NCBI GenBank assembly: GCA_944364655.1
Contig: CALVWG010000080.1
Coordinates: 2,634 to 66,633, forward strand
Length of the DNA: 64,000 bases
Direction of reading: 5' to 3'
DNA from: an uncultured Bacilli bacterium
GTDB lineage: Bacteria > Bacillota_I > Bacilli_A > RF39 > UBA660
Positions 1-64,000 of the stretch are shown here, piece after piece (positions within the stretch are counted from its first letter, which is position 1; the number at the start of each line of letters is the position of its first letter). The notes beneath the pieces are model-generated. The model ran no database searches. It saw nothing but the letters and a program-made list of their open reading frames with translations, and had not been told where the DNA came from. Both the position numbers and the translations under genes were made by a program.

Positions 1-550
1 CAATATCATCTTTAGCTTGAGCTCCTTGAACTAAAGACGGAAATAGGATTGTTTCACAGACTGGAAAACGTCTAGCAATGGTACTTAAAATGTCTTTTAT
101 TGCTGCTCCGGTTGGGGCCGTAACAATACCGATTTTTCTAGGAAATTTTGGCAAAGGCTTTTTATGAGCTGGATCAAATAAACCTTCTTGTTGTAATTTC
201 CTTTTTAATTTTTCATATTCAATATATAAATTGCCTAGACCATCTTGTTCCATTTTATCAATATAAATTTGATAATTACCGCCAGCTGGATAAACGCTAA
301 TTCTACCCTCTACTAAAACGTTCATACCATCTTCTGGATTAAAATTAAGCTTAGAAGCCATACTTTTAAACATAATAGCGCTAATTCTTGCTTCATCATC
401 TTTTAAAGTTAAGTATAAATGTCCTGAAGTATGTCTTTTAAAGTTGCTTATTTCCCCTTTTAAGTATACTTTTTGCAAATATGAATTACCATCAAAAAGC
501 ATTTTAATAAAATTATTTATTTGCGAAATTGTAATGTATTTTTGATTCAT
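1..550 (-). CDS. xseA: exodeoxyribonuclease VII large subunit, N-terminal ~183 codons (gene runs off window start)
   Basis: Reverse-strand translation from ATG at 548-550 gives MNQKYITISQ...GEISNFKRHTSGHLYLTLKDD...GNYQIYIDKMEQDGLGNLY...KKPLPKFPRKIGIVTAPTGAAIKDIL. This matches the OB-fold and catalytic N-terminus of XseA. Sits next to nusB as in Bacillus. Confidence 0.85.
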   Translation of the reverse strand, partial: MNQKYITISQINNFIKMLFDGNSYLQKVYLKGEISNFKRHTSGHLYLTLKDDEARISAIMFKSMASKLNFNPEDGMNVLVEGRISVYPAGGNYQIYIDKMEQDGLGNLYIEYEKLKRKLQQEGLFDPAHKKPLPKFPRKIGIVTAPTGAAIKDILSTIARRFPVCETILFPSLVQGAQAKDDI

Positions 551-1461
551 AAACTTCTACCCTCTTTATTTTTGCTTTTTTTAATAATTTCTAAAAGAAT
601 TTGATAATGCTCACTATAATCTCTAATAATATCCATAGCTAACTTTTTGTCGTCAATACCTAATCTATTTAATAGCTGGTAGCAATAATTTTCGATTATA
701 ATTTGAGAGTATTTTTTTACTAAGTCATCAAACGCTTCTTTTGTAGATATATCAACTTGTTCTAAAAAGTAAGAAATCTCTTCATATGAAGACATATGAA
801 CACATTCTTCATCATAGCTAAGCTTAATCAAAAAAGAATTTAAATTGGCATTAGGAAATTTCTGCATTTCAGCATATTGATAGTTTTTTAAAGACTTATT
901 AGAATCATATATCGGTGTTATACCAGCAAAATTATTATGTTCGTCAACAAATACTTCCCAATTATTAGTAGTTCGATCGTTTTGCATAGTTAATAAATCT
1001 ATCATGTATCTTTTTAAAAATTCTGACATTAAATTATCCAATTGTTCTTCTTTTAAGTCAAAATAATATTTTAAAGCTTTTCTTATTGTTTCAAGATTAT
1101 TCGGTTTACTAGGAATTGGAAAATTATTTTTGGCAAGAAAATTTTTATAAGCATTTATTATAGTTGTTCCATTTACTGCTTTTTTACCATCTTTTAAAAA
1201 ACTTGCGGCAAGTTCACCATAATATTTTCCAAATTGAACATACTTAGTATCAACAGTTTCAATTCCTTCATTTTGGGCAATCATTTCAACAATTTTTTCT
1301 TTAAGATAATAAGAAATATCAATGTCTTCTTTAAAATAATATTTTTTATTAATGATGTAAGCATGATCTGCACTGCTAAAATAATTCGGTTCTATAAAAC
1401 CTTTAGCTATTGCTTTATCAAAATTTTGAATATTTAGTTCATGCAAAATATTTTTAATCAT
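547..1461 (-). CDS. hypothetical protein (304 aa), no recognisable motif
   Basis: Long uninterrupted ORF with ATGA overlap to xseA start and 4-nt overlap with nusB. Codon usage like neighbours. Confidence 0.55.
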   Translation of the reverse strand: MIKNILHELNIQNFDKAIAKGFIEPNYFSSADHAYIINKKYYFKEDIDISYYLKEKIVEMIAQNEGIETVDTKYVQFGKYYGELAASFLKDGKKAVNGTTIINAYKNFLAKNNFPIPSKPNNLETIRKALKYYFDLKEEQLDNLMSEFLKRYMIDLLTMQNDRTTNNWEVFVDEHNNFAGITPIYDSNKSLKNYQYAEMQKFPNANLNSFLIKLSYDEECVHMSSYEEISYFLEQVDISTKEAFDDLVKKYSQIIIENYCYQLLNRLGIDDKKLAMDIIRDYSEHYQILLEIIKKSKNKEGRSL

Positions 1462-1856
1462 AATTCTTCCTTCATAAATTTATCTAAAACGGCGTTAATC
1501 ATTTTTACTAAATCTTCATCGGTGTATTTTTTAGCTAATTCAATGGCTTCGTTAATTACAACTATAGCTGGAGTATCCATATATTTTAATTCATATATAG
1601 CCATTCTTAAAATAGCGGCTCCAGGGCTATCTAAGCGATTAATATTCCAATCTTTAAGATATTTATTAGCAATTTTGTCAATTTCTTCTTCGCTTGTTAC
1701 AACACCATAAACTAAATCTTTGACAAATTCGTTATCTACCTCTAAATTTTCTTTTATAACTTCTTCTGGATTATATGTAATATTATTTTGTTTTGCGATA
1801 TCAATTTGATATAAACATGTCATTACTATTTTTCTTAATTCACTACGACTTTGCAT
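1458..1856 (-). CDS. nusB: transcription antitermination factor NusB
   Basis: 132 aa. Motifs LYQIDI, AILRMAIYEL and VVINEAIELAKKY match the NusB family. Confidence 0.85.
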   Translation of the reverse strand: MQSRSELRKIVMTCLYQIDIAKQNNITYNPEEVIKENLEVDNEFVKDLVYGVVTSEEEIDKIANKYLKDWNINRLDSPGAAILRMAIYELKYMDTPAIVVINEAIELAKKYTDEDLVKMINAVLDKFMKEEL

Positions 1857-1890
1857 TAATTCATCACCAAAAATATTGTATCAAAAAAAA

Positions 1891-2478
1891 CTAGGTTAGG
1901 CTAGTTTTTTGTTCAGGTTTTCTGGCTAGTTTAATAGGTTTTTTAATTTGATAATAATCGATAACCCATCTGTAGCAAAAATCATTTGCTAAAACATCAT
2001 AGAATTCTTCTAAAGTAGTTATATCTTCTTCTCTAATAGCTCTATTTATTTCTTCATAAATTTTTTTCTTTTGATGAAATAAATCATTTATAAGTATATC
2101 TCTTTTTATAGTAGATAAAGGTATTTCAGTTTCTACATCCAAAAGTTCTTTTTTATTATTAATTAAAAATACTTTTTCACCGGAAGAATTTTTCGAAATG
2201 CCCATGATCACTTCAAATTTAGCTATGACATATCTTTTCATTTCTTCTTTAACTCTTTTTAAAACTGGATGATCTTTTATTTTAATCAACTTGCCATTTT
2301 TAACAATTGGTTTTTCCATATATTCATTAATCCAAGATTTTGAAATGCAATTTTCCATATCTAAATATGCTTGAATTACCTCTTTGATATTGTTTGCAGT
2401 AAAAATTCTTTGAACATAATAATCAACTGTTTGACGTTTTTCTTTTGTAGTGTAATAAATTTTTGTATTGTCTTTCAT
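1891..2478 (-). CDS. hypothetical protein (195 aa)
   Basis: ORF only, lysine-rich. No motif recognised. Confidence 0.45.
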   Translation of the reverse strand: MKDNTKIYYTTKEKRQTVDYYVQRIFTANNIKEVIQAYLDMENCISKSWINEYMEKPIVKNGKLIKIKDHPVLKRVKEEMKRYVIAKFEVIMGISKNSSGEKVFLINNKKELLDVETEIPLSTIKRDILINDLFHQKKKIYEEINRAIREEDITTLEEFYDVLANDFCYRWVIDYYQIKKPIKLARKPEQKTSLT

Positions 2479-2730
2479 ATTAAATTTTTATAATCAACCT
2501 TATAGAGTACAAATTCTATAATTGATTAATTCCTTTCTATATTATTTTTTGATACAGCTAGTCATAATTATTTGATTTTGATAACACTTTTTAGTTACTA
2601 ATAATATTGCTTTTATAAAACAATTACTATTAAAATTTGTGGTTCTCAAAATTCAAACTTACTATATCATATTTATTCATTAAAATCATTATGTCTTTTT
2701 AAATGATGTTTTAAAAGTTTTAATATTTTT

Positions 2731-5274
2731 TTAATTTTTTTGATTAATATCCATTTTTAATTCATAAAGGGCATTTAAAGCTTCCATTGGTGTCATTCTT
2801 AATGGATCTAATTTTTCTAATTTTTCTTTCAATAAATCTTTTTTCTCGTCTGGAAATTCCATAACTAGTTGTAATTGTTCATCATGTTTTTGACATTTAG
2901 GCTTTTTTTCATAAATTGCTAATGTTTTTAAAGCATCATTAATAACTTCATCTGGAAGGCCAGCTAATTTAGCGACGTGAATTCCGTAGCTTTTATCAAC
3001 GGAGCCATTTTTTATTTTATGTAAAAAAGTAATCTTGCCATCTTCTTCGATCGCGCTAACATGAACATTTTTAATTGCAGGAATTGAATTTTCTAAAACA
3101 GTTAATTCATGATAGTGAGTTGAAAATAGTGTTTTACATTTAATATGGGTGCTAACATATTTTAAAATGGCTTCAGCTAAACTCATTCCGTCATAGGTCG
3201 CCGTTCCTCTTCCTAATTCATCAAATAAAATCAAACTATCTTCAGTAGCGTTACAAATTGCATTTTTGGCTTCTTTCATCTCAACCATAAAGGTTGATTC
3301 TCCACTTACTAAGTCATCGCTGGCACCAATTCTTGTAAATATCTTATCAATAATTGGTAAATTTGCTTTTGAGGCTGGAACATATGATCCCATTTGGGCC
3401 ATGATAATTATGATAGCAAGCTGACGCATATAAGTTGATTTACCACTCATATTAGGGCCTGTTATTAAAAGAGTATTAATGCTACCATCCATGACACAGT
3501 CGTTTGCAACGTAATCCATATTACTAACTCTTTCTATAACTGGATGACGGCCATTTTTAATATCAATAACGTGTTCATGATTAATAGTTGGTCTTACAAG
3601 TCTATATTCTTCAGCACAGACAGCCAAAGCTGTTATTGCATCAATTTTAGCTATACATGTTGCAGTATCTTTTAATTCCAATATTTGTTTTTTAATAATT
3701 TCTTTAATTTCAACAAATAAGTTATATTCTATATCAATAATTTTTTCTTCAGCATTTAATATTAAAGCTTCTTTTTCTTTTAATTCAGGACTAATATAAC
3801 GTTCTGCATTAGTTAAAGTTTGTCTTCTTTCCCAATGAAAGTCTTCAGAAACATTAGCTATTTGGCCTTTAGTAACTTCAATGTAATAACCAAATACCTT
3901 ATTGTAACCAACTTTTAAGTTTTTAATGCCTGTTTCTTCTTTTAATTTAGCTTCAAAATTAGCAATAAATTCTTTCCCACCACTTCTTATATCTTTTAAT
4001 TCATCAAGCTCGGCATTATAACCTTCCTTGATTAAAAAACCTTCTTTTATGGTAACTGGCGGATTTTCATAAATAGCTTTTTCTAATAATTCAAAAAGAT
4101 CTTGATGAGTATTAATTTTTAAATCAAAATGTAGTTCTTGAATAATTCTAGCAATATCTGGTAAAACCTTTAAGCTAGCTTTTAATTGTAATAAATCACG
4201 GGCATTTAAATTACCACAGGAAATTTTGCCACATAATCTTTCTAAATCATATATTTGATATAAATTATCTCTTAGTTGTTCTTTTAAAATAAATTCATTG
4301 TTTAATTTTTCAATTTTATTATAACGATCAATTATTAATTCTTCTTTTTTTAAAGGGTTCATTAACCAATTTTTAAGCATTCTTGAGCCCATACTTGTTT
4401 TTGTTTTGTCTAAAAGCCATAAAAGAGAAAAAGTTCTTTCTTTTAGTCTTAATGTTTCTATTAACTCTAGATTTCTAACTGTATGAACATCCATTTCTAA
4501 ATAATCGTCTGGATAAACTATAGTTGCTGGTTTAAAATGACTTAAATCTTTTAATTCTTTGACAACTAGATAATAAAGTAAATTTTTTATAGCAAGAATA
4601 TAATGCTCATCTTCTAAACTAGCATAGATTTCTTCATATTGTCCTTCTAAATAATTATTATTATAAGATACTTCTATACCATAAGTTCCTTTTAATAAAG
4701 AGACTAATTCTAAATTTTCATTATTTTCTAAAACAATTTCTAGAATACCTAAATTTAAAATAGTACTAATAAGTTTATCTATATGATGAGGAATTATTGA
4801 AACAAAAATAGAACCAGTTGAAATATCGGCATAACAAATTGTATAAATATAATTAAAATCTAATACGGAAGCAATATAATGATTATCATGTTCATTTAAT
4901 AATTCTAAATCGACAACTGTTCCTTTACTTACAACTTGGACAACGCCCCTTTTAACCATTCCTTTAGTGTTTTTAGGATCTTCTAACTGTTCACAGATGG
5001 CTACTTTATAACCTTTATTAACTAATTTTTCTAAATATGGTTTAACAGAATGAAAAGGAACTCCACACATAGGAATTCGTTCGTCTAAGCCGGCATTTTT
5101 ACCAGTCAATGTTAATTCAAGTTCTCTTGAAGCAGTTATTCCATCTTCAAAAAAAAGTTCGTAAAAATCTCCAATTCGATAAAACAATAATTCTTCTTCA
5201 TAATCTTTTTTAATATCTAAATATTGTTTCATCATTGGACTTAGATCATCATAATTTACTTCACTACGCTTCAT
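2731..5274 (-). CDS. mutS: DNA mismatch repair protein MutS
   Basis: 847 aa. Walker A GPNMSGKSTYMRQ, the conserved STFMVEM and DELGRGT motifs, and the N-terminal mismatch-binding region (MMKQYLDIK...GDFYELF). Confidence 0.95.
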   Translation of the reverse strand: MKRSEVNYDDLSPMMKQYLDIKKDYEEELLFYRIGDFYELFFEDGITASRELELTLTGKNAGLDERIPMCGVPFHSVKPYLEKLVNKGYKVAICEQLEDPKNTKGMVKRGVVQVVSKGTVVDLELLNEHDNHYIASVLDFNYIYTICYADISTGSIFVSIIPHHIDKLISTILNLGILEIVLENNENLELVSLLKGTYGIEVSYNNNYLEGQYEEIYASLEDEHYILAIKNLLYYLVVKELKDLSHFKPATIVYPDDYLEMDVHTVRNLELIETLRLKERTFSLLWLLDKTKTSMGSRMLKNWLMNPLKKEELIIDRYNKIEKLNNEFILKEQLRDNLYQIYDLERLCGKISCGNLNARDLLQLKASLKVLPDIARIIQELHFDLKINTHQDLFELLEKAIYENPPVTIKEGFLIKEGYNAELDELKDIRSGGKEFIANFEAKLKEETGIKNLKVGYNKVFGYYIEVTKGQIANVSEDFHWERRQTLTNAERYISPELKEKEALILNAEEKIIDIEYNLFVEIKEIIKKQILELKDTATCIAKIDAITALAVCAEEYRLVRPTINHEHVIDIKNGRHPVIERVSNMDYVANDCVMDGSINTLLITGPNMSGKSTYMRQLAIIIIMAQMGSYVPASKANLPIIDKIFTRIGASDDLVSGESTFMVEMKEAKNAICNATEDSLILFDELGRGTATYDGMSLAEAILKYVSTHIKCKTLFSTHYHELTVLENSIPAIKNVHVSAIEEDGKITFLHKIKNGSVDKSYGIHVAKLAGLPDEVINDALKTLAIYEKKPKCQKHDEQLQLVMEFPDEKKDLLKEKLEKLDPLRMTPMEALNALYELKMDINQKN

Positions 5275-5337
5275 ACTACACCTCTTGTTAATCGTAAATT
5301 TATTATATCACAAATTAGGAAAATAACTAAAAAAACA

Positions 5338-5952
5338 TTATTTTATTATGTCATCAGTAATAAAATAACTATTTTTATAAATATTCATATCTTTTTTTAA
5401 ATTATGAATACCATAAATCATAACTTCTTTTTGCTTTTTTATAAAAAAATCTTCTAATTTTTCACTCATAATATTTTCTAATAAACATATAAAATCATAA
5501 TTATCATAATTTTCTTCACTATTTAAAACATAATTTAAAACACCAAGTTTTTCATTTTTTTTATTTGAATACATTTTTTTAATAACAGAATTGAAAAAAC
5601 TCATTATATAAACGTTTTTATTATTATATTTTTGGATTAGATTTTGAAATTTTTTTATATCAATGTTATTTTCTTTAATTTCAAGTAAAATTATTTTAGA
5701 AGTATTTAGTTTTAAAACATCTTCTAATGTTATTGTATTGTATTTTTGCTTTAATGTTTTATAATCAGTTAGTGAAATTATATCTAAATCAATCATTGGA
5801 TTATGATTAACTATAAATATTTTATCTTTAGTTGTTCTAATATCACACTCAAAGCCAGCATAATTATCGTTTGCAATAGCTTCCTTAAAAGCTGAAATAG
5901 TATTTTCTTTCGAATCGTTTTTTAAACCTCTATGCGCTATTAATTTTTTCAT
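5338..5952 (-). CDS. glycerophosphodiester phosphodiesterase family protein
   Basis: N-terminal HRG...ENT...AF...A...G....ECDIR...D....V.HN signature of GDPD/UgpQ-type enzymes. Confidence 0.65.
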   Translation of the reverse strand: MKKLIAHRGLKNDSKENTISAFKEAIANDNYAGFECDIRTTKDKIFIVNHNPMIDLDIISLTDYKTLKQKYNTITLEDVLKLNTSKIILLEIKENNIDIKKFQNLIQKYNNKNVYIMSFFNSVIKKMYSNKKNEKLGVLNYVLNSEENYDNYDFICLLENIMSEKLEDFFIKKQKEVMIYGIHNLKKDMNIYKNSYFITDDIIK

Positions 5953-6002
5953 ACTAGATTATATGAAAAAAGATATTTATTTTAACATTTTTAAATATCT
6001 TT

Positions 6003-6617
6003 TTATAAATTTTTTCTGGTTCTTTTAAATTCTGAAGCAAAAGGCTCAGTCTTTTTTAATGTTTGTAAGCCATTATAAATTCTTAATTTAACGGCGTCAA
6101 ATGTTAAGCCTAAATCACTAGCAATTTTAGTAGTGTTTTCTTCATTTATGATAGAAGCTATTACTGCTTGCTTTTCTTTTTTCCCTAATTTAGCTTTTTT
6201 TAACCAATAAACTATATCTAAACATTCATTTATTTTTTCTAATTTGACACATTCTATTTCGTAAGAGTCTGATAAAGCCAAAAAATCGCTAGTTAATACT
6301 TGTTTTAATTTTCTTAAATATTGATAATCTTCAAAACTTAAGTCAAAATATTCTAAAATTTCAGAGGAATTTAATGAATAAATATCATTTAAAAGAAACT
6401 TATTAATTCTAATAAATTTTAAATCTTTTTTATTTAAACCTAAAAGAATACCTAATCTTTGAAAGAATTCTTGATAAAATGAATTGATGTTAGTTCTTTT
6501 TTTGGCTTTCATTTCTAAAATACAAAGTTCAACTTCTTGAAGTAAATCTTCTTCTTCCATTTTGATTTTATAATTATGCAAAATGCTTTTAGCTATTAAA
6601 ATATATTTTTCTTTCAT
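6003..6617 (-). CDS. putative sigma-70-family (ECF-like) RNA polymerase sigma factor
   Basis: 204 aa. The C-terminal helix-turn-helix (TKIASDLGLTFDAVKLRIYNGLQTLKK) resembles sigma region 4 and the N-terminal acidic/aromatic stretch resembles region 2. Weak. Confidence 0.4.
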   Translation of the reverse strand: MKEKYILIAKSILHNYKIKMEEEDLLQEVELCILEMKAKKRTNINSFYQEFFQRLGILLGLNKKDLKFIRINKFLLNDIYSLNSSEILEYFDLSFEDYQYLRKLKQVLTSDFLALSDSYEIECVKLEKINECLDIVYWLKKAKLGKKEKQAVIASIINEENTTKIASDLGLTFDAVKLRIYNGLQTLKKTEPFASEFKRTRKNL

Positions 6618-6670
6618 ACTTACACCTTTTAGTAAGATTTTAAAGAACTAAGATATAATTGTCAACTTTT

Positions 6671-7609
6671 TTAACGTTGATCACTAATAGTTGCATTGCT
6701 ATTACTTGCTGATAAAGCTGTTAATGGATCATATGGAGCACCAGAAGTTGTTCCAGAAAGTAAGGCAATATCTACGGCATTTTCAGGTATACCCCATGAA
6801 TTACCAGAAAAGACAAATATTGCTCCATCAACTACAAATCCTCTTGTATTATAGGTAACGTTATTCATAATTGTACCAGTTGAATTAGGATTTAAATATG
6901 CAGGTTGACGAAGAGAATAAAAAATATTTTCTTTTACCAATAAATTTGTGGCACTTCCTTGGGTTACAAATCCTCGGTTTACTACCCAATTTGATGAATC
7001 GCCTGCTTGAGGTGGTCCATAAATTTCACAATTAATTATTTGATCATTTGTCCCGGCAACTTGAATAAATTCGACTGGATAAGGGATATTACTAGTTATA
7101 TTTAAACCATCAATAGTAACGTCATTTCCTGTTATTAAAAAAGGAATAATTGAATTTTCTAAGACAATATTGGCACCTCTAGTTCCTTTTAAGGTTATTC
7201 CGGATGTATTCAAAACTAATTGATTATTTAAGGGATAAGTCCCTGGTAAAACATTAATTATTCCATTAGGTTCTACAACATTTAGAGCCTCTTCAATTGT
7301 TTGATATGGAGAAATTTGACTTCCATCTCCTCCTGGGGCGGCCGATGATTCTACATATAAATTATATGGATTTGGCTCGACACTGCCAGTAGCTCCTTGA
7401 GGTCCAGTAGGTCCCGTTGGACCCGTTGCTCCATCACTACCTCTTATACCTGTTGGTCCCGTTGGTCCAGTAGCACCTGGGATACCATCAGATCCTTTTG
7501 GGCCCGTAGGTCCAGTTGGTCCTGTTGCACCTTTAGTATTTGGAATCGGATAAACATAGACATAAGATGGACAGATATTTTTCTTATTATCATTTTTATT
7601 ACAATACAT
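6671..7609 (-). CDS. collagen-like (GPT/GXT triplet repeat) surface protein with C-terminal right-handed beta-helix (pectate-lyase-like) domain; BclA-like
   Basis: About 60 aa of uninterrupted Gly-X-Thr triplets ([28 protein letters not shown]...). C-terminal repeats of the type N..L.GT..L...GITL.G and TIDGLNIT are typical of parallel beta-helix proteins. Short N-terminal targeting-like segment. Confidence 0.8.
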
Positions 7610-7664
7610 TACTATCCTCCATTTTTTCCATATATTATATGAAATTTAGAGGCCCTTAATTACT

Positions 7665-8147
7665 TTATGCTTTTTTTAACTTTTTTCTTTTTTTAAAACC
7701 AATAACTAAAATTTTAAACAAAATTAAAATTATTAATAGACACCCTAGAGCAACATAATATTTTAAATAAGGAATTTCTTTTACTTCACTAACATTATTT
7801 GTTAAAAGGCTTTCATTAAATACTGGTGTTGTTTCTTCTTTTTCTAAATAAAAAGTATAAGATTCTTCTAAACCATTGCTATTTGTAACTAAAAGAGTGG
7901 CAACATTTTCACCATTTTGAACATATTCATTATTTAAAAAACTAACTTTTGCATCTTTATCTTTTAATTCATAATTTAATTTTAAAGAAGTTTCATTTTC
8001 GTTTAAAACAACTGAGTAAACATTGTTTGCACTTTCAAATTTTCTGGATAAAGTTCCATTTAAAACTTCTAAATTTTGAATAGAATCCGCAGAAACATAC
8101 AAGACGCCAATAAAGAAAAAACAAAGAAAAAAGAATATTTTTTTCAT
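7665..8147 (-). CDS. secreted protein with cleavable signal peptide and C-terminal membrane anchor (160 aa)
   Basis: MKKIFFFLCFFFIGVLYVSA signal. C-terminal hydrophobic helix followed by KKRKKLKKA. Confidence 0.5.
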   Translation of the reverse strand: MKKIFFFLCFFFIGVLYVSADSIQNLEVLNGTLSRKFESANNVYSVVLNENETSLKLNYELKDKDAKVSFLNNEYVQNGENVATLLVTNSNGLEESYTFYLEKEETTPVFNESLLTNNVSEVKEIPYLKYYVALGCLLIILILFKILVIGFKKRKKLKKA

Positions 8148-8155
8148 ATCATCAC

Positions 8156-9238
8156 CTAGATCATTTTAAGTAATATTTCATTCATTACGTATAGTTTGTC
8201 CCGTGATATAAAAATATATTCTTTTTTTTCTTCTAAATCACCATTTTTTAAAAGCGGTTTAATTGGATAAGCATCTTCCATTTTTATATGATATTTTTTT
8301 TCAAATTCTACTCTATTAATTCCGGCAATTTTTCTAAAACCAAGCATTAGTTCATTATCCATTATATCTTTTTTAGTTAAAAGTTCTTCATTAGCCCGAT
8401 AATCACCTTTTAAATATTTATTTAAATTTTTTGTATTACTATATCTTATTTGATCTAAGTAACCTGAAGCTGACAATCCAAAGCCATAATATTCTTCATT
8501 ATTCCAGTATGTTAAATTATGAATCGATTCTTTATTATTTTTAGCAAAATTGCTAATTTCATAATGTTTAAAGCCTTTTTTTGATAATTCTTTACAAATA
8601 TAAAAATACATTTTCGCATCTAATTCTTCAGAAATAGATGAAGTCCCTTTTAACCATAATAATGTATTAGGCAAAATCATTAAACTATAGGTACTTATAT
8701 GATCAGGATTTAGTTTTAAAAAAAGTTTTAGGTCTTCTTTTAGCATTTTTAAAGTTTGTCCTTTGACAGCATATATTAAATCTAAATTAACATTTTTAAA
8801 GCCAAAACTTCTAATTAAGGCCATTTTTTCTTTAGCTTCTTGAAATGTATGATTTCTACCTAAAACATTTAATATTTCTTTTTGAAAGCTTTGAATGCCA
8901 ATACTTAATCTATTAACTTTATTTTGTTTTAAAACAGTTAGTAATTCCTCATTAATATCATTTAAATTGCATTCAAAAGTAAATTCGAAGTTTGAAGTTG
9001 TTTTGAATGTTTTAATAATATTCATTAAATATTTAATTTCATTTATATTTAAACTAGAAGGAGTTCCGCCACCAATATAGATACTTTTGATTTCATCACC
9101 ATCATACAAATCTTCTATTTCTTCTTTTAATTTTATTAAATACTTAGAGCTCCATCTTTCATAATAAAACATTTTGCAAAAATCACAGTATGAACAAATT
9201 GTTTTACAAAAAGGAATGTGAATATATACTGCTCTCAT
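8156..9238 (-). CDS. hemW: radical SAM heme chaperone HemW (HemN-like, oxygen-independent coproporphyrinogen III oxidase family)
   Basis: YIHIPFCKTICSYCDFCK CxxxCxxC motif and GGGTPS. Position downstream of lepA as in Bacillus. Confidence 0.85.
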   Translation of the reverse strand: MRAVYIHIPFCKTICSYCDFCKMFYYERWSSKYLIKLKEEIEDLYDGDEIKSIYIGGGTPSSLNINEIKYLMNIIKTFKTTSNFEFTFECNLNDINEELLTVLKQNKVNRLSIGIQSFQKEILNVLGRNHTFQEAKEKMALIRSFGFKNVNLDLIYAVKGQTLKMLKEDLKLFLKLNPDHISTYSLMILPNTLLWLKGTSSISEELDAKMYFYICKELSKKGFKHYEISNFAKNNKESIHNLTYWNNEEYYGFGLSASGYLDQIRYSNTKNLNKYLKGDYRANEELLTKKDIMDNELMLGFRKIAGINRVEFEKKYHIKMEDAYPIKPLLKNGDLEEKKEYIFISRDKLYVMNEILLKMI

Positions 9239-9241
9239 TTC

Positions 9242-10090
9242 TCACCTATTTTTCTTATTAGGTTCAGAATAAGACTTAGATTCTATAACATTAGCTTCAT
9301 CTAAATTATCATTTATTGAATCATCAATTGACTTTTCAAAATATATTGATCTATTTGATGAATAAGTAAGTTTATTTCGATCACGATTATTTTCTGTTCT
9401 TTCACATCGTTTTTCTATTATCATTTTCATGGTTGTTTTGCCAAAAAGTAAATATCCTAATTTTTCTTCATCTTTTCCTCTTAAAACTTCAGAAACAAAA
9501 GAAGGGCTAACACCACAAACTTTTGAAATATATTGATCAGTTGCTGTAAAGTTTGATTCTAATAAAATTTCTATTATTCTTCTAGCATTTTGTTTTCTAT
9601 AAAATTTCTTAACGATGGAAGCTTTAGAAATTTTGGTAATATTTACTCCAGAAGTAACTAAGCCATTAAATTTTTTAAATAATTCACTTTCGCTTTTTTT
9701 CATATTTTTGCTATTATTTAAAATTAACTGGCAATAGAAATCCGGATTATAAATTGAACTAGATTTCTTATTATATAAATCTAAAGCATTTAAAATAAAA
9801 CTTTCTGTAGTATTAAATAACGCGGCTATTTCAATAAAAGTCATTCCTTTTGAAGATAGATTTACAATATCTTCTAAAAAGTCTTTATCTATGAAATTTT
9901 TCATATAATTTCTTTCAAAGATAATTTTATTGTATAAAGCTAAATTATAAAATTCTGCTGAAGGCTTTTTTAATTCATTTATCCATTTATTTACTAAGCT
10001 TTTATCTAAAGACAGAATATCTGCTATTTCTTGATCTGTTTTATGCTCATTTGCCGCTAAATAATATACTTTTTCTTTTAAAGTCTCCAT
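9242..10090 (-). CDS. hypothetical protein with two helix-turn-helix-like segments (282 aa)
   Basis: ORF tightly packed between lepA and hemW. Segments DQEIADILSLDKSLVNKWI and ISKVCGVSPSFVSEVLRG look like DNA-binding HTH motifs. Confidence 0.5.
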   Translation of the reverse strand: METLKEKVYYLAANEHKTDQEIADILSLDKSLVNKWINELKKPSAEFYNLALYNKIIFERNYMKNFIDKDFLEDIVNLSSKGMTFIEIAALFNTTESFILNALDLYNKKSSSIYNPDFYCQLILNNSKNMKKSESELFKKFNGLVTSGVNITKISKASIVKKFYRKQNARRIIEILLESNFTATDQYISKVCGVSPSFVSEVLRGKDEEKLGYLLFGKTTMKMIIEKRCERTENNRDRNKLTYSSNRSIYFEKSIDDSINDNLDEANVIESKSYSEPNKKNR

Positions 10091-11904
10091 TACTTTTCAT
10101 CTCCACTCAAAATACTTAAAAATGCTTCTTGAGGCACTTCTACATTGCCAACCATTTTCATTCTTTTTTTACCTTCTTTTTGTTTTTCTAATAATTTTCT
10201 TTTTCTTGTTATATCGCCGCCATAACATTTAGCTAAAACATTTTTATGCATAGCTGAAATAGTTTCCCTAGCGATTACTTTAGATCCTATGCTTGCTTGG
10301 ATTGGTATTTGAAATAATTGTCTTGGAATTACTTCTTTTAATTTATTAACTATTGCTTTTCCTCTTTGATACGCAAAATCTTTATGAACAATGATTGATA
10401 AAGCATCTACTATTTCACCATTTAATAAAATATTCATTTTTACTAAACTACTAACTTTATAGCCACATATTTCATAATCAAAAGATGCATAGCCTTTTGT
10501 ATAACTTTTTAGTTTATCAAAAAAATCGTAAACAACTTCGGATAAAGGAATTTCATAATGAATATTTACTCTTGTTTCATCAATATATTCTAAGGATTTG
10601 TAAATTCCTCTTTTATTTTGACAAAGTTCCATTATTGAACCAATATAATCACTTGGAACAATGATATTAGTATAAATAAATGGTTCTTCTATTTCTTTTA
10701 TTTTTACTGCTTCAGGCATCTTATTTGGACTATCAACTTCTATTTTTTCACCATTTGTTAAAGTTACATGATAAACAACACTAGGACTTGTTGTAATAAC
10801 TGGTATGCTAAATTCTCTATCTATTCTAGTTGTTATGATGTCCATATGTAAAAGGCCTAAAAAACCAACTCGAAAACCAAAGCCTAAGGCATCGCTAGTT
10901 TCTGGTTCAATTGTTAGGGCTGCATCATTTAATTTTAGTTTTAAAAAGGCTTCTTTTAAAGCTCCATATTTATTTGGTTCGACTGGGAATATTCCAGAAT
11001 AGACCATTGGTTTCATTGGTTTATAGCCGTGAATTGGTTCGCTTGCTTTGTTATTTACAAGAGTAATTGTATCTCCGACATGAACTGATGAAATATCTTT
11101 TATAGCGGCAACAACATAACCAACATCACCACAAACTAACTCTTTTAAATGTTTTTCTTTAGGGGTTCTAACACCTAACTCTGTTACTTCAAATGATGTG
11201 TTAGTTGCCATAAATAAGATTTCATCTTTTTCTTTCAAGGAACCGTCAACTACTTTTACTAATGCAACAACGCCTTTATATGGATCAAAATAAGAATCAA
11301 AAATTAATGCTCTTAAAGGCTTATTGTTATTGATTTTAGGAGCAGGAACTTCTTTTATAATTGTTTCTATTAAATCTTTAACACCCTCACCTGTTTTACC
11401 ACTACAAAGGATGATTTCTTCTTCTTTAAATCCTAAAACTTTTTTTAACTCTTCTTTAACTTTAGGGATATTTGCATTAGGTAAGTCTATTTTATTAATA
11501 ACGGGAATTATTTTTAAATCAGCATTCATTGCCAAATATAAATTGGCAAGAGTTTGAGCTTCAATTCCTTGAGTAGCATCGACAACTAAAATTGCTCCTT
11601 CACAAGCTGCTAAACTACGGCTAACTTCATATGAAAAATCGACATGACCTGGAGTGTCAATTAAATTTAAAATATATTCTTCATCATTTAAATGATAATT
11701 TAATGAAACAGCATTTAATTTAATTGTTATGCCTCTTTCTCTTTCTAGATCCATACTATCTAGTACTTGGTCAACCATCTCTCTTTTAGATATTGCCCCT
11801 GTGATTTCTAAAATACGATCTGCTAAGGTACTTTTACCATGATCTATGTGAGCAATAATGGAAAAATTTCTAATGTTTTCTTGTTTAATTTGTTTAGAAT
11901 TCAT
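10090..11904 (-). CDS. lepA: elongation factor 4 (LepA)
   Basis: 604 aa. N-terminal G1 motif [11 protein letters not shown], then DTPGHVDF and NKID G motifs, and the LepA-specific C-terminal domain. Confidence 0.95.
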
Positions 11905-11973
11905 GTAAATTCACCTAAGTATTATTATACAAAATAAAAAAGATGAAGTAAACTAAAAATCATCTTTCGTTTT

Positions 11974-12306
11974 TTAAGTAAATAAAGCTTTGAAAACATT
12001 AATCATGCCATCAATTCCTTTACTCATTACGGTTTCAATTGCACTAGAAAACATTACGCCAGCTTTAGTTGTTTGGTTAGAATAATCTTGTTTAATATCG
12101 GTAACATAATCTTTTATATCCACATCTAAACCGTTTCTTATATCTTCTTCAAATTGTTTCATTTTTTCATCGGTTATAGTTGTTTTTTCACTTAATTTGG
12201 CTTCATAATAGCCAGTTGAAATAGCTATCGTTAATGAAATATAGACAACAAACAAAATGCCAAGTGCTTTTAAAATCCAAGAGCCTTTGGCCTTTTTTTT
12301 CTCCAT
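11974..12306 (-). CDS. small membrane protein (YqxA-like position)
   Basis: 110 aa with one N-terminal TM helix. Lies between lepA and the spoIIP-like gene, where yqxA sits in Bacillus. Confidence 0.45.
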   Translation of the reverse strand: MEKKKAKGSWILKALGILFVVYISLTIAISTGYYEAKLSEKTTITDEKMKQFEEDIRNGLDVDIKDYVTDIKQDYSNQTTKAGVMFSSAIETVMSKGIDGMINVFKALFT

Positions 12307-13223
12307 TAAGAGTTGATCACCTCTTTTAAAGCAAGTGATAATACATTGATTGTATTATTTACTTCACTTATTTTATTATATTGTCCTCCTAGTTCAATTA
12401 GAATAGTATTTGCAGAAAAATCTTGATTGTAAATTCCATTAACACCATTGCCACCTTTTTTCATAATTCCTCTTGATATATTGGGTACTTTTTGATTTAA
12501 AACTTGAGATAATTTTTCAGCTAAATTTAAATTTTCTAAATATCCTTCATGATCAACACCAATAACAAATAAAATTTTGGCATAGGTTTTACCATTATAT
12601 TCTAAAATTGAGCTTTCATACGGTATAGCATCTCGATGAATGTCAATAAAGTATTTTAAAGTTGAAAATTTATTTAATGCATCATTTAATAAAAGTTTGC
12701 TTGCTTGGTAACTTGATGCATAATTCCAATTATTGATTTTTAAAACTTCACTTATTTTGTTAGTTTCAACCATCGTATTAATTCCTTCATTATTTAATGT
12801 TTCTCGTAGACGATATGCCGCTAACATAACTGTTGGAACAAGATCGTGTTCTGATAAAACATCGCCATTATATTCCTCACCTTGATGAGTATTATATAAA
12901 TAAATAACAGGGCTACTCGCATTTTCACTAGGGTTAGGATCAGGAGTATATTCGGCTTTAGATTCTTCTCCATTATAAATTTCATCTTGATATTCTTGCT
13001 TGCCAATTGTGTAATCTAATAAAAAATCAAAAACATCAGTTTCTACTTCACTGCTATCCGTTAGAAGATTACTTTTTAATAAAAAATCAATTATTTTATT
13101 TTGCGTTAAAAAAGAAGAAAAAAACGACAAACAAGTAGCAAAAGAAATAACTATTAAACTAATTATTAAAAAAAATTTTAATCTAAACTTAGTCTTTTTT
13201 TGACTGATAAATCTTTTGCGCAT
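12306..13223 (-). CDS. spoIIP: stage II sporulation protein P-like (SpoIIP family)
   Basis: N-terminal TM anchor. The IYLYNTHQGEEY motif resembles the SpoIIP (I)YHTH..E.Y signature. Conserved position between the gpr-like gene and lepA. Confidence 0.6.
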   Translation of the reverse strand: MRKRFISQKKTKFRLKFFLIISLIVISFATCLSFFSSFLTQNKIIDFLLKSNLLTDSSEVETDVFDFLLDYTIGKQEYQDEIYNGEESKAEYTPDPNPSENASSPVIYLYNTHQGEEYNGDVLSEHDLVPTVMLAAYRLRETLNNEGINTMVETNKISEVLKINNWNYASSYQASKLLLNDALNKFSTLKYFIDIHRDAIPYESSILEYNGKTYAKILFVIGVDHEGYLENLNLAEKLSQVLNQKVPNISRGIMKKGGNGVNGIYNQDFSANTILIELGGQYNKISEVNNTINVLSLALKEVINS

Positions 13224-13275
13224 ATAATATCACCTAGTGTCATTATATATAAATTAAGACAAAAAAAATGTCGTT

Positions 13276-14019
13276 TTAAGACATTATTATTTTATTAATT
13301 GATTTAGAGATTATTTTAGTTACAATATCTAAATCTTCTTCTAAATTAAATTTTTCTAAATATGTTTTGTGATGTTTTAAAAGAGTTGGAAAGCCAATGG
13401 CTAAAACTGGAATATTAAATGTAGATTTCGAAATTGTTTTATTACTTCTTATTTGATCAGCAAAGACCATACCACAGTCATTTAGTTCAATTGTTCGATT
13501 CAAAAATTTACTCTGATTTGTTACAAAACTATCTAATAAAACTATTACATCTGGTTTTAAATCTTTGACAACCATTTCAATTAATCTAAATGATGATATG
13601 CCTGTTTTGTTAGTTGTTTCAGGACTAAATAAGGCCACTTTTGGGATGGTTAAAAAATCATTATATTGATTAGTGGCAATTAAGCTATTTAATACTTTTG
13701 GTCCAAAAGAATCTCCTAGTATTGAAGAATTACCTAGACCAATAAAAAGTATCGTTCCACCTTTATGATATTTTGTTAAAAAGGTTTTAAATGTTTTTTG
13801 AAAAATTCTTTCTAAAACATTTTGATTTTCATATAATACTTGATCATCAAAAGAAATAGTAAAAAAATCTCCTTGTCTATTATGATATATTTTAGCGTCA
13901 TTTTCATTTAAAGCATAATGTTTAATTAATACATTTTTTTCACGTTTTTGATTAACTAAATGGTCTTTTTCTAAAGATACCCCTGCATCTAATAAAAGAT
14001 TTTGCTTCATAATAATCAC
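13276..14019 (-). CDS. GPR/YyaC-family endopeptidase (germination-protease-like, short form)
   Basis: ILFIGLGNSSILGDSFGPKV matches the GLGN..GD..GP motif of GPR and hydrogenase-maturation-protease fold proteins. Occupies the gpr position. 247 aa is shorter than canonical Gpr. Confidence 0.5.
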   Translation of the reverse strand: MIIMKQNLLLDAGVSLEKDHLVNQKREKNVLIKHYALNENDAKIYHNRQGDFFTISFDDQVLYENQNVLERIFQKTFKTFLTKYHKGGTILFIGLGNSSILGDSFGPKVLNSLIATNQYNDFLTIPKVALFSPETTNKTGISSFRLIEMVVKDLKPDVIVLLDSFVTNQSKFLNRTIELNDCGMVFADQIRSNKTISKSTFNIPVLAIGFPTLLKHHKTYLEKFNLEEDLDIVTKIISKSINKIIMS

Positions 14020-14054
14020 CTTTTACTATTATGAAACAAATTTTTAAAATCATG

Positions 14055-14309
14055 CTATTTAATAAAAAAATCTCCTTGATATTTTCTTATATAATCTTGT
14101 TTCATTTGGTTTAAAAAATGACGATTGTGAAAAATACGATGATGATTTTTAATAACAACTCGGTCCACTCCATAATCATCCACTATTCTGAAAACTCGTT
14201 TTTTTAATGCTTCATATTCTTCTAAGTCTAAATCATTTATTAACTCTATATAAAGAGTTTCATTTAAGTAATATAATTCCATACTATTCACCCATTTATA
14301 ATTTAACAA
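14055..14309 (-). CDS. hypothetical protein (84 aa)
   Basis: ORF only. Confidence 0.35.
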   Translation of the reverse strand: MLNYKWVNSMELYYLNETLYIELINDLDLEEYEALKKRVFRIVDDYGVDRVVIKNHHRIFHNRHFLNQMKQDYIRKYQGDFFIK

Positions 14310-14359
14310 AACATCAAAAAAAAAGATATCATTTCGACAAAATATATCTTTTTTTATTA

Positions 14360-14806
14360 TTAGTTTAATTTTTCTTTAACTTTTTTACTAACTAATGACA
14401 TGTCTGCTACAGTGCCAATTTTTGCAGTTAATATTTTCATTATTTTACCCATGTCTTTTATACTTGTAGGTTTTTCATTAGCAAACACTTCATTAATTGC
14501 TTCATCTATTTTTTCTTCACTTAGTTCTTCTGGTAAATATTTTTGTAAAATATTAATTTCATTTTCTAAATTTTGAATTTCGTTTTCTTTGTTAAATTTT
14601 TGATATTCAGCAATAGAATCTTTTCTTTGTTTAACATTTCTTTTAATGACACTGATTACTTCTTGGTCAGATAAATCTTTTTTTAAGGAAATGCTTTCTA
14701 GTTGAAGGGCACTTTTTAACATTCTCAAAACTGATAAAGTAAATTTGTCACCACTTTTCATGGCATTTTTTAAATCGTTATTAATTTGTTCTAACATAAT
14801 ATTCAT
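14360..14806 (-). CDS. yqeY: GatB/YqeY domain protein
   Basis: 148 aa with close motif conservation to Bacillus YqeY (KNAMKSGDKFTLSVLRMLKSALQ...KQRKDSIAEY...YLPEQLSEE). Downstream of rpsU as in Bacillus. Confidence 0.85.
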   Translation of the reverse strand: MNIMLEQINNDLKNAMKSGDKFTLSVLRMLKSALQLESISLKKDLSDQEVISVIKRNVKQRKDSIAEYQKFNKENEIQNLENEINILQKYLPEELSEEKIDEAINEVFANEKPTSIKDMGKIMKILTAKIGTVADMSLVSKKVKEKLN

Positions 14807-14846
14807 CTCCTAAAATTATTATAACGTTAATGAATTAAAATTTAAA

Positions 14847-15431
14847 CTATTTTTTTAAAATTAATTTCATAACGTTGTCCAATTGCTTTTCCGTTTCCAT
14901 CTGAGTTCCGTTATTATTGATAATATACGGATTATACAAATCTATTTCTTTTTCAGTAAAATCTTTGGAATCGGCAAGAAAACGCCGACAATATTCTTCA
15001 TAATTTGGTTTGGCTTGTTTTCTTTCTCTAGCTAAAGCTCTTTCTAATCTAATATCATCATCAACTTGAAAATAAATTGGAATTATAACTGATTCTCCAT
15101 AAAAATTTATATATTTTTTGTAAGCTTCCCAAGTATTTGAAACTAAATAGTTTTTAGATATATCTATATTTTCACTATTGGTTGCATATGACCAAATACC
15201 ATTTATTGTCTGATAGTTTCTTCTTTCAACTAGTTTTCCTTCTTTTTCTAATAAATCCATTTTTTCTTGACTAATAAAATAATAAGTTTTTTTATCTATT
15301 TCACCAACTCGCATAGGTCTTGTTGTTGAAAGAATTATAGGGTTTAAAGAATATTTTAAGATGGTTTTATAAAAGTAAGTATCTTTTCCTGAACTACTCG
15401 GTCCGATAAACATTGCTATCATAAAGTTCAC
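14847..15431 (-). CDS. guanylate-kinase-like P-loop kinase
   Basis: P-loop GPSSSGKDT followed by ILSTTRPMRVGEIDKKTYYFIS, which resembles the Gmk S.TTR.PR.GE.DG.DY.F motif. Confidence 0.5.
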   Translation of the reverse strand: MNFMIAMFIGPSSSGKDTYFYKTILKYSLNPIILSTTRPMRVGEIDKKTYYFISQEKMDLLEKEGKLVERRNYQTINGIWSYATNSENIDISKNYLVSNTWEAYKKYINFYGESVIIPIYFQVDDDIRLERALARERKQAKPNYEEYCRRFLADSKDFTEKEIDLYNPYIINNNGTQMETEKQLDNVMKLILKK

Positions 15432-15467
15432 TTCCTTAAATATAAAAAGAATACATGGTTAGTATTC

Positions 15468-15659
15468 TTAGTAATTACGATGTTTTCTAGCGTTTCTAAT
15501 GTTTTTCTTTTTTTCTTCTCTTCTTTTTACGCCAGGTTTTTCATAATGTTTTCTTTTCTTTAGTTCTGAAGGGACACCACTTTTGGCAACAACTACTTTG
15601 AATCGTCTTAACGCCTTATCAATATCGCCATCTTTGACAACAACTTTATTTGAATTCAT
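15468..15659 (-). CDS. rpsU: 30S ribosomal protein S21
   Basis: 63 aa, basic. [16 protein letters not shown]...[13 protein letters not shown] matches S21. Confidence 0.9.
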
Positions 15660-15756
15660 CTATACTTCCCCTCCCTTCGTCATCTACAACTGATTATATC
15701 ACTATAAAACTAAGTAACGCAAGAAAAATTGTTCAAAAAGGCAAAAAAAAGCCGAA

Positions 15757-16284
15757 TTAAACGGCCATTAACTCTGTTTCTTTTTGCTTTTGTTTCTCAT
15801 CAACAATTTTATTGTATTTAGTAATTAAATCTTGAACTTCTTCTAAGCTGCTTTTTTCTTCGTCTTCTGATAATTCCATTTTTTTAATTTCGTTATTTGC
15901 ATCTTGACGAACATTTCTTAGAGCAATTTTAGCTTCTTCGCACACAGCTTTAGATTGTTTAACATATTCTTTTCTTCTATCTTCGGTAAGCTCTGGGATT
16001 GTTAAAATGATCATTTCACCATTATTAACTGGTGTAATTCCTATATTAGCTTCATTTATAGCCCTTTCAATATCTTTTAAAACGCCACGATCAAATGGTT
16101 TGATGAATAATTGTCTTGCTTCTGGTACGGTAATATTAGCAAGAGATTGAATAGGTGTTGGAGTGCCGTAATATAAAACCATTATGCCATTTAACATGCC
16201 AGGATTAGCACGTCCTGCTCGAATAGTTAATAATCTTTCATCTAAATTTTCTAAAACTTTTTGCATTCTTTTTTCTGTATCCAT
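15757..16284 (-). CDS. frr: ribosome recycling factor
   Basis: 175 aa. RAGRANPGMLNGI, NITVPEARQL and TEDRRKEYVKQ match Frr. Confidence 0.9.
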   Translation of the reverse strand: MDTEKRMQKVLENLDERLLTIRAGRANPGMLNGIMVLYYGTPTPIQSLANITVPEARQLFIKPFDRGVLKDIERAINEANIGITPVNNGEMIILTIPELTEDRRKEYVKQSKAVCEEAKIALRNVRQDANNEIKKMELSEDEEKSSLEEVQDLITKYNKIVDEKQKQKETELMAV

Positions 16285-16297
16285 AATTTCCTTCTTT

Positions 16298-16861
16298 CTA
16301 TATTTTATTTGCCTCTAAGTTATTTCTTAGGACAAATTCTTCTACTTCATTTCTTTTTTTGCTGCCAACTAACTCGTCTACTAAAACTCCATCTTTAAAA
16401 GTCATCACGTAAGGTGTATATTGAAGATTTTTGTTTAATCTTTCATCTAAACTCATAAATTTAACAAAATTTTCATTATCACGATCATATAGACTTCTGT
16501 TAATATAATAAGCTTTTATTTCATATTTTGCAAACATTTCTTTTAAAATTGGAATATACAAAGTACAAGTGTGGCATGAATTTCTTGATGAAATTAATGT
16601 AAAACTTTCTTTATTTTCAACTTTATTTAAAACTTCTTCAATAGATAATTCATCTAAAAAATCTATTATATAATCTGCAGGCATATCACTACCAAAGACT
16701 TTATTATTATCATTTGGCACTTGATCAATAAAATGAATGACAATTCGATCTCCACACATTAATAAAATTAAAGCGAGTACAACACAAATGGCATACAAAT
16801 TTTGTTTCTTTTTTTCATCTAAATTAATCTTTAATAAATGACTATTTTTATTTGTTTTCAT
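16298..16861 (-). CDS. membrane-anchored thioredoxin-fold protein (CxxC)
   Basis: N-terminal TM helix then a thioredoxin-like domain with a CHTC motif. Start moved to MKTNK; the ORF-track N-terminus overlaps the upstream paralog. Confidence 0.5.
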   Translation of the reverse strand: MKTNKNSHLLKINLDEKKKQNLYAICVVLALILLMCGDRIVIHFIDQVPNDNNKVFGSDMPADYIIDFLDELSIEEVLNKVENKESFTLISSRNSCHTCTLYIPILKEMFAKYEIKAYYINRSLYDRDNENFVKFMSLDERLNKNLQYTPYVMTFKDGVLVDELVGSKKRNEVEEFVLRNNLEANKI

Positions 16862-17468
16862 TTGAGTCCTCGATAAATTTTTGAAAATAAACACCAAGTG
16901 TTACTTTTTTTTCATTTTCTTTTTCTTTAGTCCAATAATCAGCTACTGTAATATCACCATGACTAATACTTGTTTCATCATCGTAGAAAATTATTTCACC
17001 ATTCTTTACAAAAATAACAGTTGGCGCGTAAATATTTTTAGTGCCATTATCTAATACTGGTAAAAATGAAGATAATTTATTAACTATATTTTCATAATAA
17101 GAATTATTGGCATTGCGATCATTTTTAAAATTATAATAATATATTTCTTTAATTCCATAATATTTAGCTACTTCGTTTAAAATCTCAGCATAAGGTCTAC
17201 TCCATTCATTTTCTGGAAAACCAAAAAAGATAACTGCAGTGCCTGTATTAATTGTTTCTAATATTTCTTTACCAGTTTTATAATCAAAAATGTTATCACT
17301 AGTTATACCAAATTCTTTTGTAAAGCTTTCCTGATCTGTCATTTTTTTAATCGGTGCATTATAGTCTTTTGTTCCTAAATAGATAAATGCTCCTACTAAA
17401 AACACAAAACTCAAAATGTAAAAAACTTTCTGCCATAAAGGCATAGGTGCTTTTTTAACTTTCATCAA
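16848..17468 (-). CDS. membrane-anchored thioredoxin-fold-like protein (paralog of adjacent gene)
   Basis: N-terminal TM helix (VFYILSFVFLVGAFIYLG). Similar length and architecture to its downstream neighbour. Confidence 0.45.
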   Translation of the reverse strand: MMKVKKAPMPLWQKVFYILSFVFLVGAFIYLGTKDYNAPIKKMTDQESFTKEFGITSDNIFDYKTGKEILETINTGTAVIFFGFPENEWSRPYAEILNEVAKYYGIKEIYYYNFKNDRNANNSYYENIVNKLSSFLPVLDNGTKNIYAPTVIFVKNGEIIFYDDETSISHGDITVADYWTKEKENEKKVTLGVYFQKFIEDSNENK

Positions 17469-17507
17469 AAATCACTCCCATTTAAATTATAGCAACTATT
17501 TTATTAG

Positions 17508-17537
17508 AAAAAAAGACACTTAACAAAAAAAGTGTCT
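17508..17537 (-). terminator. putative rho-independent terminator downstream of pseudopilin gene
   Basis: AGACACT ... AGTGTCT inverted repeat with an A-run on the + strand (T-run on the - strand). Confidence 0.45.
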
Positions 17538-17560
17538 AAAGATTGTTAAAATGTAAAATT

Positions 17561-17926
17561 TTATTCTTCATACGTACATTTTTTTACTTTATTTTCATAT
17601 GTAATTAAAATTCTTTTTGAAGTTGAAATCATTTGATTAGTTTGGGGATCTTTTAAATCGTTGTCTTCAATTAAGCCTTCTTTTAAAATGTCATCAACTA
17701 ATACGGTACATGATCCGCTACTTTGACAACTTTGCTTTAAAGTTTTATTCATATTTAAATCAATGTAAGTACATGCTGCATTTTCTAATGTTTTTTTAAA
17801 ATTTTCATATTGCTCATCTTGTTCTTTTGTATAAGTAGCAGATAAATTACTAACAATAACAGTTCCAATTAAGGCAATTAAACCAATAGTTATAATTATT
17901 TCTATTAATGTAAAACCTTTTTTCAT
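17561..17926 (-). CDS. type IV prepilin-like protein (ComGC/PulG-like pseudopilin) with class III signal
   Basis: MKKGFTLIEIIITIGLIALIGTVIV is the canonical KG|FTLIE prepilin-peptidase site plus hydrophobic helix. Four Cys in the C-terminal domain. Confidence 0.75.
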   Translation of the reverse strand: MKKGFTLIEIIITIGLIALIGTVIVSNLSATYTKEQDEQYENFKKTLENAACTYIDLNMNKTLKQSCQSSGSCTVLVDDILKEGLIEDNDLKDPQTNQMISTSKRILITYENKVKKCTYEE

Positions 17927-18969
17927 ATTTTCTTTTCCTTTCTAATCTTAATTGCTTTTTTGCGTTTAATAAAATGAAATATTAAATAAAAGATAAAACT
18001 AAAGATAACTAATAAATAAAAACTAATTCCTCTTAATAAAATCATTCCAGAAGTGGCTAATGTTTTACCATATATTAATTGATTAGCTTCTAATAGTAAT
18101 CCTTCACTTACCCCTACACCACCTGGAAATGGCATGAAATCAGCTCCTAATGTTATACAAATTTGAAAAGCCATTACTAAAGACAAACTATTTTCATTTA
18201 AGCCAAAAGATCGATATATGACATAACTAATTGCCAAAATGCTAATTCGTTGGCATAGCAAAATTAAATAGGCTTCTAAAAGAATCAACGGGTGTTTTCT
18301 AGTAAATTTAGCACATTCTTGATATTCTTTTAAAGATTCATTTAATTTAGCTTCTTTTTCAGCGATATTTTTAAAATGTAATTTTTTCATTAATTTAATC
18401 ACTAATTTAACTATTTTATACATGATATTTTTGGAATAAATTAAAATAACAAAACAAATCATTAATAAAATTGTTGTAACAAATCCTAAAATTACTAACC
18501 AATTAAATAGTGTGTTAAATGAAAAAAGTTGATCATAAAACAGAATAAAACCAAGGATTGCCAAGGTAATTAAAGCTAATTTATATATTAGCGTATTTAA
18601 TAAAATAACTACACTGTTAACTCGGTACGGAATATCATCATGACTCATTTCCATCATTTGCATAGGTTGGCCTCCCATGCTACTAGGAGTTATGGCTGAA
18701 TAATAAACTTCTGTAAAAACGTAACCAAACGCTTGATAAAAATTAATTTTATATCCCAAATGTTTTAACATTCTTTTTAAATACAAAGCATGAAAAAAAG
18801 CATACGATGCTAATAGGCCAAAAGCTAGTAAAATAATTTCTGGACTACAGTGAACTAAAGAATTTAAAAATTCATTAAAAGAATAATCTTTTAAAATAAA
18901 ATAATAAGTTCCAATAATAAGTAAGACAAATAAAAGAGCTGATAATGCATATTTTTTTTTGTTTTTCAT
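17923..18969 (-). CDS. polytopic membrane protein, flippase-like (UPF0104 / LPG-synthase TM-domain-like)
   Basis: 348 aa with about 8 TM segments. Stop/start overlap with the pseudopilin gene. Confidence 0.45.
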   Translation of the reverse strand: MKNKKKYALSALLFVLLIIGTYYFILKDYSFNEFLNSLVHCSPEIILLAFGLLASYAFFHALYLKRMLKHLGYKINFYQAFGYVFTEVYYSAITPSSMGGQPMQMMEMSHDDIPYRVNSVVILLNTLIYKLALITLAILGFILFYDQLFSFNTLFNWLVILGFVTTILLMICFVILIYSKNIMYKIVKLVIKLMKKLHFKNIAEKEAKLNESLKEYQECAKFTRKHPLILLEAYLILLCQRISILAISYVIYRSFGLNENSLSLVMAFQICITLGADFMPFPGGVGVSEGLLLEANQLIYGKTLATSGMILLRGISFYLLVIFSFIFYLIFHFIKRKKAIKIRKEKKI

Positions 18970-19077
18970 ATATTCACCTACCTTGTTAATTGTATCATAC
19001 CAAAATAAAAAAAGCCACGAATATAAACCAAAATAATATTACAATAATATTACAAATTTATCACAAAGTAAATTATC

Positions 19078-19115
19078 AAAAAACTAACAGCCACCTGTTA
19101 CTGTTAGTTTTTTGT
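19078..19115. terminator. bidirectional hairpin terminator
   Basis: AACTAACAG ... CTGTTAGTT stem with a nested AACAG-CCAC-CTGTT hairpin. A-run upstream and T-run downstream. Confidence 0.5.
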
Positions 19116-19187
19116 TTTTGGACAATTTTTTATTAAACACTAAAATTCTACTTTCATAATTTCCTACTTGTTTTTTATTTTTTAAAG

Positions 19188-19580
19188 TCAATTATTAAAT
19201 CTTAATAAATAACCATCTGGATCTTGTACTAAAAATTCGATATCTTCATAAATTATCTCATTTACTTTATATTTATTAATCATTAATTCTTTAAAAAAAG
19301 AAATATTTTTGCTTTTTAAATTTTCATAATATTTTTTGACATTAGAGACTGTCATGCTAATATTTATTCCTCTTCCAAAAGGATACTCTAAAATGCCGGT
19401 ATTCCAATTATCATTAATTTCTTCAATCATTAGTTGATTTCCTTTCATTTCTAAAAAGCAAAATTTATCATCTTTTCTTTCATACATAATTTTAAATCCT
19501 AATTTTAAATAAAATTCTTTGCTTTTTTCAATATCAGTAACACTTAATTCTGGGATAAGTTTATTAAATTTCATACTCAT
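19188..19580 (-). CDS. VOC/glyoxalase-bleomycin-resistance family protein
   Basis: 130 aa with a beta-alpha-beta-beta-beta module pattern and conserved E/H positions typical of the VOC superfamily. Confidence 0.55.
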   Translation of the reverse strand: MSMKFNKLIPELSVTDIEKSKEFYLKLGFKIMYERKDDKFCFLEMKGNQLMIEEINDNWNTGILEYPFGRGINISMTVSNVKKYYENLKSKNISFFKELMINKYKVNEIIYEDIEFLVQDPDGYLLRFNN

Positions 19581-19624
19581 AAATCCTTTCTAAAAAAGCT
19601 AACAGTTAAAACTGCTAGCTTAAA

Positions 19625-22141
19625 TTATTTTAATTTGGCTAATTTTTCTTTTTCTAAAGCTAATTTTTCTTTTTCTTGTTCAACTAAACTTGCTGGAGCT
19701 TTGTTAATAAAGTTTTCGTTTGCTAGTAAATTTTCTCTTTTTAAAATACTTTTTTCCAAAAATTCAATTTCTTTTTTGATATTTTCTATATCTAAAGTTG
19801 TTTCTTGTTCATTAAATAAAGTAACAGAATAATTTTTATATTCAATTAAAAATTTTGGATAATTTATTTCTTTTTCAATAATAAGGTCGTTCCATTTAAG
19901 CATTTTTTTAATTAATTCGTAATCTGTATTATTATTTAAAAGAATTTTATAATCTTTACCTATTTTAAGTTCAGCTTTTTTATTTCTAAATATTTTTACA
20001 AATTCAATTAAATCATCTATTTCTTTTTCTTCTTCATTGTAAATATATTCTTTTTGATATTTTGGATAATCGCTTAAAGCAATAAATCCTTCTGTTAAAG
20101 GCATTTTGCTATAAATTTCTTCTGTAACAAATGGCATAAATGGATGAAGCATTTTTAAAATATTTTTTAAAACATAATATAATGTTGCCTTTGTGCTTGG
20201 TTGTTCCATATTAAATTTAGACATTTCAATGTAAGAATCACAAAAATCTTCCCAAATAAAATTATATAAAACACTGTTTACATTTTGAAATTCATATTTA
20301 TCCATATATTTAGTAACATCTTTAATCGTTTTTTCTAATTTTGTTAAAATCCATTTATCAATGTTTGTTAAATTATTTAAAGATGTATCTTCGATATTTT
20401 CAATGTTCATTAAAACAAAACGTGATGCATTCCAAATTTTGTTAATAAAATTCCAAGAAGAACGTACTTTTTCTTCATCATAACGTAAATCTGTTCCTGA
20501 TGAAGTTTGGGTTGTTAAATAATATCTTAAGGCATCGGCACCATATTCTTTAATGACGTCCATTGGATCAACGCCATTACCTAAAGATTTACTCATTTTA
20601 CGACCAATTTTGTCTCTAATTAAACCATGAATATAACAATACTCAAATGGTCTTTTACCCGTAAAATGAAGTCCTTGAAAAGTCATTCTGTTAACCCAAA
20701 AAGGAATTATATCATAACCTGTTACCAAAACATTAGTTGGATAATATTTTTGATAGTCTTCGGTAATATTTGGCCAACCTAAAGTACTAAATGGCCATAA
20801 AGCACTGGAAAACCAAGTATCTAATACGTCTTTATCTTGAGTCCAACCTTCTTCTTTAGGTGCTTCCATGCCAACATATATTTCATCACCTTTATACCAA
20901 GCTGGTATTTGATGGCCCCACCAAAGTTGTCTGGAAATACACCAGTCATACGTAATTTCCATCCAGTGATTCATTATTTTTTCATAACGAGCTGGTAAAA
21001 ATTTAACTTTAGTTTCCTTATTTTTTTGATTTTCTAAAACTTTATCAGCTAAAGGACGCATTTTAACAAACCATTGTTTAGATAAGTAAGGTTCTACCAT
21101 TGCATCAGTCCGTTCAGAATGGCCCACACTATGAATAATTTTTTCGACTTTTAATAAGTAGCCTTTTTCTTCTAATTCTTTTACTAATTTTTCTCTGGCT
21201 ACAAAACGGTCCATTCCTTGATAATGAAGAGCATTTTCATTCATTGTTCCATCTGGATTTATGACTACTATTTTTTCTAAATTATGCCTTAGACCAACTT
21301 CATAATCGTTCGGGTCATGGCAAGGGGTAATTTTTACTACACCAGTTCCCTTTTCAGGATCAGCATGCATATCAGCAACAATTGGAATTTCTCGGTTAAC
21401 AATTGGTAATATGGCTTTTTTACCTATGAATTTTTGATACCTTTCATCATCTGGATTAACTGCTAATGCTGTATCACCAAACATTGTTTCAGGTCTAGTC
21501 GTAGCTACATCTAAAAATTCATCACTATCAACAATTGGATATTTTATATGATAAAAAGCTCCTTCAACATCTTTATAAATAACTTCTTCATTAGATAAAG
21601 CTGTTTTGGCTTCAGAATCCCAGTTAATCATTCTTTCACCGCGATAAATTAATCCTTCGTTATAAAGTTTTACGAATACAGTTCGAACCGCTTTACTTAA
21701 TCCTTCATCTAATGTAAAACGTTCTCTGGAATAATCTAAGCTAAGTCCTAATTTAGCCCATTGATTATGAATATTTTCGGCATATTCTTTTTTCCAATCC
21801 CAAGCAACTTTTAGCCAATCTTCTCTTTTCATCGTTCTTGGCTCAATACCCATTTCTTTTAATTTTTTATCAACCTTAGCTTGAGTGGCGATACCAGCAT
21901 GATCCATTCCAGGTATCCATAAAGTATCATACCCTTGCATTCTTTTATAACGAATCATTATATCTTGTAAAGAAACATCCCAAGCGTGACCTAAATGTAA
22001 TTTTCCAGTGACGTTTGGTGGTGGGATAACGATACAAAAAGGTTTACCATCTTTTTTACCTGCTTTAAATATTTCTTTTTCTTTCCAAATTTCATATTTA
22101 TCTTTTTCAACTTCTAAATGATTATATTTTTTTTCTAACAT
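19625..22141 (-). CDS. valS: valine--tRNA ligase
   Basis: 838 aa. PPPNVTGKLHLGHAW (HIGH), KMSKSLGN (KMSKS) and the C-terminal coiled coil. Confidence 0.95.
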   Translation of the reverse strand: MLEKKYNHLEVEKDKYEIWKEKEIFKAGKKDGKPFCIVIPPPNVTGKLHLGHAWDVSLQDIMIRYKRMQGYDTLWIPGMDHAGIATQAKVDKKLKEMGIEPRTMKREDWLKVAWDWKKEYAENIHNQWAKLGLSLDYSRERFTLDEGLSKAVRTVFVKLYNEGLIYRGERMINWDSEAKTALSNEEVIYKDVEGAFYHIKYPIVDSDEFLDVATTRPETMFGDTALAVNPDDERYQKFIGKKAILPIVNREIPIVADMHADPEKGTGVVKITPCHDPNDYEVGLRHNLEKIVVINPDGTMNENALHYQGMDRFVAREKLVKELEEKGYLLKVEKIIHSVGHSERTDAMVEPYLSKQWFVKMRPLADKVLENQKNKETKVKFLPARYEKIMNHWMEITYDWCISRQLWWGHQIPAWYKGDEIYVGMEAPKEEGWTQDKDVLDTWFSSALWPFSTLGWPNITEDYQKYYPTNVLVTGYDIIPFWVNRMTFQGLHFTGKRPFEYCYIHGLIRDKIGRKMSKSLGNGVDPMDVIKEYGADALRYYLTTQTSSGTDLRYDEEKVRSSWNFINKIWNASRFVLMNIENIEDTSLNNLTNIDKWILTKLEKTIKDVTKYMDKYEFQNVNSVLYNFIWEDFCDSYIEMSKFNMEQPSTKATLYYVLKNILKMLHPFMPFVTEEIYSKMPLTEGFIALSDYPKYQKEYIYNEEEKEIDDLIEFVKIFRNKKAELKIGKDYKILLNNNTDYELIKKMLKWNDLIIEKEINYPKFLIEYKNYSVTLFNEQETTLDIENIKKEIEFLEKSILKRENLLANENFINKAPASLVEQEKEKLALEKEKLAKLK

Positions 22142-22144
22142 ATT

Positions 22145-22534
22145 CTAACCTCTATTTCTAACCATTCTTTCATCTATTTTTGATAACATCTCGTCATAAT
22201 TAGCTTTTTGATCTTCATTATCAATTTCTTCATATGTCCCATCTTCTTTTTCTAAGTATACTCTATAACGCATTTTTTCTTCATAAGGCATCAACATACC
22301 TAGTGATCCTTTTTGGTAATCATGGGTTGCTTTAGGAACAAAAATTGTACATTCGGAATTTCTTTTAAATTCAAATATTATTACAGCTTTATGTAAATTA
22401 GGGACATTGTTGCTAATCCTACATAATATTTCATTATGTTGCTCGTATCTATTTTCAAGAGAAAGCCACCTAGCCCACTCGATAATAGTTTCATCTTCAT
22501 AAATTAAAATAACTTTTTTTTCGTTTATATCCAT
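22145..22534 (-). CDS. hypothetical protein (129 aa) co-transcribed between T-box leader and valS
   Basis: ORF track gives 163 aa, but the first 34 codons are the T-box leader. Real start MDINEKK sits behind GAAAGGAAG. 4-nt gap to valS. Confidence 0.5.
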   Translation of the reverse strand: MDINEKKVILIYEDETIIEWARWLSLENRYEQHNEILCRISNNVPNLHKAVIIFEFKRNSECTIFVPKATHDYQKGSLGMLMPYEEKMRYRVYLEKEDGTYEEIDNEDQKANYDEMLSKIDERMVRNRG

Positions 22535-22745
22535 ACAGTTCTTCCTTTCTAAATTAAAAAGGATGATACCAAAGAAGTCTATATTAGACGGTACCATCCT
22601 TAATTTTACTTTGTTTGATATAGCAGAATTCTGCATTTAAACTCCCTTGCAACCTTCTAAAAGCAATTTTATTTGTTTTCACCAACCACAAACTCTCTAT
22701 AAAAAATTAACTTTTATACTCCTCAAGTTCATAATTTAAACATGA
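22535..22745 (-). promoter_or_regulatory. T-box riboswitch leader (probable Val specifier) controlling orf129-valS
   Basis: Minus-strand sequence AAAATTAAGGATGGTACCGTC matches the T-box consensus (AATTAGGGTGGNACCGCG). Terminator AAGGATGGTACC...GGTATCATCCTTTTT overlaps it, giving the antiterminator/terminator alternative. AGAGAGUUUG region upstream is a candidate specifier loop (GUU). Confidence 0.75.
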
Positions 22746-22749
22746 TATA

Positions 22750-22778
22750 ATTATATAGCCTATCAAATAAATTTGCAA
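22750..22778 (-). promoter_or_regulatory. sigma-A promoter of T-box/valS operon
   Basis: TTGCAA (22773-22778), 17-nt spacer, TATAAT (22750-22755) on the minus strand. Confidence 0.6.
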
Positions 22779-22820
22779 GTAAAACAAATTTAGAGTATTA
22801 ATAATCTAAAAGTGATTTAT

Positions 22821-23786
22821 TTAAGAAATAGTTTCTACAACTTGATCATTAATAGATATTACGACATTATTATTCGTATCAACATCAGTTAAAATTTCAT
22901 CATTAGCAGTTATATCATAAGTTTCACTGGCAATTTTTTTATTAGCTAAATCATATAAATAAAATGTATTATCTACAGTTGTACAGCTTAAATATTTGTC
23001 TATAAAAGATAAATTAGCAAAATCATCTGTTAAAATAGCTTCATTGTTATAATTTATAAGATGATATATTTCTTGGTTGTTTTTAGTAATTATATACGTT
23101 CCTGTATAATCAATTATTGTATCAGCAATATCTACTGTTAATGTAGCGCCATTTTTGTCAGTTAAATTCCAATTACCATTTTTTAAAGTAATAAAGTAAT
23201 CAGTTGCTAATTTGCCCTCGCTATTGACTTCATTTTTTAAACCAATAAAATCATATTCAAATGGTAAAACTATTTCAATAGTATCGGCTAACTTAATAAC
23301 GCCATATTTTTGAGCACTATTTTTAACTATTAGCATATTATCGGCTAAACCAACGCCATAATCTTTAGCACTTACATAAGCAGCCATTTTATATGATGTA
23401 TTATTGACTATATCATAAACAAAAGCTTCTTCACTGGTTTCATTATCATTTAAAATAGCATATCTATTATCGATAATTTTTATTCTTTCGTCCTCATTAC
23501 TTTCGAAAGAATCTAAGCCATAATTGGAATCATCGACCGTATTTAATGCATAATTACAATTTTTAGTAGTACACTCATATATACCTAATAAACTACCATC
23601 TTCTTTGTAAAACCAAAGTTTATTATCAAAGAAAAATTCTTTTCCAACATTTTCTTTAACTGGACTTTCTACGGGACCAGAAAAGCGAAAATAAAGGCCT
23701 AAGCAGGCTAAAGGAACAAAAATAATTAATAAAATGATTATTAATATTAATGCACCTTTTTGTACTTTTTTATCCATTTTAATCAC
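22821..23786 (-). CDS. membrane-anchored extracellular repeat protein (YD/WG-like repeats), 321 aa
   Basis: N-terminal TM (LILIIILLIIFVPLACLGLYF). Recurring KYGVI..LAD / YDL(I/A)NKK motifs and a CxxxC motif shared with the upstream paralog. 8-nt overlap with the upstream gene. Confidence 0.55.
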   Translation of the reverse strand: MIKMDKKVQKGALILIIILLIIFVPLACLGLYFRFSGPVESPVKENVGKEFFFDNKLWFYKEDGSLLGIYECTTKNCNYALNTVDDSNYGLDSFESNEDERIKIIDNRYAILNDNETSEEAFVYDIVNNTSYKMAAYVSAKDYGVGLADNMLIVKNSAQKYGVIKLADTIEIVLPFEYDFIGLKNEVNSEGKLATDYFITLKNGNWNLTDKNGATLTVDIADTIIDYTGTYIITKNNQEIYHLINYNNEAILTDDFANLSFIDKYLSCTTVDNTFYLYDLANKKIASETYDITANDEILTDVDTNNNVVISINDQVVETIS

Positions 23787-26064
23787 TTTCCTTTACTTTA
23801 GGAAAGCCCACTTTATCTGTATATGTGTTATTAGAATTACCTATTTCAACATAAACATTTTCTGAATCAAAAGTTACTCTAAAAGCTTTTGTTCCTTCAC
23901 CATAATAATTAGTAATATTTAATGTCAAACCACTATCATTTTCTTCAGTGATAGTAACTTCTTTATTGTTATAATCATATACATGAACTTTATTATTTAA
24001 AACAGCCGCATAGTATTCATCATATAATTCAATATAATTATATGAATTACTTGAAACTTCTTTGTCATAAGTATGAACAAAATACATTCCATCTTTATAA
24101 GTCTTTAAGTATTTATGAGTGCTATCGACTTCTAAATAATCAACTATGCTACTATTTTTATCAGCAGTTATTTTTTCGCCTTCAGCATCGTATAAAGCAT
24201 ATCCATTATCGCTTTCGACAACATAGTATTTACCTAATTTTTTAATGCTTTTAAAATCAAAAGATAAAACAGGTACTACTTCACTAGAATTAATACTTGC
24301 AATACCAAATTTACCACTTGATTTAGACTTGGCAATAAACATTAATTGATTAGTATTTACAAAGCTTAAACTATTCATGCTTGTATAAGAAGATGTATCA
24401 ACGCTTTCATAAGTAGCTAATTCTTTTTTATTGATTAAATCATATAGAACAATTTTATCACCATCGGATACAAAGACAAATTGTTTATTAATCAAAGGTA
24501 TTGCACCAACATTTTTGCTTTGATCTTTTTCTTTATTGTTGCCAATTGTTTCAGCAAAAAATGAATCATTTGCTAATTTACAATTATTTAAGGTAGAAGA
24601 ATTACTATCAACTTCATTATGATTAGTACAAGGATAGCTACCAATTAAAGTTTCTTTCTTTTCATCAGCGTAAAAATATAAATTTCCTTTAAAATAACTC
24701 ATAAATGCTAATTTGCTTGATAATTTTCCTTCAGATAGATTGATTGAATAGTTTTCAAAATCATCACCATTATAAATATTAATATTTAGTATATTATTAT
24801 TTAATTCATAATCATAAGCTTTTTCAGTTTTAACTAATTTATAATCTTCATAAGTTAATTTTGGATTATAATTTTGATTTTTTAAAGCTAAGCCTTCATA
24901 GCTCATTAAATTGCCTTCATAATCACTTACGAAAAGTTGATTATTAATAACATAAATTAATACATCACTTAAAAGTGTTACATAATCATAGTCTTTATTA
25001 GTTACTTGACTTGCGTTGTAATCATAAACGTTATAAGTTTTGGCAAGAACTTCTAAAACAACATGTTTATCATCAGCCGCAACGATAGGACTTGTAAATG
25101 CTTTAGTTAATATTTTATTATTTAAATCAGTCAAATAATAATTATTGTCTTTTCTAACAGAAATCAACTTTATTTCCTCTTGATTTGGTAAAATTCCTAA
25201 GGAATCATAATTATAAGGAATTACCGTTTCTAATTTATCATCACTAAATTTTTCTAAGCCATACAAACTTTCTTCATTTTTTAAAACAACATAATCAGCA
25301 TATTCATCATAACTTTTAAGATCAAAAACAGTTTTTAAAGTTTTGTTTTCAATTAAATCATACAATTTAATACTTTTATCATTCTCATCTTTATGGTCTA
25401 CAATAAAAACGAATCTTTCTTTGTAAATTTTGGCTGGAACAACTAATTTCTCGCCTTTTTCATCAACATTTATTGGTCCTAAGAAATTGTCACTGTTATT
25501 AACATCCGCCATTTTGCAAAGATTTTCATCTTTATTTTCACATTCATAAGTTCCTAATTCTTTGTCGTTTTCAAAAAAAACAAGTTTACCATTTTCATAT
25601 TTGTAATTATCCATCATTAAGATAACATCTGGTTCATTTTTTTCTAAAGTTTTATCTTTTTTTAATAAGAAAAATAAACCAACACTAATTAATATTAATA
25701 ATAAAACTATCCCACTTATAATTAAGACCTTTTTTTTCTTAGTTAAAGAATTCCATTTATCTTTTAGATTTTTAAAAAAATTCTTTTTATTTTTTTTATT
25801 AGAAGAATCATCATCTTCAACTATTATGGTTTCATCTTCTTGATTTTCTTTTTGTAATTCTTCTTTAGTATTTACAACTGTTTTGAATATTAAATCCGAA
25901 TCATTCATTTGATCATCAAATTCGTTTTGATATTCATTATATTCTTGTTCAATATTATTTAATGCTGCAATGGACAAATCTTTAAGAGTTCCAACTTCTT
26001 TAGTTGTTTCGAGCGTTTCTAGCTCATCCGTTTCATTAAACTCTTCTTTGTTCATTTTTTTCAC
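23779..26064 (-). CDS. large membrane-anchored extracellular repeat protein with acidic cytoplasmic N-terminal tail, 761 aa
   Basis: About 110 aa D/E-rich N-terminus, one TM helix (VLIISGIVLLLILISVGLFFLL), then about 600 aa with periodic (V/L)YD(Y/L)(N/I) motifs suggesting a beta-propeller or WG-like repeat fold. Confidence 0.6.
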   Translation of the reverse strand: MKKMNKEEFNETDELETLETTKEVGTLKDLSIAALNNIEQEYNEYQNEFDDQMNDSDLIFKTVVNTKEELQKENQEDETIIVEDDDSSNKKNKKNFFKNLKDKWNSLTKKKKVLIISGIVLLLILISVGLFFLLKKDKTLEKNEPDVILMMDNYKYENGKLVFFENDKELGTYECENKDENLCKMADVNNSDNFLGPINVDEKGEKLVVPAKIYKERFVFIVDHKDENDKSIKLYDLIENKTLKTVFDLKSYDEYADYVVLKNEESLYGLEKFSDDKLETVIPYNYDSLGILPNQEEIKLISVRKDNNYYLTDLNNKILTKAFTSPIVAADDKHVVLEVLAKTYNVYDYNASQVTNKDYDYVTLLSDVLIYVINNQLFVSDYEGNLMSYEGLALKNQNYNPKLTYEDYKLVKTEKAYDYELNNNILNINIYNGDDFENYSINLSEGKLSSKLAFMSYFKGNLYFYADEKKETLIGSYPCTNHNEVDSNSSTLNNCKLANDSFFAETIGNNKEKDQSKNVGAIPLINKQFVFVSDGDKIVLYDLINKKELATYESVDTSSYTSMNSLSFVNTNQLMFIAKSKSSGKFGIASINSSEVVPVLSFDFKSIKKLGKYYVVESDNGYALYDAEGEKITADKNSSIVDYLEVDSTHKYLKTYKDGMYFVHTYDKEVSSNSYNYIELYDEYYAAVLNNKVHVYDYNNKEVTITEENDSGLTLNITNYYGEGTKAFRVTFDSENVYVEIGNSNNTYTDKVGFPKVKESD

Positions 26065-26179
26065 TCTCCTACTCTAGTCCATTATACCAATATGTAGAAA
26101 TTTTTACAACCCAAAAAAATTTAGTTTTTACACATATTTTAGAAAAAAAATGATATGATGTAATAAAGGAGATATAGAT

Positions 26180-26506
26180 ATGCAATTAAAGTTAAATAAT
26201 CAGAAATTAAACGTTTTAAATGCTAATTCTTTTAAATTAAGACTATTTGGATTAATGGGTAAAAAAAATATTGATTATGGAGTCATTTTTCCAAATTGTA
26301 ACGCCATACATACATTTTTTATGCAAGAAGAAATTGATGTAGTTGGTTTAAATGCGGATAATCAAGTTATTTATATTTATCGTAATGTACCTAAAAATAA
26401 AATAATTAAAATAAGTGGTAAAAATAAAAAAACTAGTATCTTAGAACTTCCTAAAAATACTAGTAAATCTTTAACTATTGGTTCGGTTTTAAAATTTGAA
26501 AATTAA
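26180..26506 (+). CDS. DUF192-family protein
   Basis: 108 aa. LRLFGLMGKK...NCNAIHTFFM pattern resembles the DUF192 (COG1430) GLM / HT..M signature. Confidence 0.5.
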   Translation: MQLKLNNQKLNVLNANSFKLRLFGLMGKKNIDYGVIFPNCNAIHTFFMQEEIDVVGLNADNQVIYIYRNVPKNKIIKISGKNKKTSILELPKNTSKSLTIGSVLKFEN

Positions 26507-26745
26507 AGTTTTATTGATTTAGTAATAAATCTTTTTTTCTTTAAAGATAAAACAAAGTAAACATATTTTAATAAAGCATTATCAATTCCTGGATCAATAC
26601 CGTAATAAGCATAAAGATAATGAAAAAATTCAGTACTTAAGGTATCAAAACCATCTTCATCAATAACAAGTAATTTTGCTATATAATCATTACTTTTATA
26701 TTTTATTTTTTTTAACCATTCTTTTTTAGTTAATTTATCAGCCAT
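26503..26745 (-). CDS. hypothetical protein (80 aa) upstream of obg
   Basis: ORF only, in the position where spo0B sits in Bacillus. No similarity recognised. Confidence 0.35.
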   Translation of the reverse strand: MADKLTKKEWLKKIKYKSNDYIAKLLVIDEDGFDTLSTEFFHYLYAYYGIDPGIDNALLKYVYFVLSLKKKRFITKSIKL

Positions 26746-26747
26746 AT

Positions 26748-28031
26748 TTACTCCTTAAATTCAAAAATATAGTCTAGTATCTGTACTTCGTCTCCTCTTT
26801 TAGCGCCAAGTCTTTCTAATTCTTCTTCAACACCCATTCCTTTTAATCGACGGCCAAATCTTAATACTGCTTCTTCTTCGTTAAAGCGAGTCATTTTAAA
26901 TAGTTTTTCGATTTCATCGCCTTTTAATACCCATATACCATCTTCTTTTGTAATGGTATATGGTTTTTCATTTTTAAAGCGATAGATAATTGAACTTTCG
27001 TAATCTTCATCGTTATAAATATTTTCTTCTTTAATTTCATCCAATATATCACGAAGTCTAATTAGTAATGGCTCAATACCTTCTTTTGTTATGGCACTAA
27101 TAGGATATATTTCTTTATCAGGATATTTCTTTTTAAAACGGCTTAAATTTTCAGCAAAACCTGCAACATCACTTTTGTTAGCTATAATTACTTCTTTTTT
27201 ATTAGCAAGAGAATCGCTATATGAAACAATTTCTTTTCGAATAATTTCATAATCTAGAATTGGATCTCGTCCTTCCGTTCCAGCCATGTCAATTACATGA
27301 GCTAAAATACGGGTTCTAGAAGCATGTTTTAAAAATTTAATTCCTAAGCCAACGCCTTCGCTTGCGCCTTCGATCATTCCTGGCAAGTCTGCTAATACAA
27401 AACTTCTTTGATCTTTTAAAGTAACTACACCTAAGTTTGGACTTAAAGTTGTAAAGTGATAAGGAGCAATTTTAGGGTTGGCTGATGAAACGGACCCTAA
27501 AAAAGTACTTTTACCAACGCTTGGCATTCCAATAAGACCTACATCAGCTAAAACTTTTAATTCACATTTAATGTATCTAATTTCGCCAGGTTCACCTAAT
27601 TCAGAGAATGTTGGTGCTGGTTTTTCTTGAGTAGCAAAAGCAGTATTTCCTCTTCCACCTCGACCACCATGGGCTACAACAACACTTTCTTTATCTTTTG
27701 TTAAATCTGCGATAACAAGTCCTGTATCATCATCATAAATAGTTGTTCCAGCAGGTACTTTAATAATAATATCTGGAGCGTTTTTTCCACGCATGTTTTT
27801 CCCTTTACCATTTTCGCCTTTACTAGCTTTCATAATTTTATGAAATTTTAAGTCTACTAAAGTTGTAAGGCCACTATCAACTACAAAAACAATGTCGCCA
27901 CCTTTACCACCTGAACCGCCATCAGGTCCTCCCATAGGCACATATTTTTCACGACGAAAAGAAGTACAACCATCGCCGCCTTTACCTGCTACTAACTCCA
28001 TTTTAACTTCATCTATAAACATGTGCATCAC
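26748..28031 (-). CDS. obg: GTPase Obg
   Basis: 427 aa. Gly-rich N-terminal Obg fold (GGKGGDG, GGRGG), G domain (GMPSVGKST, DLPG, NKSD) and C-terminal TGS-like domain. Confidence 0.95.
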   Translation of the reverse strand: MMHMFIDEVKMELVAGKGGDGCTSFRREKYVPMGGPDGGSGGKGGDIVFVVDSGLTTLVDLKFHKIMKASKGENGKGKNMRGKNAPDIIIKVPAGTTIYDDDTGLVIADLTKDKESVVVAHGGRGGRGNTAFATQEKPAPTFSELGEPGEIRYIKCELKVLADVGLIGMPSVGKSTFLGSVSSANPKIAPYHFTTLSPNLGVVTLKDQRSFVLADLPGMIEGASEGVGLGIKFLKHASRTRILAHVIDMAGTEGRDPILDYEIIRKEIVSYSDSLANKKEVIIANKSDVAGFAENLSRFKKKYPDKEIYPISAITKEGIEPLLIRLRDILDEIKEENIYNDEDYESSIIYRFKNEKPYTITKEDGIWVLKGDEIEKLFKMTRFNEEEAVLRFGRRLKGMGVEEELERLGAKRGDEVQILDYIFEFKE

Positions 28032-28092
28032 CTACTAGTTATTTTACCAAAAATTATGAAAAAAAACCAGATTATCTAAAAAAAGAAAGCAT

Positions 28093-28809
28093 TTAGCTTT
28101 CGTTATATAAATCTTTAAATTTTTTGAATAACTTATCACAGCTATTTTGATCCATTTCTGGCGTCTTTATTAATGGATTTTTCAAACCTAATTTCTCATA
28201 TTTAGCAAATCCTAAATGATGGAAAGGTAAAAATTCAATTTTTTCAATATTTTTAATCTTTTTTAAATAATTACTTAAAGACAAAATATATTCATCAGTA
28301 TCAGTAATTCCTGGAACTATTACTTGTCTTATCCAAACAGGTTTATTGCTTTTATTTAAAAAAGTGATAAATTTTTCGACTTCAGTAATTTCTTGCCCGG
28401 TCATTTTTTTATAGCCTAAATTATTTGTGTGTTTAATATCTAAAATAACTAAATCAACTAAATTTAAAATTTCAGAATATTTACCTATACCAACACCGGC
28501 GGTATCTAGGGCAATATGAATGTTTTCTTTTTTTAATTTTTGACATACATCAAGTAAAAAATCAATTTGCAGTAATGGTTCTCCACCAGAAAAAGTAACA
28601 CCACTATTGTTTCTTTTAAAATATGGTTTATTACGAATAATTTTTTTTACTAATTCATCACTTGTAATATTATTTTCCTTTTTTTGAAACATTTCTGGAT
28701 TATGACAAAATAAACATCTTAAGCGACAGCCTGATAAGAAAACTACAGTTCTAATACCAGGGCCATCGACAAGACCAAATGTTTCAATTGAATCAACGCT
28801 TCCCATCAT
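28093..28809 (-). CDS. pflA: pyruvate formate-lyase activating enzyme
   Basis: [10 protein letters not shown] radical-SAM cluster motif near the N-terminus. 238 aa. Overlaps the pflB stop. Confidence 0.9.
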
Positions 28810-31037
28810 AGTTTCTCATGGAAAGTTCTTGCAATGACTTCCTCTTGTTGTTTACGAGTTAAACGATTAAAACGAACAGCATAACCTGAAACACGGATAG
28901 TAAGTAATGGATATTTATCAGGATGCTCCATCGCATCAATCAAGGTTTCCCTGCTTAATACATTTACATTCAAGTGATGGGCTCCTTGAATGAAGTATCC
29001 ATCTAATAAGGAAACTAAATTTTCAATTTGTTCTTCTTTAGAGTGACCCAATGAAGAAGGAACAATACTAAAGGTATTTGAAATTCCATCACGGCAACAA
29101 TTTGGATAATCAAGTTTTGCAACTGAATTTAAAGATGCTATTGCCCCACTTTCATCTCTTCCGTGCATTGGATTAGCACCAGGAGCAAAAGCAACTCCTT
29201 TTTTACGACCATCAGGAGTAGCGCCAGTTTTGCTGCCATAAACAACATTTGAAGTAATAGTTAAAACAGATAAGGTTGGAATGGCATCACGATAGCATTT
29301 ATGTTTAGAAAGTTCAGCATAAAATTTTTCCAAAACTTCTTTAGCTAAATCATCTACTCGGCCATCATCATTGCCATATTTAGGAAAATTTCCTTCAATT
29401 TCAAAATCAATAGCAATACCTTCTTCATTCCGTATTGGTTTTACTTTAGCATATTTTATAGCAGACAAAGAATCAGCAACAACGGATAAGCCAGCAACCC
29501 CATAAGCCATTAAGCGTCTTACATAGGTATCATGTAGGGCCATTTGACCAGCTTCATAAGCATATTTATCATGCATATAATGAATAACATTCATGGCATC
29601 ACTATAGATTGCGGCAATTTTCTCTAATATTTTAAAATATGCATCATGAACTTTTTGATAATCTAAAATTTCATCAGTCATTTTAGGAAAACCATCAATA
29701 ACTAAATCGCCTTTTATTTCATCAACTCCACCATTGATTGAATAAAGTAGTGCTTTGGCTAGATTACAACGAGCACCAAAAAACTGCATATCTTTTCCTT
29801 CACGCATAGCTGAAACGCAACAAGCGATAGCATAATCATCCCCATAAATTGGCCGCATTACATCATCATTTTCATATTGAATAGAATCTGTTTCAATAGA
29901 AAGTTTTGCACAATATTTTTTAAAATTTTCAGGTAAATGTTCGCTCCACAAAACAGTCATATTAGGTTCTGGGGCGGGATCTAGATTAGTAAGCGTATGT
30001 AAAATACGGTAAGAAGTCTTTGTTACCATTGATTCACCAGTTTCACTAACGCCACCAATTGCACAAGTAACCCATGTAGGATCTCCTGAAAATAATTCGT
30101 CATAATCTGGAGTTCTTAGATGTCTTACTAAACGAAGCTTAATAACAAATTGATCGATTATTTCTTGAATTTCTTCTTCAGTAATTGTACCATTTTTTAA
30201 ATCACGTTCAAAATAAATATCAAAAAAAGCATCAACACGTCCTAGACTCATGGCTGCTCCATTATTTTCTTTAACCGCCGCTAAATAGCCAAAATAAGTC
30301 CATTGTACAGCTTCACGGCTATTTTTTGCAGGTTTAGAAATATCAATACCATAAGTAAGAGCCATTTTTTTAATTTCTTCTAAAGCTCGATATTGCATTG
30401 AAACATCTTCTCTTAATTGAATTAGTTCATTAGTCATTGGACCAACTAAAACTTCATCCCAATCTTTTTTCTTTTGTTCCATTAAATAATCAATACCGTA
30501 TAAAGCAATTCTTCTGTAGTCACCAATAATTCTACCACGACCATAGGCATCAGGTAGACCTGTTAAAAGACCAACATGTCTTGCTTTTCTAACACTTTCG
30601 GGATAGGCATCAAAAACACCTTGATTGTGTGTTTTACGAAATTCATTAAAATATTTATCAACCATTTCATTTAACTTATAACCATAAGCATCTAACTCTT
30701 GATAAACCATTCTAATGCCTCCATAGGGATTAACTGCTCTTTTTAAAGGCTTATCAGTTTGTAAACCAACAATGACATTATCATCATCACAAATGTAACC
30801 TGGAAAAAAAGCATTAATTCCAGACATATGGTCGACATCAATATCTAAAACATATTTTTTTAATTCTTCTTTTAATAAATCATTTACTTCTTTTAAAACT
30901 CTTTTTGTTTTATCAGTAGTTCCAGATAAAAAACTTTCATTATCATCATATTTTTGATAATTTTTCAAAATAAAGTCGGAAACATTAATTTCATCCGTCC
31001 AAACTCCATTTTTAAATCCATTCCATTCTTCTTTCAT
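28806..31037 (-). CDS. pflB: formate C-acetyltransferase (pyruvate formate-lyase)
   Basis: Start set at [13 protein letters not shown]. Catalytic Cys-Cys ([10 protein letters not shown]) and C-terminal glycyl-radical motif RVSGYAVRF. Confidence 0.95.
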
Positions 31038-31128
31038 TCTATTACCTCCGCTATTATAGTGTAGCATGAAAAGCAAATATAAAAAAGTGTTGTATGCAAC
31101 ACTTTATAAAATTTATAAAAATTATTTT

Positions 31129-33072
31129 TTATGGTGTTAAAACAACGCGGAAAGTGCTAGCTCCATAGGCCTGCCCTTCTGTTGGAGAAAATGCAAAGAT
31201 GCCAGCATCTGTTCCATCTGTATATGCATTGCCTCTATTAATCCAAGGTCTACTACTATATAGTAATGCTGCATTATCAAAATGCCAGCTTCCAATTGGA
31301 ATTGTTACTGCCAAATATGTTTTATTATTAAACGGACCCAGTTCGCCGGTAGCATCTCCCAGAATTCTTCGCTGATATTGTTCATCCAATGTTGAATATG
31401 TATAAGTATCATAATATTTTTTATCTGGAAAATCATAGCCCGTTGTTAATTCTATTAAACCTGATGTATCATTTTCTGATGTTGGATAGCCAAAAGTTCC
31501 ATTAAATCCAGAATTTTTCATACTATTTTTTCCACTCATGGGTTTATTGCTTTGATCTAACATAACTCCCATTACATATTCCCAATTACCTCCTGCCATA
31601 TCGTATATTCCTGTTATATTTCCTGTTGTGCTTGCTAATATGCTATCTGGATATGCTATATTACAAGAATAATCTGAGCACCATATATTACACTTTTCAT
31701 TAGTTTGTGTGTAACCACACGTTGGTTCATTATTGGCTGCATATCCTGTTAGATTGGATGAATTATTGTTTATTCTAACGCTTGTTAAACTTCCATATTT
31801 ACTGTGTTGTAAATAGGCTACTGCTCCCCATTCGGTATTCTTCATCATGTGACTATCTAAATTTCTTTTGTAATCATACGATGTATAAAAGGCGTTGGCT
31901 ACTTGAATATTTCGCCATGAGCTTACATTTGGTTTGATTTGAATGGCTTCGCTATTTCTAACGTTATAGTCTGATGTTAATGTTGTTCCCGTTTCAAACT
32001 TACCTACCCAAAATCCTGTACTTGGTATACTTAAAAATGCTGGATGAGTCATGTAATCTCCTACTTGACAGTTTCCTGTCGCACCACTTTCCATTGGTGT
32101 TGTACATTCTCCATCTATTGAATCACTTGTATTATAATCACCAAAGATAATTGGTATTTCATGAACTTTACTTTCATCTATTTCGGTTAAATCTTGATAC
32201 TCACCTAAGTCCCATAATTGATATCGATATTTTGGTATCCACACAAAGTATGATTCTATTGCATCTTCTGGTATTGTTGAGCCTACACTGTAATTAGTTA
32301 TTGAACTTTCATCTTTTAAAATAATTGCATTTGCCCATTCTTTGTTTTCATAGTTATACCATTCTTTTTCTAGATCAGCTCTTTTTACTGTGCCATCATT
32401 GTCGATTGTTACAGCTATTAATGTATCTTTTAATACTGGGTCTGCTCCATTTAATAACGTTTCTTTATAATTATTTGTTTTTGTTGCTGTTGATATAACA
32501 TTTATGCTTCCTTCAAATTTTGTGTTCATGGCTTCATTTCCTGTTGCCTCATCCATCCATAAATAAAAATTGTATGTTTCACTTTCATTTTGTTTTAATT
32601 TTCCACTTGCTATTATTATTGATTCATCTAAATTAGTTATTTGTAATTCTTCTGTTGCGGTATTAAAATTACTTACTGTTCCTAAATTTGTTCCTGTTGC
32701 TGGTTTACTTTCTGTACTTTTATATATGGCATATTTTAACCATTTTTTTTGCATTGTATTTGTTGTTAATGTATTTAATGTTACATTATATGCTGCATCA
32801 TTTGTACATGTATTAGTAATTTTAAATGTATATGGTGTTGCTGATAATCCTTTTTGATCACTTACAGGATAAGTATTATGTAATTCTACTGAAGAAGAAA
32901 GTTCTTCAAATTCAACACTAAAGCATCCCACTTCAACGATATTTTCTCCTCCTGTATAACTTGCTACCCATAAAGCATAACTTTGATAGGCCATTAAGCA
33001 TATTCCTATTCCAACTGTTATTATTGCTAACAATATTTTATATTTTAATTTCATCTTTCTCACCTCATACAT
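31129..33072 (-). CDS. secreted/membrane-anchored protein, paralog 1 of a three-member family with C-terminal FGE/SUMF1-like (C-type-lectin-like fold) domain
   Basis: N-terminal signal/anchor MKLKYKILLAIITVGIGICLMAY and a variable about 200 aa beta-rich module. The about 400 aa conserved block has PNVSSWRNIQVANAF, MMKNTEWGAVAY, ITGIYDMAGGNWEYVMG and RGNAYT, which parallel the FGE-sulfatase family motifs (..SW.dA.a.., ..eaEWeyAar, GlyDMsGNvWEW, RGGSW). Cys-rich. Confidence 0.7.
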   Translation of the reverse strand: MYEVRKMKLKYKILLAIITVGIGICLMAYQSYALWVASYTGGENIVEVGCFSVEFEELSSSVELHNTYPVSDQKGLSATPYTFKITNTCTNDAAYNVTLNTLTTNTMQKKWLKYAIYKSTESKPATGTNLGTVSNFNTATEELQITNLDESIIIASGKLKQNESETYNFYLWMDEATGNEAMNTKFEGSINVISTATKTNNYKETLLNGADPVLKDTLIAVTIDNDGTVKRADLEKEWYNYENKEWANAIILKDESSITNYSVGSTIPEDAIESYFVWIPKYRYQLWDLGEYQDLTEIDESKVHEIPIIFGDYNTSDSIDGECTTPMESGATGNCQVGDYMTHPAFLSIPSTGFWVGKFETGTTLTSDYNVRNSEAIQIKPNVSSWRNIQVANAFYTSYDYKRNLDSHMMKNTEWGAVAYLQHSKYGSLTSVRINNNSSNLTGYAANNEPTCGYTQTNEKCNIWCSDYSCNIAYPDSILASTTGNITGIYDMAGGNWEYVMGVMLDQSNKPMSGKNSMKNSGFNGTFGYPTSENDTSGLIELTTGYDFPDKKYYDTYTYSTLDEQYQRRILGDATGELGPFNNKTYLAVTIPIGSWHFDNAALLYSSRPWINRGNAYTDGTDAGIFAFSPTEGQAYGASTFRVVLTP

Positions 33073-33074
33073 TT

Positions 33075-33776
33075 TTATTTTTTTGATTGAAATAAAGTTA
33101 TAGCAACTAAAATAAATACTACTACTATTAAACCAATTATAATATAATTAATACTTTGGGGATTATTAACCGCGTCATTAACAACGGCCGCGGTCAAAAA
33201 ATAATCAGAACAATGATCAATTTGAAATTCGACATAACCATTTTTAACTTGAACGCCATGATCGATATATTCAATTTGATCTAATTCTGGATTATAATAA
33301 TATAAATACAGCTTTTCGCCATCTTTAAACTTATTTTCAACATTCAGTTTAACTGTTGTTTCTAAAGGTAATGCGCCATGATAATCAAAAGTTATAATTA
33401 ATTTGTCTTGTATAACTTCTTCATTTATTTTGGCAGTATCCTTAGTTGTTGCGTCTATTGAAAGCCTTAAATCCTCTTCAATAAACAAACTGTCTTCAAC
33501 AGAAATATCTTGATTTTTGTCTTTTAAAAATTTCCATGAATATTTTAAATCTCTTTCATAATCTTCAATTTCATAAAAATAATAATCTTCTGTTTCAGTT
33601 TTTGTCATTTTTGTTTTTTTGCTTTCCATAGCAATAATTTTATCGTCTAATTCATCTATTGTAACAATTTTTTCGCTTTTTGGGAGAAATATTTTGCCAA
33701 TGCTTATACCACAAAAAACAATTATAAAAACAATGCTACAAAATATTATAATATCTTTTATGTATTGTTTTTTCAT
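33075..33776 (-). CDS. bitopic membrane protein (N- and C-terminal TM helices, extracellular middle), 233 aa
   Basis: Hydrophobic helices at both termini. Stop 3 nt before the paralog 1 start. Confidence 0.45.
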   Translation of the reverse strand: MKKQYIKDIIIFCSIVFIIVFCGISIGKIFLPKSEKIVTIDELDDKIIAMESKKTKMTKTETEDYYFYEIEDYERDLKYSWKFLKDKNQDISVEDSLFIEEDLRLSIDATTKDTAKINEEVIQDKLIITFDYHGALPLETTVKLNVENKFKDGEKLYLYYYNPELDQIEYIDHGVQVKNGYVEFQIDHCSDYFLTAAVVNDAVNNPQSINYIIIGLIVVVFILVAITLFQSKK

Positions 33777-33801
33777 ATATTCTCCCTTTCTTTTCTTTTT
33801 T

Positions 33802-34470
33802 TTAAATTCCGCTAAGTAAGATAATTAATGGTATTAAATTATAAGCAAATTTAGTCATCATAACCAATATTATATTGCGTTTATTTTTAATATATATGAC
33901 ACCAAATAATAATGCTGGTAAAAAATAAGCCAATATTTGAGATATACTAAAAGTTGCAGTTGTAAAAACAAAATTCATTGCTGTATAAATAATAGCAGTA
34001 ATTAAAACAAATAAAATATTATTATCAATAACTTCATTTAATGATTCTCTAAATAGTAATTCTTCAGCAACAACACCAAAAATCATAGTTTTAAAAATTG
34101 TATAAATCATGGATAAACTTGCTAAATTTTGAATCGACTGAGTATTTTGATCCATATTTACGTCACTAAATAATAAAGTACCCAGTGCAGCTATTACAAC
34201 ATTTAATAAAACAATAGATAAAAAACCCAAAAATATAATTTTTATTATTCTTTTAAAACTATATTCTTTCTTGATTTTTTCAAAATCAGCTTTTAATGTT
34301 TTCTTATACGCAATAATTATGCCAATTAAAAATAAAACGTCTAAACCAAGCATAACTAAATTGTTATCAATATTTTTAAACAAAATGCTTATGTAACCAG
34401 CAAAATATGTGTATAAAAAATAAATTAAATACAATGATGTGGCTTTAAGCAAGACTCCGCTTTTTTTCAT
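33802..34470 (-). CDS. CPBP-family (CAAX protease / Abi-like) intramembrane metalloprotease
   Basis: Polytopic. Motif VAEELLFRESL is the conserved EExxxR motif of the CPBP family. A later conserved His region is also present. Confidence 0.6.
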   Translation of the reverse strand: MKKSGVLLKATSLYLIYFLYTYFAGYISILFKNIDNNLVMLGLDVLFLIGIIIAYKKTLKADFEKIKKEYSFKRIIKIIFLGFLSIVLLNVVIAALGTLLFSDVNMDQNTQSIQNLASLSMIYTIFKTMIFGVVAEELLFRESLNEVIDNNILFVLITAIIYTAMNFVFTTATFSISQILAYFLPALLFGVIYIKNKRNIILVMMTKFAYNLIPLIILLSGI

Positions 34471-34555
34471 ATAACTAACTCCCTACCTTTATTTAATTTT
34501 AACATATATAAATATGTTTTGAATAAATTTATTATACTTTTACGCATTTTTTACA

Positions 34556-34586
34556 GAAAAAAAGCCGAATATACTCGGCCTTTTTC
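34556..34586. terminator. bidirectional rho-independent terminator downstream of rpmA
   Basis: AAAAAAA-GCCGAATA-TACTCGGC-CTTTTT: GC stem flanked by an A-run and a T-run. Confidence 0.75.
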
Positions 34587-34780
34587 TATAATTAATCATT
34601 AGTAGAAAATTCTAAAAATCCACCACATAAATTCCACTTCCCTTCTATCACTACTTGTCATATTTATTATACCATATCATTTTTTAAATTTCTAGTCTTT
34701 TATAATAGCTTTTTTGCCATATTTTAACATTTTGTTTATTAATTTTAAAATAATTGATTTTTAAATCATTAAAAAAGTGC

Positions 34781-35062
34781 TTACGCTTTTACTTCGTAAA
34801 CACTTACTTTCTTTTTATCTCTTCCTAATCTCTCAAAACGAACAACACCAGTTATTTTTGCAAATAAAGTGTGATCTTTACCCATTCCAACATTTGTTCC
34901 TGGATAAATTTTTGTTCCTCTTTGACGATATAAAATGCTTCCAGCTGAAACAGTTTCGCCATCAGCAGCTTTAGCACCTAATCTACGTCCAGCAGAATCT
35001 CTACCATTATCAGTAGAACCCTGAGCTTTAACGTGAGCGAATAATTGAAGATTTAAAAGCAT
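34781..35062 (-). CDS. rpmA: 50S ribosomal protein L27 with Firmicutes-type N-terminal propeptide
   Basis: MLLNLQLFA|[14 protein letters not shown]... is the Prp cleavage motif and L27 core. Start moved to the internal Met of the ORF-track model. Confidence 0.9.
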
Positions 35063-35063
35063 T

Positions 35064-35384
35064 CTATTCATTTTTCTCATCCTCTCTAATCGTTATATTT
35101 TCCGGATAATTTTCTTTAAGTTCATAAAAAAGTTCAATCATATTATTTAAAAGATTTTTAGTAATTAAGTCATTTTTTAAAATTTTTAATTCTACTTCAT
35201 CTTTTTTTTGATTTACATTTAAGGCATTTTTATCAAATTTTAAAATACCATTAACAGAAGTTATCAAAATACTTGATACTCCAGCACATACAATGTCTTT
35301 ACCATAATCATCATACATTGCATGTCCTTTTAAAGTAATAGTAATAAAATTATCCTTTTTCTTTTTAATATCAATACGTATCAT
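35064..35384 (-). CDS. prp: ribosomal-processing cysteine protease Prp (YsxB family)
   Basis: 106 aa between rplU and rpmA. GHA and DIVCAGVS catalytic His/Cys context. Confidence 0.85.
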
Positions 35385-35683
35385 TAACCAACAATACTCT
35401 TAATCGTAACTTTTGTATAAGGTTGCCTATGTCCTTGTTTTTTACGATATTTTTTCTTTGGACGATATTTAAATACAATAATCTTTTTTTGTTTACCATG
35501 TTTTTCAACAGTACCAACTACTTTAGCACCTTTAACAGTTGGATTTCCAGATTTACCATTTACATATAAAACTTCAGTAAATTCTACATCACTACCAACT
35601 TCATTTGGCAATTTTTCAACATAGATTGTGTCGCCTTCAGAAACATAATATTGTTTTCCACCAGTTACAAATATAGCTTTCAT
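35384..35683 (-). CDS. rplU: 50S ribosomal protein L21
   Basis: [25 protein letters not shown]...[23 protein letters not shown] matches L21. Confidence 0.95.
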
Positions 35684-35790
35684 TTCTTACCTCCTTTATA
35701 ATTTAAGACGCGCCATTAAGGTACGAATATTCGTTTATAACCTTTTTTGTGCGGTTTTGATAAAAGCTAATTGCTTTACAAAACAAATAA
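35684..35790 (-). promoter_or_regulatory. 5' leader of rplU operon with perfect 12-bp palindrome (possible L21-leader autoregulatory structure)
   Basis: About 100-nt UTR between the mapped promoter and the rplU ATG containing ACGAATATTCGT. Ribosomal-protein leader RNAs are known upstream of rplU in Bacilli. Confidence 0.4.
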
Positions 35791-35819
35791 ATTTTACCAA
35801 AAAAGGCCTTTATTGTCAA
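35791..35819 (-). promoter_or_regulatory. sigma-A promoter of rplU-prp-rpmA
   Basis: Minus strand TTGACA (35814-35819), 17 nt, TGgTAAAAT extended -10 (35791-35798). Confidence 0.65.
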
Positions 35820-35870
35820 TTATTTTGAAAATTATATCAAGAAAATTATTTTGAAAATTATCTCAAGAAA
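35819..35870. repeat. 26-bp tandem direct repeat x2 (25/26 identical) immediately upstream of rplU -35
   Basis: attattttgaaaattatatcaagaaa / attattttgaaaattatctcaagaaa. Each unit on the minus strand contains cTTGATATAAT (an extended -10-like element). Confidence 0.8.
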
Positions 35871-35907
35871 AAGGTAAAAAATTAATTAAAATAATAAATA
35901 TAATGGC

Positions 35908-37497
35908 TTAAGGGGTTAAAACGGTGCGAAAACCCATAATTAAATCTGCGTGGCCTCTTACAAAGTAAAAACTAAAAATACCTGCTACTGTGCCACTTGT
36001 AAATAAGCTTCCTCTTACAAACCATGGTACTGATAAATTTATAAATGTTGAATTATCAGCATACCAGCTTCCTACTTGTGCAATTTGATTATAATATTCT
36101 GCGGTATTAAATGGCCCCATTTCGCCTGTTGCATCGCCTAATATTCTTCTTGAAAAATCCGTACTGTTTTGACTATAGCTATATACATCATAATACTTTT
36201 TATCTGGCCAATTATAGCCACTAGTTAATTCTGTTAGACCTGATGTATCACTATCACAGTTTGGGCAGCCAAATGTTCCATTAAATCCAGAATTATCTAC
36301 ATTATGTCTTCCACTCAATAAATTTCCATTTCTATCAACAGTTACTCCCATGACATATTCCCATGATCCGCCTGACATATCATAGATTCCTGTTATATTA
36401 TTTGTTGTACTTGCTAATACACTATTTGGATATGCTATATTGCAACTATCATCATTACATTGTTTATTACATTCTTCATTAGTATTTGTCCAACCACATG
36501 TTGGTTCGTTATTGGCTTGATAACCTGTTATATATGATGAATTATTGTTTATTCGAACACTTGTTGCTGAACCATATACACTATGTTGTAAGTAAGCTAC
36601 TGCTCCCCACTCGGTATTCTTCATCATGTGACTATCTAAATTTCTTTTGTAATCATACGATGTATAAAATGCATTAGCTACTTGTATGCCTCGCCATGAA
36701 CTTACATTTGGCTTGATTTGAATTGCTTCGCCATTTCTGACATTGTAATTTGCTGTTAATGTTGTTCCTGTTTCAAATTTGCCGACCCAAAATCCTGTAC
36801 TTGGTATACTTAAGAATGCTGGATGTGTCATGTAGTCACCTATTTTACAATTGCCTGTTGCGCCACTTTCCATGGGTGTTGTACATTCATTTTCTTTATT
36901 ATCACTTGTATTGTAATTGCCAAAGATAATTGGTATTTCATGAACTTTACTCGTATCTATTGTTGTTAAACTATTATATTGACCCAAATCCCATAATTGA
37001 TATCGATATTTTGGGATCCATACAAAATAACTTTCAATTTTATCTTCTGGTATCACTTCGCCAGCTAAATAATCTTCTGTTTCATCTTTTAATATTATGG
37101 CATTGGCCCAATTCTTTTTTTCGTAGTTATACCACTCACTTCCAATGTCGGCTTTTTTGACTGTCCCATCACTATCTATTGTTACTGGTATTAGTTCATC
37201 TTTAATTATTGGATCTGTTCCGTTTAATATTGCTTCACTGTATCCTTTTTTAAAATATAAGGTACATTTTGTTAAACTTGTAGTTACATTTTTGACTATT
37301 GGACTCCACGACTCATAGTCCCATATTATATAAGCACCATTTGTACAACTGCTTTTTGTTTCATCAAAAATATTTTCTCCTTTTGTTGGAATAGTTTTTG
37401 TTTTTTCATTATTTACATATATTGCTAATTTTATATTTTCAAGATTATCTAATTGTTTCTGAGTTTCTTTTTTATTCAATATACCCCCCCAGAACAA
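35908..37497 (-). CDS. paralog 2 of FGE/SUMF1-like-domain family; main ORF lacks signal peptide because of +1 frame offset at G7 tract (phase-variable gene or frameshifted pseudogene)
   Basis: The 529-aa ORF begins at TTG with no signal. The conserved C-terminal about 420 aa is 85-95% nt identical to paralogs 1 and 3. See the upstream signal-peptide fragment. Confidence 0.65.
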   Translation of the reverse strand: MFWGGILNKKETQKQLDNLENIKLAIYVNNEKTKTIPTKGENIFDETKSSCTNGAYIIWDYESWSPIVKNVTTSLTKCTLYFKKGYSEAILNGTDPIIKDELIPVTIDSDGTVKKADIGSEWYNYEKKNWANAIILKDETEDYLAGEVIPEDKIESYFVWIPKYRYQLWDLGQYNSLTTIDTSKVHEIPIIFGNYNTSDNKENECTTPMESGATGNCKIGDYMTHPAFLSIPSTGFWVGKFETGTTLTANYNVRNGEAIQIKPNVSSWRGIQVANAFYTSYDYKRNLDSHMMKNTEWGAVAYLQHSVYGSATSVRINNNSSYITGYQANNEPTCGWTNTNEECNKQCNDDSCNIAYPNSVLASTTNNITGIYDMSGGSWEYVMGVTVDRNGNLLSGRHNVDNSGFNGTFGCPNCDSDTSGLTELTSGYNWPDKKYYDVYSYSQNSTDFSRRILGDATGEMGPFNTAEYYNQIAQVGSWYADNSTFINLSVPWFVRGSLFTSGTVAGIFSFYFVRGHADLIMGFRTVLTP

Positions 37498-37540
37498 CTA
37501 GACTGGTTAGGAGGATTAAAAATGTTATTCTTTTTTTCAT
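37472..37540 (-). CDS. out-of-frame signal-peptide fragment of paralog 2 (MKKRITFLILLTSLVVLGGYIE*)
   Basis: ATG 13 nt downstream of AGGA. Classic n-region plus hydrophobic core. Terminates 8 codons after the G7 tract; removing one G joins it to the 529-aa ORF. Confidence 0.6.
   Translation of the reverse strand: MKKRITFLILLTSLVVLGGYIE
37484..37490. repeat. G7 (C7 on + strand) homopolymeric tract at the signal-peptide/mature-domain junction of paralog 2
   Basis: Only G/C homopolymer longer than 5 noticed in this AT-rich window. A G6 or G9 tract would fuse the upstream signal-peptide ORF in frame. Confidence 0.8.
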
Positions 37541-37595
37541 CACTTTTATTCCTACTTTCTACATATTTTAAATATATCATTTTTGAAAATCTTTT

Positions 37596-38384
37596 TCAAT
37601 ATTTTAGAGAAGAGAATATTGACTTTGATAACATTTCTTTTTCAGATAAATAATGATTGTTTTGATAAAAAAAGTGTCTAGTTTCTTTTTTTAAAGAAGA
37701 AATATTGTTATCAAAATTGTTTTCGATTTTTTTATAGGGAAAAGAATATAACATTCTTTCTAAATAAAAGCGATTAAGTAAATATTTTTTGTTTTTTAAA
37801 ACGATTAAAAATTGAATTAATAAAACTATACATATAAAATAATTATCAATTGGATAAAATATGTTGTAAATTAAAAAAAGAATAAAAAAGCTAAATGATA
37901 TTAGTTGATAAAAGAAAAATGCTTTTTGATAAGAAAAAAATTTTTCTAAAAATGTATGCATTATTATACTGCCATCTAAAGGAATTATTGGTAATAAATT
38001 GAAAAGAAGAATTATATTGTTATAAGTATTGATTAAGATATAGTCATTTGGTTTAAAATAAATTAAAATTATAGCTAATATAAATTGGATAGTAACTCCT
38101 GAAATAGCAATTATAAACTCTTTATTAATAGAAGAATTTATTGGCTTATCTATTTTAGTTATTCCTCCAAAAGGAAATAGCTCTACTTGAATCACTTTAT
38201 ATTTAAAAAATTTAATAGCTAGGACATGACCTAGTTCATGTAAAAAAACAATTAAAAATATATATATTACATTTTTAAAATAACCGCATAAAAAAGCTAA
38301 AAGAAAAAAGCAATAAGTAGTAATATTTATTTTAAATTTCTTTTTGATATTCTTCATAAGTAATAAACTCGCCATCTTTAACAA
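37596..38384 (-). CDS. spoIVFB: M50 site-2-protease family intramembrane metalloprotease, SpoIVFB-like
   Basis: HELGH (HExxH) in a TM helix and LPIIPLDGS (LDG motif) downstream. Sits in the conserved position before rplU. Confidence 0.6.
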   Translation of the reverse strand: MLKMASLLLMKNIKKKFKINITTYCFFLLAFLCGYFKNVIYIFLIVFLHELGHVLAIKFFKYKVIQVELFPFGGITKIDKPINSSINKEFIIAISGVTIQFILAIILIYFKPNDYILINTYNNIILLFNLLPIIPLDGSIIMHTFLEKFFSYQKAFFFYQLISFSFFILFLIYNIFYPIDNYFICIVLLIQFLIVLKNKKYLLNRFYLERMLYSFPYKKIENNFDNNISSLKKETRHFFYQNNHYLSEKEMLSKSIFSSLKY

Positions 38385-38955
38385 AGGCTAAATAATAGTA
38401 GTTATCAGTGGTATTACCTATAACTGTTCCACTTTCGATATAATCATATAATTTTAAGTTGGTGTTATTAATATTACCATACCAAATATCGATTCCGTTA
38501 ACACCTTGAACGATGTAGACATTGCCATAGCCTTCTTTTTCACCTTGAAAAACAAATAAACCGCTTTCTAAAACTGATATAGCACTATCTTTTGTGGTAC
38601 TAATTTTATAGCCGTCTAAATATTTTTCTTTGTTTAAAATTAAATCGTTATTGGAAACTAATTGCTCAGTTGGTTCAGTAACACTGGGTAAAATATTTCC
38701 AAATGAATTATGGTACCATTCATTAATTTTGGTAAAGGTTAAATTGCTTTGCAAAACTGTATTTTTAAAGTTAGCTAAATTATCTGGACTTAATTTAATA
38801 TAAATTGTACAACCTAAAACTAAAATGACACTTAGTAATACTTTAGTAAATATTTTGCTGATTTTTTTATCGTCTTTTTTTGTTTCTGAAAATTCATTTT
38901 CTCTTCTTTTTTTATGTCTTAATGCGATCATTTCTAGTTCATCCATATTATTCAC
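38332..38955 (-). CDS. spoIVFA: degenerate LytM/M23-domain membrane protein, SpoIVFA-like
   Basis: N-terminal TM. C-terminal GYGNVYIVQ...IDIWYGNI...LAFVKDG aligns to the M23 GYGN.V.I.H / ..Y.HL / HLHFE motifs with the catalytic His replaced, as in SpoIVFA/SpoIIQ. Upstream of the M50 gene as in Bacillus. Confidence 0.55.
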   Translation of the reverse strand: MNNMDELEMIALRHKKRRENEFSETKKDDKKISKIFTKVLLSVILVLGCTIYIKLSPDNLANFKNTVLQSNLTFTKINEWYHNSFGNILPSVTEPTEQLVSNNDLILNKEKYLDGYKISTTKDSAISVLESGLFVFQGEKEGYGNVYIVQGVNGIDIWYGNINNTNLKLYDYIESGTVIGNTTDNYYYLAFVKDGEFITYEEYQKEI

Positions 38956-39011
38956 CTAAATAAGTATATGTAATTAAATAAAAAAAAAGAATTTTCTTTT
39001 TTGGAAAATTC

Positions 39012-39473
39012 TTAATTTTTGTCTGTTGAACCGAAGCCACCAGTTCTTACATTTTCTTCTGGTTGATCATTGTCAGTAATTAAGTATTTTTGGAAAATCA
39101 CTTGACCAATAACGTCGCCTTTATGGACAACTAGATCTTCACTACCACAGTTAAAGTATTGAAAGTAGAAGTGACCATCATTTCCTTCATTGTTGTAATA
39201 GTCATGATCAACTATGCCAATACTATTAGCCATTAAAAAGCCTTTTTTTGGACCACTACTGCGATTTACTAACATGTAAAATTCGTCTTCTTCACAGTAT
39301 GCTTTTAAACCAGTTGGAATTAAAGTTGGTTTAATTCCTGGATGATAAACCGGTATTACTACATCTTCAGCTGCTTCAACATCATAACCAGCAGAATATT
39401 TAGTTTTTCGAACCGGTAAATTAATACCTTTATCCTCATAACCTTTAACTATTTCAAATCCACGTTTTCTCAT
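39012..39473 (-). CDS. dut: dUTP diphosphatase (trimeric dUTPase)
   Basis: 153 aa. SAGYDV, a GLKA-type motif, RSSG-like motif and C-terminal GGFGSTD. Confidence 0.85.
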   Translation of the reverse strand: MRKRGFEIVKGYEDKGINLPVRKTKYSAGYDVEAAEDVVIPVYHPGIKPTLIPTGLKAYCEEDEFYMLVNRSSGPKKGFLMANSIGIVDHDYYNNEGNDGHFYFQYFNCGSEDLVVHKGDVIGQVIFQKYLITDNDQPEENVRTGGFGSTDKN

Positions 39474-40009
39474 TATTCTTCCTCCAATTTTCTATTATCA
39501 ATATATAAAACTATTTTTTTGTTTTGTAAAGTTTTTGGAACATCAATTATTCTTTGATTGCGACTTCCAACATAATGAATTTTTTCATCAGCTTCTTGTA
39601 ATATAAATTTACCATCTAATAAAACATCTATATTATTTAAGATTGTTGTTAAAAATTTGTCTTTTTTGCTTTCTTTCGTTAATTCTTCCCAAACATATCC
39701 TGTATAACACCAGATGGTTTTATTTGGATATTTTTCTTTAACTTCTTTGACTAGTAAAGCAATTGTTTCTCTATTTAAAGGGAACAACGGATCTCCTCCT
39801 GATAGAGTTAAACCACTACACCAATCATTATTTAATTCTGTAAAAATTTCTTCTTTAGCAGTATCATCAAATAAAAGGCCATTGTTAGCATTCCATGTTA
39901 TTTGGTTTTGACACCCTGGGCAAGCATGATTACATCCGCTTACCCATAAAACAACTCTTAAACCTTCACCATTTAACATATCAGCTTTGGTGATGTTATG
40001 ATATTTCAT
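39473..40009 (-). CDS. nrdG: anaerobic ribonucleoside-triphosphate reductase activating protein
   Basis: VSGCNHACPGCQN radical-SAM motif. 178 aa. Sits in the nrdD operon. Confidence 0.85.
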   Translation of the reverse strand: MKYHNITKADMLNGEGLRVVLWVSGCNHACPGCQNQITWNANNGLLFDDTAKEEIFTELNNDWCSGLTLSGGDPLFPLNRETIALLVKEVKEKYPNKTIWCYTGYVWEELTKESKKDKFLTTILNNIDVLLDGKFILQEADEKIHYVGSRNQRIIDVPKTLQNKKIVLYIDNRKLEEE

Positions 40010-40326
40010 AATTTTTTGTGTCCTCCTTTACTATAAAAGAATATAACTTTTTTTAATAATTTAGCGTAATTTAATTGCTTTTTAGTTGATGGACCAATGT
40101 AACCGTTTTCATCAACAACTAAAACTATATCACTTATTTGAACTTTTTGCATTTGAACATCATCTAATATTTTTTTGCAGTCCATACCACAATCAGGATT
40201 TAAACCGCTTTGGGTGTAAACAAGTGGTGATAGAACTATATATCCTTTTTTAGACAACTCTGTCTCTAATTGTCGAAAAATATTTTCAAATTTAGTACTG
40301 CCAATAAGGCAAATTTTGGCATGCAT
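40006..40326 (-). CDS. hypothetical protein (106 aa) inserted between nrdD and nrdG; possible flavodoxin-like / nucleoside 2-deoxyribosyltransferase-like fold
   Basis: Overlaps the nrdD stop by 1 nt and the nrdG start by 4 nt, indicating translational coupling. N-terminal KICLIGSTKF resembles a Rossmann-like beta1-loop. Confidence 0.5.
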   Translation of the reverse strand: MHAKICLIGSTKFENIFRQLETELSKKGYIVLSPLVYTQSGLNPDCGMDCKKILDDVQMQKVQISDIVLVVDENGYIGPSTKKQLNYAKLLKKVIFFYSKGGHKKL

Positions 40327-42467
40327 TACATTGATTTCCTTTCAGCTATTTCAGCCATCTTGGCGTGATTTAATCTTGTTTTTCCATGAACTCTAGAATA
40401 TGATAAGTAACCGTTCATACGATCAATTTTAACTAAGTCGCTGCTGCCACATTTAGGACAAACATCCATATCTAACTCTTCATGGCCACATTTATTACAA
40501 TATGACAAAGATAAATTTACTCCTTCATAGAATCCTTTTTCCATTGCTCTTTCAATATAGGTGCGCATAGCTTCTTTATTATAATTCAAATTGTATCTAA
40601 CATATTGAATTCTTCCACCTCTAAATAAATCCCAGAATCTTTCTTCTAAATCTTGTTTTTCTATACCAGTAATGTCTTCCCAAACACCACAGTGGAAACT
40701 ATTAGAAACATATTCTCTTGAACTAACTCCTTCAACTATGCCATATTTTTTTCTAAATTGTTCAACTTGTAAACCACATAAGCTTTCAGCTGGTGTACCG
40801 TATATAGCATAAAGACGATGATCTTCTTCTTTAAATTCGTTTATTTTTTTATTAATATATTTCATTACTTCTAAAGCAAAGGCTCCGTCTTCTACAAGTG
40901 ATTTACCATTATATAATTCTTGTAGTTCATTTAAAGCAGTAATTCCAAATGATGCTGTTGCACTTTCTAGTACTGGTTCTATCGCATCGTTTGGTTTTAG
41001 ATGTCCTTTATAAAAACCACCTTCACAGTAAGCAATAGGATTAGTACTAGCTTTTCTTTTTCCTAAATATTGATAAGTTCTTAAATGAATTTTTCTAATC
41101 ATCTCTAAATAATAATCTAAAACTTCATAAAAATCTTTTTGTTCTTCTCTTGCTTTAGCCAAAATCATCGGCAAGTTTAAAGAGATAGCTCCAATATTAA
41201 AACGGCCAATAAAAACTGGTTTATCTTTATCATCAGCAGGTTTCATTCCGCCTCTTTCATACCAAGGTGATAAAAAGGCACGACAACCCATAGGACTTAC
41301 TACTCTTTTATATTTTTTATACATTTCAGGAACGTATCCTTCGCCGGTTAAAGATAAATAATCGGGATACATTGTTTTAGCACTGCACTTTAGGGCTGTA
41401 TCAAAACTATCAGCTAAAGGTTTTTCTTTTTGGTGTAAATTTTTATCATACAAGAAGACTAGTTTAGGGAAAAGTGTTGGCTTTCTAAATCCAGGTTTTC
41501 CTTGGCCTTTACGATGAGTATTTAAAATTGTTTTAGTTATCATTTGACCAAAAGGATCTTTTTCAATACCAAAAGTAAAAGTAACAAATGGATAATCACC
41601 TCTAGATGAGCCAATTGTATTTAATTTATATTCTATTCCTTGATATCCTTGTTCACATTCTCTGATTGTTTTTTTCCAAGCATATTTATCAGCTTCACCA
41701 TCAACGTCTTCTTTGATGCCTTTTATTTCTAAATATTCTTTAAAGTGTTCATCATAACTTTTTTTAGCATAAGGCGCTAAAATGGTATCAACTTCTGGAA
41801 CAGTAAAACCACCGTATTGCATAGCGGCTGTATGGATTACTACATCCCCCATTACACTGAAAGCGGTAATTAAACTTTTGGGCTCATTATACCAAATGTT
41901 ACCCATTTCAAAACCATCTTTTAAAACAGCACCAATATCGCATAAACAACAGTTCATTGTATCTCTTCTAGCACTCATATCATGAACATAAATATAGCCA
42001 TCTTCACATGCTTCGATTTCTTCTTTGGTTAAAAAAAATTTTTTATATAACTCTTTATTTAATGCCCCATAAGTTAAACTTCTTTGAGTAGCAACTAAGG
42101 CACTATCAGTATTAGAGTTTTCTTTGTCACCAATATAATTAATAGCTTGAGCTTTTTGATAAACTTTATCAAGAATATGAACAAAATCTTTTTTATAATT
42201 TCGATATTCTCGATAGCTTTTGGCTACTAATGGATTAACTTGCTCTAAGGCTGCCTCCACACAATTATGAATTTGACTAACTTCTAAATCACTTGTTCCA
42301 GATTCAACATAATCTAAAACAATTTTAACGACTTCATTTTCGGCTTCTGGCGTTAAATTTATCATAACTCTTTCAGCACTTTTTCGGATAGCAATCTTGA
42401 TTTTTTCAGGATTAAAATCTTCTTTGTTACCATTTCTTTTGATAATTTTTATTTTTCCTTCTTTCAT
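40326..42467 (-). CDS. nrdD: anaerobic ribonucleoside-triphosphate reductase (class III)
   Basis: 713 aa. C-terminal Zn-ribbon CNKCGHE...CPKCGS and glycyl-radical motif RMNGYLSYSRV. N-terminal ATP-cone. Confidence 0.95.
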   Translation of the reverse strand: MKEGKIKIIKRNGNKEDFNPEKIKIAIRKSAERVMINLTPEAENEVVKIVLDYVESGTSDLEVSQIHNCVEAALEQVNPLVAKSYREYRNYKKDFVHILDKVYQKAQAINYIGDKENSNTDSALVATQRSLTYGALNKELYKKFFLTKEEIEACEDGYIYVHDMSARRDTMNCCLCDIGAVLKDGFEMGNIWYNEPKSLITAFSVMGDVVIHTAAMQYGGFTVPEVDTILAPYAKKSYDEHFKEYLEIKGIKEDVDGEADKYAWKKTIRECEQGYQGIEYKLNTIGSSRGDYPFVTFTFGIEKDPFGQMITKTILNTHRKGQGKPGFRKPTLFPKLVFLYDKNLHQKEKPLADSFDTALKCSAKTMYPDYLSLTGEGYVPEMYKKYKRVVSPMGCRAFLSPWYERGGMKPADDKDKPVFIGRFNIGAISLNLPMILAKAREEQKDFYEVLDYYLEMIRKIHLRTYQYLGKRKASTNPIAYCEGGFYKGHLKPNDAIEPVLESATASFGITALNELQELYNGKSLVEDGAFALEVMKYINKKINEFKEEDHRLYAIYGTPAESLCGLQVEQFRKKYGIVEGVSSREYVSNSFHCGVWEDITGIEKQDLEERFWDLFRGGRIQYVRYNLNYNKEAMRTYIERAMEKGFYEGVNLSLSYCNKCGHEELDMDVCPKCGSSDLVKIDRMNGYLSYSRVHGKTRLNHAKMAEIAERKSM

Positions 42468-42682
42468 TTTTTACTCCCTCTCTTATCATGAAATGATTAT
42501 ATCAAAAGCTGCAAAAAAAACTGTGTGACTTTTGCAACAACATTTAAAATTTTGATTTTTAAATTAGTTTTTTGTAAAACTATTGACACTTAAAAATTAT
42601 CCCCAACATTAGAGCAAAGTTATATGTGATAATTGCAACATTTATTTATATTTGATATAATCAAGTTACAAGGGAGGGTTAA

Positions 42683-43282
42683 ATGATGGAAGATAAAGAT
42701 ATGGATACTTTCATTTTAGAACTCTTTCAAAACGCTAAAACATTAACGTTTAAAAAAGGCGAATTTATTCCTCTGTTTCAACGTAATAAAAAAGAAATTG
42801 CCGTTGTTAAAAGTGGAGATATTGCTTTAATGAAATCAGATTTTAATGGCAATTTAATATTTATTGATCATTTTACAACAGGTAACATAATTTCTAAATT
42901 ATGGATTTATAATGAGGAAAACGACTTGTTTCTTGTTGCTAAAACAAAAGTTGAAATAATATTTCAAGATTATCTTTTTTTCTTTCAATCTAATAATTAC
43001 CGAGCAATTTCATTATTAACCGAAAAATTTATTAATTACTCTATTCATTTAAATCAAAAAATTGCTGTTTTACAAAAAAGAAATATGGAAGATAAAATTT
43101 TAGCTTATTTTCATATTCTTGCTAAAAAATACAATTCTAATAAATTTGAACTTCCTTTAACTTATAAAGATTTAGCAGATTATTTAGGTGTTGATCGTAG
43201 TAGTCTGATGCGTAAATTAAGTGAATTAGAAAAAAATAAAAAAATTAAAAAACAAGGTAAAACTATTTTTTTGAAAAATTAA
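42683..43282 (+). CDS. CRP/FNR-family transcriptional regulator (no FNR Cys cluster; CRP-like)
   Basis: N-terminal cNMP-binding-like beta-roll and C-terminal HTH YKDLADYLGVDRSSLMRKLSELE. Divergent from nrdD. Confidence 0.7.
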   Translation: MMEDKDMDTFILELFQNAKTLTFKKGEFIPLFQRNKKEIAVVKSGDIALMKSDFNGNLIFIDHFTTGNIISKLWIYNEENDLFLVAKTKVEIIFQDYLFFFQSNNYRAISLLTEKFINYSIHLNQKIAVLQKRNMEDKILAYFHILAKKYNSNKFELPLTYKDLADYLGVDRSSLMRKLSELEKNKKIKKQGKTIFLKN

Positions 43283-43646
43283 GTTTTCCTTGTTTAAAAA
43301 TTATTATTGTAAATAAACTATTCCAAATTAAACTACTCACTATTAAATAATAATTAATATTTTGATTAATAAGCATTAAAATGAATAAATATAAAAATGT
43401 GTTAAGAAAATTTTTTAAAAGAAAATATTTTAAATTATATTTATGATGCCAAGATACATTTAAAATAAATAAAATAATTATTAATAGTAAATGTATAAAA
43501 TTAAACGGATATACAATTGCTGAGATAAATAAAGCCGCAAATAAAAGGAATGGCAAAGTATTATAATTACTAAATGAAAGCAATGTTAAATAAAAATAGA
43601 TTGGCAAAAACTCATTCATAATTGACAGCCTTTCTAACAACAACAT
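43263..43646 (-). CDS. mreD: rod-shape protein MreD-like small polytopic membrane protein
   Basis: 127 aa with about 4 TM segments, immediately after mreC. Confidence 0.45.
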   Translation of the reverse strand: MLLLERLSIMNEFLPIYFYLTLLSFSNYNTLPFLLFAALFISAIVYPFNFIHLLLIIILFILNVSWHHKYNLKYFLLKNFLNTFLYLFILMLINQNINYYLIVSSLIWNSLFTIIIFKQGKLNFSKK

Positions 43647-44277
43647 AGTTTAAATTAAATAAGTCGGCGGCTGGTTCAACAACAACTTTTTGCTCTAATT
43701 CATCTTTGGTCACTTCAACTACTTTCCCGACTAATATTTCACCTGGGATATTAGTAAAATTTGATGTATAAACTAAACTATCTTTAGCGATTTCTTCTTT
43801 ACTCACTATATTACTAATTATAAGTTGATTGCCGCTAGCTTTTAATATGCCATAACTATTTTGAACTTTTACAGAAAAAGATATACTAGTATTAGTAAGT
43901 AATTTAACCTCACTAGAGTTAGCTAAAACTTTAGTTACTTCGCCTACTAATCCTTGTTCATTTACAACTACATCGCCTTTTTTTATCCCGTCATTTTGAC
44001 CTTTTAAAATAGTTACTTCGTCAAAAAAAACATATGGATCATGAATTATTACTTTGGTAATAATTCCATCGTTTTTAAATGAATCTATTAAATTATTTTG
44101 TTCTAGTAACTCATTATATTCATATTTAATTCTTTCATATTCATCAGTTAATACTAGATTTTTAGTTAAATTAAAATCTTTATTAATTAAATAAGAGCAA
44201 ATAAAATCTTTTCCATAAAAGAAAAATAATAACAATAAAAATAATGATACATAAATAAAATATTTTTTCATTTCCAA
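43612..44277 (-). CDS. mreC: cell-shape-determining protein MreC
   Basis: N-terminal TM, coiled coil, then beta-rich domain GILKASGNQLIISNIV...VYTSNFTNIPGEILVGKVVEV typical of MreC. Confidence 0.7.
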   Translation of the reverse strand: MEMKKYFIYVSLFLLLLFFFYGKDFICSYLINKDFNLTKNLVLTDEYERIKYEYNELLEQNNLIDSFKNDGIITKVIIHDPYVFFDEVTILKGQNDGIKKGDVVVNEQGLVGEVTKVLANSSEVKLLTNTSISFSVKVQNSYGILKASGNQLIISNIVSKEEIAKDSLVYTSNFTNIPGEILVGKVVEVTKDELEQKVVVEPAADLFNLNYVVVRKAVNYE

Positions 44278-44957
44278 ATATCCTTTCTATTTTCTAAAAA
44301 GCTAAAATATTTATCACGGCCGATTATAACATGATCTAATAGGGATATGCCGACCATTTCTCCTATCTCTTTTATTTTTTTGGTAAATAGTTCATCAGCT
44401 AAACTAGGTAAAACATTACCACTTGGATGATTATGAAGACAAATTATTCTAACAGCATTATTTAACATCGCCTCTTTAAATATATCTCTTGGATGAACAA
44501 GACTTTGATTAGCTGTACCTATAAATAGCTTTTTCTTATTTATAACTTCATTTTTAGAATTTAAAAATAAAGTGTAAAATATTTCTTGATCAGAGTTAAA
44601 AAACAAGAAACGAAAATAATTATAAACATCTTTACTTTCTTTAATTTGGACTAATTCTTTAATATTATTACATTGAAATCTTTTTCCCAATTCTAAACAA
44701 GATAAAATAGTTATAGCTTTCACTTTACCTACACCATTTATTTTTTTTAAATTTTCTAAACGAGCATTTTTTAAATCATATAAACTACCAAATTGATTAA
44801 TTATTGTTCTACTTAAATCTATGGCTGAAACATTTTTGGTTCCAGTTCTTAAAATAATTGCTAATAGTTCAATGTCAGTTAATGATTCAAATCCATATTT
44901 TAGTGCTTTTTCACGAGGCTTTTCTTCACTAATTAAATCTTTAATTAAATAACTCAT
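44268..44957 (-). CDS. radC: RadC-like JAB/MPN domain protein
   Basis: HNHPSGN JAMM motif. Helix-hairpin-helix-like N-terminus. 229 aa. Confidence 0.85.
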   Translation of the reverse strand: MSYLIKDLISEEKPREKALKYGFESLTDIELLAIILRTGTKNVSAIDLSRTIINQFGSLYDLKNARLENLKKINGVGKVKAITILSCLELGKRFQCNNIKELVQIKESKDVYNYFRFLFFNSDQEIFYTLFLNSKNEVINKKKLFIGTANQSLVHPRDIFKEAMLNNAVRIICLHNHPSGNVLPSLADELFTKKIKEIGEMVGISLLDHVIIGRDKYFSFLENRKDIWK

Positions 44958-45382
44958 ATTTTAGCTACCTTTGTTAAAATTTGTTTATTTATTTCTAGGA
45001 TCACTTGATCATCAGTAGCCCGCTCTAAAAGCATATTATATTTATAAATTAAATCATTACTAGAAACACTAACATTTAATGATTTTTGATAATAATGAAT
45101 ATTTTTGGAAGTTAAAACTTTAGCGATTTTGGTAATTCCTTCTTCAGAAGTTGCTGCTCCGACTAAAACACGATATAAATCACCATCTTTTAAAATAACG
45201 GCATCAGAAAATTTTTCTTTATTTGCTAAAGCATTTTCATACGATGAATATGCTCCTGTTTGAAAGACTGTAAGCTTACTATCTTCTGCATTTTTTAAAG
45301 GTTTTAAATAAAATAATGTAATAAAAGATAAAAAAGCTCCAATACATATTGCAAGTAAAATAATGATAATTTTTTTGGACAT
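44954..45382 (-). CDS. SPOR-domain membrane protein
   Basis: N-terminal TM. TVFQTGAYSSYENA...YRVLVGAATSEEGITKIAKVL fits the SPOR repeat pattern (F.VQ.GAF....A......YRV.VG.F). Confidence 0.5.
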   Translation of the reverse strand: MSKKIIIILLAICIGAFLSFITLFYLKPLKNAEDSKLTVFQTGAYSSYENALANKEKFSDAVILKDGDLYRVLVGAATSEEGITKIAKVLTSKNIHYYQKSLNVSVSSNDLIYKYNMLLERATDDQVILEINKQILTKVAKI

Positions 45383-45433
45383 AATACCACCGATTTAAAT
45401 ATAACAAAAATAAAAAGTAAAAGTTGTCGAATT

Positions 45434-46081
45434 TTATATTTCACTTTTCTTTATTATATAAATTTTTTTGTTTTTATAAAAAGCATAAAAAATATTTTTA
45501 ACTTCTAAATTCTTTTTGCTTAGTTCTTCTTTTAACCAAATTTTATCTTTTTTTATAAAATCTAATGTTTTTTTATTAATTTCACCATCTAGTATTAAGG
45601 GCATCGGATAACTTGAAGCAAGCCGAAATGGTCGATATGGAAAAATGGATAATTTACCGTTTGGTTCAAGAAAAGCATATTCTATTTCTTTTAAATCATG
45701 GATACTTTTTTGGCGCATGCTTAAAAGTAAATCGTCCATGCTATACCGTTGTTTAATCATTTCTTTATAATTTACTTTACCATTACAAATAATTAAGGAA
45801 GGTTTACCGCCAAAGATAGTTCTGAATGTTCTTGATTTTATTCCAACAAACGCTAAGACTATTTCTAAAAGTCCCAAAACACTTAAAGGAATAATTGTTT
45901 GCCATAAGCTGTTTTCAGTATTTTCAATAGAAATTGCTACTAATTCAGCCATTAATATCGAAACTATCAAATCAATAATTCCTAATTGGCCTATTTCTCT
46001 TTTCCCCATAATTCGATAGAGCATTACAATAAAAAAATAGAAGAAAACGGTTCTAAAAACGACACTTAAAATAGATTCCAT
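45434..46081 (-). CDS. DUF421 (YetF-like) membrane protein
   Basis: Two N-terminal TM helices, RIMGKREIGQL...DLIV motif and a YetF-type C-terminal domain. Confidence 0.55.
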   Translation of the reverse strand: MESILSVVFRTVFFYFFIVMLYRIMGKREIGQLGIIDLIVSILMAELVAISIENTENSLWQTIIPLSVLGLLEIVLAFVGIKSRTFRTIFGGKPSLIICNGKVNYKEMIKQRYSMDDLLLSMRQKSIHDLKEIEYAFLEPNGKLSIFPYRPFRLASSYPMPLILDGEINKKTLDFIKKDKIWLKEELSKKNLEVKNIFYAFYKNKKIYIIKKSEI

Positions 46082-46146
46082 AACATCACCTATTATTGTT
46101 ATGTTTTAAATTCTATTTTTTTAAACATTAACATATATAATATTAG

Positions 46147-46521
46147 GTGATTTTAATGAAAACTTTAAAGAAATATGGAAAAACTTTAGGATTATTTTTA
46201 TTAGTTATTATTATTTTAACTAGTATTTTATCATTATTTAATTTAGGTAATATTTTTTATACTAAAACAACTGATATAATTATTATGGTTGGAATGATTT
46301 TAATATTTGCAATAATTGGTTTTCAATATGGTAAAAATGCTTTAAATAAGGGATTTTTGGAAGGCTTAAAAATTGGAGCATCTTTAATTTTTCTTTTAAT
46401 TATAATTAATTTACTTTTTTATCAAACAGGTTTTTCAATATCTAGATTAATTTATTATATTGTTTTAATTTTAACAAGTACTCTAGGAAGTATGATTGGC
46501 ATAAATAAAAAGGGCAACTAA
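46147..46521 (+). CDS. small polytopic membrane protein (124 aa)
   Basis: Four hydrophobic helices. One of only three + strand genes. Confidence 0.4.
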   Translation: MILMKTLKKYGKTLGLFLLVIIILTSILSLFNLGNIFYTKTTDIIIMVGMILIFAIIGFQYGKNALNKGFLEGLKIGASLIFLLIIINLLFYQTGFSISRLIYYIVLILTSTLGSMIGINKKGN

Positions 46522-46547
46522 TGTGTCCTTTATTTAAATTTTGATTT

Positions 46548-47994
<1,447 letters not shown>

Positions 47995-48063
47995 TCATGT
48001 TTTTTAATTTAAATAATTTATTTTTTTTGCATTTTTAAACATTTTTTGGTAAAATAACCTGCG

Positions 48064-48543
48064 GTGATGAAAATGAAAGCAAAAATTGCTACACAAAAAT
48101 ACAATTTTGATAATACTCTTTTTTATAAGAAAAAATTTTTTGAACGAGAGGAAGAATATACAGAATTTGCAGGTATTGATTATGAAAAAATAAACGAAGT
48201 TAATAATTTTGCTTTGTTTTGGCAACAAAGTCCTGATTTTATAAATTCTCCAAGTTTCTTAAATAGACTTAATAAAACATTTTTTTATGCAAATGAATGT
48301 TTAATAGGTACATTTGATGAGAAAGCTTTATTTTTAATATTGGCACTTGATCCAAAATTACATATGCTTCGAACATATAAGTTATATAGTTCTAATAAAG
48401 ATCAACTTAAAACTGCTTTTCAACAAAATTTTGGAGTTTATTCGCCTAAAATAATCAAATTAGAAAATTCTTATGCAAAAAGGTACTTAAAACTTAGAGA
48501 AAATGAAAACCAATTAATGGAAAGAAAAAAAAATCAACTTTAG
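48064..48543 (+). CDS. hypothetical protein (159 aa)
   Basis: ORF with RBS-like GGTGATGA context. No motif recognised. Confidence 0.4.
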   Translation: MMKMKAKIATQKYNFDNTLFYKKKFFEREEEYTEFAGIDYEKINEVNNFALFWQQSPDFINSPSFLNRLNKTFFYANECLIGTFDEKALFLILALDPKLHMLRTYKLYSSNKDQLKTAFQQNFGVYSPKIIKLENSYAKRYLKLRENENQLMERKKNQL

Positions 48544-48584
48544 TTTTAAAACAATATCAAAAACAAAAGAAACAAAATTAAGTT

Positions 48585-48619
48585 AAAAAAGAAAAAGTTA
48601 TTAGCTTTTTCTTTTTTTT
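48585..48619. terminator. bidirectional terminator between convergent orf159 and queA
   Basis: AAGAAAAAG-ttattag-CTTTTTCTT perfect 9-bp stem flanked by A6 and T6. Confidence 0.55.
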
Positions 48620-48645
48620 AATTCTTTCTTTAGAAAGATAAATAA

Positions 48646-49677
48646 TTAGTCTCTTTTTATAAACATAGCGTCTCCAAATGAAAAGAAACGATATTCATTT
48701 TTTATAGCTTCATTATAGGCATTTAATATTTTTTCTTTAGATGAAAATGCACTAACAAGCATAACCAATGTACTTTTTGGTAAGTGAAAATTGGTTATTA
48801 AGCAATCTATAGCTTGAAATTCAAAACCAGGATAAATAAAAATATCTGTATTACCATGACATTCTTTAAAAGTATGGTATGTATGCATGATTGTTTCTAA
48901 AGTTCTTGTTGAAGTTGTTCCAACAGCGATAATTCTTCTTTTTTCTTTTTTAGCTTGATTTAATATATCAGCTGTTTCTTTACTCATTTCGTAAAACTCA
49001 CTATGCATATGATGTTTGGTTACATCATCGACTTCAACTGGTCTAAAAGTTCCTAAACCTACGTGTAAAGTTACATTTGCTATAATTACGCCTTTATTTT
49101 TGATTTTTTCTAATAATTCTTTAGTAAAGTGAAGGCCCGCAGTTGGAGCAGCAGCACTTCCAATATTTTTGGCATACACAGTTTGATAGCGATTTTTATC
49201 TTCTAATTTTTCATGAATGTAAGGTGGCAGTGGCATTTCTCCTAGTTTATCTAATATTTCTAAGAAAATACCGTCATATAAAAATTTAACAATTACAATT
49301 CCTTCTTCTTTTTTTTCAATAACTTTAGCTTTTAATAAACCATTACCAAAAGAAACAATTGTTCCAACATGTAATCTTTTAAATGGCCTTGATAAACACT
49401 CCCATTCATCACTTCCAAGTTCTTTTAAAAGTAATAGTTCTATTGTTGCTTTCGTTTCTTCTTTTTCACCAATTAATCTTGCTGGAATCACTTTTGTATC
49501 ATTGATAACTAACACATCACCTGGCACTAAGTAATCAATAATATCGTTGAAATGTTTATGTTCAAGTTTTCCACTATCACGATTCATTACCAAAAGTCTT
49601 GATGCACTTCTATCTTTTAGAGGTGTTTGAGCGATAAGGTGCTCTGGTAAATCATAATTAAAATCTTCTGTACTCAT
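48646..49677 (-). CDS. queA: S-adenosylmethionine:tRNA ribosyltransferase-isomerase
   Basis: 343 aa. N-terminal [19 protein letters not shown] and internal PLPPYI motif. Confidence 0.95.
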
Positions 49678-50243
49678 TTTATCACCATTATTTCTTTTAT
49701 TTTTTGATAAGATGTATCAAAATCATCCATTGAAAGACGAACGACTTTAATTTTGTTTTCCGGATTATTTTCGATTTCATCACACATTTTTAAATATTCA
49801 TTTTGTTGAGCCACACTACTATCTAAACTAAAACTTTGATAATTATGATGATACTCTCTAGCTAATCTTTTATTAAAGATATTTGGATCTTCTAAATATA
49901 AAACTATAAAATATATTTCATAATTTAAAGAGTTTAGTTTTTCAAGTAAAGATGTATAAACATCGGTAAAAGAGTATTCTTTATAACCTAATCGGCAATA
50001 AATTTCTTCAGTAAAAAAAGTTCTGTCAAAAATAATGTCCATTGGAATATTTTGCATAACATTTAAATAATCTAAAAGAGCTTTATACATTGTTTCACTT
50101 AATTTTTTTCCATTTAAAGTTTTATCTTTTTGACCACTTAGTCGATAAAGATTAGAACTAGGAATATTTTCTCTTAAAAAATTAGTTAAGTTCGTTTTTC
50201 CTGTTCCTTGGGGACCTTCAACAATAATTAATCTATTTTTCAT
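49674..50243 (-). CDS. P-loop nucleoside/nucleotide kinase (deoxynucleoside-kinase/dTMP-kinase-like)
   Basis: [14 protein letters not shown] Walker A. 189 aa. Inserted between queA and glyA. Confidence 0.45.
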
Positions 50244-50253
50244 ATTTTACCTC

Positions 50254-51474
50254 TTAATTAAATTGACTAGTTAAATTTAAAACTTGTTGTTTTAAATCAT
50301 TTAAAATATCTTCATTATCTTTATTTTTTAAAGCTTTGCTTATAATTTGGCCGACAATCGTAAATTCTTTTTCTTTAAATCCTCTAGTAGTCATGGCAGG
50401 CGAACCAATTCTAATACCGCTTGTTACCATTGGACTTTCTGTTTCATTAGGAATAGTATTTTTGTTAACAGTTATATGAATGCTATCTAATATTTTTTCA
50501 GCATCTTTACCAGTTAAACCAACAGATGACTTAACATCCACTAGAATTAAATGATTGTCTGATCCTCCAGAAATAATTGAAAATCCTTCTTCTTTTAAGG
50601 TTTTAACTAACGCTTGCATATTTTTTAAAACTTGTTTTTGATAATCTTTAAATTCAGGTTTTAATGCTTCAAAAAAACACTGGGCTTTCGCAGCAATTAT
50701 ATGTTCTAATGGGCCACCTTGAATTCCTGGAAAAACTGTTTTGTTTATTTTTTGGATAATTTCTTCGTTGTTAGTTAAAATAATGCCTCCTCTTGGGCCT
50801 CTTAAAGTTTTATGAGTCGTTGAAGTTACAACGTCAGCATACAAGCAAGGATTAGGATGAAGTCCAGCTGCAACCAAACCCGCTATATGAGCCATATCAA
50901 CAAATAAAATTGCTCCAACTTTATCAGCTATTTCTCTAAATTTTGAAAAATCAATTATTCTTGAATAAGCACTTGCTCCAGCAATAATCATTTTTGGCTT
51001 TTCCTTTAGAGCTATTTTTTCAATCTCATCATAATCAAGAAGTCCTGTTTCTAAATCAACATTATAAGAAACTATTTCATAATCTTCTCCAGAAAAACTC
51101 ATTTTGTGACCATGAGTTAAATGTCCACCATGAGATAAATTCATGCCCATTACTTTATCGCCTTTATTTAAAAGAGCTCGGTAAACAGCCATGTTAGCAC
51201 TAGAACCAGAATGGGGTTGTACATTAGCGTGTGATACATTAAATAATTTACAAGCATATTTAATTGCTAAATTTTCCATTTCATCTATAAATTCACAGCC
51301 ACCATAGTATCTTTTACCAGGATAGCCCTCAGCGTATTTATTAGTAAAAATACTTCCTTGTAATTCTCTAACATATTTTGATGTGTAATTTTCTGAAGCA
51401 ATTAACTCAATATTTTCTTGCTGCCTTTTCTCTTCTTTTTGTAAAATTTCTTTTATTAGTGGATCCATATTCAT
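50254..51474 (-). CDS. glyA: serine hydroxymethyltransferase
   Basis: 406 aa. PLP-lysine context [12 protein letters not shown] and the characteristic SHMT N-terminus. Confidence 0.95.
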
Positions 51475-52319
51475 TTCCTTTCTCTATTTAATGCTAAATT
51501 ATAAATATTTTCTAAAAGCGAAACTATAGTCATTGGCCCTACACCACCTGGAACAGGTGTGATAAATGAAGCTTTTTCTTTAACATTAGCAAAATCAAAA
51601 TCACCAACGACATGACCTTCTATTCTAGAAATACCAACATCGATACAAACAGCATTTTTTTGAACCATATCTTCTGTAATAAATTTAGGTTTACCCACGG
51701 CTGAAATTAAAATATCGGCAGTTTTAGTTATATCTTTTAAATTTTTAGTTTTGGAATGAGCAATAGTTACAGTCGCATCACGATTTAAAAGCATTATTGC
51801 CAAAGGTCTTCCTACAATTTGACTTCTCCCAACAACGACAACATGTTTGGAAGCAATTGGAATTTCATATTTTTCTAATAAATGAATAATTCCTAAAGGT
51901 GTAGCAGCTAATAATTGTTCTTGATTCGCTAACAAGTGTCCTAAGTTATTAATTCCAAAACCATCAACATCTTTACTTCCTAAAATAAATGAAACAATTT
52001 TTTCTTCATCTAAATTTTTAGGTAATGGACTTTGAACTAATATGCCATCAATCATTTTATTTTTATTAAAATCGATAATACTATCAATTATAACTTGCTC
52101 ACTCTCATTATCATTAAAATGCTTTTCTATTGCCTTAATTCCTACCTCTTCACATGCCTTCAATTTATTTCTAACATAAATTTCGCTAGCAGGATCATTT
52201 CCAACACGAATAATTGCTAAGCCAGGAACAATTTTTTGCTTTTCTTTTAAATTTTGTACTTTCTTTTTTAGTTCTTCTCTTTTTTCTTTAGCTAAAGCTT
52301 TTCCATCTAATAAAATCAT
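51471..52319 (-). CDS. folD: bifunctional methylenetetrahydrofolate dehydrogenase/cyclohydrolase
   Basis: 282 aa. [13 protein letters not shown] and [10 protein letters not shown] motifs. Confidence 0.95.
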
Positions 52320-52473
52320 ATTTATTCCTCTTTCTTAATTACATATTAAAAATCTGTGGTAATTTTTTTAAAAATAAATGAATAAACTATTTTTTTATAA
52401 AATTGATCTAATTCATAATGAGGTATTTCATATTCTATATTAGCAAGACTAACTACTACGCAATTATAATTTT

Positions 52474-53490
52474 TCAAAATAATGTTCCTTGCCTACCTAT
52501 TTTTAAATGCTTATAAGCTTTTTCACAGGCAACTCTACCTCTTGGCGTTCTTTTAATAAATCCTTCTTGTAATAAAAATGGTTCAACTACATCTTCTAAG
52601 GTAGATGGTTCTTCGCCAATTGAAGTAGCAATTGTTTCAACACCAACTGGGCCACCATTAAATTTAGTAATAAGACTAGTTAAATATTCTATATCAATCG
52701 CATCAAGTCCAAAATCGTCAACTTTTAATCTTTTTAAAGAATCATCAGCAAGATCATAATCTATTTCTTCTTTTCCACTTACTAAAGCAAAATCTCGAAC
52801 TCTTTTAAATAGCCGGTTAGCTATTCTTGGTGTTTTACGACATCTTTTAGCAATTAGCCTTGCTGCATCTTTAGTAATTGGCATATCGAAAACTCGGCTT
52901 GTTCTTTCAACTATTTTTAAAAGTTCATCTTCTGAATAATAATTCAACTTTGAAACTATCCCAAATCGATCTCTTAAAGGGCTTGAAATATCACCTGCTC
53001 TTGTTGTTGCGCCAACTAAAGTAAAAGGCGGTAAATCTATTTTTAAATTTCTACTTTTACCATCACTATTTAAAACTAAGTCCATCTCAAAATCTTCCAT
53101 TGCCGGATATAAAATTTCTTCAATAAATTTGGGCATACGATGAATTTCATCAATAAATAAAACATCGCCAGGTTCAAGCGTTGACAAAATTGCCGCTAAA
53201 TCACCACTTTTTTCAATAGAGGGACCACTAGCTGTTTTAATTGATACACCAAGTTCATTCGCAATAATATGAGCTAGCGTAGTTTTACCAAGTCCAGGAG
53301 GACCATATAGCAAAACATGATCTAAAGATTCGTTACGAATTTTAGCAGCTTCAATGAAAACTTTTAAATTGCTAGTTATTTCTTCTTGACCAACATATTC
53401 TTTTAAACTTTGCGGTCTAATATTGGCTTCAAAAGAATCAACTTCTTGTTCTTCAGCATCTAATATTTTTTCATCTTCCATTAAAACCAC
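52474..53490 (-). CDS. ruvB: Holliday junction branch migration ATPase RuvB
   Basis: [11 protein letters not shown] Walker A, sensor motifs and C-terminal winged helix. Confidence 0.95.
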
Positions 53491-53495
53491 CCTTT

Positions 53496-54053
53496 CTATT
53501 TAAGCATTAATTTTAACGCCTCTTTAACTTGATCTTCAATTTTTAAACTGTTATCAATATTTGGTAAAACTTTTTTAATATCACTAGTTTTATAACCTAG
53601 TCCTTCTAAAACACTAACTAGTTCATCAAAGCCACCTATGCTAGGAGCATTATCACTAACAGAAGTCAATTTTCCTTTTAAATCTAATATAATTTGTCTG
53701 GCTACTTTGTCTCCTACTTTTGGAAATTTTTTTAAATATAAAATGTTTTCTCGGTCAATTGCATCAATTATTCCATTAACACTTCCGGTTGCAAGCATTG
53801 GCATTATTAATTTAGGACCAACACCTTTGACATTTAATAGTCTTAAAAATAAATCTTTTTCAGCTTTTGTACTAAAGCCATATAAAGAATGTTCATCCTC
53901 TCTAATATAATCATAGATATATATTTTAGCTTCATCATTTATATTATATTGAAAAGGATTTGCTACGAAAATATGATAACCTATACCATTATTATCTAAT
54001 ACAACATAGTTAGATTCTTGGTCTTTAACTATCCCGCTTATGTAACTATACAT
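53496..54053 (-). CDS. ruvA: Holliday junction DNA helicase RuvA
   Basis: Start moved to [13 protein letters not shown] fold, two HhH motifs (GVGPKLIM...) and C-terminal domain III. Confidence 0.85.
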
Positions 54054-54106
54054 CATTATCACCAAAACAATAATATCATACAAACGTTTAAAAATAAAGT
54101 TATATC

Positions 54107-54132
54107 AAAAAAATCTTTCAAAGAAAGATTTT
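54107..54132 (-). terminator. rho-independent terminator ending the Tad-locus transcript
   Basis: AATCTTTC-aaa-GAAAGATT perfect 8-bp stem with A7 on the + strand (T7 on the minus strand) between the pilin gene and ruvA. Confidence 0.55.
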
Positions 54133-54745
54133 AAACTAATCCAATATAGTAAAATTCTAAATCATCAATATCATTTTCATCGCTTCCGGTAATTGCTGGT
54201 ACAATAACTCTAATGGATTTATAATTTGAACATGATCGAAAAGAATTATTTAATGTTCCTTTTTCTGATTCATCTAATATTCCATTATTATTGGTATCGC
54301 AATTATAATTACAAATGCCGTCACCATTACTATCAATATTTAATTCATATGAGCAATTATCTGCGCTAGATTTTGAAATCTTAATATTTTCAAAATCATA
54401 ATAAGCCTCATCATTACCATTTGTTTCAATCGGCCAAGTCTCATTACCATAAGTAATACTATCTTTATTAACCACCATTGTTGAAACAAAATTTTCAAAT
54501 ATAAAATTTATTGAACTTGTGTTTGCATTGGTAGAAATTGATACATCATTTAATTTGTTATTTAATAAGTCTTCTTGAACCGTTTTTATAATAGTAGCTC
54601 GATTTACTTGATTTTCTTTTAAATATGAAGCATGTTTATTTTCGTATTCTATGTCAATTAATAGACTGAAAAGAAAAAGCATTACTATAGCAATTAAACC
54701 AACACTGATAATAACTTCAACTAATGTCATACCTTTTTTATTCAT
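54131..54745 (-). CDS. type IV prepilin-like protein (class III signal G|MTLVE) with Asp/Asn-rich Ca-binding-like loops
   Basis: MNKKGMTLVEVIISVGLIAIVMLFLF is a canonical type IVa-type prepilin N-terminus. DSNGDGICNYNCDTNNNGILDESE resembles DxDxDG Ca-binding motifs. Four Cys. Confidence 0.7.
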   Translation of the reverse strand: MNKKGMTLVEVIISVGLIAIVMLFLFSLLIDIEYENKHASYLKENQVNRATIIKTVQEDLLNNKLNDVSISTNANTSSINFIFENFVSTMVVNKDSITYGNETWPIETNGNDEAYYDFENIKISKSSADNCSYELNIDSNGDGICNYNCDTNNNGILDESEKGTLNNSFRSCSNYKSIRVIVPAITGSDENDIDDLEFYYIGLV

Positions 54746-54779
54746 ATTAAATCATTCCTTATATTTTTATTTATAAACA

Positions 54780-56660
54780 TTATGGCGTTAGAATTAGGCG
54801 AAAACTTACCCACATGTCCATAGTTCCATAAGAGTTACCAACTCCAAATAATCCAGCACCTAAGCCACTAGTATAAGCAGCACCTCGTAAAATAAACGGA
54901 AAATTTGTCCAAATAAAATAACTTTCATCACTATACCAGCTACTTATACTTCTATTTTGAGACAGAAATTGAACTAAATCAAACGGGCCAATCTCACCAA
55001 CGGCATCACCTAATATTCGTCTTGAAAAATCGTTTTGATTAATAGAAAAATTATAAATATCATAATATTTTTTATTCAGAAAATCATAATCAGCTATTAT
55101 TTGGTCATTTTCATCTAGCATAACTCCCATTACATATTCCCATGCACCACCACTCATATCATATATGCCTGTAATATTTCCAGTTGTACTGGCTAATACA
55201 CTATTGGGATAAGCTGTATTACAACTATTATCATTACAATAGCGATTACATTCTTCGTTTGTTCCTGTATATCCACATGTTGGTTCATTGTTCGCGGCAT
55301 ATCCGGTTATATAATCCGAATTATTATTTATTCTAACACTTGTGGCACTTCCATAGGCACTATGTTGTAAATATGCTACTGCTCCCCACTCGGTATTCTT
55401 CATCATATGACTATCTAAATTTCTTTTATAATCATATGATGTGTAAAAGGCATTAGCTACTTGTATACTTCGCCATGAACTTACATTTGGTTTGATTTGA
55501 ATAGCATCTCCATTTCTGACATTGTAATCTGAAGTTAATGTTGTACCTGTTTCAAATTTGCCGACCCAAAATCCGGTACTTGGGATACTTAGGAAAGCTG
55601 GATGGGTCATGTAGTCTCCTATTTGACAGGAGCCTGTTGCTCCACTTTCCATTGGTGTTGTACATTCATTTGCATTGGCATCATTTGTGTTGTAATCGCC
55701 AAAGATTATGGGTATTTCATGAACTTTACTTTCATCTATTTCAGTTAAATCTTCATATTGTCCTAAATCCCATAATTGATAACGGTACTTTGGTATCCAA
55801 ACAAAGTATGATTCAATTGCTTCTTCTGGTATTACTGAATCTACTTCATAATTGCTTGCTGTACTTTCATCTTTTAAAATAATTGCATTTGCCCATTCTT
55901 TATTGGCATAACTGTACCATGGTTTGGTTGTGTCGGCTTTTTTTACTGTTCCATCACTTTCTATTGTGACGGCTATTAATTCATCTTTGATTATTGGATC
56001 TGCTCCATTTAATATTGTCTCTTGATATTTATTTGTATTAATACTTTGACTTTCATGAACTAGTCCTGTTCCTTCTATTTTATATGATACTACTTTATTG
56101 GTATCTTCTTCTGTTACTACACTTTCATCTATTATAATACTTATACTATATACCTCTGTACTGTTTACTTCCATTTCTGCTTCACTTATAAGTGTTCCAT
56201 CTGTTAATTCACTTAATGTTTTTCCATTTTCATAACGACTTACTATTTCTAATGTTTCGCCTACTTGATGTCTTAACACTACTTTTACTTTTGTATTTTC
56301 TAATGTGTTTTCTTCATTGGCTATTAACTTTATTGTGTAACTTCCTTTTAAACTTCCTGTATTTCTAACACTTAATTTATAATCACATTCTCCTAAATAT
56401 AAACTATTTTCTTCTACTGTCATGGGTGTAAAACAAACACTTTTTTCTGTACTTGTTATCGTCCCAGATGAATTTTCATATGTAAAAACTAAGTCTCCTG
56501 CTTCTACAACTTGATTTTTACTATTTCCATCTATTTTAAAAAACATTGCATATGATAAACTTAAGACTACTATTGTTAAACATATTATTATATAACTTGC
56601 TAGCTTTGTTTCTCTTTTAAAAATATTTTTAAAACTTAAGTTATTTTGCATATATTTCAC
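54780..56660 (-). CDS. paralog 3 of FGE/SUMF1-like-domain family, N-terminal signal-anchor plus variable beta-rich module; appended to Tad pilus operon
   Basis: 626 aa. KLASYIIICLTIVVLSLSYAMF anchor. Conserved C-terminal block near-identical to paralogs 1 and 2 (same SWR/EWGAVAY/GIYDMSGGAWEYVMG motifs). Confidence 0.7.
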   Translation of the reverse strand: MKYMQNNLSFKNIFKRETKLASYIIICLTIVVLSLSYAMFFKIDGNSKNQVVEAGDLVFTYENSSGTITSTEKSVCFTPMTVEENSLYLGECDYKLSVRNTGSLKGSYTIKLIANEENTLENTKVKVVLRHQVGETLEIVSRYENGKTLSELTDGTLISEAEMEVNSTEVYSISIIIDESVVTEEDTNKVVSYKIEGTGLVHESQSINTNKYQETILNGADPIIKDELIAVTIESDGTVKKADTTKPWYSYANKEWANAIILKDESTASNYEVDSVIPEEAIESYFVWIPKYRYQLWDLGQYEDLTEIDESKVHEIPIIFGDYNTNDANANECTTPMESGATGSCQIGDYMTHPAFLSIPSTGFWVGKFETGTTLTSDYNVRNGDAIQIKPNVSSWRSIQVANAFYTSYDYKRNLDSHMMKNTEWGAVAYLQHSAYGSATSVRINNNSDYITGYAANNEPTCGYTGTNEECNRYCNDNSCNTAYPNSVLASTTGNITGIYDMSGGAWEYVMGVMLDENDQIIADYDFLNKKYYDIYNFSINQNDFSRRILGDAVGEIGPFDLVQFLSQNRSISSWYSDESYFIWTNFPFILRGAAYTSGLGAGLFGVGNSYGTMDMWVSFRLILTP

Positions 56661-56705
56661 CCTTTTCTTTTTTTATTATAACAAAAATCCCTTTTTCTTT
56701 AAAGT

Positions 56706-57407
56706 TTAGCCTATAAAAAAGTCTATTACAACTGGGGCTAGAATAACTATCAAAATTATTGGAATAAAAAATATGACTGATAAAATACTGATTTTTGTTG
56801 GTAATTTACCAATTTGACTTTTTATTTCTAATAGTCTTTTATCTCTTAAAAAATCTAATTGATTATTTAAAGATTCTTCAATATTATTACCAAATACACT
56901 TGATTGAACAATATTTAATAAAGCATTATTAATCGTGTCGCTTGGAATTCTTTGCTTCATATCAGTAATAGCTTCTGGAAAACTTTTGCCTAAACTCATT
57001 TCTTGTAATGATTTTTGAAATTCTTCGGAAAGCTCTGATTGAATATTTTTAGAAGTAATACGTAAAGATAAAGTTAGATTACGACCGCTTTCTAAAGTCA
57101 AAGACAAAACTTCAAAAAAGAATATAGCTTCTTCTTCTAATTTTTTTTCTCTTTTTTTTATTGGATAATCTAAAACGATATATTCACTTAAATAATGAAA
57201 AATTACGACAGCAATTGGGGCAATAATATAGCCGTTTTTATTAAAAGCTAAAAATAAGAAAAAGATAGCTAAACTAATTAATAAACGATAATTCAATAAA
57301 TCAATTGCTTTATAATGACAATGCAATCCTAGTAATTTTATTTTTTTATCAATTCTTTTAATTGATTTTTCTGAATAAATTTTTCTGACTAAACTTTTTT
57401 CATTCAT
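56706..57407 (-). CDS. tadC: Tad pilus assembly inner-membrane protein TadC (T2SS-F-like)
   Basis: 233 aa, polytopic. Follows tadB with a stop/start overlap. Confidence 0.6.
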   Translation of the reverse strand: MNEKSLVRKIYSEKSIKRIDKKIKLLGLHCHYKAIDLLNYRLLISLAIFFLFLAFNKNGYIIAPIAVVIFHYLSEYIVLDYPIKKREKKLEEEAIFFFEVLSLTLESGRNLTLSLRITSKNIQSELSEEFQKSLQEMSLGKSFPEAITDMKQRIPSDTINNALLNIVQSSVFGNNIEESLNNQLDFLRDKRLLEIKSQIGKLPTKISILSVIFFIPIILIVILAPVVIDFFIG

Positions 57408-58414
57408 TAAATCTTCACCTTTAATACTTTCTTAATAACCATAATATATAATGTATATAATAAAATTACTAAAACTAAAATCATTTTGCCAAGCGTTGTT
57501 GTAAATATTGGGGCAAAATAACTTGGATTTAATATATATATTGCCAAAATAAATAATAATGGTAAAAAACATAAAGTTCTAAATACAAAAATTGAAGCAC
57601 TTGTTAAGCTTTGCATTTCTTGTTTTAGTTTCTTTTTATCAAAAAATGATCTTTCAATAGTACCAAAAACTTTAACTATATTTCCGCCTGTTTTATTTAA
57701 AAGGGTTAAAGAACTTGTAATGTATTTAGCGTCATCTAATTTAACTCGGTTATAAAAACGATCAAAAACAACTTCAATACTTAAACCGTATGTCATATCT
57801 AAATAAATTTTTTTAAATTCATCGCTAATTGGGCCTTCTAGTTCTTCTTTAACAATTTGGACAGCTTGCATTATATTTCTTCCAGATTTAAAGCTGTTAT
57901 TCATAATTATAATTGCTTTTAATAAATCTTCTTCAACTTTCTTTCTTTTCTTTTGATATTCGATATTAATAAATATATCCGGAATAAAAAAGCCTATTAA
58001 AAAAGATATTAAAAAACTCATTAAAGTCATTTCCATTACTTGGAACATAAATGTTAAAATATTAAACAGAATAAATGAGAAGCCAACAATAAATTTTATA
58101 GAAATGTAATCCATGCCACTTATACTATCTTTATCTTCATATTTAATGTGTTTTTCATATTTTAAACCATACTTTTTTAAAAAAACACTTTTACTTAATA
58201 AAGAAGATAATTTATGAACAAATTTCCATAAATAATCAGTAATTGTTTCAAAGAAAGATTTTTCTTTATCATGGATACTTATCAAAGCAAAATCTTCAAA
58301 TCTTTTTTCAAGTTTAATTATTCTTTTTTGTCTGATTAAGTAAATAATAAGCACGATAAGAATTAGGATTACAATACTTTGGGTTATTAAAATTTGCCAA
58401 GAATAATTTTCCAT
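57407..58414 (-). CDS. tadB: Tad pilus assembly inner-membrane protein TadB (T2SS-F-like)
   Basis: 335 aa with N- and C-terminal TM clusters and a cytoplasmic GspF-like domain. Follows tadA. Confidence 0.65.
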   Translation of the reverse strand: MENYSWQILITQSIVILILIVLIIYLIRQKRIIKLEKRFEDFALISIHDKEKSFFETITDYLWKFVHKLSSLLSKSVFLKKYGLKYEKHIKYEDKDSISGMDYISIKFIVGFSFILFNILTFMFQVMEMTLMSFLISFLIGFFIPDIFINIEYQKKRKKVEEDLLKAIIIMNNSFKSGRNIMQAVQIVKEELEGPISDEFKKIYLDMTYGLSIEVVFDRFYNRVKLDDAKYITSSLTLLNKTGGNIVKVFGTIERSFFDKKKLKQEMQSLTSASIFVFRTLCFLPLLFILAIYILNPSYFAPIFTTTLGKMILVLVILLYTLYIMVIKKVLKVKI

Positions 58415-58430
58415 GTTTATCTTCCTTTCT

Positions 58431-59774
58431 TTAATTTTTTTTGTTAAACATAAAGTCGATATCGGTTATACCTTTAGTTGCAATTTTATTATATACTTTT
58501 GGAACTTTATCGTTGTACAAAAAGTATTCACCATCAACTTCACCATTTTTGGTTAAACCATTTTGCTTAAAAGCAAAAATTTCTCTTAATTCTAATTCTC
58601 CCTCATGAAAGTTTTCTAATTCGGCAATAGACGTTATTTTTCTTTTGCCATCACTCATTCTATCAATATTAACTACAAGATCAATAGCACTAGCAATGTA
58701 TTCACGAATGGCTTTAATTGGAATATCCATTCCACTCATTAAAACCATTGTTTCTAGTCGATTCAAAGCATCTTTTGGTCCGTTTGCATGAAGTGTTGTT
58801 AAAGATCCTTCGTGACCGGTATTCATAGCTTGTAACATATCAAAAGCTTCTTTGCCACGAACTTCACCAACGATAATGCGATCTGGACGCATACGAAGAG
58901 CATTTATTACTAAATCTCTAATGGTAATTTCCCCTTCATTATCATAATTGGTAACTCTAGTTTCTAGTGATATTACGTGTTCTTTTTCTAATTTTAATTC
59001 GGCAGCATCCTCTATAGTAATAATTCTTTCATTATCTGGAATAAAACTGCTCAAAATATTTAAAAGAGTTGTTTTACCAGAACCAGTACCACCGCAAACA
59101 ATAATGTTACATTTTCCTTTTACTGCTGCTTCCAAAAACGTTGCCATATATGGGGTCATTGAACCAATTCTAATCATATCGTCAGCACTAGTCATTTCAC
59201 TTCTAAATTTTCTGATTGTTATAACTGGTCCTTTTGTTGATAAAGGAGGAATAACAGCGTTTATTCTTGAACCATCTTTTAACCTGGAATCGACCATAGG
59301 ATTAGTTGCGTCAATTGTTCTTCCCATTGGTCCAATCATTCTTTCAATTGTTCTGATGATATGTTCATCGTTAATAAATGATACACTTTCATCTTTAATG
59401 ATTTGGCCATCTATTTCAATATAAATTTCTTTGGGACTATTAACCATTATTTCAGTAATGTTTTTATCTTCCAATAATTCTGTTAAAGGACCATAGCCAT
59501 TAATTTCATTATCAATTAAATTATATAAATGACTTCTTTCCAAATTAGATAAATCATAACCTTCTATTGTTTTATCGATTTCGTCATTAATAAATTGATT
59601 TAATAATTTATCTTCAGGAATTTCTTTATCAATTAAATTTTCAACTATTTTAGTTCTTAATTCATCTAAAAGTTTTTTATCAGGAAAGATTTCATAATCA
59701 GAAACATAATGAACTTTATTAGGTTTTCTTTCAATATTAAACGCTTCAACTAAGCTCTTCTTCATGTTCGTCAT
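58431..59774 (-). CDS. tadA: Tad/Flp pilus assembly ATPase CpaF/TadA (VirB11-like secretion ATPase)
   Basis: Walker [17 protein letters not shown], Asp box, Walker B and His box of type II/IV secretion NTPases. 447 aa. Confidence 0.9.
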
Positions 59775-60534
59775 CTTCCTTTCCTAAAATATCTGTGGCA
59801 ATTTTCATCATGACTGTGTAATCTTTATTAAAAATTGAGGCTGCTTTATTTTGAAGGGTTATTATCTCACCATTCATAACATAATTATCAATATTTTTAA
59901 TGTAAAATTCTTCGGATATGATGTAATCTACATTAGCTTTTAATATGTTTTTTATATCAAAAAGACTAAAATATTTTTTCATTGGTTCACGAGAATTATT
60001 TAATATTATATTATAATTGTTTTTGTTTAAATCTCTAAAAATCGAAAGTAAACTTTTCATGTTTTTAAGATCTAACGGATCATTTGTCATGATAAATAAA
60101 ATATTTTTTACTTCATCTAAGATAACTAGATTTGTTTCATTTAAATTATGATTAGTATCTATTAAAACAACATCATAAAAATATTCGGCTTTATCAATTG
60201 CTATTTCAATGTATTTTGAATCTATTTTTGATGCTTGTCGAGGATCTTTAGGACTAGCTAATACGTCAATGTTTTCACTATATTTAGTTATGTAATCATT
60301 AAAATTATGAAAGCGATTGTTATTATAATCATCAACTAAATTATAAATCGTTTTATCAAAGGGTTTATTAATCGCTAAAGAAATTCCGCCACTGGATAAA
60401 TCTAAATCCATTATGAGTACTTTTTTACCAATACTTTGATAAATGCCAGCAAGATTTAAGGTAAATATTGTTTTACCAACACCACCTTTACCAGAAAATA
60501 TACATATGCTTTTTCCTGTTTTCTTTTTCATCAC
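59746..60534 (-). CDS. tadZ: CpaE/TadZ-like ParA/MinD-family ATPase (no receiver domain)
   Basis: Deviant Walker A FSGKGGVGKTIFTLNLA. 262 aa. Confidence 0.7.
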   Translation of the reverse strand: MMKKKTGKSICIFSGKGGVGKTIFTLNLAGIYQSIGKKVLIMDLDLSSGGISLAINKPFDKTIYNLVDDYNNNRFHNFNDYITKYSENIDVLASPKDPRQASKIDSKYIEIAIDKAEYFYDVVLIDTNHNLNETNLVILDEVKNILFIMTNDPLDLKNMKSLLSIFRDLNKNNYNIILNNSREPMKKYFSLFDIKNILKANVDYIISEEFYIKNIDNYVMNGEIITLQNKAASIFNKDYTVMMKIATDILGKEDDEHEEELS

Positions 60535-60914
60535 TAAGTCTCCTTTTTTTCTATTATGATATTGCCATCTTTTATTTTTCCAATTCGGTTTACATTTATT
60601 TCATAATCATTAATATTGATTAGTTTGCCAAATATGGAATCTATTTTAGATTTAACTAAAACTGTTACTGTATCATCTTCAACTACAATTTCATAGTTTT
60701 CTTTAGGGATCATATTATATGAAAGAGTTTTTTCTAATGAATCAGTACCATTATTCAAAAAAAACTCTTTTATACTTTCATCGACAATTCCTTTGTATTT
60801 TTGATAACTATGCTCAATAATTCCTACATCAACTATTATGGCAGTTAAAATCAAAAAAACAGGAATTAAAATGATAAACATAATTAAAGTTTGACCTTTA
60901 TTATTCATAACCAA
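60534..60914 (-). CDS. TadE/TadF-like pseudopilin
   Basis: MVMNNKGQTLIMFIILIPVFLILTAIIVDVG is a TadE-family N-terminus (processing site after G, hydrophobic helix). Confidence 0.6.
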   Translation of the reverse strand: MVMNNKGQTLIMFIILIPVFLILTAIIVDVGIIEHSYQKYKGIVDESIKEFFLNNGTDSLEKTLSYNMIPKENYEIVVEDDTVTVLVKSKIDSIFGKLININDYEINVNRIGKIKDGNIIIEKKET

Positions 60915-61251
60915 TCACTCTTTTTACTTCAACTGGATAAGGATTTTCAAATATGATATTTAACCCTGGCGTAATTATTTCGATGTTTTTTGTTAAATAA
61001 AAGGTTACTTTTTCATTATCATCATTTTGAATCTCTAACTCTACATCTTTATCATTTATTTTGACGTCATTTAAAATATCGTTATATGTTTTTTTATTTC
61101 GATATAAATCAATAACGTCACTAAGTTCATTTTCTAATTCATTTCTTATATAAATAATTTTACCAATATCAATAATTGCCAGCACCATAAATACAAAAAT
61201 TGGCAAAATTATTACAAATTCGACTAATGCTTGACCCCTTTTTTTATTCAT
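60901..61251 (-). CDS. tadE: TadE-like pseudopilin
   Basis: MNKKRGQALVEFVIILPIFVFMVLAIIDIG matches the TadE motif G.ALVEF..L.P. Confidence 0.65.
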   Translation of the reverse strand: MNKKRGQALVEFVIILPIFVFMVLAIIDIGKIIYIRNELENELSDVIDLYRNKKTYNDILNDVKINDKDVELEIQNDDNEKVTFYLTKNIEIITPGLNIIFENPYPVEVKRVIGYE

Positions 61252-61257
61252 TAAACG

Positions 61258-61473
61258 TCATTCCTTTTGTAATTCTAATTCTTCTTCACTCATACACGTA
61301 GCTTCACCAGGTTTATCTCCCTCAACATAAACTTTATCAGCTATACTACAAGATGATTTAGTAATCGCGTCTTTTAAATAACCGCCAAAATAAGATACTA
61401 TACTTATAGTAATAACACTAATTAAAGCAATTATTAAAACATATTCAACTAACGCTTGACCTCTATTCCCCAT
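61258..61473 (-). CDS. flp: Flp-family type IVb pilin
   Basis: 71 aa. MGNRG|QALVEYVLIIALISV is the Flp motif (G/xxxVEY plus hydrophobic helix). First gene of the locus. Confidence 0.7.
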   Translation of the reverse strand: MGNRGQALVEYVLIIALISVITISIVSYFGGYLKDAITKSSCSIADKVYVEGDKPGEATCMSEEELELQKE

Positions 61474-61496
61474 AATTCTACCCCTACTCTTTAATA

Positions 61497-61525
61497 ATTA
61501 TACCAAAAAAAAAATGAGATAACAA
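61497..61525 (-). promoter_or_regulatory. sigma-A promoter of flp-tad operon
   Basis: Minus strand TTGTTA (61520-61525), 17 nt, TGgTATAAT extended -10 (61497-61504), about 25 nt upstream of the flp RBS GAGTAGGGG. Confidence 0.55.
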
Positions 61526-61535
61526 TCCAAAAACG

Positions 61536-62057
61536 TTATTTTTGAATTGCTATCACATTAAATAAAAAGATTAACCAAATGCCAATAGCCATTTGAGCTT
61601 TATAACGGTACATTTCGTGAGATGCGACTATTTTATCTGAAAGAGTCACTATCCAACTTTCTTTGTATTTAGGAATTATGTTACTTACAGGAAACATATG
61701 TGCTTCAATCATATTTGCCTGTTTTTTGTCAATGTCAAAATATTTTTTGGCATTAATCAAAGCTATTTTAGGATGAACTTTAAAAGTTTCTTTAGTTGTA
61801 TAGCATTCTGTATCTTTATCTATAAAGAAGTCATGTAATAAGGCTGCCCTTGTTGCTCTTTCATAATCTAAGTGCATTTTCTTAGTCATCATATATGTCA
61901 TTTTAGCTACACGCATTGAATGTTCATAGCGACTAATTCCATGATGTAACTCATGCTTTAAAGCTAAAAATTTTTCGTTATTTATAATATCATCGACGAT
62001 TTGTAAAAACTCAGAAGTTTTTTTCAAACTCATATTTTTCACCTCGGACCCTAACAT
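61536..62057 (-). CDS. HD-domain phosphohydrolase-like protein
   Basis: H...HSMRVA...LLHD spacing typical of the HD superfamily. Short C-terminal hydrophobic tail. Confidence 0.55.
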   Translation of the reverse strand: MLGSEVKNMSLKKTSEFLQIVDDIINNEKFLALKHELHHGISRYEHSMRVAKMTYMMTKKMHLDYERATRAALLHDFFIDKDTECYTTKETFKVHPKIALINAKKYFDIDKKQANMIEAHMFPVSNIIPKYKESWIVTLSDKIVASHEMYRYKAQMAIGIWLIFLFNVIAIQK

Positions 62058-62104
62058 TATATCATATTCTTTTTAAAATGCAAATATGATTTTGTTGGCC
62101 TAAA

Positions 62105-63322
62105 TTAGCAACTTTTACCCGCCTTTATTCCACTCATAAAAGCAAAGCCTAAGTTATAGCCACCACAGTTACCATTGACATCTAATATTTCACCGGCAAA
62201 GTATAGATTTTTTACTTTTTTTGATTCCATCGTTTTCATATCGATTTCTTTTAATGAAACACCACCACTAGCACACTGAGCCTCATTAAAAGTTAAAGTA
62301 TCAACTATTTTAAGTGAAAAATCGGTAAGTGTTAAAATAAGTCTTTTTTGATCATTATAATTTAATTTTTGCCAAGTTAGTTCTTTTTTTATTTTTGCTT
62401 CTTTTAATAAAACATCTACTAATTGGTAAGGAATTAATTCTTCTAACATTTCATCAAGTGTATTTCTTGAAAATTCTTGACTTCGATCATTAAAAAAAGT
62501 AAATATTTCTTCAAATGTTTTTTGACTTAAAAATGGCAAAAAATTAATATGTAAGAAAATGTTTTGCTTTTTTTCTAATAACTTGGGAACCAAGTAACTA
62601 ATATTAAAAACACATATTCCACTTACACCATAATCAGTTAGTTGAATTTCACCACGATCTTTTGTTAACTCTTTATTTTCATCATAAAGCTTTACTAAAG
62701 CTTCGCATCTGATTTTTGCCCAGCGTTTTAGGAAATTAGCATCACTAACTAATTGAACTAATGCTGGTCTTGGTTTAATGATTTTATGTGAAAAAGAAGC
62801 TGCTAGCTGATACCCTAACCCGTCTGAACCTGTTTTTGGAGCGCATTTTGAACCACTAGTAATAATAACTTTGTCAAATTTAAGGTTCTCATTTTGAGGA
62901 TTAATAAAAAATGAATCTTCTTTTTTGATAATATCTGTTACCAAAAAATCTTTTTTTATTTCAACACCACACTTTAAAGCAGTTCTTTCTAAAGCATTAC
63001 GAACACTTATAGCTTGTTTAGAATAAGGATAATAATAACCATCTTTAATAAAAGGTATTAAGCCTATTTTTTTGAAAAAAGCTTTAGTTTCTTGAAAAAT
63101 ACGATCATCAAAGAAATTATTTAATTGTTCTGGATCATCACTATGATAATTAGATATGTCTTGATTTTCATTCCAATAATTACATTTACCATTACCAGTA
63201 ATAGTTATTTTTTTACCACAAATGCTGTTTCTTTCAAAAATTGTCACTTGATTATTTTTAGCGGCATTAATGCTAGCAGTTAAGCCAGCAGCACCGCCTC
63301 CTATTATTGCAATTTTGGCCAT
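62105..63322 (-). CDS. HI0933/BaiN-family NAD(FAD)-utilising dehydrogenase
   Basis: KIAIIGGGAAGL dinucleotide-binding motif. About 405 aa and C-terminal GEILDVNGNCGGYNLGFA characteristic of the family. Confidence 0.8.
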   Translation of the reverse strand: MAKIAIIGGGAAGLTASINAAKNNQVTIFERNSICGKKITITGNGKCNYWNENQDISNYHSDDPEQLNNFFDDRIFQETKAFFKKIGLIPFIKDGYYYPYSKQAISVRNALERTALKCGVEIKKDFLVTDIIKKEDSFFINPQNENLKFDKVIITSGSKCAPKTGSDGLGYQLAASFSHKIIKPRPALVQLVSDANFLKRWAKIRCEALVKLYDENKELTKDRGEIQLTDYGVSGICVFNISYLVPKLLEKKQNIFLHINFLPFLSQKTFEEIFTFFNDRSQEFSRNTLDEMLEELIPYQLVDVLLKEAKIKKELTWQKLNYNDQKRLILTLTDFSLKIVDTLTFNEAQCASGGVSLKEIDMKTMESKKVKNLYFAGEILDVNGNCGGYNLGFAFMSGIKAGKSC

Positions 63323-63332
63323 TAAAATTCAC

Positions 63333-64000
63333 TTAACTTTCTTTAAAGCCACATGATTGACATACAACTTCATCTTTTTTTTCGACCATTATCCCTTCAC
63401 ATTTCGGACATAATTTAACTGGCTTATCCCATGACGCAAAATCACATTTAGGGTAATGATTACAACCGTAAAAAATCTTGCCTCTTTTTGTTTTTTTCTC
63501 GACAATCATGCCATCACATTTAGGACAAGGCATAATATTTATTTCTTCTTTGGCTTCTTTTTTAATATATTTACAATTTGGATAATTAGAACAAGCGATA
63601 AATTCTCCGTATTTTCCTCTTCTTTTAACTAGTGGACTATGACACATTGGACACTCTTCACCAGTTTTTTCAGCTTCCTTTTTTGCCATATTTTTGAAGG
63701 CATTTTCCACCATTGGTTCGAATGTATTATAGAAATCTTTTAAAACAGCAATATTATTTTTTTCACCTTCAGCAATTAAATCTAAATCAGATTCCATTTT
63801 AGCAGTATATTTTACATTAACTATATCACTAAAAAATTCGGCTAATTTATCGGTTGTTTCGATTCCTATTTCTGTTGGCACAAATTTTTTGTCTTCCATT
63901 GAAACGTAAGCTCGATCTTTTAGTGTTTGAATAATTGGAGCATATGTACTTGGTCTTCCTATTCCTAGGCTTTCCATTTCTTTAATTAATGATCCTTCAG
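63333..64000 (-). CDS. topA: DNA topoisomerase I, C-terminal Zn-ribbon region (gene continues beyond window end)
   Basis: IGRPSTYAPI (TOPRIM/domain IV region) followed by three CxxC...CxxC zinc-ribbon repeats. The ORF-track Met is internal. Confidence 0.85.
   Translation of the reverse strand, partial: EGSLIKEMESLGIGRPSTYAPIIQTLKDRAYVSMEDKKFVPTEIGIETTDKLAEFFSDIVNVKYTAKMESDLDLIAEGEKNNIAVLKDFYNTFEPMVENAFKNMAKKEAEKTGEECPMCHSPLVKRRGKYGEFIACSNYPNCKYIKKEAKEEINIMPCPKCDGMIVEKKTKRGKIFYGCNHYPKCDFASWDKPVKLCPKCEGIMVEKKDEVVCQSCGFKES

Follow-up and report, generated by a model that had tools for sequence, protein, structure and literature searches.

A collagen-like protein with a predicted beta-helix head in an uncultured Bacilli bacterium is most likely a variant of the BclA spore-hair proteins

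Within the 64,000-nt stretch of DNA analysed here (the window), a complete open reading frame of 312 amino acids occupies positions 6671-7609 on the minus strand, with its stop codon at 6671-6673. The initial annotation had placed this frame exactly, and the sequence reads an ATG start with a GGAGG ribosome-binding site 6 nt 5′ of it (7616-7620, minus strand), an element found at the equivalent place before the start in most related loci. The identical protein is annotated on two further metagenome contigs. Three parts can be distinguished, all on the minus strand. A comparison of N-termini across the family delimits an N-terminal peptide of 26 residues (7532-7609). This is followed by a collagen-like region of 17 Gly-X-Y triplets (residues 27-77; 7379-7531), located by both the Pfam Collagen model and a triplet scan. 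The remainder is a C-terminal domain (residues 78-312; 6674-7378) predicted to form a right-handed parallel beta-helix from an AF2 model, Foldseek, a profile search against the PDB and conservation; its confidently modelled part spans residues 78-270 (6800-7378).

The gene is flanked by housekeeping genes, with mutS/GDPD on one side and hemW/lepA on the other. Two close neighbours had originally been invoked as context, a secreted or anchored 160-aa protein and a putative sigma factor. The former is as described, with a signal-like N-terminus, a C-terminal transmembrane segment and a basic tail, but the 204-aa product has not been demonstrated to be a sigma factor, giving weak region-4 matches alone (Pfam E 0.046; NCBIfam E 5.5e-4). 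In a tblastn search with all window neighbours, none of the 160-aa, 204-aa, hemW or HTH-protein genes was found near the gene in 65 related loci. We therefore rejected a conserved operon with any of these four genes, and with both the 160-aa and the 204-aa gene near 0/65 related loci the argument from neighbourhood is not supported. Across the family the gene neighbourhood is not conserved, which we count against the spore-fibre interpretation developed below; relatives of the gene sit on chromosomes, in housekeeping surroundings that vary from locus to locus.

The Gly-X-Y run extends over 51 residues without interruption and is the only one of its kind in any frame of the 64-kb window, so the collagen tract is real and not attributable to chance. 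It scores above the Pfam Collagen cut-off (E 1.1e-8), and the region is 56% GC, compared with 27% for the window. Thr fills the Y position of 10 of the 17 triplets and Pro that of one, with K, D, R, D, Q and V in the others; six of the 17 are GPT. The tract had been announced as about 60 residues at 7390-7560 with Thr or Pro at Y. Its existence is upheld, though it is shorter and lies elsewhere, with mostly Thr and a single Pro at Y. The description of its DNA as highly repetitive was overstated. Tandem Repeats Finder returned 3.9 copies of a 9-nt unit (69% match, score 35), a repeat search recovered 54-nt copies at 63-74% identity within the tract DNA, and self-identity reaches 56% at offset 9 and 66% at offset 54. 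This DNA repeat is weak because synonymous codons interrupt it.

Tract length does differ between strains, as had been anticipated. An allele from a different metagenome (L072/P0001) has 24 triplets compared with 17 in the window, with identical flanks and DNA that is ~98-99% identical apart from the stalk-length difference. Relative to the window, this allele carries a 63-nt (7-triplet) insertion at about 7459/7460; the indel is a single 63-nt higher-order unit, with clustered substitutions nearby. Similarly, P0004 and P0005 carry 29 and 9 triplets, protein lengths within one 90%-identity cluster step by 3 aa between 379 and 400 aa, and tracts family-wide run from 3 to more than 40 triplets. 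The simple triplet slippage proposed at the outset is not supported, as the DNA repeats weakly and the indel consists of one 63-nt unit. We likewise rejected a plain 9-nt tandem repeat as the substrate of slippage, given the Tandem Repeats Finder result, the self-identity values and the size of the indel. Between the window and the L072 allele, the head differs at 11 synonymous and 0 non-synonymous positions, whereas in the stalk 8 differences are synonymous and 9 non-synonymous, in addition to the 63-nt indel. Between strains, the stalk lengthens or shortens by whole higher-order repeat units, and the head is under strong purifying selection.

We then consider the fold of this head. The AF2 monomer model places residues 78-270 at pLDDT 85-97, with about 20 short strands and an all-beta composition. 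Residues 204-208 and the last ~40 residues fall below 50 despite conservation being highest at the C-terminal end, a point that we count against the interpretation. The best Foldseek match in the PDB is the pectate lyase Pel9A (1ru4, probability 1.0), and PL9 rhamnogalacturonan lyase, YbhC, fucoidan lyase, GH87 and tailspikes also reach probability 1.0 (E 1.9e-5 to 1e-3 and 10-18% identity to solved structures). A profile search against the PDB retrieved PL6 lyases, pectinesterases and NosD (E 7.5e-7 to 1e-5), with matches at the superfamily level that are restricted to the N-terminal cap region (profile positions 20-124); phmmer found no close solved structure by sequence. Among family models, DUF1565 passes its cut-off of 20.3 with 20.7 bits, Pfam Beta_helix falls below its cut-off (E 6e-4), and a precomputed match to PF22842 (Pel9A-like_beta_helix) is on record. 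Asn228 and Asn250, 22 residues apart, are invariant in close and broad alignments alike, and the invariant Arg212, Arg234 and Arg256 have the same spacing. The predicted single-chain right-handed fold is accompanied by coil periodicity with an Asn ladder. The beta-helix hallmarks first noticed in this domain are thus corroborated, although the domain comprises about 236 residues rather than 210. BclA_C (PF18573) gave no match at E<0.1, and the predicted fold is a right-handed beta-helix instead of a C1q/TNF-like jelly roll. Pfam, AF2 and Foldseek together support the architecture originally suggested, in which a beta-helix on a collagen stalk replaces the TNF/C1q-like head of BclA.

Given that its closest structures are PL9 and PL6 lyases, fucoidan lyase, GH87 and pectinesterases, the protein might be primarily an enzyme: a polysaccharide lyase or hydrolase acting, for example, on acidic glycans of the spore, the mother cell or the environment, with the collagen merely a spacer or oligomerisation device. 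Consistent with this, invariant polar residues lie on successive predicted coils (R212/R234/R256, D204, D261 and D280), and the domain also occurs as the head of large, secreted proteins with several domains in organisms other than spore-formers, e.g. Arthrobacter. However, the sequence matches to solved enzymes cover the N-terminal cap and not the catalytic coils, identity to solved structures is low, the beta-helix is short at about 190 ordered residues, and non-catalytic binders are common among beta-helix proteins. On balance, we think a primarily enzymatic protein rather unlikely.

The presence of tailspikes among the structural neighbours also bears on a possible phage source, with the gene encoding a tail fibre or tailspike or being what remains of a prophage. 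PHROG tail-fibre families match residues 26-76, and BFVD holds phage proteins that unite collagen repeats with a beta-helix. Yet every PHROG match is confined to the collagen repeat, and the head found no match in a tblastn search of 50,697 phage genomes. Furthermore, no phage genes lie near the gene between mutS/GDPD and hemW/lepA, and its relatives occupy chromosomal sites of varied housekeeping context. We rejected a phage origin, which appears extremely improbable, since the PHROG matches arise from collagen repeats alone and the head lacks a tblastn match in phages.

The protein belongs to a large, tight family that has no name and is confined to Bacillota. Isolate genera carrying it are Paenibacillus, Neobacillus, Paucisalibacillus, Alkaliphilus, Geosporobacter, Mobilisporobacter, Anaerocolumna, Halobacillus and Ruminiclostridium, all of which we take to be endospore-formers, and the family is also carried by uncultured Bacilli with small genomes and by Oscillospiraceae that are abundant in the gut. 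Among relatives with a name, the closest come from uncultured Bacilli and from Candidatus Faecisoma. Heads from Bacilli, Clostridia and Negativicutes-labelled genomes share 58-75% identity, with the proviso that taxonomic labels of metagenome-assembled genomes may mislead (one partial match sits in a bin labelled Desulfovibrionaceae). The domain is conserved across human-gut, chicken, deep-subsurface and other non-gut sources, which counts against a spore fibre.

In contrast to the head, the N-terminal modules vary among members, comprising a short Cys-rich peptide, NTTRR-F1/CBM_4_9-like, DNRLRE/CBM96 or BclA_C. The 26-residue peptide encoded in the window has two Cys and no signal peptide, is matched by no Pfam or NCBIfam family model, and represents a Cys-poor version of the family motif M-x-C-N...CC-x-P-C-x3-C-x-V-P-G. 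Three members (L040/L043/L048) begin with NTTRR-F1 (E 1.3e-62), which corresponds to the first 159 residues of B. megaterium BclA1, a segment sufficient for forespore localisation (PMC4674009).

Conservation of the kind that the head shows is unusual for an exposed knob, and the head could contact a conserved endogenous partner, as an anchor rather than a tip. With polarity reversed in this way, the beta-helix would sit at the base, where it would bind some conserved part of the spore envelope and trimerise the fibre. The N-terminus would then form the outer tip and differ by lineage, with a Cys-knot peptide in this protein and CBM-like or C1q-like domains elsewhere in the family. The conserved end of a fibre protein is usually its attached end. 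The conservation of the head across classes, habitats and alleles agrees with this arrangement, as do the free exchange of N-terminal modules and the Cys cluster abutting the first triplet, which resembles the chain-stapling cystine knot of collagens. Opposing it, the NTTRR-F1 end of B. megaterium BclA1 is the forespore-localising one, B. anthracis BclA is also N-terminally anchored, as cited in the same paper (PMC4674009), and a 26-residue peptide is unlikely as a functional tip. We consider reversed polarity unlikely.

Upstream of the gene, CATATAATA (7633-7641, minus strand; 32 nt upstream of the ATG) matches the -10 consensus CATAnnnTA, common to the mother-cell sigma factors sigmaK and sigmaE (PMC3789822). 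Combined with an AC at -35, this -10 is characteristic of sigmaK promoters, and bclA1-3 are under sigmaK control (PMC3789822). At the -35 position, 17 nt upstream of the -10 (7659-7663), the window has GTAAT where relatives have GTAAC. Its promoter match is thus partial, with a -10 and a -35 that lacks AC, and we count this against the spore-fibre interpretation. At the level of the family the enrichment is strong: CATAnnnTA precedes the start by 18-60 nt in 23 of 54 loci, compared with a shuffle mean of 1.4 (maximum 6), and the full AC-N16/17-CATAnnnTA in 13 of 54, compared with a shuffle mean of 0.14 and with 6 of 394 control ORFs (SD-filtered). Loci with the full motif include some whose upstream regions are 53-57% GC.

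Neighbouring genes supply further links to spores. At one locus (L068), cotJB/cotJC immediately precede the family gene, with spoIID and spoIIID close by. In 11 family loci, a GT2+TPR protein of 355-389 aa is encoded directly downstream. It matches C. difficile SgtA in both architecture and size, and SgtA O-GlcNAcylates Thr of the BclA3 collagen region (PMC7157674). No SgtA-like glycosyltransferase homologue was found in the 64-kb window itself, a further count against a spore fibre. The sporulation genes of the window are spoIIP (above the NCBIfam cut-off), gpr and a spoIVFA/FB-like M23+M50 pair, with a YetF-family gene listed alongside them. The spore-surface role initially proposed therefore gains indirect support from the family (promoter, SgtA-like proteins, cotJ genes and NTTRR-F1) and from the sporulation genes of the window, and not from this gene alone.

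This context also weighs on the alternative of a vegetative-cell surface adhesin like streptococcal Scl1/Scl2 or Legionella Lcl. NCBIfam models for SclA, SclB and Lcl do match, below threshold and in the collagen region only, but at ~28-30 bits compared with cut-offs of 325-500. A signal peptide, LPXTG, SLH or other wall anchor are all absent, and the family has a sigmaK-type promoter and spore-gene context. An adhesin of vegetative cells is thus very unlikely. Our searches of the literature for collagen and beta-helix spore proteins, for DUF1565 with spores and for an Oscillospiraceae exosporium found nothing relevant, and none returned experimental work on any family member, which counts against the spore-fibre interpretation.

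Together, the sigmaK-type promoter, the SgtA-like neighbours, cotJB/cotJC and the NTTRR-F1 relatives point to a family of spore-surface glycoproteins made in the mother cell. From these sequence comparisons, we consider it reasonably probable that the gene in the window encodes a spore-surface (exosporium or outer-coat) fibre protein that follows the BclA plan with a different head, and the protein is most likely a previously undescribed variant of the BclA spore-hair proteins. As the promoter and family suggest, synthesis would occur late in sporulation and in the mother cell, so that no signal peptide would be needed. By analogy with BclA and trimeric tailspikes, the beta-helix may join three chains and nucleate a 17-triplet triple helix of ~15 nm. 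The short N-terminal peptide would fix the fibre on the spore, leaving the beta-helix as distal knob; attachment by the N-terminus is supported by the relatives that carry forespore-targeting NTTRR-F1 at this end. The Thr residues of the stalk are probably O-glycosylated, judging from the SgtA-like glycosyltransferases beside 11 members. The head probably binds or cleaves an acidic glycan, because conserved Arg and Asn ladders lie on a pectate-lyase-like scaffold.

More tentatively, we envisage the head as a conserved glycan-binding or -cleaving module, with its Arg ladder R212/R234/R256, borne on spore-surface collagen stalks across gut, soil and marine Bacillota. Such a structure would be a widespread organelle distinct from the C1q-headed BclA nap, in which lineage-specific N-terminal anchors and a stalk length that varies by strain may tune how spores of commensal Firmicutes adhere to, or digest, an acidic polymer. 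Candidate polymers would then be mucin glycans, EPS and the spore's own polysaccharide, and this possibility would cover reduced-genome 'Bacilli' lineages now filed under Mycoplasmatota.

To our knowledge, exosporium hairs are understood almost solely from B. anthracis/cereus and C. difficile, whose hairs carry a C1q/TNF-like knob as head; many other Bacillota appear to build on the same collagen stalk but to bear another head, which is remarkably conserved. Should the spore-surface location prove true, the family would offer a candidate for mediating contacts of spores with host or matrix as gut commensals are transmitted, a sequence marker of sporulation capacity in metagenome-assembled genomes, and a natural case in which stalk length varies while the head stays fixed. 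Because the family includes cultivable members, the question is directly testable.

Among known systems, phage tail fibres and tailspikes that unite collagen repeats with a beta-helix (e.g. BFVD A0A6J7WIE9) would share a design principle with this protein, a trimeric collagen stalk bearing a beta-helix module for glycan recognition or cleavage. They differ in that the head here has no detectable sequence relationship to theirs, with neither receptor-binding-domain homology nor a phage gene neighbourhood, and the gene has a chromosomal non-phage context and a sporulation-type promoter. Beta-helix lyases and esterases (Pel9A 1ru4, PL9 5olq, PL6 alginate lyases and pectin methylesterases) share the predicted fold (Foldseek probability 1.0), the cap motif P-F-x-T-I-x-x-A-x-x-x-x-x-x-G-x-I-x-V-x-x-G-T-Y and the Asn ladder. 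In contrast to those enzymes, identity is 10-18%, ~190 residues are ordered here compared with 300-450, the conserved C-terminal half has no counterpart in solved structures, and the domain is fused to a collagen stalk.

The likeness to the BclA family is more extensive. The two share a putative N-terminal attachment segment, a GXY/GPT stalk (17 triplets here, 6 of them GPT) and a globular C-terminal domain, lack a signal peptide, and have a sigmaK-type promoter, here at the family level and in the window as a -10 only. Some members additionally have an adjacent GT2+TPR glycosyltransferase, as with SgtA beside bclA3, or the NTTRR-F1 N-terminal domain of B. megaterium BclA1. The stalk of BclA is its hypervariable part between strains (PMC13188886), and the stalks of the window and L072 likewise differ, in length and in encoded residues. 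They depart from each other in the N-terminal peptide, which here is short, Cys-containing and family-specific, and in the head, predicted here as a ~236-residue right-handed beta-helix rather than the ~135-residue C1q/TNF-like jelly roll of BclA. This head is also far more conserved: BclA-type C-terminal domains of ~135 residues share only 17% identity (PMC4674009), whereas identity here is 58-75% across classes.

The gene at 6671-7609 (minus strand) starts with an ATG six bases downstream of GGAGG and encodes 312 residues. Residues 1-26 lack a signal peptide and matched no family model in Pfam and NCBIfam profile searches. Residues 27-77 (nt 7379-7531, minus strand) form a collagen-like tract of 17 uninterrupted Gly-X-Y triplets (Pfam Collagen, E 1.1e-8), a run unique within the window when all frames are checked, and residues 78-312 (minus strand) constitute the C-terminal domain, or head. 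The initial annotation had described about 60 residues of perfect Gly-X-Thr/Pro triplets at 7390-7560, encoded by highly repetitive DNA. The collagen tract is present, but it is 51 residues long, ends at 7531, and has Thr (10 triplets) or Pro (1) at the Y position in 11 of 17 cases. Its DNA (56% GC, versus 27% for the window) is only weakly repetitive: TRF reports a 9-nt unit with 3.9 copies, 69% match and a score of 35, the longest direct repeats (54 nt) are 63-74% identical, and self-identity is 56% at offset 9, with a maximum of 66% at offset 54.

Stalk length varies between strains, as had been anticipated. A near-identical allele from another metagenome (L072; same locus and flanking gene ends, DNA identity ~98-99%) has 24 triplets compared with 17 in the window. 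Between these alleles, the head with its stop codon (237 codons) differs by 11 synonymous and no non-synonymous substitutions, and the N-terminal peptide (26 codons) by one and none. The aligned stalk (50 codons), by contrast, carries 8 synonymous and 9 non-synonymous changes and one 63-nt (7-triplet) indel. The indel amounts to a single higher-order unit and is bordered by near-identical segments of ~25-30 nt. Unequal recombination or mispairing of such units fits better than 9-nt repeat slippage. Elsewhere, the proteins P0004 and P0005 agree in N-terminus and head, with stalks of 29 and 9 triplets, respectively, and members of a single 90%-identity cluster are 379, 388, 391, 394, 397 and 400 aa long. 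Family tracts range from 3 to >40 triplets, reaching several hundred residues in Geosporobacter; the window's exact protein, with 17 triplets, was found in two other samples. One member (L028, 3729-4700) has an in-frame stop in its collagen tract (GP*GIS, versus GPQGIS in L018), which resembles the reported decay of C. difficile bclA1 into a pseudogene; an intact paralogue (L013) is also encoded in its MAG, BRZ_EV bin65.

Family models place the head among beta-helices near their thresholds: DUF1565 scores 20.7 bits, barely over its cut-off of 20.3, Beta_helix (E 6e-4) falls under its cut-off, NCBIfam NosD/beta_helix matches are sub-threshold, and a precomputed match to PF22842 (Pel9A-like_beta_helix) is recorded for an identical protein. 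An AlphaFold2 model built from 41 family sequences has pLDDT 85-97 across residues 78-270, with ~20 short strands. Foldseek searches of the PDB with this model returned, at probability 1.0, only right-handed parallel beta-helix proteins: pectate lyase Pel9A (E 1.9e-5), PL9 rhamnogalacturonan lyase, YbhC, fucoidan lyase, GH87 glucanase and phage tailspikes. A single-sequence phmmer search found no relative among solved structures; a profile from 27 diverse domain sequences matched PL6 alginate lyases, pectinesterases and NosD (E 7.5e-7 to 1e-4), within the N-terminal cap region only. In family alignments, Asn228/Asn250 and Arg212/Arg234/Arg256 are invariant and spaced by exactly 22 residues, or one coil, a spacing that would stack them into ladders of Asn and of Arg. 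Together, these results show that the beta-helix assignment made initially is correct, as was the distinction from TNF-like BclA heads, since family-model searches found no BclA_C (C1q/TNF-like) domain.

The AlphaFold2 monomer represents the most conserved head segments (204-208 and 270-312) poorly, and these may be ordered only in a trimer or with ligand. In fold, the head is closest to glycan lyases and hydrolases, and its Arg ladder points to an acidic polymer as candidate ligand; none of its residues could be assigned a catalytic role. The protein belongs to the right-handed beta-helix superfamily and to no characterised enzyme family. We regard its architecture and stalk variability as solid.

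Searching with the head retrieved 727 clusters at 90% identity, the best 120 of which have query coverage of at least 99%, identity of 70-100% and lengths of 237-394 aa. Scores of the 636 matches from an exhaustive search of 50%-identity representatives show a clear break. In the tight group (>175 bits), the domain forms the C-terminal end of the protein, usually preceded by a collagen tract. In the broad group (30-42% identity), which extends to Actinobacteria such as Arthrobacter, it is a ~230-residue module towards the N-terminal end of large multidomain proteins; among those read, several begin with a signal-peptide-like segment. The tight form occurs at 65 loci among 185,579 species genomes, with 56-79% identity to the window head over the best aligned segment (58-75% where the match spans at least 230 of 236 residues). 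Among its carriers are numerous MAGs of uncultured Bacilli (a closed genome of 1.31 Mb is one of them), Candidatus Faecisoma, placed by NCBI in Mycoplasmatota, and MAGs labelled Oscillospiraceae, Clostridia, Eubacteriales or Selenomonadales. Carriers in culture include the isolates Paenibacillus oralis, P. solanacearum, P. validus, Neobacillus jeddahensis, Paucisalibacillus globulus, Alkaliphilus peptidifermentans, Geosporobacter ferrireducens, Mobilisporobacter senegalensis and Anaerocolumna sp.; such cultivable carriers make a spore-surface role testable. Some family loci hold tandem collagen-protein paralogues. Database entries describe members in general terms only ("collagen-like protein", "Collagen triple helix repeat", "DUF1565 domain-containing protein" or "hypothetical protein"), and the literature searched yielded no description of a collagen-stalk/beta-helix family. 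This is a large, conserved and unstudied family of putative spore fibres with collagen stalks and beta-helix heads.

The window gene lies between mutS/GDPD and hemW/lepA. These flanks make a phage origin hardly credible, as do PHROG tail-fibre matches restricted to the collagen repeats and a head without tblastn match in 50,697 phage genomes; phage proteins joining collagen and beta-helix exist, as structural analogues only. None of the neighbouring genes recurs beside the family gene in the related loci compared, including the 160-aa protein and putative sigma-factor gene to which the initial annotation had attached meaning. The latter, a 204-aa gene (6003-6617), does adjoin, but its sigma-70 region-4 matches are weak (Pfam E 0.046; NCBIfam E 5.5e-4) and region 2 is absent. 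Its near-consensus sigmaA-type promoter (6637-6665; TTGACA-17-TAAAAT, 11/12 matches) lies right past the collagen gene's stop codon. Inserted between hemW and lepA, a 282-aa protein (9242-10090) has several weak helix-turn-helix matches and falls into no clear family.

Neighbours in other genomes point indirectly to a spore-surface role. At one locus (L068) the family gene is divergent from cotJB-cotJC, with spoIID and spoIIID nearby, and at another (L070) it follows an APH-family gene, whose Pfam family also holds CotS-type spore-coat kinases. All-against-all comparison of flanking ORFs revealed a GT2+TPR protein of 355-389 aa directly downstream on the same strand at 11 loci (L005, L009, L012, L015, L020, L029, L034, L037, L040, L049 and L062) from Oscillospiraceae, Paenibacillus, Neobacillus and another Bacillota MAG; the top NCBIfam match, under cut-off, is the SunS peptide glycosyltransferase family. 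These proteins share architecture and size with SgtA of C. difficile (358 aa, with GT2 and four TPR), which adjoins bclA3 and puts O-GlcNAc on Thr of the BclA3 collagen region (PMC7157674).

A promoter signature recurs as well. At 23 of 54 family loci, CATAnnnTA is found 18-60 nt ahead of the start, compared with a mean of 1.4 (maximum 6) in 1000 mononucleotide shuffles and 14 of 394 control ORFs with a Shine-Dalgarno sequence. The full AC-N16/17-CATAnnnTA motif occurs at 13 of the 54 (shuffle mean 0.14; controls 6/394), including upstream regions of 53-57% GC, where composition would not predict it. This -10 is common to sigmaE and sigmaK in C. difficile and B. subtilis, where the two differ at -35 (ATA versus AC, respectively), and bclA1-3 are under sigmaK control (PMC3789822). 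The window gene has a -10-like element, CATATAATA (7641-7633, minus strand), with GTAAT 17 nt upstream; the match is partial because relatives have GTAAC.

The window also contains spoIIP (NCBIfam, 151.7 bits versus a cut-off of 123), gpr, an adjacent M23/M50 pair ordered as spoIVFA-spoIVFB, and a YetF-family gene (12306-13223, 13276-14019, 37596-38955 and 45434-46081), suggesting endospore formation in this reduced lineage. The genome is 27% GC, and closest to it are either uncultured Bacilli with small genomes (1.31 Mb in one closed MAG) or Candidatus Faecisoma. Other window genes include a type IV pilus/competence-pseudopilus-like cluster (54131-60534) with a prepilin N-methylation motif protein, two T2SSF, a T2SSE ATPase and a ParA/MinD-like ATPase, and, apart from it, a second pilin-like gene (17561-17926). 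Four large ORFs (23779-26064, 31129-33072, 35908-37497 and 54780-56660; 761, 647, 529 and 626 aa) match no Pfam family significantly, the 761-aa ORF having a sub-threshold ETRAMP match only.

An N-terminal module links some members to B. megaterium BclA1. Three of them (L040, L043, L048) begin with NTTRR-F1 (E 1.3e-62), the domain that makes up the first 159 residues of BclA1 (954 aa; 4001-6865 of L075, P. megaterium QM B1551 pBM500, annotated solely "NTTRR-F1 domain"). Fused to GFP, BclA1 residues 1-159 localised to the developing forespore (PMC4674009). In the Paenibacillus oralis member, the N-terminal domain shares 56% identity with this segment, and two glycosyltransferase and two methyltransferase genes flank the BclA1 gene. 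Other N-termini were read in L046, L041, L044, L047, L057 and L062: several Bacillota members carry a domain of ~138 residues (MSNIALQIERL...) without a match among Pfam or NCBIfam models. Collagen tracts are missing from P0140, which combines CBM96/DNRLRE, BclA_C and the family beta-helix, and from proteins with a 52%-identical head on four small Priestia megaterium plasmids, annotated hypothetical (370 aa; L074, 807-1919, SR7 plasmids). On the one such plasmid inspected, p2, a Spo0E-family phosphatase gene lies close by.

A spore-surface role is well motivated by indirect and largely family-wide evidence from promoter, neighbours, shared domains and host genes. An adhesin of vegetative cells is very unlikely, as the protein lacks a signal peptide or wall anchor and its NCBIfam Scl/Lcl matches run through collagen only, far under cut-off. 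By analogy, it is most likely a fibre on the BclA plan: the head would trimerise, nucleating the triple helix; the N-terminus would be fixed to the spore, with the beta-helix as distal knob; and the stalk would probably be glycosylated. Collagen rises 0.286 nm per residue, so the 51-residue stalk would be ~15 nm long, and that of the 24-triplet allele ~21 nm. Fibre polarity is the least secure step. A conserved base formed by the head and a variable N-terminal tip would equally fit the head's extreme conservation among organisms of very different provenance, the free exchange of N-terminal modules, and the Cys cluster that abuts the first triplet in most members whose N-termini were compared. 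We consider this reversal unlikely, and favour N-terminal anchoring because of the NTTRR-F1 precedent and BclA itself. The window protein is not a strict BclA member, since BclA's defining C1q-like C-terminal domain was tested for and is absent, but it would appear to work on the same plan.

Follow-up and report, generated by a model that had tools for sequence, protein, structure and literature searches.

A reduced T-box leader predicted to be valine-specific precedes a small conserved gene and valS in an uncultured Bacilli bacterium

Results

A reduced T-box on the minus strand

The 64,000-nucleotide stretch of DNA analyzed here (hereafter the window) very probably carries, on its minus strand, a transcription-attenuating T-box that is specific for tRNA-Val and controls a two-gene operon, orf129-valS. 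A promoter (22778..22750) is followed by the T-box leader (22741..22556), a small gene for a protein of 129 amino acids and the gene for valine-tRNA ligase (ValRS). The leader is a reduced T-box that has kept Stem I, a single hairpin in the linker together with the remnant of an F-box, the purines that flank Stem III and the antiterminator/terminator. Since this reduced form conflicts with published views of the T-box, we infer its function from conservation.

An Infernal scan with the Rfam model RF00230 at the default gathering threshold gave no T-box match in the window. In E-value mode, however, the same model matched at 22741..22570 with 64.3 bits and an E-value of 9e-14 for the local region and 1.2e-11 for the whole window. 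The match thus falls short of the curated gathering score of 93 bits and is still significant, and the default Rfam scan is blind to the leader for this reason. The low score is explained by the deletion of the model positions for Stems II and III; the homologous leaders of relatives score between 68.8 and 142.3 bits. The original prediction had proposed to give up the T-box if Infernal found no hit, and a default run would wrongly have led to that outcome because the score lies below the gathering score.

We examined covariation over 33 base pairs in 13 diverse related leaders, with slid alignments and 500 shuffles as controls. In the observed alignment, 89% of the cells were paired, as compared to 41–63% in the slid controls, and both sides had changed in 21 of the 33 pairs. 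None of the 500 shuffles reached the observed percentage of paired cells, the number of both-side changes or the covariation score, and the count of further pair types was reached by three of them. The covariation excludes a chance resemblance to a T-box; Stem I was not recovered by minimum free energy folding of the single sequence (z -0.33). The T-box that had been suggested for the minus strand at 22535-22778 is thus borne out by E-values of 1e-11 to 1e-13 for RF00230 and by the covariation in the 13 leaders.

The sigma-A type promoter (22750..22778, minus strand) consists of the -35 hexamer TTGCAA (22778..22773), a spacer of 17 nt and the -10 hexamer TATAAT (22755..22750), with 10 of 12 matches to the consensus. 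By itself this match is weak, because similar ones are equally frequent in shuffled sequences (7 found in the window, 8.4 expected). Four related leaders have the identical -35 hexamer in the same place, and their -10 hexamer reads TATAAT or TATGAT at an unchanged position. The promoter is present as predicted, and the -10 hexamer is followed, some 9 nt further downstream, by the start of the Rfam match.

Stem I (22641..22741, minus strand) was delimited by the Rfam alignment and by covariation. Its K-turn, AUGAA (22732..22728), and its basal helix, CUUG/CAAG (22727..22724 with 22649..22646), were located in the Rfam alignment, and it also carries the AGUA/GAA S-turn of the specifier loop, an AGAGA bay and the distal loop GGUUGGUGAAA, in which the motif GGUNGGUGNAA was recognized. 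All four pairs of the basal helix show both-side changes, with 100% pairing in the 13 leaders, and double changes were found in 5/6 and 5/6 pairs of the upper helices. Only 38 nt separate Stem I from the T-box sequence, and they hold a single 4-bp hairpin, GCAG-AAUU-CUGC (22623..22634, minus strand), which Rfam aligns to Stem IIA and in which three of the four pairs covary. This linker hairpin is followed by a degenerate F-box, which reads CUAUAUCAA in the window and GCGUUAUCAA in the relatives. According to the Rfam alignments, the window leader contains neither Stem II with its S-turn (model positions 105-132 are deleted) nor the Stem III hairpin. The purines that flank Stem III (RRRxG...AA), with which this hairpin makes up the discriminator domain, have been kept as a contiguous block, AAAGUA-AA at 22611..22604 in the window and AAGUG-AA in the relatives. 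Both hairpins are present in the complete leaders of two syntenic loci (L023 and L022).

The T-box sequence AAAUUAAGGAUGGUACCGUC, read directly from the DNA at 22606..22587 on the minus strand, lies inside an intrinsic terminator, as had been claimed. The terminator (22556..22601) has a 12-bp outer stem with the arms AAGGAUGGUACC (22601..22590) and GGUAUCAUCCUU (22570..22559), the A2 hairpin inside it and a run of U that extends to 22556. Its folding energy is -19.3 kcal/mol (z -5.9; none of 200 shuffles folds as well), and for the outer helix 97.9% pairing was found in the 13 leaders. The antiterminator (22572..22601, minus strand) is formed by the helix A1, AAGGA/UUCUU, the 7-nt bulge UGGUACC (22596..22590) and the helix A2, GUCUA/UAGAC. 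On its own it is weak, at -2.3 kcal/mol, as would be expected of a fold that is stabilized by a tRNA. The 5' arm AAGGAUGGUACC is common to the two structures, which are therefore mutually exclusive, and both helices are conserved.

These elements suggest the following mechanism. RNA synthesis would begin at the TTGCAA/TATAAT promoter, and Stem I would then offer the specifier GUU to the anticodon of tRNA-Val. The NCCA end of an uncharged tRNA, with A as the discriminator base, would pair with UGGU of the T-box bulge and stabilize the weak antiterminator, so that RNA polymerase may read on into orf129 and valS. With a charged tRNA, the 12-bp terminator and its U run are predicted to form and to stop transcription at about 22556.

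Valine specificity

The 3' side of the specifier loop (22650..22657, minus strand) reads GAA (22657..22655), a spacer G (22654), GUU (22653..22651) and the purine G (22650), so that a valine codon and the G behind it adjoin the basal helix of Stem I. Among the relatives, the same part of the loop reads GAA-G-GUU-G, GAA-G-GUA-G, GAA-A-GUA-G, GAA-GUA-G or GAA-GUU-G. The register is fixed by this comparison, because the relatives vary or lose the spacer and yet have GUU or GUA with a G behind it in every case. Among the leaders surveyed, GUU was found in 18 of the 19 short leaders and GUA in the long ones, a split that may reflect mutual adaptation of the leaders and the tRNA-Val pool. The bulge UGGUACC in AAUUAAGGAUGGUACCGUC is invariant in all surveyed leaders where the motif was found, and its UGGU presumably matches A73 of tRNA-Val. 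No tRNA-Val gene was found in the window or in the 52 loci scanned. As far as the sequence goes, the element is valine-specific: the codon for valine, not GGU, is constant in register, and valS lies downstream. The valine codon in the specifier loop, which the original prediction had made a touchstone of the proposal, is thus present in a register common to the relatives, and the UGGU bulge would fit a discriminator A, as envisaged.

The loop of the window can also be divided as GAA-GGU-UG, with GGU read directly after GAA, the place of the codon in glyQS leaders, which would turn the element into a glycine T-box. Such a reading would also account for the missing Stem II, since glycine T-boxes without Stem II have been described (PMC7583486). 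However, GGU is ruled out by the register in the relatives, where the loop reads GAA-A-GUA-G (L023, L084 and L089), GAA-GUA-G (L040) or GAA-GUU-G (L078) and GUN with a G behind it is the only constant part; furthermore, the base after GGU would be a pyrimidine, where a purine is conserved. Likewise, the UGGU bulge reads a discriminator A, whereas bacterial tRNA-Gly normally has U73, and the regulated synthetase is ValRS. We consider a glycine T-box very improbable on these grounds, and the element is treated as a valine T-box below.

A conserved gene behind the leader

The first gene, orf129 (22145..22534, minus strand), begins with ATG at 22534 (MDINEKK), preceded by the ribosome-binding site GAAAGGAAG at 22549..22541, and it encodes an alpha/beta protein of 129 amino acids, 15.6 kDa and pI 5.05. 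The MDINEKK start is conserved in all close homologs, in agreement with the start that had been proposed, and the ribosome-binding site is conserved as well. The public gene call (P0001) uses a 163-aa open reading frame from the ATG at 22636, and the difference between the two forms corresponds to the 34 codons that were suspected of being mis-called. That these 163 codons, the longest reading frame and one listed in public gene calls, encode the real protein and that the likeness to a T-box is coincidental is hardly credible, as the extension is missing from all homologs, which begin at MDIN or its equivalent, as a strong terminator and its U run lie within it, as the region is conserved as RNA, with compensatory pair changes and with indels of lengths not divisible by three, and as a conserved ribosome-binding site precedes the ATG at 22534.

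The 129-codon gene is a real, conserved gene under purifying selection, with dN/dS values of 0.24–0.33 as compared to 0.05–0.08 for valS in the same pairs. Its product is cytoplasmic, acidic and fast-evolving, the dN/dS values being four to five times higher than those of valS. An AlphaFold2 model based on an alignment of seven sequences was confident (pLDDT 88.8, pTM 0.82), whereas the model obtained with five sequences was unusable (pLDDT 49). Searches of Pfam, NCBIfam, PHROGs, PADLOC and the PDB sequences gave nothing above threshold for orf129; the fold had no meaningful match in Foldseek, and the predicted viral folds of BFVD gave nothing. The best Foldseek match was to the gelsolin-type domain A3 of adseverin (E 0.013, TM 0.40), and both this likeness and one to cytidine deaminase were rejected for their TM scores of 0.27–0.40 and high rmsd. 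We also set aside the Pfam families DUF2167, Dad4 and SH3_14, each of which appeared below cutoff in only one of the seven family members, and P0008, an 842-aa repeat protein from the exhaustive HMM search that is a low-complexity false positive.

The second gene, valS (19625..22141, minus strand), encodes a valine-tRNA ligase of 838 amino acids that matches PRK05729 with 1116.7 bits and TIGR00422 with 1061.8 bits in NCBIfam. There are 3 nt between the stop codon of orf129 and the ATG of valS, so that the 4 nt given previously correspond to an inclusive count, and the ribosome-binding site GAGG of valS is located inside the end of orf129. The 3-nt spacer suggests that the translation of orf129 and ValRS is coupled. 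A separate valS promoter within orf129 finds no support: only 9-of-12 matches occur there, and these are no more frequent than in shuffles. Behind valS, an 11-bp hairpin with U6 (19592..19621, minus strand; -13.9 kcal/mol, z -3.2), which had been missed by a simple pattern scan, forms the terminator at the end of the operon. From this layout orf129 is predicted to be co-transcribed with valS, and the two genes may be co-regulated.

The slot between the T-box and valS

An additional open reading frame in front of valS is non-standard for textbook valS leaders, as had been pointed out, but not in this clade of uncultured gut Bacilli, where 43 of 63 distinct valS leaders are followed by at least one open reading frame between the T-box and valS. 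The occupants of this slot include small proteins, an HD-domain protein, a RimL-like GNAT, a DMP19-like protein, membrane proteins, a second ValRS and several orphans. The second ValRS, in the slots of L064 and L056, is of a different type (PRK13208, 985.5 bits). The GNAT in the slots of L097-L103 has RimL as its best NCBIfam match, well below the model cutoff, and the assignments of the GNAT and HD proteins are generic and below the family cutoffs. We rejected the idea that orf129 is a remnant of the HD-domain protein, since the two share no sequence similarity and the orf129 model contains both beta strands and helices.

The order T-box - orf13x - valS, for which conservation in relatives had been proposed as a check, is conserved in every locus of the orf129 family that reaches far enough upstream, with the exception of L015; in L009, only the 3' half of the leader is on the locus. 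In L015, an orf129 homolog with 33% identity stands directly behind an upstream gene for a 330-aa membrane protein, without a T-box and without valS. The small slot genes mostly abut or overlap the start of valS (-4 to +19 nt). The slot of L026 holds a 106-aa open reading frame with no detectable similarity to orf129, next to a near-identical leader and a valS that is 85% identical over the first 250 residues; a frameshifted orf129 was discarded as an explanation, as there is no similarity at the DNA level or in translation. In the syntenic loci L060, L063 and L041, the T-box lies directly before valS.

Based on sequence profiles and genomic position, orf129 is a probable member of a divergent superfamily, made up of small slot proteins of related uncultured gut Bacilli. 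The proposed members are cluster 3, L024a/b, L026, L051 and the N-terminal domain of P0039, and their genomic position is alike in all. P0039, known from a single gene call on a single contig, is one open reading frame of 1005 amino acids that joins a slot-type domain to ValRS. The HMM of cluster 3 recognizes the N-terminal part of P0039 with an E-value of 1e-5, and the same part matches L009, of the orf129 family, with an E-value of 1e-3. A comparison of orf129 with the extended family in hhalign gave a global P of 8e-5 and a probability of 32%. In a search with the extended profile, L009 (E 1e-3), L026 and L024b ranked above the first background match, a ribosome recycling factor, which we took as the noise level (E about 0.02), whereas orf129 of the window, with an E-value of 0.08, fell below it. 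When the orf129 family and cluster 3 were compared directly by HMM, the link was not significant (E 0.15–0.27).

Discussion

Possible roles of the slot proteins

The persistent adjacency of the two genes and the one in-frame fusion are the basis for our best, if tentative, guess, namely that orf129 might be an accessory partner of ValRS. This is opposed by the locus that keeps an orf129 homolog with neither T-box nor valS, by the unrelated genes that also occupy the slot, by the position of the window protein under the noise level of the extended profile, and by the fact that the fusion is a single gene call on one contig.

It is a serious possibility, if somewhat short of probable, that orf129 is a passenger in an insertion-tolerant slot that offers conditional and reasonably strong expression, so that unrelated genes come and go with no role for valine or ValRS. 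The contents of the slot vary among close relatives with a conserved leader and valS, as illustrated by the unrelated 106-aa gene of L026 and by the three loci in which the T-box stands straight before valS, and both the homolog in L015 and the fast evolution of orf129 relative to valS would be in line with this explanation. However, the small slot proteins appear to be remotely related rather than random, most of them abut or overlap the start of valS, one slot-type domain has been fused in frame to ValRS, and orf129 is under purifying selection.

Yet another hypothesis is that the slot serves as a guard position for ValRS, in which the T-box would induce protection from toxins or inhibitors of tRNA-Val charging at the time when tRNA-Val is uncharged, and that orf129 acts in immunity or as a shield. 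RimL and MccE detoxify aminoacyl-adenylate mimics by acetylating them, and the slot GNAT with RimL as its best match, the second ValRS of a different type, the HD-domain phosphohydrolases and the fast evolution of the small proteins, as in an arms race, would all suit such a role. This support is entirely circumstantial, however, the GNAT and HD assignments are generic, L015 retains its homolog in the absence of T-box control, and a match to PADLOC or to an immunity family was found for none of the slot proteins. We consider a guard function quite unlikely.

The partnership with ValRS can also be put in a wider form, in which the orf129 superfamily is an unrecognized partner or guardian of ValRS that is made stoichiometrically under tRNA-Val control, the slot is a dedicated swap site, in one lineage of gut Bacilli, for modules that protect or tune the charging of valyl-tRNA, and a T-box outside the glycine class can naturally do without the hairpins of Stem II and Stem III. 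We regard this combination as unlikely; if true, the swapped modules would be small binders, a RimL-like acetyltransferase, an HD hydrolase and a second ValRS.

Implications

For genome annotation, the finding means that a riboswitch was missed by the default Rfam scan and that gene callers then ran an open reading frame 34 codons into the leader, and the same mis-annotation of the leader probably recurs across the clade. In addition, an essential gene is here preceded by conserved, covarying valine leaders that have neither Stem II nor Stem III, and such leaders represent a natural test of which T-box domains are required. In current reviews, the loss of Stem II is specific for glycine and the Stem III region is indispensable, and these leaders depart from both views. 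Finally, the turnover in the slot and a fast-evolving family of small proteins, fused to ValRS in one instance, point to a candidate accessory factor of ValRS in an uncultured gut lineage. The small-protein family in the slot is new, and small hypothetical genes behind valine T-boxes are already known in streptococci (PMC2494555).

Comparison with known systems

The leader shares with canonical valS T-boxes (RF00230; L023 and L022) a Stem I with K-turn, S-turn specifier loop, AG bay and distal loop, a valine specifier followed by a purine, the UGGUACC bulge, mutually exclusive antiterminator and terminator structures, and valS downstream. It differs from them in the absence of the Stem II and Stem III hairpins, in a score below the gathering score, in the use of GUU rather than the GUA of the long leaders, and in its separation from valS by a 129-codon gene.

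Glycine leaders are the natural class of T-boxes without Stem II described so far (PMC7583486). The short linker without Stem II is a likeness to glyQS leaders, but the latter keep Stem III and have GGC directly after GAA, whereas the window leader has GUU, has no Stem III and keeps one IIA-like hairpin and an F-box remnant. Furthermore, the GUU pairing is A/U-rich, for which the published rationale would expect the support of Stem II. A literature search for natural T-boxes without Stem III yielded only a review that calls Stem III indispensable.

As for the gene behind the leader, 8% of the T-boxes surveyed by Wels et al. (2008; PMC2494555) precede genes without a known function or an apparent link to amino acid metabolism, and spr0489 of S. 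pneumoniae and str0474 of S. thermophilus, annotated as “Val-tRNA ligase related hypothetical,” are located behind valine T-boxes. Compared by position, these two resemble orf129 in that a gene for something other than a synthetase stands directly behind a T-box of matching specificity, and the same can be said of rtpA (anti-TRAP) of B. subtilis behind a tryptophan T-box. In contrast to such operons with a hypothetical gene in first position, orf129 is demonstrably coding, conserved and tightly abutting valS, and the slot turns over across the clade. The second ValRS in the slots of L064 and L056 recalls the second, resistant synthetases under T-box control, and the RimL-like GNAT of L097-L103 recalls the GNATs that detoxify aminoacyl-adenylates, such as RimL and MccE; orf129 resembles neither, and it is linked to them by genomic position only.

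Detection and statistical support of the T-box leader

The RNA upstream of orf129, a 129-aa gene at 22534..22145 (minus strand), is a T-box, in agreement with the original prediction, and represents a reduced variant of this known kind. The assignment is supported by a covariance model match, by covariation among related leaders and by the presence of a terminator and antiterminator pair. The proposed scan with the T-box model RF00230 was successful only in E-value mode, where the match covers 22741..22570 (minus strand) and scores 64.3 bits, short of the gathering score of 93, at an E-value of 9e-14 in a local search and 1.2e-11 over the whole window; the T-box was absent from the whole-window Rfam scan at gathering thresholds. 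The score is low because Stem II (positions 105-132 of the model) and Stem III (about 163-181) are deleted in the alignment; Stem I and the antiterminator align well. Homologous leaders precede the same gene pair in relatives and score 68.8 to 142.3 bits against the same model. The sole Rfam family to reach its gathering score in the window was the ribosomal protein L21 leader RF00559 at 35696..35766 (minus strand; 39.6 bits, gathering score 36).

Covariation was assessed in an alignment (A7) of 13 diverse short leaders, counting pairs for the structure proposed here. Standard pairs occupied 89% of the cells, compared to 41-63% when the partners were slid by 1-3 columns, and both-sided changes were seen in 21 of the 33 pairs. 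None of 500 shuffles matched the observed percentage of paired cells, the number of both-sided pairs or the covariation score, while the count of further pair types was equalled by three of the 500. All four pairs of the basal Stem I helix, which closes the specifier loop, covary (CUUG/CAAG, CUAG/CUAG, CAAG/CUUG, UUAA/UUAA and CUUA/UAAG), and the outer helix of the terminator is 97.9% paired. Single-sequence folding of the window leader did not recover Stem I (z -0.33), which thus rests on the covariance model and the covariation.

The terminator in the window has a predicted energy of -19.3 kcal/mol (z -5.9, with none of 200 shuffles as good), whereas the antiterminator alone reaches only -2.3 kcal/mol. 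A weak antiterminator opposed to a strong terminator is the expected logic of a T-box, in which the tRNA would supply the missing stability. The predicted sigma-A promoter, TTGCAA-17-TATAAT, was located by a promoter scan at 22778..22750 (minus strand). Shuffled sequence contains comparable matches just as often (8.4 expected against the 7 found), and the putative promoter is therefore supported mainly by conservation: four related leaders have the -35 hexamer and a -10 element, TATAAT or TATGAT, at the same position.

Reduced leader architecture

Only 38 nt separate Stem I from the T-box sequence, and they contain a single 4-bp hairpin, GCAG-AAUU-CUGC (22634..22623), which Rfam aligned to Stem IIA. 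Next comes a degenerate F-box (GCGUUAUCAA in the relatives, CUAUAUCAA in the window), and the purines that normally flank Stem III (RRRxG ... AA) are kept but contiguous, as AAGUG-AA in relatives and AAGUA-AA in the window. The Stem II and Stem III hairpins are missing, both from the window leader (22604..22650) and from the valS leaders of many relatives. Since the full set of Stems I, II, IIA and III plus the antiterminator is found in the syntenic loci L023 (4023-4234) and L022 (4757-4965), the short form is derived. The RNA is homologous to the canonical valS T-boxes, and since the short leader is conserved and covaries ahead of an essential gene, we infer that it is functional.

Valine specificity

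On its 3' side, the specifier loop has the sequence GAA-G-GUU-G, after which the basal helix strand CAAG begins immediately. The spacer after GAA varies among the relatives, being G, A (L023, L084, L089) or absent (L040, L078), whereas all keep GUU or GUA with a G behind it. The specifier is therefore a valine codon, covarying between two valine codons, and a glycine register (GGU) directly after GAA is ruled out. Of the 19 distinct leaders in which 49-66 nt separate the specifier from the bulge, 18 carry GUU, and GUA is the codon in all those with 83-100 nt, although these cases are phylogenetically non-independent.

Wherever the motif was identified, the bulge was UGGUACC without exception, and its U would pair with a discriminator A, the base generally carried by tRNA-Val. 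The downstream synthetase is unambiguously ValRS. ARAGORN identified no tRNA genes in the window itself and, among 52 related loci, none for tRNA-Val.

The orf129 gene and its operon

The longest open reading frame begins within the leader, at ATG 22636, and encodes 163 aa, which is the form used by a public gene call (P0001). However, homologs have been called at 129-141 aa and begin with MDINEKK or its equivalent, and the stretch upstream of ATG 22534 is conserved at the level of the RNA, where indel lengths are not divisible by three. This stretch also contains the terminator, and a conserved ribosome-binding site precedes ATG 22534 (GAAAGGAAG in the window, GGAGGA in relatives). We conclude that ATG 22534 is the real start and that the first 34 codons were mis-called, as suspected.

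The valS gene starts 3 nt past the orf129 stop (the 4 nt first given is the same spacing counted inclusively), with its GAGG ribosome-binding site inside orf129. An intrinsic terminator follows valS at 19621..19592 (minus strand), consisting of an 11-bp hairpin and U6 (-13.9 kcal/mol, z -3.2), which a simple terminator pattern scan had missed. The promoter scan gave no convincing internal promoter, and the transcription unit consists of promoter, leader, orf129, valS and terminator. A check for conservation of orf129 upstream of valS showed the same arrangement in all loci of the family but one (L015): genes for 7xx-aa and 3xx-aa membrane proteins, then the leader, orf13x and valS. In the window, the two genes upstream of the leader (22821..26064, minus strand; 761 and 321 aa) are paralogs, each with a hydrophobic N-terminal segment, and the longer protein holds two copies of the C-terminal region of the shorter (BLASTP 2e-10 and 1e-8). 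Neither contains a Pfam family above cutoff, and throughout the clade the gene pair keeps its place ahead of the valS leader.

The protein is acidic (pI 5.05, 15.6 kDa) and under purifying selection. In two pairs with unsaturated dS, its dN/dS was 0.33 and 0.24, compared to 0.08 and 0.05 for ValRS, which indicates that the gene is real, yet evolves four to five times faster than valS. AlphaFold2 predicts an alpha/beta fold with a long helix at the C-terminal end from a 7-sequence alignment (pLDDT 88.8, pTM 0.82); with five sequences the model was unusable (pLDDT 49). Nothing above threshold was obtained against Pfam, NCBIfam, PHROGs, PADLOC or PDB sequences. Foldseek searches gave no match in BFVD and nothing significant in the PDB, where the top hit was a gelsolin-type domain (adseverin A3; E 0.013, TM 0.40). 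The family is tiny: searching 1.84 billion representatives exhaustively with an HMM gave four real clusters, and the family is carried by only two GTDB species, both “uncultured Bacilli bacterium” MAGs.

A variable slot between leader and valS

We surveyed 80 valS loci from metagenomes, mostly from the human gut, and measured the distance from T-box to valS with local nhmmer and tblastn searches. One or more ORFs occupied this slot in 43 of 63 distinct leaders, in a sample biased by the retrieval of L001-L014 through orf129 itself. The slot was empty in 20 leaders, with the T-box 17-105 nt before valS, and otherwise held an HD-domain protein (PF01966; 13 leaders), a member of the orf129 family (8), a 136-151-aa protein termed cluster 3 (6), a DMP19-like protein (PF14300; 5) or a RimL-like GNAT (5). 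Six leaders had singleton slots: a PRK13208-type second ValRS, a tandem pair of small ORFs (L024), three orphans and a membrane protein. Slot ORFs mostly abut or overlap the valS start (-4 to +19 nt). Because the leader directly precedes valS in the syntenic loci L060, L063 and L041, the slot was probably filled secondarily. In L026, the leader is near-identical and valS is 85% identical over the first 250 residues, and the slot ORF has no detectable similarity to orf129.

The HD-domain protein (~250 aa), the commonest occupant, overlaps the valS start (L020:4252-5007, L023:4256-5017 and about 15 more). A 252-aa ORF precedes valS in L029, where the HD domain was shown, and in L031, L032, L039, L069, L080 and L083; no T-box was detected upstream of it in these seven loci. 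Two valine-tRNA ligase genes lie in tandem in L064:253-3001 and L056:560-2989, where an 803-aa PRK13208-type ValRS (985.5 bits, above cutoff) directly precedes the bacterial-type valS. A Val T-box lies upstream of the L064 pair; the L056 contig, with a 148-aa cluster-3-type ORF ahead of the pair, ends before the expected leader position. Among more distant valS loci, the DMP19-like protein, with a hydrophobic N-terminal segment, was found in L081-L094 and L102, and the RimL-like acetyltransferase (Acetyltransf_3) in L097-L103. Two tandem cluster-3 paralogs (153 and 148 aa) are located in L043:383-1250, about 2 kb upstream of valS, from which they are separated by a 442-aa protein bearing tandem repeats at its C-terminal end and by a 97-aa ORF; no T-box hit was obtained in L043.

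The small slot proteins share an N-terminal pattern ([KR][KR]-hydrophobic strand, turn, strand ending in E, then H-x-x-L), a central hydrophobic-F-[LV]-P ... Q motif and a C-terminal helix. Statistical evidence for their relatedness is mixed. When orf129 and cluster 3 were compared directly by HMM, the result was not significant (E 0.15-0.27); with cluster 3 extended by relatives from the loci, hhalign gave a full-length collinear alignment (global P 8e-5, probability 32%). The JGI protein P0039, a 1005-aa ValRS homolog (73% identity), carries 166 additional residues at its N-terminus, and this extension matches cluster 3 (HMM E 1e-5), L024a (BLASTP 6e-6) and the orf129-family member L009 (1e-3). 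With a profile including this extension, the next-best hits were L009 (1e-3), L026 (5e-3) and L024b (9e-3), before the first background ORF, a ribosome recycling factor (E 0.02); orf129 of the window was found at E 0.08, with background from 0.02. A common ancestry of the small slot proteins is thus probable from these similarities.

Possible functions of orf129

It is quite conceivable that orf129 is simply a passenger in a permissive slot. With similar reserve, we suggest that it may encode a ValRS-associated accessory protein. In favor of a link to ValRS, the slot gene adjoins or abuts valS across lineages where the protein has diverged almost beyond recognition, and in P0039 the slot-type domain is fused in frame to ValRS within one gene call on one contig. 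The most distant homolog, P0007 (135 aa, 33% identity), argues against such a link: it is encoded in L015:421-1813, an otherwise syntenic locus with neither leader nor valS, where it starts inside the end of a 330-aa membrane-protein gene and is directly followed by an LPG-synthase gene. Since the flanking genes in L015 are as similar to those in the window as are those of T-box-bearing clade members, the simplest explanation of the locus is that valS was secondarily lost or relocated while the small gene stayed. A role in protection against ValRS inhibitors is improbable, being suggested only by the company in the slot, namely a second ValRS, a RimL-like GNAT and an HD hydrolase.

Comparison with known T-box systems

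T-boxes ahead of non-synthetase ORFs have been described before. In a previous survey, 8% of the T-boxes preceded genes of unknown function or without an apparent link to amino-acid metabolism, and “Val-tRNA ligase related hypothetical” genes were listed behind streptococcal T-boxes (PMC2494555). Stem II is naturally absent from glycine leaders, which a recent review attributes to strong GGC:GCC pairing (PMC7583486), and a full-text literature search gave no report of natural leaders without Stem III. The window leader has the canonical features of a T-box except for Stem II and the Stem III hairpin, and scores below the Rfam gathering score. What is new is the valine leader with its double reduction, a slot behind it that varies across the clade and an orphan small-protein family tied to valS.

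Follow-up and report, generated by a model that had tools for sequence, protein, structure and literature searches.

Three minus-strand genes in the 64-kb window (the whole stretch of DNA that was analysed), referred to here as A, B and C, are probably members of one very large and unnamed protein family of small-genome, uncultured Bacilli from animal guts. Its proteins would be secreted or exposed at the surface and bind ligands, with an adhesin- or lectin-like character, and the family is diversified in various ways. We regard it as a contingency family that is new and has no annotation, and whose products are variable, lectin-like surface proteins. A family search returned more than 7000 matches, which fall into 3406 clusters at 50% identity, and cluster look-ups gave no name for family members. 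Nor did we find a description of the family in the literature on Ca. Ventrenecus or on poly-G phase variation in such MAGs.

The long open reading frames (ORFs) of the three paralogs lie exactly where a sequence-only reading had placed them, those of A and C at the coordinates in Table 1 and that of B at 35908..37497, and a phmmer search of the 64-kb window with the C-terminal domain as the query matched these three genes only. A 32-mer quoted in that reading has copies at 31817, 36596 and 55375 with 0-1 mismatch, where shuffles expect 0. The FGE-type motif series that it named is present as well, and the terminal motif, FR(V/T/L)(V/I)LTP, closes all three. The degree of similarity, however, had been overestimated. 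Instead of the claimed 85-95% DNA identity over 1.2 kb, self-BLASTN yielded 79-82% (A/B, 79.0% over 1139 nt; A/C, 81.6% over 936 nt; B/C, 81.7% over 896 nt), and values of 88-90% are confined to short sub-windows. The shared block had also been described as C-terminal, yet it stops short of the 3' end, and the final ~200 nt of A, B and C are only 50-59% identical. The poly-G frameshift of B, the hypervariable tail with its connection to diversity-generating retroelements (DGRs), the TasA-like heads and the Tad pilus context of C were absent from that earlier account.

In the product of gene A, an N-terminal hydrophobic helix ending SYA-LW leads into a head predicted to be a TasA-like beta-sandwich; the conserved linker comes next, then the C-type-lectin (CLec) core, and the variable tail closes the protein. 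Gene C follows the same order, with a helix ending SYA-MF and a CLec core without an insert of ~31 aa. No LPXTG motif, lipobox or wall-binding domain was found in A, B or C. A sigma-70 promoter scan of the region gave 60 sites against 54.5 expected, which is uninformative in such AT-rich DNA. A 233-aa gene and a CPBP protease gene upstream of A were considered as partners and rejected, being conserved in the sister strain only.

Table 1 Features of the three paralogs and their surroundings in the window.
Feature	Position	Strand	Remarks
Terminator-like hairpin and T-run	31084..31105	-	Directly 3' of the A stop codon
Gene A	31129..33072	-	647 aa, or 641 aa like the relatives if Met-7 (nt 33054) is the start
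A hypervariable tail	31132..31335	-	Last 68 aa; equivalent to the variable region of DGR targets
A conserved linker and CLec core	31336..32460	-	aa 205-579; block common to B and C; pLDDT >90 throughout
A strain-variable segment	31840..32259	-	420 nt, 87.6% identical to the positional ortholog; adjoining 480 nt, 99.8%
A head module	32461..33072	-	aa 1-204; signal/anchor helix and predicted TasA/bundling-pilin-like beta-sandwich
Gene B, full extent	35908..37539	-	True start ATG 37539
B hypervariable tail	35911..36114	-	This end fails to align with the positional counterpart of B in L081
Poly-G tract, G7 on the coding strand (C7 on the + strand)	37484..37490	-	In signal-peptide codons; splits the signal peptide from the body
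Type-IV-pilin-like gene	54131..54745	-	N_methyl, Pfam E 1.3e-5; 34 nt downstream of C
Gene C	54780..56660	-	626 aa; architecture as in A
C hypervariable tail	54783..54986	-	Tail comparison with A and B; match to DGR columns
Tad/Flp-type pilus operon	56706..61473	-	By Pfam; directly upstream of C

Gene conversion had been proposed from the mutual identity of the three copies. The conclusion, taken as segmental exchange, stands, but the argument is weak: across the shared block of A, B and C, dS is 0.57-1.1 with dN of 0.05-0.24, so that their similarity mostly reflects purifying selection and not recent conversion. The exchange is seen in the comparison of strains. Between the window and locus L081 of a 97%-related strain, the flanks are 95-100% identical over 19 kb, whereas B drops to 82% against its ortholog and then becomes unalignable. 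Within A, dS between the strains is 0.63 over codons 261-400, which make up most of the variable segment, versus 0.03 over codons 401-560 downstream. Additionally, the head of A is found on different bodies in locus L082, and the cores group by genome and not by head type. Segments have been replaced and modules shuffled between paralogs. Donor copies ~100% identical to the replaced segments of A or B were not found in the contigs available; L081 and L082 come from one sample and may be separate genomes.

Gene B is longer than its ORF, which had been taken as the complete gene. The ATG in Table 1 opens a 22-codon signal-peptide frame (MKKRITFLILLTSLVVLGGYIE*), and the 524-codon body follows in the +1 frame, the G7 frameshift leaving the signal peptide outside the frame of the ORF. 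Some orthologs of B keep the signal peptide in frame, among them P0017 (MKKRITFLILLTSLIVLGGGISSKKETQ), whose contig position was not located. G7 is out of frame in the assembly, and G6 or G9 would restore the frame. The tract is the sole G/C run of at least 6 in the 64-kb window, and A and C carry no repeat tract. L081 has G10 between flanks identical to those of the window's G7, and three paralogs in sample ERZ1643251 carry G10 as well. The four B-type tracts of the species (G7, G10, G10, G10) all share one OFF frame, which is odd for free switching.

The same arrangement recurs throughout the family. Almost every poly-G run in 80 related loci lies at the 5' end of a family gene. The 944 kb of related loci contain 33 runs of at least 7, and every one of them (33/33) has G on the family coding strand; 20 occupy the spacers of TTGAC-Gn-TATAAT promoters, and at least 10 lie in 5' coding regions, both in frame and out of frame. 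Between the -35 and -10 boxes of relatives the tracts measure G9-G13. B itself has a 5' homopolymer of at least 7 whose length is polymorphic between close strains with identical flanks, as in contingency genes, and its tract is likely to be a slipped-strand on/off switch. From the poly-G architecture and the length polymorphism, both directly observed, we infer actual switching.

Simple-sequence contingency loci are well known from the poly-G genes of Campylobacter and Helicobacter, the promoter-spacer poly-G/C of Neisseria porA and opc, and the promoter poly-A of Mycoplasma hyorhinis vlp. The present family resembles them in the placement of the homopolymer, which in B occupies the 5' coding region and in relatives falls precisely in the gap from the -35 to the -10 box, in its strain-polymorphic tract length, in being a multigene surface-protein family and in residing in a low-GC, small-genome, host-associated organism. 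It differs from them in its host, uncultured Bacilli of the gut that possess genes for a cell wall and for sporulation, and in the protein family concerned. Moreover, it is also served by DGRs (in relatives) and by recombination, and switching here is putative.

B could instead be a dead pseudogene or an assembly error, with the three copies being old paralogs that stay similar through purifying selection alone. Consistent with this, B is out of frame in both the window and the related strain, the dS values among A, B and C given above come with dN/dS of 0.06-0.4, and homopolymer lengths are error-prone in metagenome assemblies. We nevertheless consider this explanation unlikely. The 524-codon body of B is intact, and the tract differs between strains amid identical flanks. 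Homologous tracts of G7-G13, in ON and OFF frames, recur at the equivalent site in no fewer than 18 independent assemblies produced by different assemblers, and poly-G is otherwise absent in these 27% GC genomes. Importantly, dS changes sharply within both A and B, and selection cannot be the cause of such discontinuities.

The AF2 models of A and C (pLDDT 89.6 and 91.6, respectively) predict an FGE-subclass C-type-lectin fold for their domain, and the nearest structure to the predicted models is a DGR variable protein. Sequence identity between TaqVP and the window proteins is only 17-18%. The FGE/SUMF1 fold suggested earlier is thus supported by structure but not by sequence profile, the test that the sequence-only reading had set for itself. 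The Pfam scan gave no match for A or B, and for C an FGE-sulfatase match (E 0.044, 13.9 bits) below the cutoff of 23.3; single-sequence scans of all three against NCBIfam and Pfam gave nothing significant. Sub-threshold FGE-sulfatase matches occur in 24 of 69 diverse relatives, the best with an E of 4.9e-4. Searching PDB sequences with a single sequence or with the 69-member profile produced marginal matches only (5vf4, E 0.29; PvdO, E 0.86).

With DGR target proteins the family shares a predicted CLec fold whose variable region is C-terminal. The tails of A, B and C share 38-46% amino-acid identity, with the scaffold and the core conserved. In loci L073 and L033 of relatives, genes for RVT_1, bAvd and MutS_I (RVT_1 E 1.5e-15 and bAvd E 1.4e-17 in L073) adjoin VR/TR pairs, whose mismatches fall at TR adenines in 16/18 and 15/15 cases, respectively; RT and Avd neighbour family members in L009 and L011 as well. 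The DGR-variable codons of L073, whose DGR target has a type-IV-pilin N-terminus, fall on the highest-entropy tail columns of the family (3.44 vs 1.54 bits, p 4.6e-8).

Given the DGR variable protein as nearest structure, the adjoining RT and Avd and adenine mutagenesis in relatives, and tails that vary at DGR-type positions, A, B and C might themselves be DGR targets whose tails are varied by a retroelement elsewhere in the genome. We hold this to be improbable. No DGR or TR-like repeat was detected in the 64-kb window, L081 or L082 by self-BLASTN, by BLASTN of the tails against the locus, or by tblastn with the RT, Avd and TR of L073; the tblastn queries found neither an RT nor an Avd gene in any of the three. 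(A crude RT regular expression was dropped, as it stayed blank even for loci with RT present.) Since the low DNA identity of the three tails extends to synonymous and scaffold sites, one TR would be unable to serve all three. Furthermore, two strains share 98% identity in the tail of A, and the replacement that affected the tail of B took in ~450 nt of adjoining coding sequence as well, a pattern indicative of recombination, not retrohoming. Compared with the DGR CLec variable proteins TaqVP (5VF4), TvpA (2Y3C) and Mtd (1YU0), the window genes have no nearby TR, RT or Avd, differ through paralogy and recombination instead of adenine mutagenesis, and have, in addition, display modules at the N-terminus and a WYxYxxKxWANA linker that is conserved.

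It is more doubtful still that the proteins are catalytic FGE-superfamily enzymes (formylglycine-generating, EgtB/OvoA-like or PvdO-like) acting on a secreted substrate. No Cys of the domain is invariant or 90%-conserved among 69 aligned members, and the conserved catalytic Cys pair (Cu site) expected near the C-terminus appears to be absent. The Pfam gathering score is reached by none, nearby sulfatase or DinB partner genes are absent, and the domain is hypervariable in its C-terminal part, where it corresponds to the DGR variable region. In the same way, the family differs from FGE/SUMF1 (PF03781) and from the non-catalytic users PvdO and PorK/GldK in that all its matches stay below the gathering score, in the apparent lack of a catalytic Cys pair and in the hypervariable C-terminus; PorK and GldK, in addition, are Bacteroidota T9SS lipoproteins, while the window proteins are from Bacilli. 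The non-catalytic binding role that had been put forward is consistent with the evidence, namely no invariant or near-invariant Cys and a hypervariable equivalent of the DGR variable region.

Least credible of all is that they are phage- or prophage-derived receptor-binding (tail-fibre) proteins like TaqVP and Mtd, which are phage DGR variable proteins (PMC6328139), because the neighbours are housekeeping genes (obg, pflAB, rplU-prp-rpmA, ruvAB, tad), the N-termini are Sec-type or pilin-type, and relatives are absent among 2.9 million viral contigs.

Returning to the family of surface lectin-like proteins that we favour, the variable domain is borne by exchangeable heads. These had been said to differ completely, which is true of B versus A and C but not of A versus C: the latter two align end to end (BLASTP E 2e-5, 21% identity), share a fold and are, judging from the models, distant homologs with a TasA-like beta-sandwich. 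The head of B consists of a short signal-anchor and a small domain. N_methyl pilin heads are found in 11 of 69 members, and one head is camelysin/TasA-like. Relative to TasA/camelysin (Peptidase_M73) and the archaeal bundling pilin AbpA, neither the A head nor the C head gives a Pfam match of its own, Peptidase_M73 included. TasA, unlike A and C, has no C-terminal lectin domain, and the window contains no SipW or major subunit (no S26/SipW gene among the window ORFs scanned).

Gene C lies in a pilus context. The Tad operon upstream comprises a Flp-like pilin, two TadE-like proteins, a CpaE/ParA-like ATPase, a CpaF/T2SSE ATPase and two T2SSF proteins (TadB/TadC), and C starts 45 nt past the last T2SSF gene. 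The order tadC, C, pilin-like gene is kept in locus L083. C is probably co-expressed with the Tad pilus, to which it is linked by gene position only, the protein itself having no Pfam match to Flp_Fap, TadE or N_methyl. A linkage of C to Tad beyond close relatives was rejected, as P0298 and P0289, homologs of the head only, have unrelated surroundings; the 80 loci selected with B contain no tad genes. Bacteroides type V pili carry DGR-diversified pilus tip adhesins (bioRxiv 10.1101/2024.11.15.621889). The likeness is that gut bacteria mount a hypervariable binding domain of the CLec type on a module for incorporation into filaments, type-IV-pilin N-termini being present in the aforementioned 11 of 69 family members, the L073 DGR target among them. 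The differences are that the modules here are type IV, Tad or TasA-like, that the phylum is another one and that the window copies are not DGR-linked.

We propose a protein of four modules. An exchangeable N-terminal unit (helix plus TasA-like domain in A and C, signal-anchor in B, often type-IV pilin in relatives) would provide export and display, followed by the conserved linker and the conserved, presumably non-catalytic C-type-lectin domain of FGE/DGR-variable type; the last ~68 residues would form the hypervariable surface, presumably the ligand-binding site. The repertoire would arise by four routes. There are many paralogs per genome, and their tails are all different. Segment replacement between paralogs and module shuffling add to these, and slipped-strand poly-G tracts would switch expression, B being OFF at G7 in the window and relatives bearing G9-G13 in their promoters. 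Finally, a genuine DGR mutates the tail in some relatives, as seen in L073 and L033, with none in the window. We infer that the proteins serve ligand recognition, or attachment to the host or to other microbes.

Ca. Ventrenecus and its relatives, Bacilli that are often labelled 'Tenericutes', are uncultured and widespread in the guts of chickens, rabbits, mice and humans. The copy of the NCBI taxonomy gives no lineage for Ca. Ventrenecus below the domain Bacteria. The family is a testable candidate for surface recognition and for immune or phage evasion in these organisms. It extends DGR-type C-type-lectin scaffolds to many proteins not linked to DGRs, with the same binding-site positions being diversified by different genetic mechanisms, and it could be defined as a new domain family for use in annotation pipelines. 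Tentatively, and with somewhat less than even confidence, we suggest that it constitutes an unrecognised superfamily of hypervariable surface lectins (>3400 clusters at 50%) that may be the main means of host or partner recognition in uncultured gut Bacilli of ~1.3 Mb, combining one conserved DGR-type C-type-lectin scaffold, interchangeable filament modules of the type IV pilin, TasA-like and signal-anchor kinds, and three independent diversifiers, namely poly-G switches in promoters and signal peptides, cassette recombination and DGR retrohoming. If true, the superfamily would amount to the bacterial counterpart of a combinatorial repertoire of receptors.

The three paralogs encoding secreted lectin-like proteins, genes A, B and C, lie exactly where the sequence-only reading had placed them (see the table below). 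Self-BLASTN of the window returned precisely three repeats, corresponding to these genes, with identities of 79.0% over 1139 nt (A/B), 81.6% over 936 nt (A/C) and 81.7% over 896 nt (B/C). The common block is real, but the 85-95% similarity claimed for it was overstated, so that the observation is confirmed only in part. The 32-mer quoted as its example recurs at 31817, 36596 and 55375 with 0-1 mismatch, versus none in shuffles, and its coding strand specifies MMKNTEWGAVA. Searching by phmmer with the domain revealed no fourth family copy in the window, which has a GC content of 27% and carries mostly housekeeping genes, nearly all on one strand.

Features of the window: family genes and the pilus-related genes next to C
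Feature	Position	Strand	Length	Content
Gene A	31129..33072	minus	647 aa	
Gene B, listed ORF	35908..37497	minus	529-aa ORF	
Gene C	54780..56660	minus	626 aa	
Tad/Flp-type pilus operon, complete-looking	56706-61473	minus		Flp_Fap (Flp-like pilin), two TadE
Same operon, remaining genes	56706-61473	minus		ParA/CpaE-like, T2SSE (CpaF-like), two T2SSF (TadB/TadC-like)
Type-IV-pilin-like gene	54131-54745	minus	204 aa	N_methyl motif; 34 nt after C

Alignment of the A, B and C proteins resolved four parts: a variable head of 100-215 aa, a conserved linker (ILNGxDP...WYxYxxKxWANAIILKDE), a core and a tail. Amino-acid identity in the core is 88-91% at A codons 261-400 and 71-77% at A codons 401-560. The tail, comprising the last ~68 residues past GDATGExGPF, keeps the scaffold SW..D....PW..RG....G..AG.F.F......FR.xLTP and is only 38-46% identical; the shared block therefore ends before the 3' end of the gene. 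The heads had been described as completely different. This holds for the short head of B, which is unrelated to the other two, but the A and C heads are distant homologs end to end (BLASTP E 2e-5, 21% identity), both starting with a hydrophobic helix that closes on S-Y-A and is followed by an aromatic residue.

We then consider the fold. The expected profile match to the formylglycine-generating enzyme (FGE)/SUMF1 superfamily did not materialize, as neither Pfam nor NCBIfam gave anything significant for A, B or C; C reached E 0.044 (13.9 bits, cutoff 23.3) against the Pfam FGE-sulfatase profile. A 69-sequence family profile retrieved only 5vf4 (E 0.29) and PvdO (E 0.86) from the PDB sequences, and 24 of 69 relatives scanned singly showed sub-threshold FGE-sulfatase matches (best E 4.9e-4). 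Where sequence profiles failed, structure comparison bore out the proposed FGE-type C-type-lectin (CLec) fold, scoring 20.8 (237-243 residues) for TaqVP, 12.4 for PvdO, 12.1-12.2 for TvpA, 10.8-11.0 for Mtd, 10.6-10.8 for EgtB, 10.5-10.8 for pFGE/SUMF2 and 10.3-11.1 for PorK. Foldseek agreed (5vf4, E 4e-9). TaqVP is the variable protein of a diversity-generating retroelement (DGR) in a Thermus aquaticus prophage (5VF4; PMC6328139); the nearest solved relative of the domain is thus a binding protein of hypervariable sequence rather than an enzyme. None of the cysteines is invariant or 90% conserved among the 69 aligned family members, and a Cu-binding Cys pair, the hallmark of FGE, is therefore not a family feature.

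DGRs occur within the family itself. In two related loci, L073 (closed genome OZ006981) and L033, the 3' end of a member with a prepilin N-terminus is repeated over 142 nt about 210 nt downstream of the gene, and the mismatches between the two copies fall at adenines of the downstream one in 16/18 and 15/15 cases, respectively. Past the repeat, a MutS_I-like protein, bAvd (E 1.4e-17) and a reverse transcriptase (RVT_1, E 1.5e-15) are encoded, which makes this arrangement a canonical DGR; the same RT and Avd genes are found in L009 and L011. When all family tails were aligned, the DGR-mutable codons coincided with the most variable columns of the family, with a mean entropy of 3.44 bits versus 1.54 bits (Mann-Whitney p 4.6e-8), and A, B and C vary at these positions too. 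The window and the sister-strain contigs both lack a template repeat (TR), RT and Avd, and the A/B/C tails, at 50-59% nucleotide identity, diverge at scaffold and synonymous positions as well, so that a single DGR did not produce them. L009 (6277-6972) and L011 (1-660) additionally carry Asn-rich, TR-like versions of the family tail at ~300-nt spacing. They precede a family gene with the RT and Avd genes downstream, and where they differ from the tail of that gene the mismatches show no adenine specificity. In L009, a G8 run starts the ORF after the family gene, which matches the MutS_I-like ORF of L073 (9732).

Ongoing gene conversion had been proposed from the similarity of the copies. For the trio it is not demonstrated by that reading's own criterion: with dS of 0.57-1.1, dN of 0.05-0.24 and omega of 0.06-0.4 in the cores, the similarity reflects purifying selection. 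Segmental exchange does appear against the sister strain (~97% related), a comparison that we regard as decisive for recombination in the family genes. Over 19 kb, the two strains are 95-100% identical in 300-nt windows, family genes excepted. B falls to 82-83% in the core and 53-61% in its final 600 nt, of which BLASTN could not align the last ~450. In A, a 420-nt segment (31840..32259) at 87.6% abuts 480 nt at 99.8%, and dS is 0.63 at codons 261-400 versus 0.03-0.13 elsewhere. This segment is nearer to A2 (90.0%), a paralog on another contig from the sister strain's sample (L082) in which the A head (92-100% identical) is joined to a different core and tail, than to its own positional ortholog. 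The window cores are mutually 0.79-0.83 identical, and against cores that follow A-type heads elsewhere the A core reaches only 0.51-0.64; across MAGs, the median is 0.68 for cores behind unlike heads within one genome versus 0.58 for cores that share a head type but come from different genomes, with tails at 0.38-0.44 everywhere. Given the strain breakpoints and genome-tracking cores, segmental exchange and module shuffling are well supported, while no exact donor of the replaced segments was found. The A head occurs a second time in L082 (6012-7466), on the unrelated C-terminal body, without Pfam match, of a 484-aa protein (X484; 92-100% nucleotide identity to the A head over codons 1-160), which is module shuffling reaching outside the CLec family.

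Gene B carries a further, putative source of variation. Its listed ORF, which encodes no signal peptide, begins with a TTG that immediately follows a stop codon. The ATG at 37539, 42 bases upstream, opens MKKRITFLILLTSLVVLGG, enters a G7 tract and terminates at YIE-stop; with one G fewer, or two more, it would be fused to the 524-codon body of B, and B orthologs read ...LTSLIVLGGGISSKKETQ... (P0017). This tract (C7/G7, 37484-37490) is the sole G or C run of at least 6 in the 64 kb. It is polymorphic: the sister-strain locus L081 (ENA ERZ1643251 NODE_413) has G10 between identical bases, the strain flanks being 95-100% identical. Three contigs of ERZ1643251 share the upstream region, ribosome-binding site, signal-peptide cassette and G10, and then continue into different bodies. 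The four B-type tracts of the species (37484-37490; L081 2884-2893; L087; L088) are G7, G10, G10 and G10, all of length 1 modulo 3, and such a shared OFF frame would not be expected of a locus that switches freely.

Across 944 kb of related loci we counted 33 G/C runs of at least 7, all of them G on the coding strand of a family gene. Twenty are of promoter type: a TTGAC(A/T/G) hexamer directly precedes the run, TATAAT or TAAAAT follows 8 nt later, and the spacers measure 19-22 nt. At least 10 are intragenic, in the first codons, and include in-frame (L010, L063, L073) as well as out-of-frame cases; several of the other runs sit at contig ends. Simple-sequence contingency loci are built in this way; known examples have poly-G in the promoter spacer (Neisseria porA), intragenic poly-G (Campylobacter) or promoter poly-A (Mycoplasma vlp). 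The tracts thus suggest, from sequence, that these genes are switched on and off. Among the promoter-type loci, L051 (489-8981) holds five consecutive tandem family genes, each with its own TTGACTTA-G9/10-...TATAAT promoter, which would allow independent, combinatorial switching. Promoter-type leaders (L002, L004, L015, L016, L023, L025, L029, L036) also contain a conserved hairpin and T-run (e.g. ATTATCATAGgaaaCTATGGTAATttttttt) about 10-60 nt past the poly-G and, further down, the palindrome ATGACATAATAAGTCAT; together, these could act as an attenuator or operator on top of the poly-G switch.

C starts 45 nt past the last gene of the Tad/Flp operon and is probably co-expressed with this pilus. 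A related locus, L083, repeats the order T2SSF - C - (...) - 204-aa gene - ruvA - ruvB; there (1270-3516) the C ortholog in this position is a truncated protein of 292 aa, with an IS110-family transposase gene just downstream. More distant head-only homologs show no tad linkage, and the window showed no gene for a prepilin peptidase. B is flanked by a spoIVFB-like M50 protease gene on one side and rplU-prp-rpmA on the other; A follows genes for a CPBP protease and a 233-aa membrane protein and precedes a terminator-like hairpin and pflB-pflA-obg. The window also encodes, on the minus strand, a secreted-looking protein with a collagen triple-helix repeat and then a right-handed beta-helix region (6671-7609), likely another surface protein, and a second small type-IV-pilin-like protein (17561-17926). 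The N-terminal coding DNA of the latter resembles the 204-aa pilin gene (80% over 59 nt); immediately upstream, and sharing 4 nt with it, is a minus-strand gene (17923-18969) that encodes a lysyl-phosphatidylglycerol-synthase TM domain.

The family has more than 7000 matches among database proteins, all "hypothetical", and takes in 3406 clusters at 50% identity (E 1e-3 or better); no source that we looked up names any member. Giant members with 11-13 tandem CLec domain copies are found among the clusters (P0129, 3713 aa; P0242, 4516 aa), 11 of 69 diverse members have a type-IV-pilin N-terminus (N_methyl, best E 4.3e-9), and some carry a Laminin_G_3 domain between linker and core. The matching genomes, some labelled "Tenericutes", are uncultured animal-gut Bacilli, including Candidatus Ventrenecus (chicken), rabbit, mouse and human MAGs and one closed 1.31 Mb genome; no relatives were found in viral contigs. 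Copy number per genome is high, with MAG BRZ_EG__bin5 accounting for 10 of the 80 loci listed. Genes for SpoIIP (12306-13223), MreC (43612-44277), a SPOR-domain protein (44954-45382) and M50/M23 SpoIVF-like proteins (37596-38955) indicate that the window organism has a cell wall and is a Firmicute, possibly a sporulating one, and not a mollicute, despite the label on several related MAGs.

Taken together, the interpretation in the sequence-only reading finds support in part: it had the fold and the general idea right and missed the key mechanisms. The analysis establishes the fold, the pattern of variability, the poly-G tract with its length polymorphism, the mosaic breakpoints and the presence of DGRs in relatives. 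On the most economical reading, the family provides a repertoire of binding proteins that are non-catalytic and displayed at the surface. In this repertoire, a constant CLec scaffold would present a hypervariable C-terminal face, through which the proteins would bind ligands; the N-terminal module, TasA-like, pilin-like or signal-anchor, would set the mode of export and mounting at the presumed surface location, where heads may be incorporated into filaments. Paralog choice, poly-G slippage and recombination would vary expression and specificity, with DGR retrohoming as an additional source of variation in some lineages. The family is new and unannotated, is of known kinds, namely CLec variable proteins and contingency gene families, and is found in an unstudied yet widespread gut lineage.

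Follow-up and report, generated by a model that had tools for sequence, protein, structure and literature searches.

Homopolymer phase variation is textbook knowledge for a few mucosal pathogens and is seldom considered in uncultured gut commensals. In Neisseria, a poly-G tract within the signal-peptide sequence of pilC leads to phase-variable expression (PMC13017665). A candidate for a comparable arrangement lies in the window analysed here, a 64,000-nt stretch of DNA from an uncultured Bacilli bacterium (RF39; UBA660; assembly GCA_944364655.1, contig CALVWG010000080.1, positions 2,634-66,633). Like pilC1 and pilC2 of Neisseria gonorrhoeae and N. meningitidis, it combines poly-G in the signal-peptide region with a putatively pilus-associated product and more than one paralog per genome. 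In contrast, PilC/PilY1 has a beta-propeller and no sequence relation to the window protein, Neisseria is a Gram-negative pathogen whereas the window comes from another phylum of low-GC, uncultured gut Bacilli, and switching has been experimentally shown in Neisseria, while here the case for it is built from sequence.

Two other groups of systems are relevant. In the low-GC genomes of Campylobacter jejuni and Helicobacter, rare G/C homopolymers, both intragenic and intergenic, reportedly mark phase-variable genes for surface structures, and rare G/C homopolymers at both kinds of site are also a property of the low-GC lineage studied here. The targets differ, being mostly glycan-modification genes there and one large paralogous protein family here. 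Campylobacter is not known to have MutS/MutL-type mismatch repair, whereas the window encodes a full-length MutS (2731-5274), so that mismatch repair may damp slippage. Homopolymers also act as switches in promoter spacers, as in Neisseria opc (poly-C) and porA (poly-G) and in Mycoplasma hyorhinis vlp (poly-A). Relatives of the window gene resemble such vlp-type multigene surface families in having G9-G13 in promoter spacers before tandem family genes, whereas the tract of the window gene itself is in the coding region.

Finally, the modular type IV pilins PilB and PilC of Streptococcus sanguinis carry a functional module that is presented by the pilus (PMC8179133). Several relatives of the window protein (L073, P0121 and others) likewise carry a grafted C-terminal module, and one window paralog lies in a Tad-like cluster. 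The window gene differs from these pilins in carrying an ordinary signal anchor, and the module grafted in its relatives is of neither the vWA nor the ConA-like type; the description of the pilins (PMC8179133) does not include phase variation.

The locus consists of the following elements, all on the minus strand:

37571..37599, minus strand: promoter-like site (TTGAAA and TATATT separated by 17 nt, the -10 hexamer being preceded by TG; 10/12 matches)
37550..37553, minus strand: Shine-Dalgarno sequence AGGA, separated by 9 nt from the ATG at 37540-37538 and kept in all close alleles (alignment A3)
37472..37540, minus strand: leader ORF of 22 codons, comprising the signal anchor MKKRITFLILLTSLVVLGG plus YIE and a stop; predicted truncated product of the OFF state
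37484..37490, minus strand: poly-G tract of exactly 7 G on the coding strand (C7 on the plus strand), the proposed switch element
35908..37497, minus strand: body ORF of 529 codons, beginning at a TTG, shifted by +1 against the frame of the leader and open throughout
35838..36341, minus strand: hypervariable 3' segment, comprising the last ~145 codons and 70 nt of intergenic DNA, seen as a gap in the alignment with the relative L082

The promoter-like site is suitably placed and extends into the 3' end of the M50 peptidase gene that lies upstream, but AT-rich DNA often yields such matches, with 17 in the scanned region where 13.9 were expected. Translation of the leader gives MKKRITFLILLTSLVVLGGYIE followed by the stop codon at 37474-37472 (minus strand). 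An earlier note on this DNA had read the signal-peptide ORF directly from the sequence, from its ATG behind AGGA into the G7 tract, and this reading stands; the leader stops three codons past the tract (Y-I-E-stop) and not eight as that note had it. Its description of a 529-aa body in the +1 frame starting at a TTG with no export signal is also borne out, and the body ORF has no Shine-Dalgarno sequence of its own. As the note had proposed, one G fewer joins the frames: the intact orthologs P0003 and P0006 actually begin with the resulting MKKRITFLILLTSLVVLGGILNKKETQKQ..., and in these two as well as in L083 the same leader continues in frame into the body. The mature protein is predicted to start at ~37483 (ILNKKETQ...). 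No entry for the exact window protein was found in the public collection.

We consider it probable that this gene is a phase-variable contingency locus, with the G tract at the junction of signal anchor and extracellular body, and that the window, with its out-of-frame G7, holds it in the OFF state. As in known phase-variable loci, the repeat is located in the 5' part of the coding region; tract lengths divisible by three keep the reading frame, and all others break it. Tracts of 6 or 9 G add two or three glycines and join leader and body in one frame, giving a predicted exported or anchored protein (ON), while tracts of 7, 8, 10 or 11 G would end translation after ~22 residues (OFF). Slipped-strand mispairing at replication could add or remove G residues and so flip lineages between these states. 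The product would be one of several paralogs in a large surface or pilus-associated family, and the surface presented to host immunity, phages or ligands could be varied by stochastic switching combined with recombination in the hypervariable C-terminus.

The tract is the sole G/C run of at least 6 in 64 kb at 27.4% GC. The earlier note had called it a strong outlier; taken by itself, it is a moderate one: simple models predict 0.17-0.38 G/C runs of at least 7, and with the same parameters they over-predict runs of at least 5 about fourfold by our arithmetic (~11 expected vs 3 observed). The weight of the argument rests on the comparative data. GGG makes up 3.9% (35/899) of the glycine codons, and the homopolymer is thus kept against codon bias. 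A search for further repeat switches in the window yielded no more than five A/T runs with a length of 9-10 and some short (AT)4-5 repeats, none of them suggestive. Two overlapping ORF pairs were considered as further frameshifts and rejected. In the pair 43263-43646 / 43612-44277 MreC is encoded by the longer ORF, while the shorter lacks a Pfam match and occupies the place where MreD is expected; they overlap because the longest possible ORF was chosen, and the arrangement is normal. The members of the pair 16298-16897 / 16848-17468 have no family in common.

We found the orthologous site on 13 other contigs, 8 of the alleles having identical flanks, with G6, G6TG4 and G9 as in-frame tracts and G7, G8, G10 and G11 as out-of-frame tracts; all comparison sequences are metagenome assemblies, in which homopolymer lengths could be one off. 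Among the alleles with identical flanks (alignment A3), the window has G7, L083 has G6 and is in frame, L090 has G8, and L081, L082, L084, L088 and L089 have G10. The farther orthologs comprise L085 (G7), L086 (G6TG4, in frame) and L064 (G9, in frame), as well as the out-of-frame L004 (G10), L049 (G11) and L092 (G10). The set occupies all three reading phases, and the leader is identical or almost so throughout, which shows the upstream ATG ORF to be conserved in relatives. By DNA, 11 alleles are OFF and 3 are ON, to which the proteins P0002 and P0003 add 2 ON; for the homologs known from NCBI only (P0002, P0003 and P0005), tract lengths were inferred from protein alone or not assigned. About two thirds of the alleles being OFF matches the expectation from unbiased switching. 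G10 is over-represented (7/16 alleles), and a mutational equilibrium, selection for OFF or assembly bias could account for this. Differences of length occur between close relatives: L082 is collinear with window positions 40374-31871 at 94-97% nucleotide identity, a conspecific level, with an L21 protein that is 100% identical and an M50 peptidase that is 96% identical, and has G10 where the window has G7.

Such a series, polymorphic in length on conserved flanks with ON and OFF lengths both present, is a feature of phase-variable loci and supports the phase-variation reading of the earlier note, which had called for this same-locus comparison. Since relatives have 6 to 11 G at the site, it looks like a reversible switch and not a dead gene; from the differences between assemblies we infer that switching would be reversible and of high frequency.

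It is unlikely that G7 is instead an assembly miscount of a true G6 or G9 in an intact gene; even then, a switch could exist at this site. Several sequencing platforms are known to misjudge the length of homopolymers, and one base fewer gives a perfect precursor. Yet the window contains 170 A/T runs of at least 7, and no other gene examined in it appears disrupted; its ORFs are tightly packed and each Pfam-matched gene has the expected domains. Furthermore, out-of-frame lengths recur at this site in independent assemblies from different studies, including a second G7 (L085). The homopolymer error that the earlier note had listed as an alternative is weakened by these observations.

An irreversible frameshift pseudogene, that is, a redundant dead paralog that has lost the ability to switch, appears quite unlikely as well. 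Two intact paralogs are present in the window, and G7 is short, lying at the lower end of the tracts usually held to be hypermutable in Campylobacter and Neisseria. In addition, family genes in some relatives (L042, L071 and L075) are split with no G run of at least 6 at the junction, so that the family does accumulate pseudogenes. In the window gene, however, the 529-codon body, the leader, the Shine-Dalgarno sequence and the promoter-like site are all intact, the sole lesion coincides exactly with the tract whose length differs between relatives, and in-frame alleles with the same flanks exist. The other OFF alleles are equally complete, with the leader and a body of 518-713 codons open wherever the contig spans the whole gene (the L088 contig stops after 191 body codons). 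Between the window (G7) and its closest relative L081 (G10), two out-of-frame alleles whose tracts differ by 3 nt, dN is 0.043 and dS 0.31, and the resulting dN/dS of 0.14 indicates purifying selection and argues against an old pseudogene, which weakens the other alternative of the earlier note; across the comparisons with other alleles the body gives 0.14-0.25. OFF alleles that are otherwise intact are expected of a phase-variable locus. The 3' end behaves differently: for the segment 35838..36341, nucleotide similarity to the same L082 locus was not detectable, although the rest is collinear at 94-97% identity, and beyond codon 400 alleles other than L081 have 42-60% amino acid identity and a dN/dS of 0.35-0.58.

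Recoding, with a ribosome slipping by +1 on the G run or RNA polymerase stuttering, so that the frameshift sets the expression level and silences nothing, is highly improbable. A tRNA-Gly can re-pair perfectly one base downstream (GGG to GGG), GGG is a rare codon, and the commonest lengths, G7 and G10, need the same +1 shift. A programmed site is expected to hold one phase and one sequence, whereas tract length is unconserved here, with no single phase or slippery sequence in common and many orthologs in frame; all three phases occur among the alleles, G8 and G11 needing the opposite shift and G6 and G9 none. Leaky expression could be added to a switch, but the length variation would stay unexplained.

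The proposed contingency locus is not alone in its family. In 571 kb around family genes of other genomes, we counted 29 G runs of at least 8 and 0 C runs of at least 8; all 29 lie on the sense strand of a family gene, and 25/29 directly precede or lie inside family genes. An Illumina two-colour poly-G artefact, which would be long, at contig ends and random in strand, was rejected, as the tracts are internal, short, conserved on both flanks, strand-specific (29 vs 0 on the sense strand) and recurrent across studies. The tracts of relatives are mostly G9-G13. Some (G9-G13) separate a TTGACA box from a -10-like box upstream of family genes in tandem arrays, and the others fall in the leader-peptide coding region, including prepilin leaders; the tract of the window gene is of the coding kind. 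With TGATAAAAT as the -10 box, the spacers would measure 19-22 nt and thus exceed the optimum of 17 +/- 1.

More than 7000 homologs of the body were found. Clustered at 50% identity, the family has ~3,500 representatives, and it occurs in a dozen or more copies per genome, often as tandem arrays, in a lineage deposited as uncultured Bacilli, Tenericutes or Ca. Ventrenecus. Two further members are in the window, one inside a Tad-like type IV filament gene cluster:

31129..33072, minus strand: family paralog of 647 aa without a poly-G tract; 71% identity in the C-terminal module
54780..56660, minus strand: family paralog of 626 aa without a tract, inside the Tad-like cluster
54131..61251, minus strand: Tad-like type IV pilus cluster, the context for the family's function, with the members below
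60901-61251 and 60534-60914, minus strand: two TadE-like genes
59746-60534, minus strand: ParA/TadZ-like gene
58431-59774, minus strand: T2SSE ATPase
57407-58414 and 56706-57407, minus strand: two T2SSF genes
54131-54745, minus strand: prepilin gene, product start MNKKG/MTLVEVII

The same architecture had been claimed for these paralogs and the window gene. This is true of a C-terminal module of ~440 aa, which is all that they have in common with the body (71-73% identity), and does not extend to the N-terminal anchors and N-domains, which are longer in the paralogs and different from those of the window gene. In L073, P0121 and others, the C-terminal module is grafted onto a class III prepilin leader and a pilin module. 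The leader of the window gene, MKKRITFLILLTSLVVLGG, gave no N_methyl match in Pfam and is not of the class III prepilin type (G/FTLxE). Taken together, the window protein belongs to a large family that lacks annotation and is linked to type IV (Tad-like) pili, and the signal anchor and pilus context suggest that it is a surface protein.

No Pfam match was obtained for the window gene, and at best E=0.044 (PF03781-type) for one paralog; an NCBIfam search returned nothing. PF03781 was matched below threshold by 16/112 family members (best E 0.005, under the gathering cut-off). PDB searches with the single protein and with profiles gave weak matches (E 1.1; profile E of 0.075 to 5vf4 and 0.61 to PvdO, 5hha), and further searches yielded nothing of relevance. 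PvdO has the FGE fold. Conserved motifs follow an FGE-like order (HMMKNTEWGAVAYL ... ITGIYDMSGGxWEYVMG), and the family resembles FGE-sulfatase/SUMF1 (PF03781) in this order and in its recurrent sub-threshold matches, but many conserved cysteines and a long insert are atypical of FGE. AlphaFold2 yielded a mean pLDDT of 40 for the body (38-sequence alignment) and of 59 for the C-terminal module (103-sequence alignment, with the core 157-298 poorly modelled), and no fold match was found with these poor models. The 'FGE-like' label of the earlier note is therefore weakly supported, by sub-threshold matches and by no significant database match.

Whether the single locus is part of a lineage-wide 'phasome' of small-genome gut Bacilli, in which the pilus-associated or anchored family would act as a system of combinatorial variation, is in our judgement evenly balanced. 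Poly-G tracts would then be interchangeable among promoter spacers, signal-anchor codons and prepilin leaders, and a homogenised 5' cassette common to the paralogs would be combined with recombining, hypervariable C-termini. Such a system could be the commensal-Firmicute counterpart of the surface-variation systems of Neisseria and Mycoplasma.

The mechanism is classical, and its use in this lineage and family appears to be undescribed: the literature searched held nothing specific on poly-G phase variation in RF39, uncultured gut Bacilli or MAGs, which does not prove it unpublished. If true, our reading would provide a handle on surface or pilus-tip variation of small-genome gut Bacilli under immune, phage or ligand pressure, flag a large unannotated family as probable adhesins, and make ON/OFF states readable from metagenomic reads as a population-level phenotype. 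Gene callers report switched-off genes as N-terminally truncated, and many database entries of the family therefore begin at internal codons. ON proteins of the modular-pilin clade carry 1-4 glycines in the leader, and ~10/48 gene calls of this clade are truncated.

The gene at 35908-37540 is interrupted at a homopolymer, as the earlier note had described: a leader ORF, a run of seven G and a body in the +1 frame can be read directly from the sequence. The leader stop, placed by that note eight codons on, in fact lies three codons after the tract.

37599-37571: promoter-like site just upstream of the leader (TTGAAA, 17 nt, TATATT; TG ahead of the second hexamer)
37553-37550, minus strand: Shine-Dalgarno AGGA, read from the sequence, with a 9-nt spacer to the ATG
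37540, minus strand: ATG start of the leader ORF, encoding MKKRITFLILLTSLVVLGG
37490-37484, minus strand: poly-G tract of exactly seven G, into which the leader ORF runs
37474-37472, minus strand: leader ORF stop (Y-I-E-stop)
35908..37497, minus strand: body ORF of 529 codons, from a TTG without a ribosome-binding site

This tract is the sole G/C run of at least 6 nt in the 64-kb window (27.4% GC), for which simple composition models predict 0.17-0.38 runs of at least 7 nt, and GGG spells 35 of the 899 glycine codons (3.9%). Searching for proteins similar to the repaired precursor returned more than 7000 homologs, nearly all metagenomic. In some of these proteins the same leader is in frame with the body (P0003 and P0006, ..VVLGGILSKKE; P0002, ..LGGGISSKKE), and many gene calls begin just past the tract (MNKKETQ...) or within it (MFWGG...), which suggested the same frameshift in other genomes. 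The DNA fetched from relatives bears this out. With flanks identical to those of the window (alignment A3), the tract is G6 and in frame in locus L083, G8 in L090, and G10 in L081 (93% identical to the window gene in amino acid sequence), L082, L084, L088, and L089. More distant orthologs have G7, out of frame like the window (L085), an interrupted G6TG4 (L086) or G9 (L064), both in frame, G10 (L004 and L092), or G11 (L049). All three reading phases are present, with 11 alleles out of frame and 3 in frame by DNA, plus 2 in frame by protein, a ratio of about 2:1, as an unbiased phase would give.

The same locus is available from a near-conspecific strain as L082, on a 64-kb contig (sample ERZ1643251) that is collinear with window positions 40374-31871 at 94-97% nucleotide identity. 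Both share the order M23 peptidase, M50 peptidase, this gene, L21, Prp, L27, Rce1-like gene, 233-aa gene, and family paralog; at the protein level L21 is 100% and the M50 peptidase 96% identical, and the tract is G10 in L082 versus G7 in the window.

Slipped-strand mispairing that changes the length of the poly-G tract, with the gene ON (leader fused to body) at lengths of 3n, OFF at others, and OFF in the G7 allele of the window, is the best explanation and a likely one, and the comparative evidence supports the phase variation proposed from the sequence alone. Counting against it are the shortness of G7 and the presence of MutS (2731-5274, full-length with all five domains). No MutL-like gene follows mutS, the next ORFs being a 195-aa protein without a family match and then NusB; the completeness of mismatch repair in this organism bears on tract stability.

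A homopolymer miscount in this assembly is improbable and would alter the ON/OFF state, not the nature of the site. The window contains 170 A/T runs of at least 7 nt, none of the other genes examined looks disrupted, and every Pfam-matched gene has its expected domains; the assembly therefore shows no general homopolymer problem. A plain recent pseudogene is hardly probable either. Leader ORF and an open body of 518-713 codons are kept in every out-of-frame allele with the whole gene on its contig (the L088 contig runs out at 191 body codons). For the window and L081, both OFF, dN is 0.043 and dS 0.31 (dN/dS 0.14; 0.24-0.25 against the other alleles), which shows purifying selection on the body across substantial divergence. 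Such selection, though both sampled states are OFF, fits a gene that is ON part of the time, and the open leader and body in OFF alleles, with the dN/dS of 0.14, argue against a decaying pseudogene. Recoding, whether the ribosome slips by +1 or RNA polymerase stutters, is very unlikely as the main route given alleles in all three phases, but could contribute leakiness.

The alleles also appear mosaic. In the closest ones (L081, L082, L084, and L083), identity is 96-100% over the first 200-300 nt, a stretch comprising the ribosome-binding site, leader, tract flanks, and the initial ~40 mature codons; in L089 and L090, paralogs with different bodies, the ribosome-binding site, leader, and first ~15 mature codons stay nearly identical. 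When window 37385-37585 is compared with L081-L084 and L088-L090, the 5' ~200 nt are 96-100% identical in the closest alleles and for the most part near-identical in paralogs with different bodies, despite a body synonymous divergence of 0.3-1.0. The shared 5' cassette suggests gene conversion or nucleotide-level constraint. At the 3' end, nucleotide identity falls to 41-65%, and over the last ~120 codons (beyond codon 400) amino acid identity is 42-60% and dN/dS rises to 0.35-0.58 in alleles other than L081, the exception with a 97-98% identical 3' end. Window positions 35838-36341, which include the terminal ~450 nt of the gene, cannot be aligned with L082, which has unrelated sequence there. 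These patterns suggest that the 5' cassette is homogenised and that the hypervariable C-terminus recombines and diversifies.

The window protein consists of an N-terminal signal anchor, a small N-domain predicted to be beta-rich (pLDDT about 75), and a conserved C-terminal module of ~440 aa in which many Cys, Trp, and Tyr residues are invariant. An exhaustive search shows this module to mark out a large family that lacks annotation: of its representatives at 50% identity, 3457 have E <=0.001 and 2396 have E <=1e-10. Among them are giant proteins with 11-15 tandem module matches, P0247 at 3713 aa and P0349 at 4516 aa. The "FGE-like" label given earlier is weakly supported: PF03781 matches are sub-threshold and occur in 16 of 112 members, and further profile matches are weak (PDB 5vf4, E 0.075; PvdO, E 0.61). 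Two structure predictions were of too poor quality for fold comparison. In other members the module is joined to prepilin/pilin modules (PF07963) or to Laminin_G_3 (PF13385), and a window paralog lies within a complete-looking filament cluster.

54131-61251, minus strand: Tad-like type IV filament cluster, flanked by an HD-domain gene on one side and ruvA/ruvB on the other, with two TadE-like genes, a ParA/TadZ-like gene, a T2SSE ATPase, two T2SSF genes, the family paralog (54780-56660, between the T2SSF and prepilin genes), and a prepilin (product beginning MNKKG/MTLVEVII)

Given the pilin fusions and this paralog, a pilus-associated or surface adhesin is the best inference for the window protein.

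A scan of one genome per species gave at least 576 matches to family genes, in MAGs of uncultured gut bacteria deposited as Bacilli, Tenericutes or Ca. Ventrenecus. The hosts include chicken, rabbit, mouse, and human, and the genes occur in many copies per genome and in tandem arrays. The 571 kb fetched around them contain 29 G runs and zero C runs of at least 8 nt; all 29 lie on the sense strand of a family gene, which directly follows in 25, while 3 of the other 4 are at a locus end. The tracts fall into three classes.

Class (a), promoter spacer, with motifs such as TTGACAT-G(10-13)-TATCATGATAAAAT or TTGAC(T/A)TA-G(9-10)-TA(A/T)T(A/G)TTATATAAT: L002 (3820-3880), L003, L015, L016, L019, L025, L029, L038, and L074
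Class (a), second group: L048 (three copies), L054, L065, L075, L079, and L080
Class (b): signal-anchor site, as in the window gene
Class (c): leader sequences of modular type IV pilins belonging to the family, e.g. L073 3386-5347 (circular 1.31-Mb MAG OZ006981.1), leader MNNINTNKYSSWGGGHFTKVKG/FTLIELLAVIIIL, G11

Class (a) tracts look like promoter-spacer switches, with G9-G13 separating a -10-like box from a perfect TTGACA-type -35 box (spacers of 19-22 nt when TGATAAAAT is taken as the -10 box). The strong inverted repeat that comes next either adjoins the -10 box or overlaps it, has RNA fold z-scores of -4 to -6, and could be an operator or 5' stem-loop. In the modular pilins (L073, L058, L033, and proteins P0121-P0168), the family C-terminal module comes after a prepilin leader and a pilin module. 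The leader of ON proteins in this clade has 1-4 glycines; truncation to an internal Met affects about 10 of 48 gene calls, which are probably OFF alleles. Four family genes are split into two ORFs (L038 3976-6025, L042 2662-4314, L071 3925-5432, L075 1856-3645); these splits are internal, with no G run of at least 6 nt at the junctions, and could represent genuine pseudogenes, assembly errors or switches of another type. L038 also has a G11 promoter-type tract, ~120 nt ahead of the first of its ORFs.

The mechanism is of a known kind, because it resembles several described systems. Among the relatives, G tracts in promoter spacers and tandem arrays of multigene families are reminiscent of Neisseria opc/porA and Mycoplasma vlp. 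The closest analogue is Neisseria pilC, a pilus-associated adhesin with poly-G in the signal-peptide coding region (PMC13017665); rare G tracts in a low-GC genome are a likeness to Campylobacter (PMC8355987), and the modular-pilin concept (PMC8179133) fits the pilin-fused members. Within the literature searched, the lineage, the protein family, and the interchangeable tract placement appear undescribed.

Within window positions 34781-38955, the switch gene sits between an M23 peptidase/M50 site-2 protease pair and the rplU-prp-rpmA operon. Just downstream of it are two ~24-nt direct repeats (..gataattttcaaaataatt..; about 35815-35870), a strong promoter (TTGACA-17-TAAAAT, 35819-35791), and an L21 leader (RF00559, 39.6 bits, 35696-35766). 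The M23/M50 pair resembles the spoIVFA/spoIVFB arrangement. ORFs without a Pfam match are found at 23779-26064 (761 aa), 22821-23786 (321 aa), 547-1461 (304 aa), and 33075-33776 (233 aa), the last directly ahead of the paralog at 31129-33072, a pairing conserved in L082.
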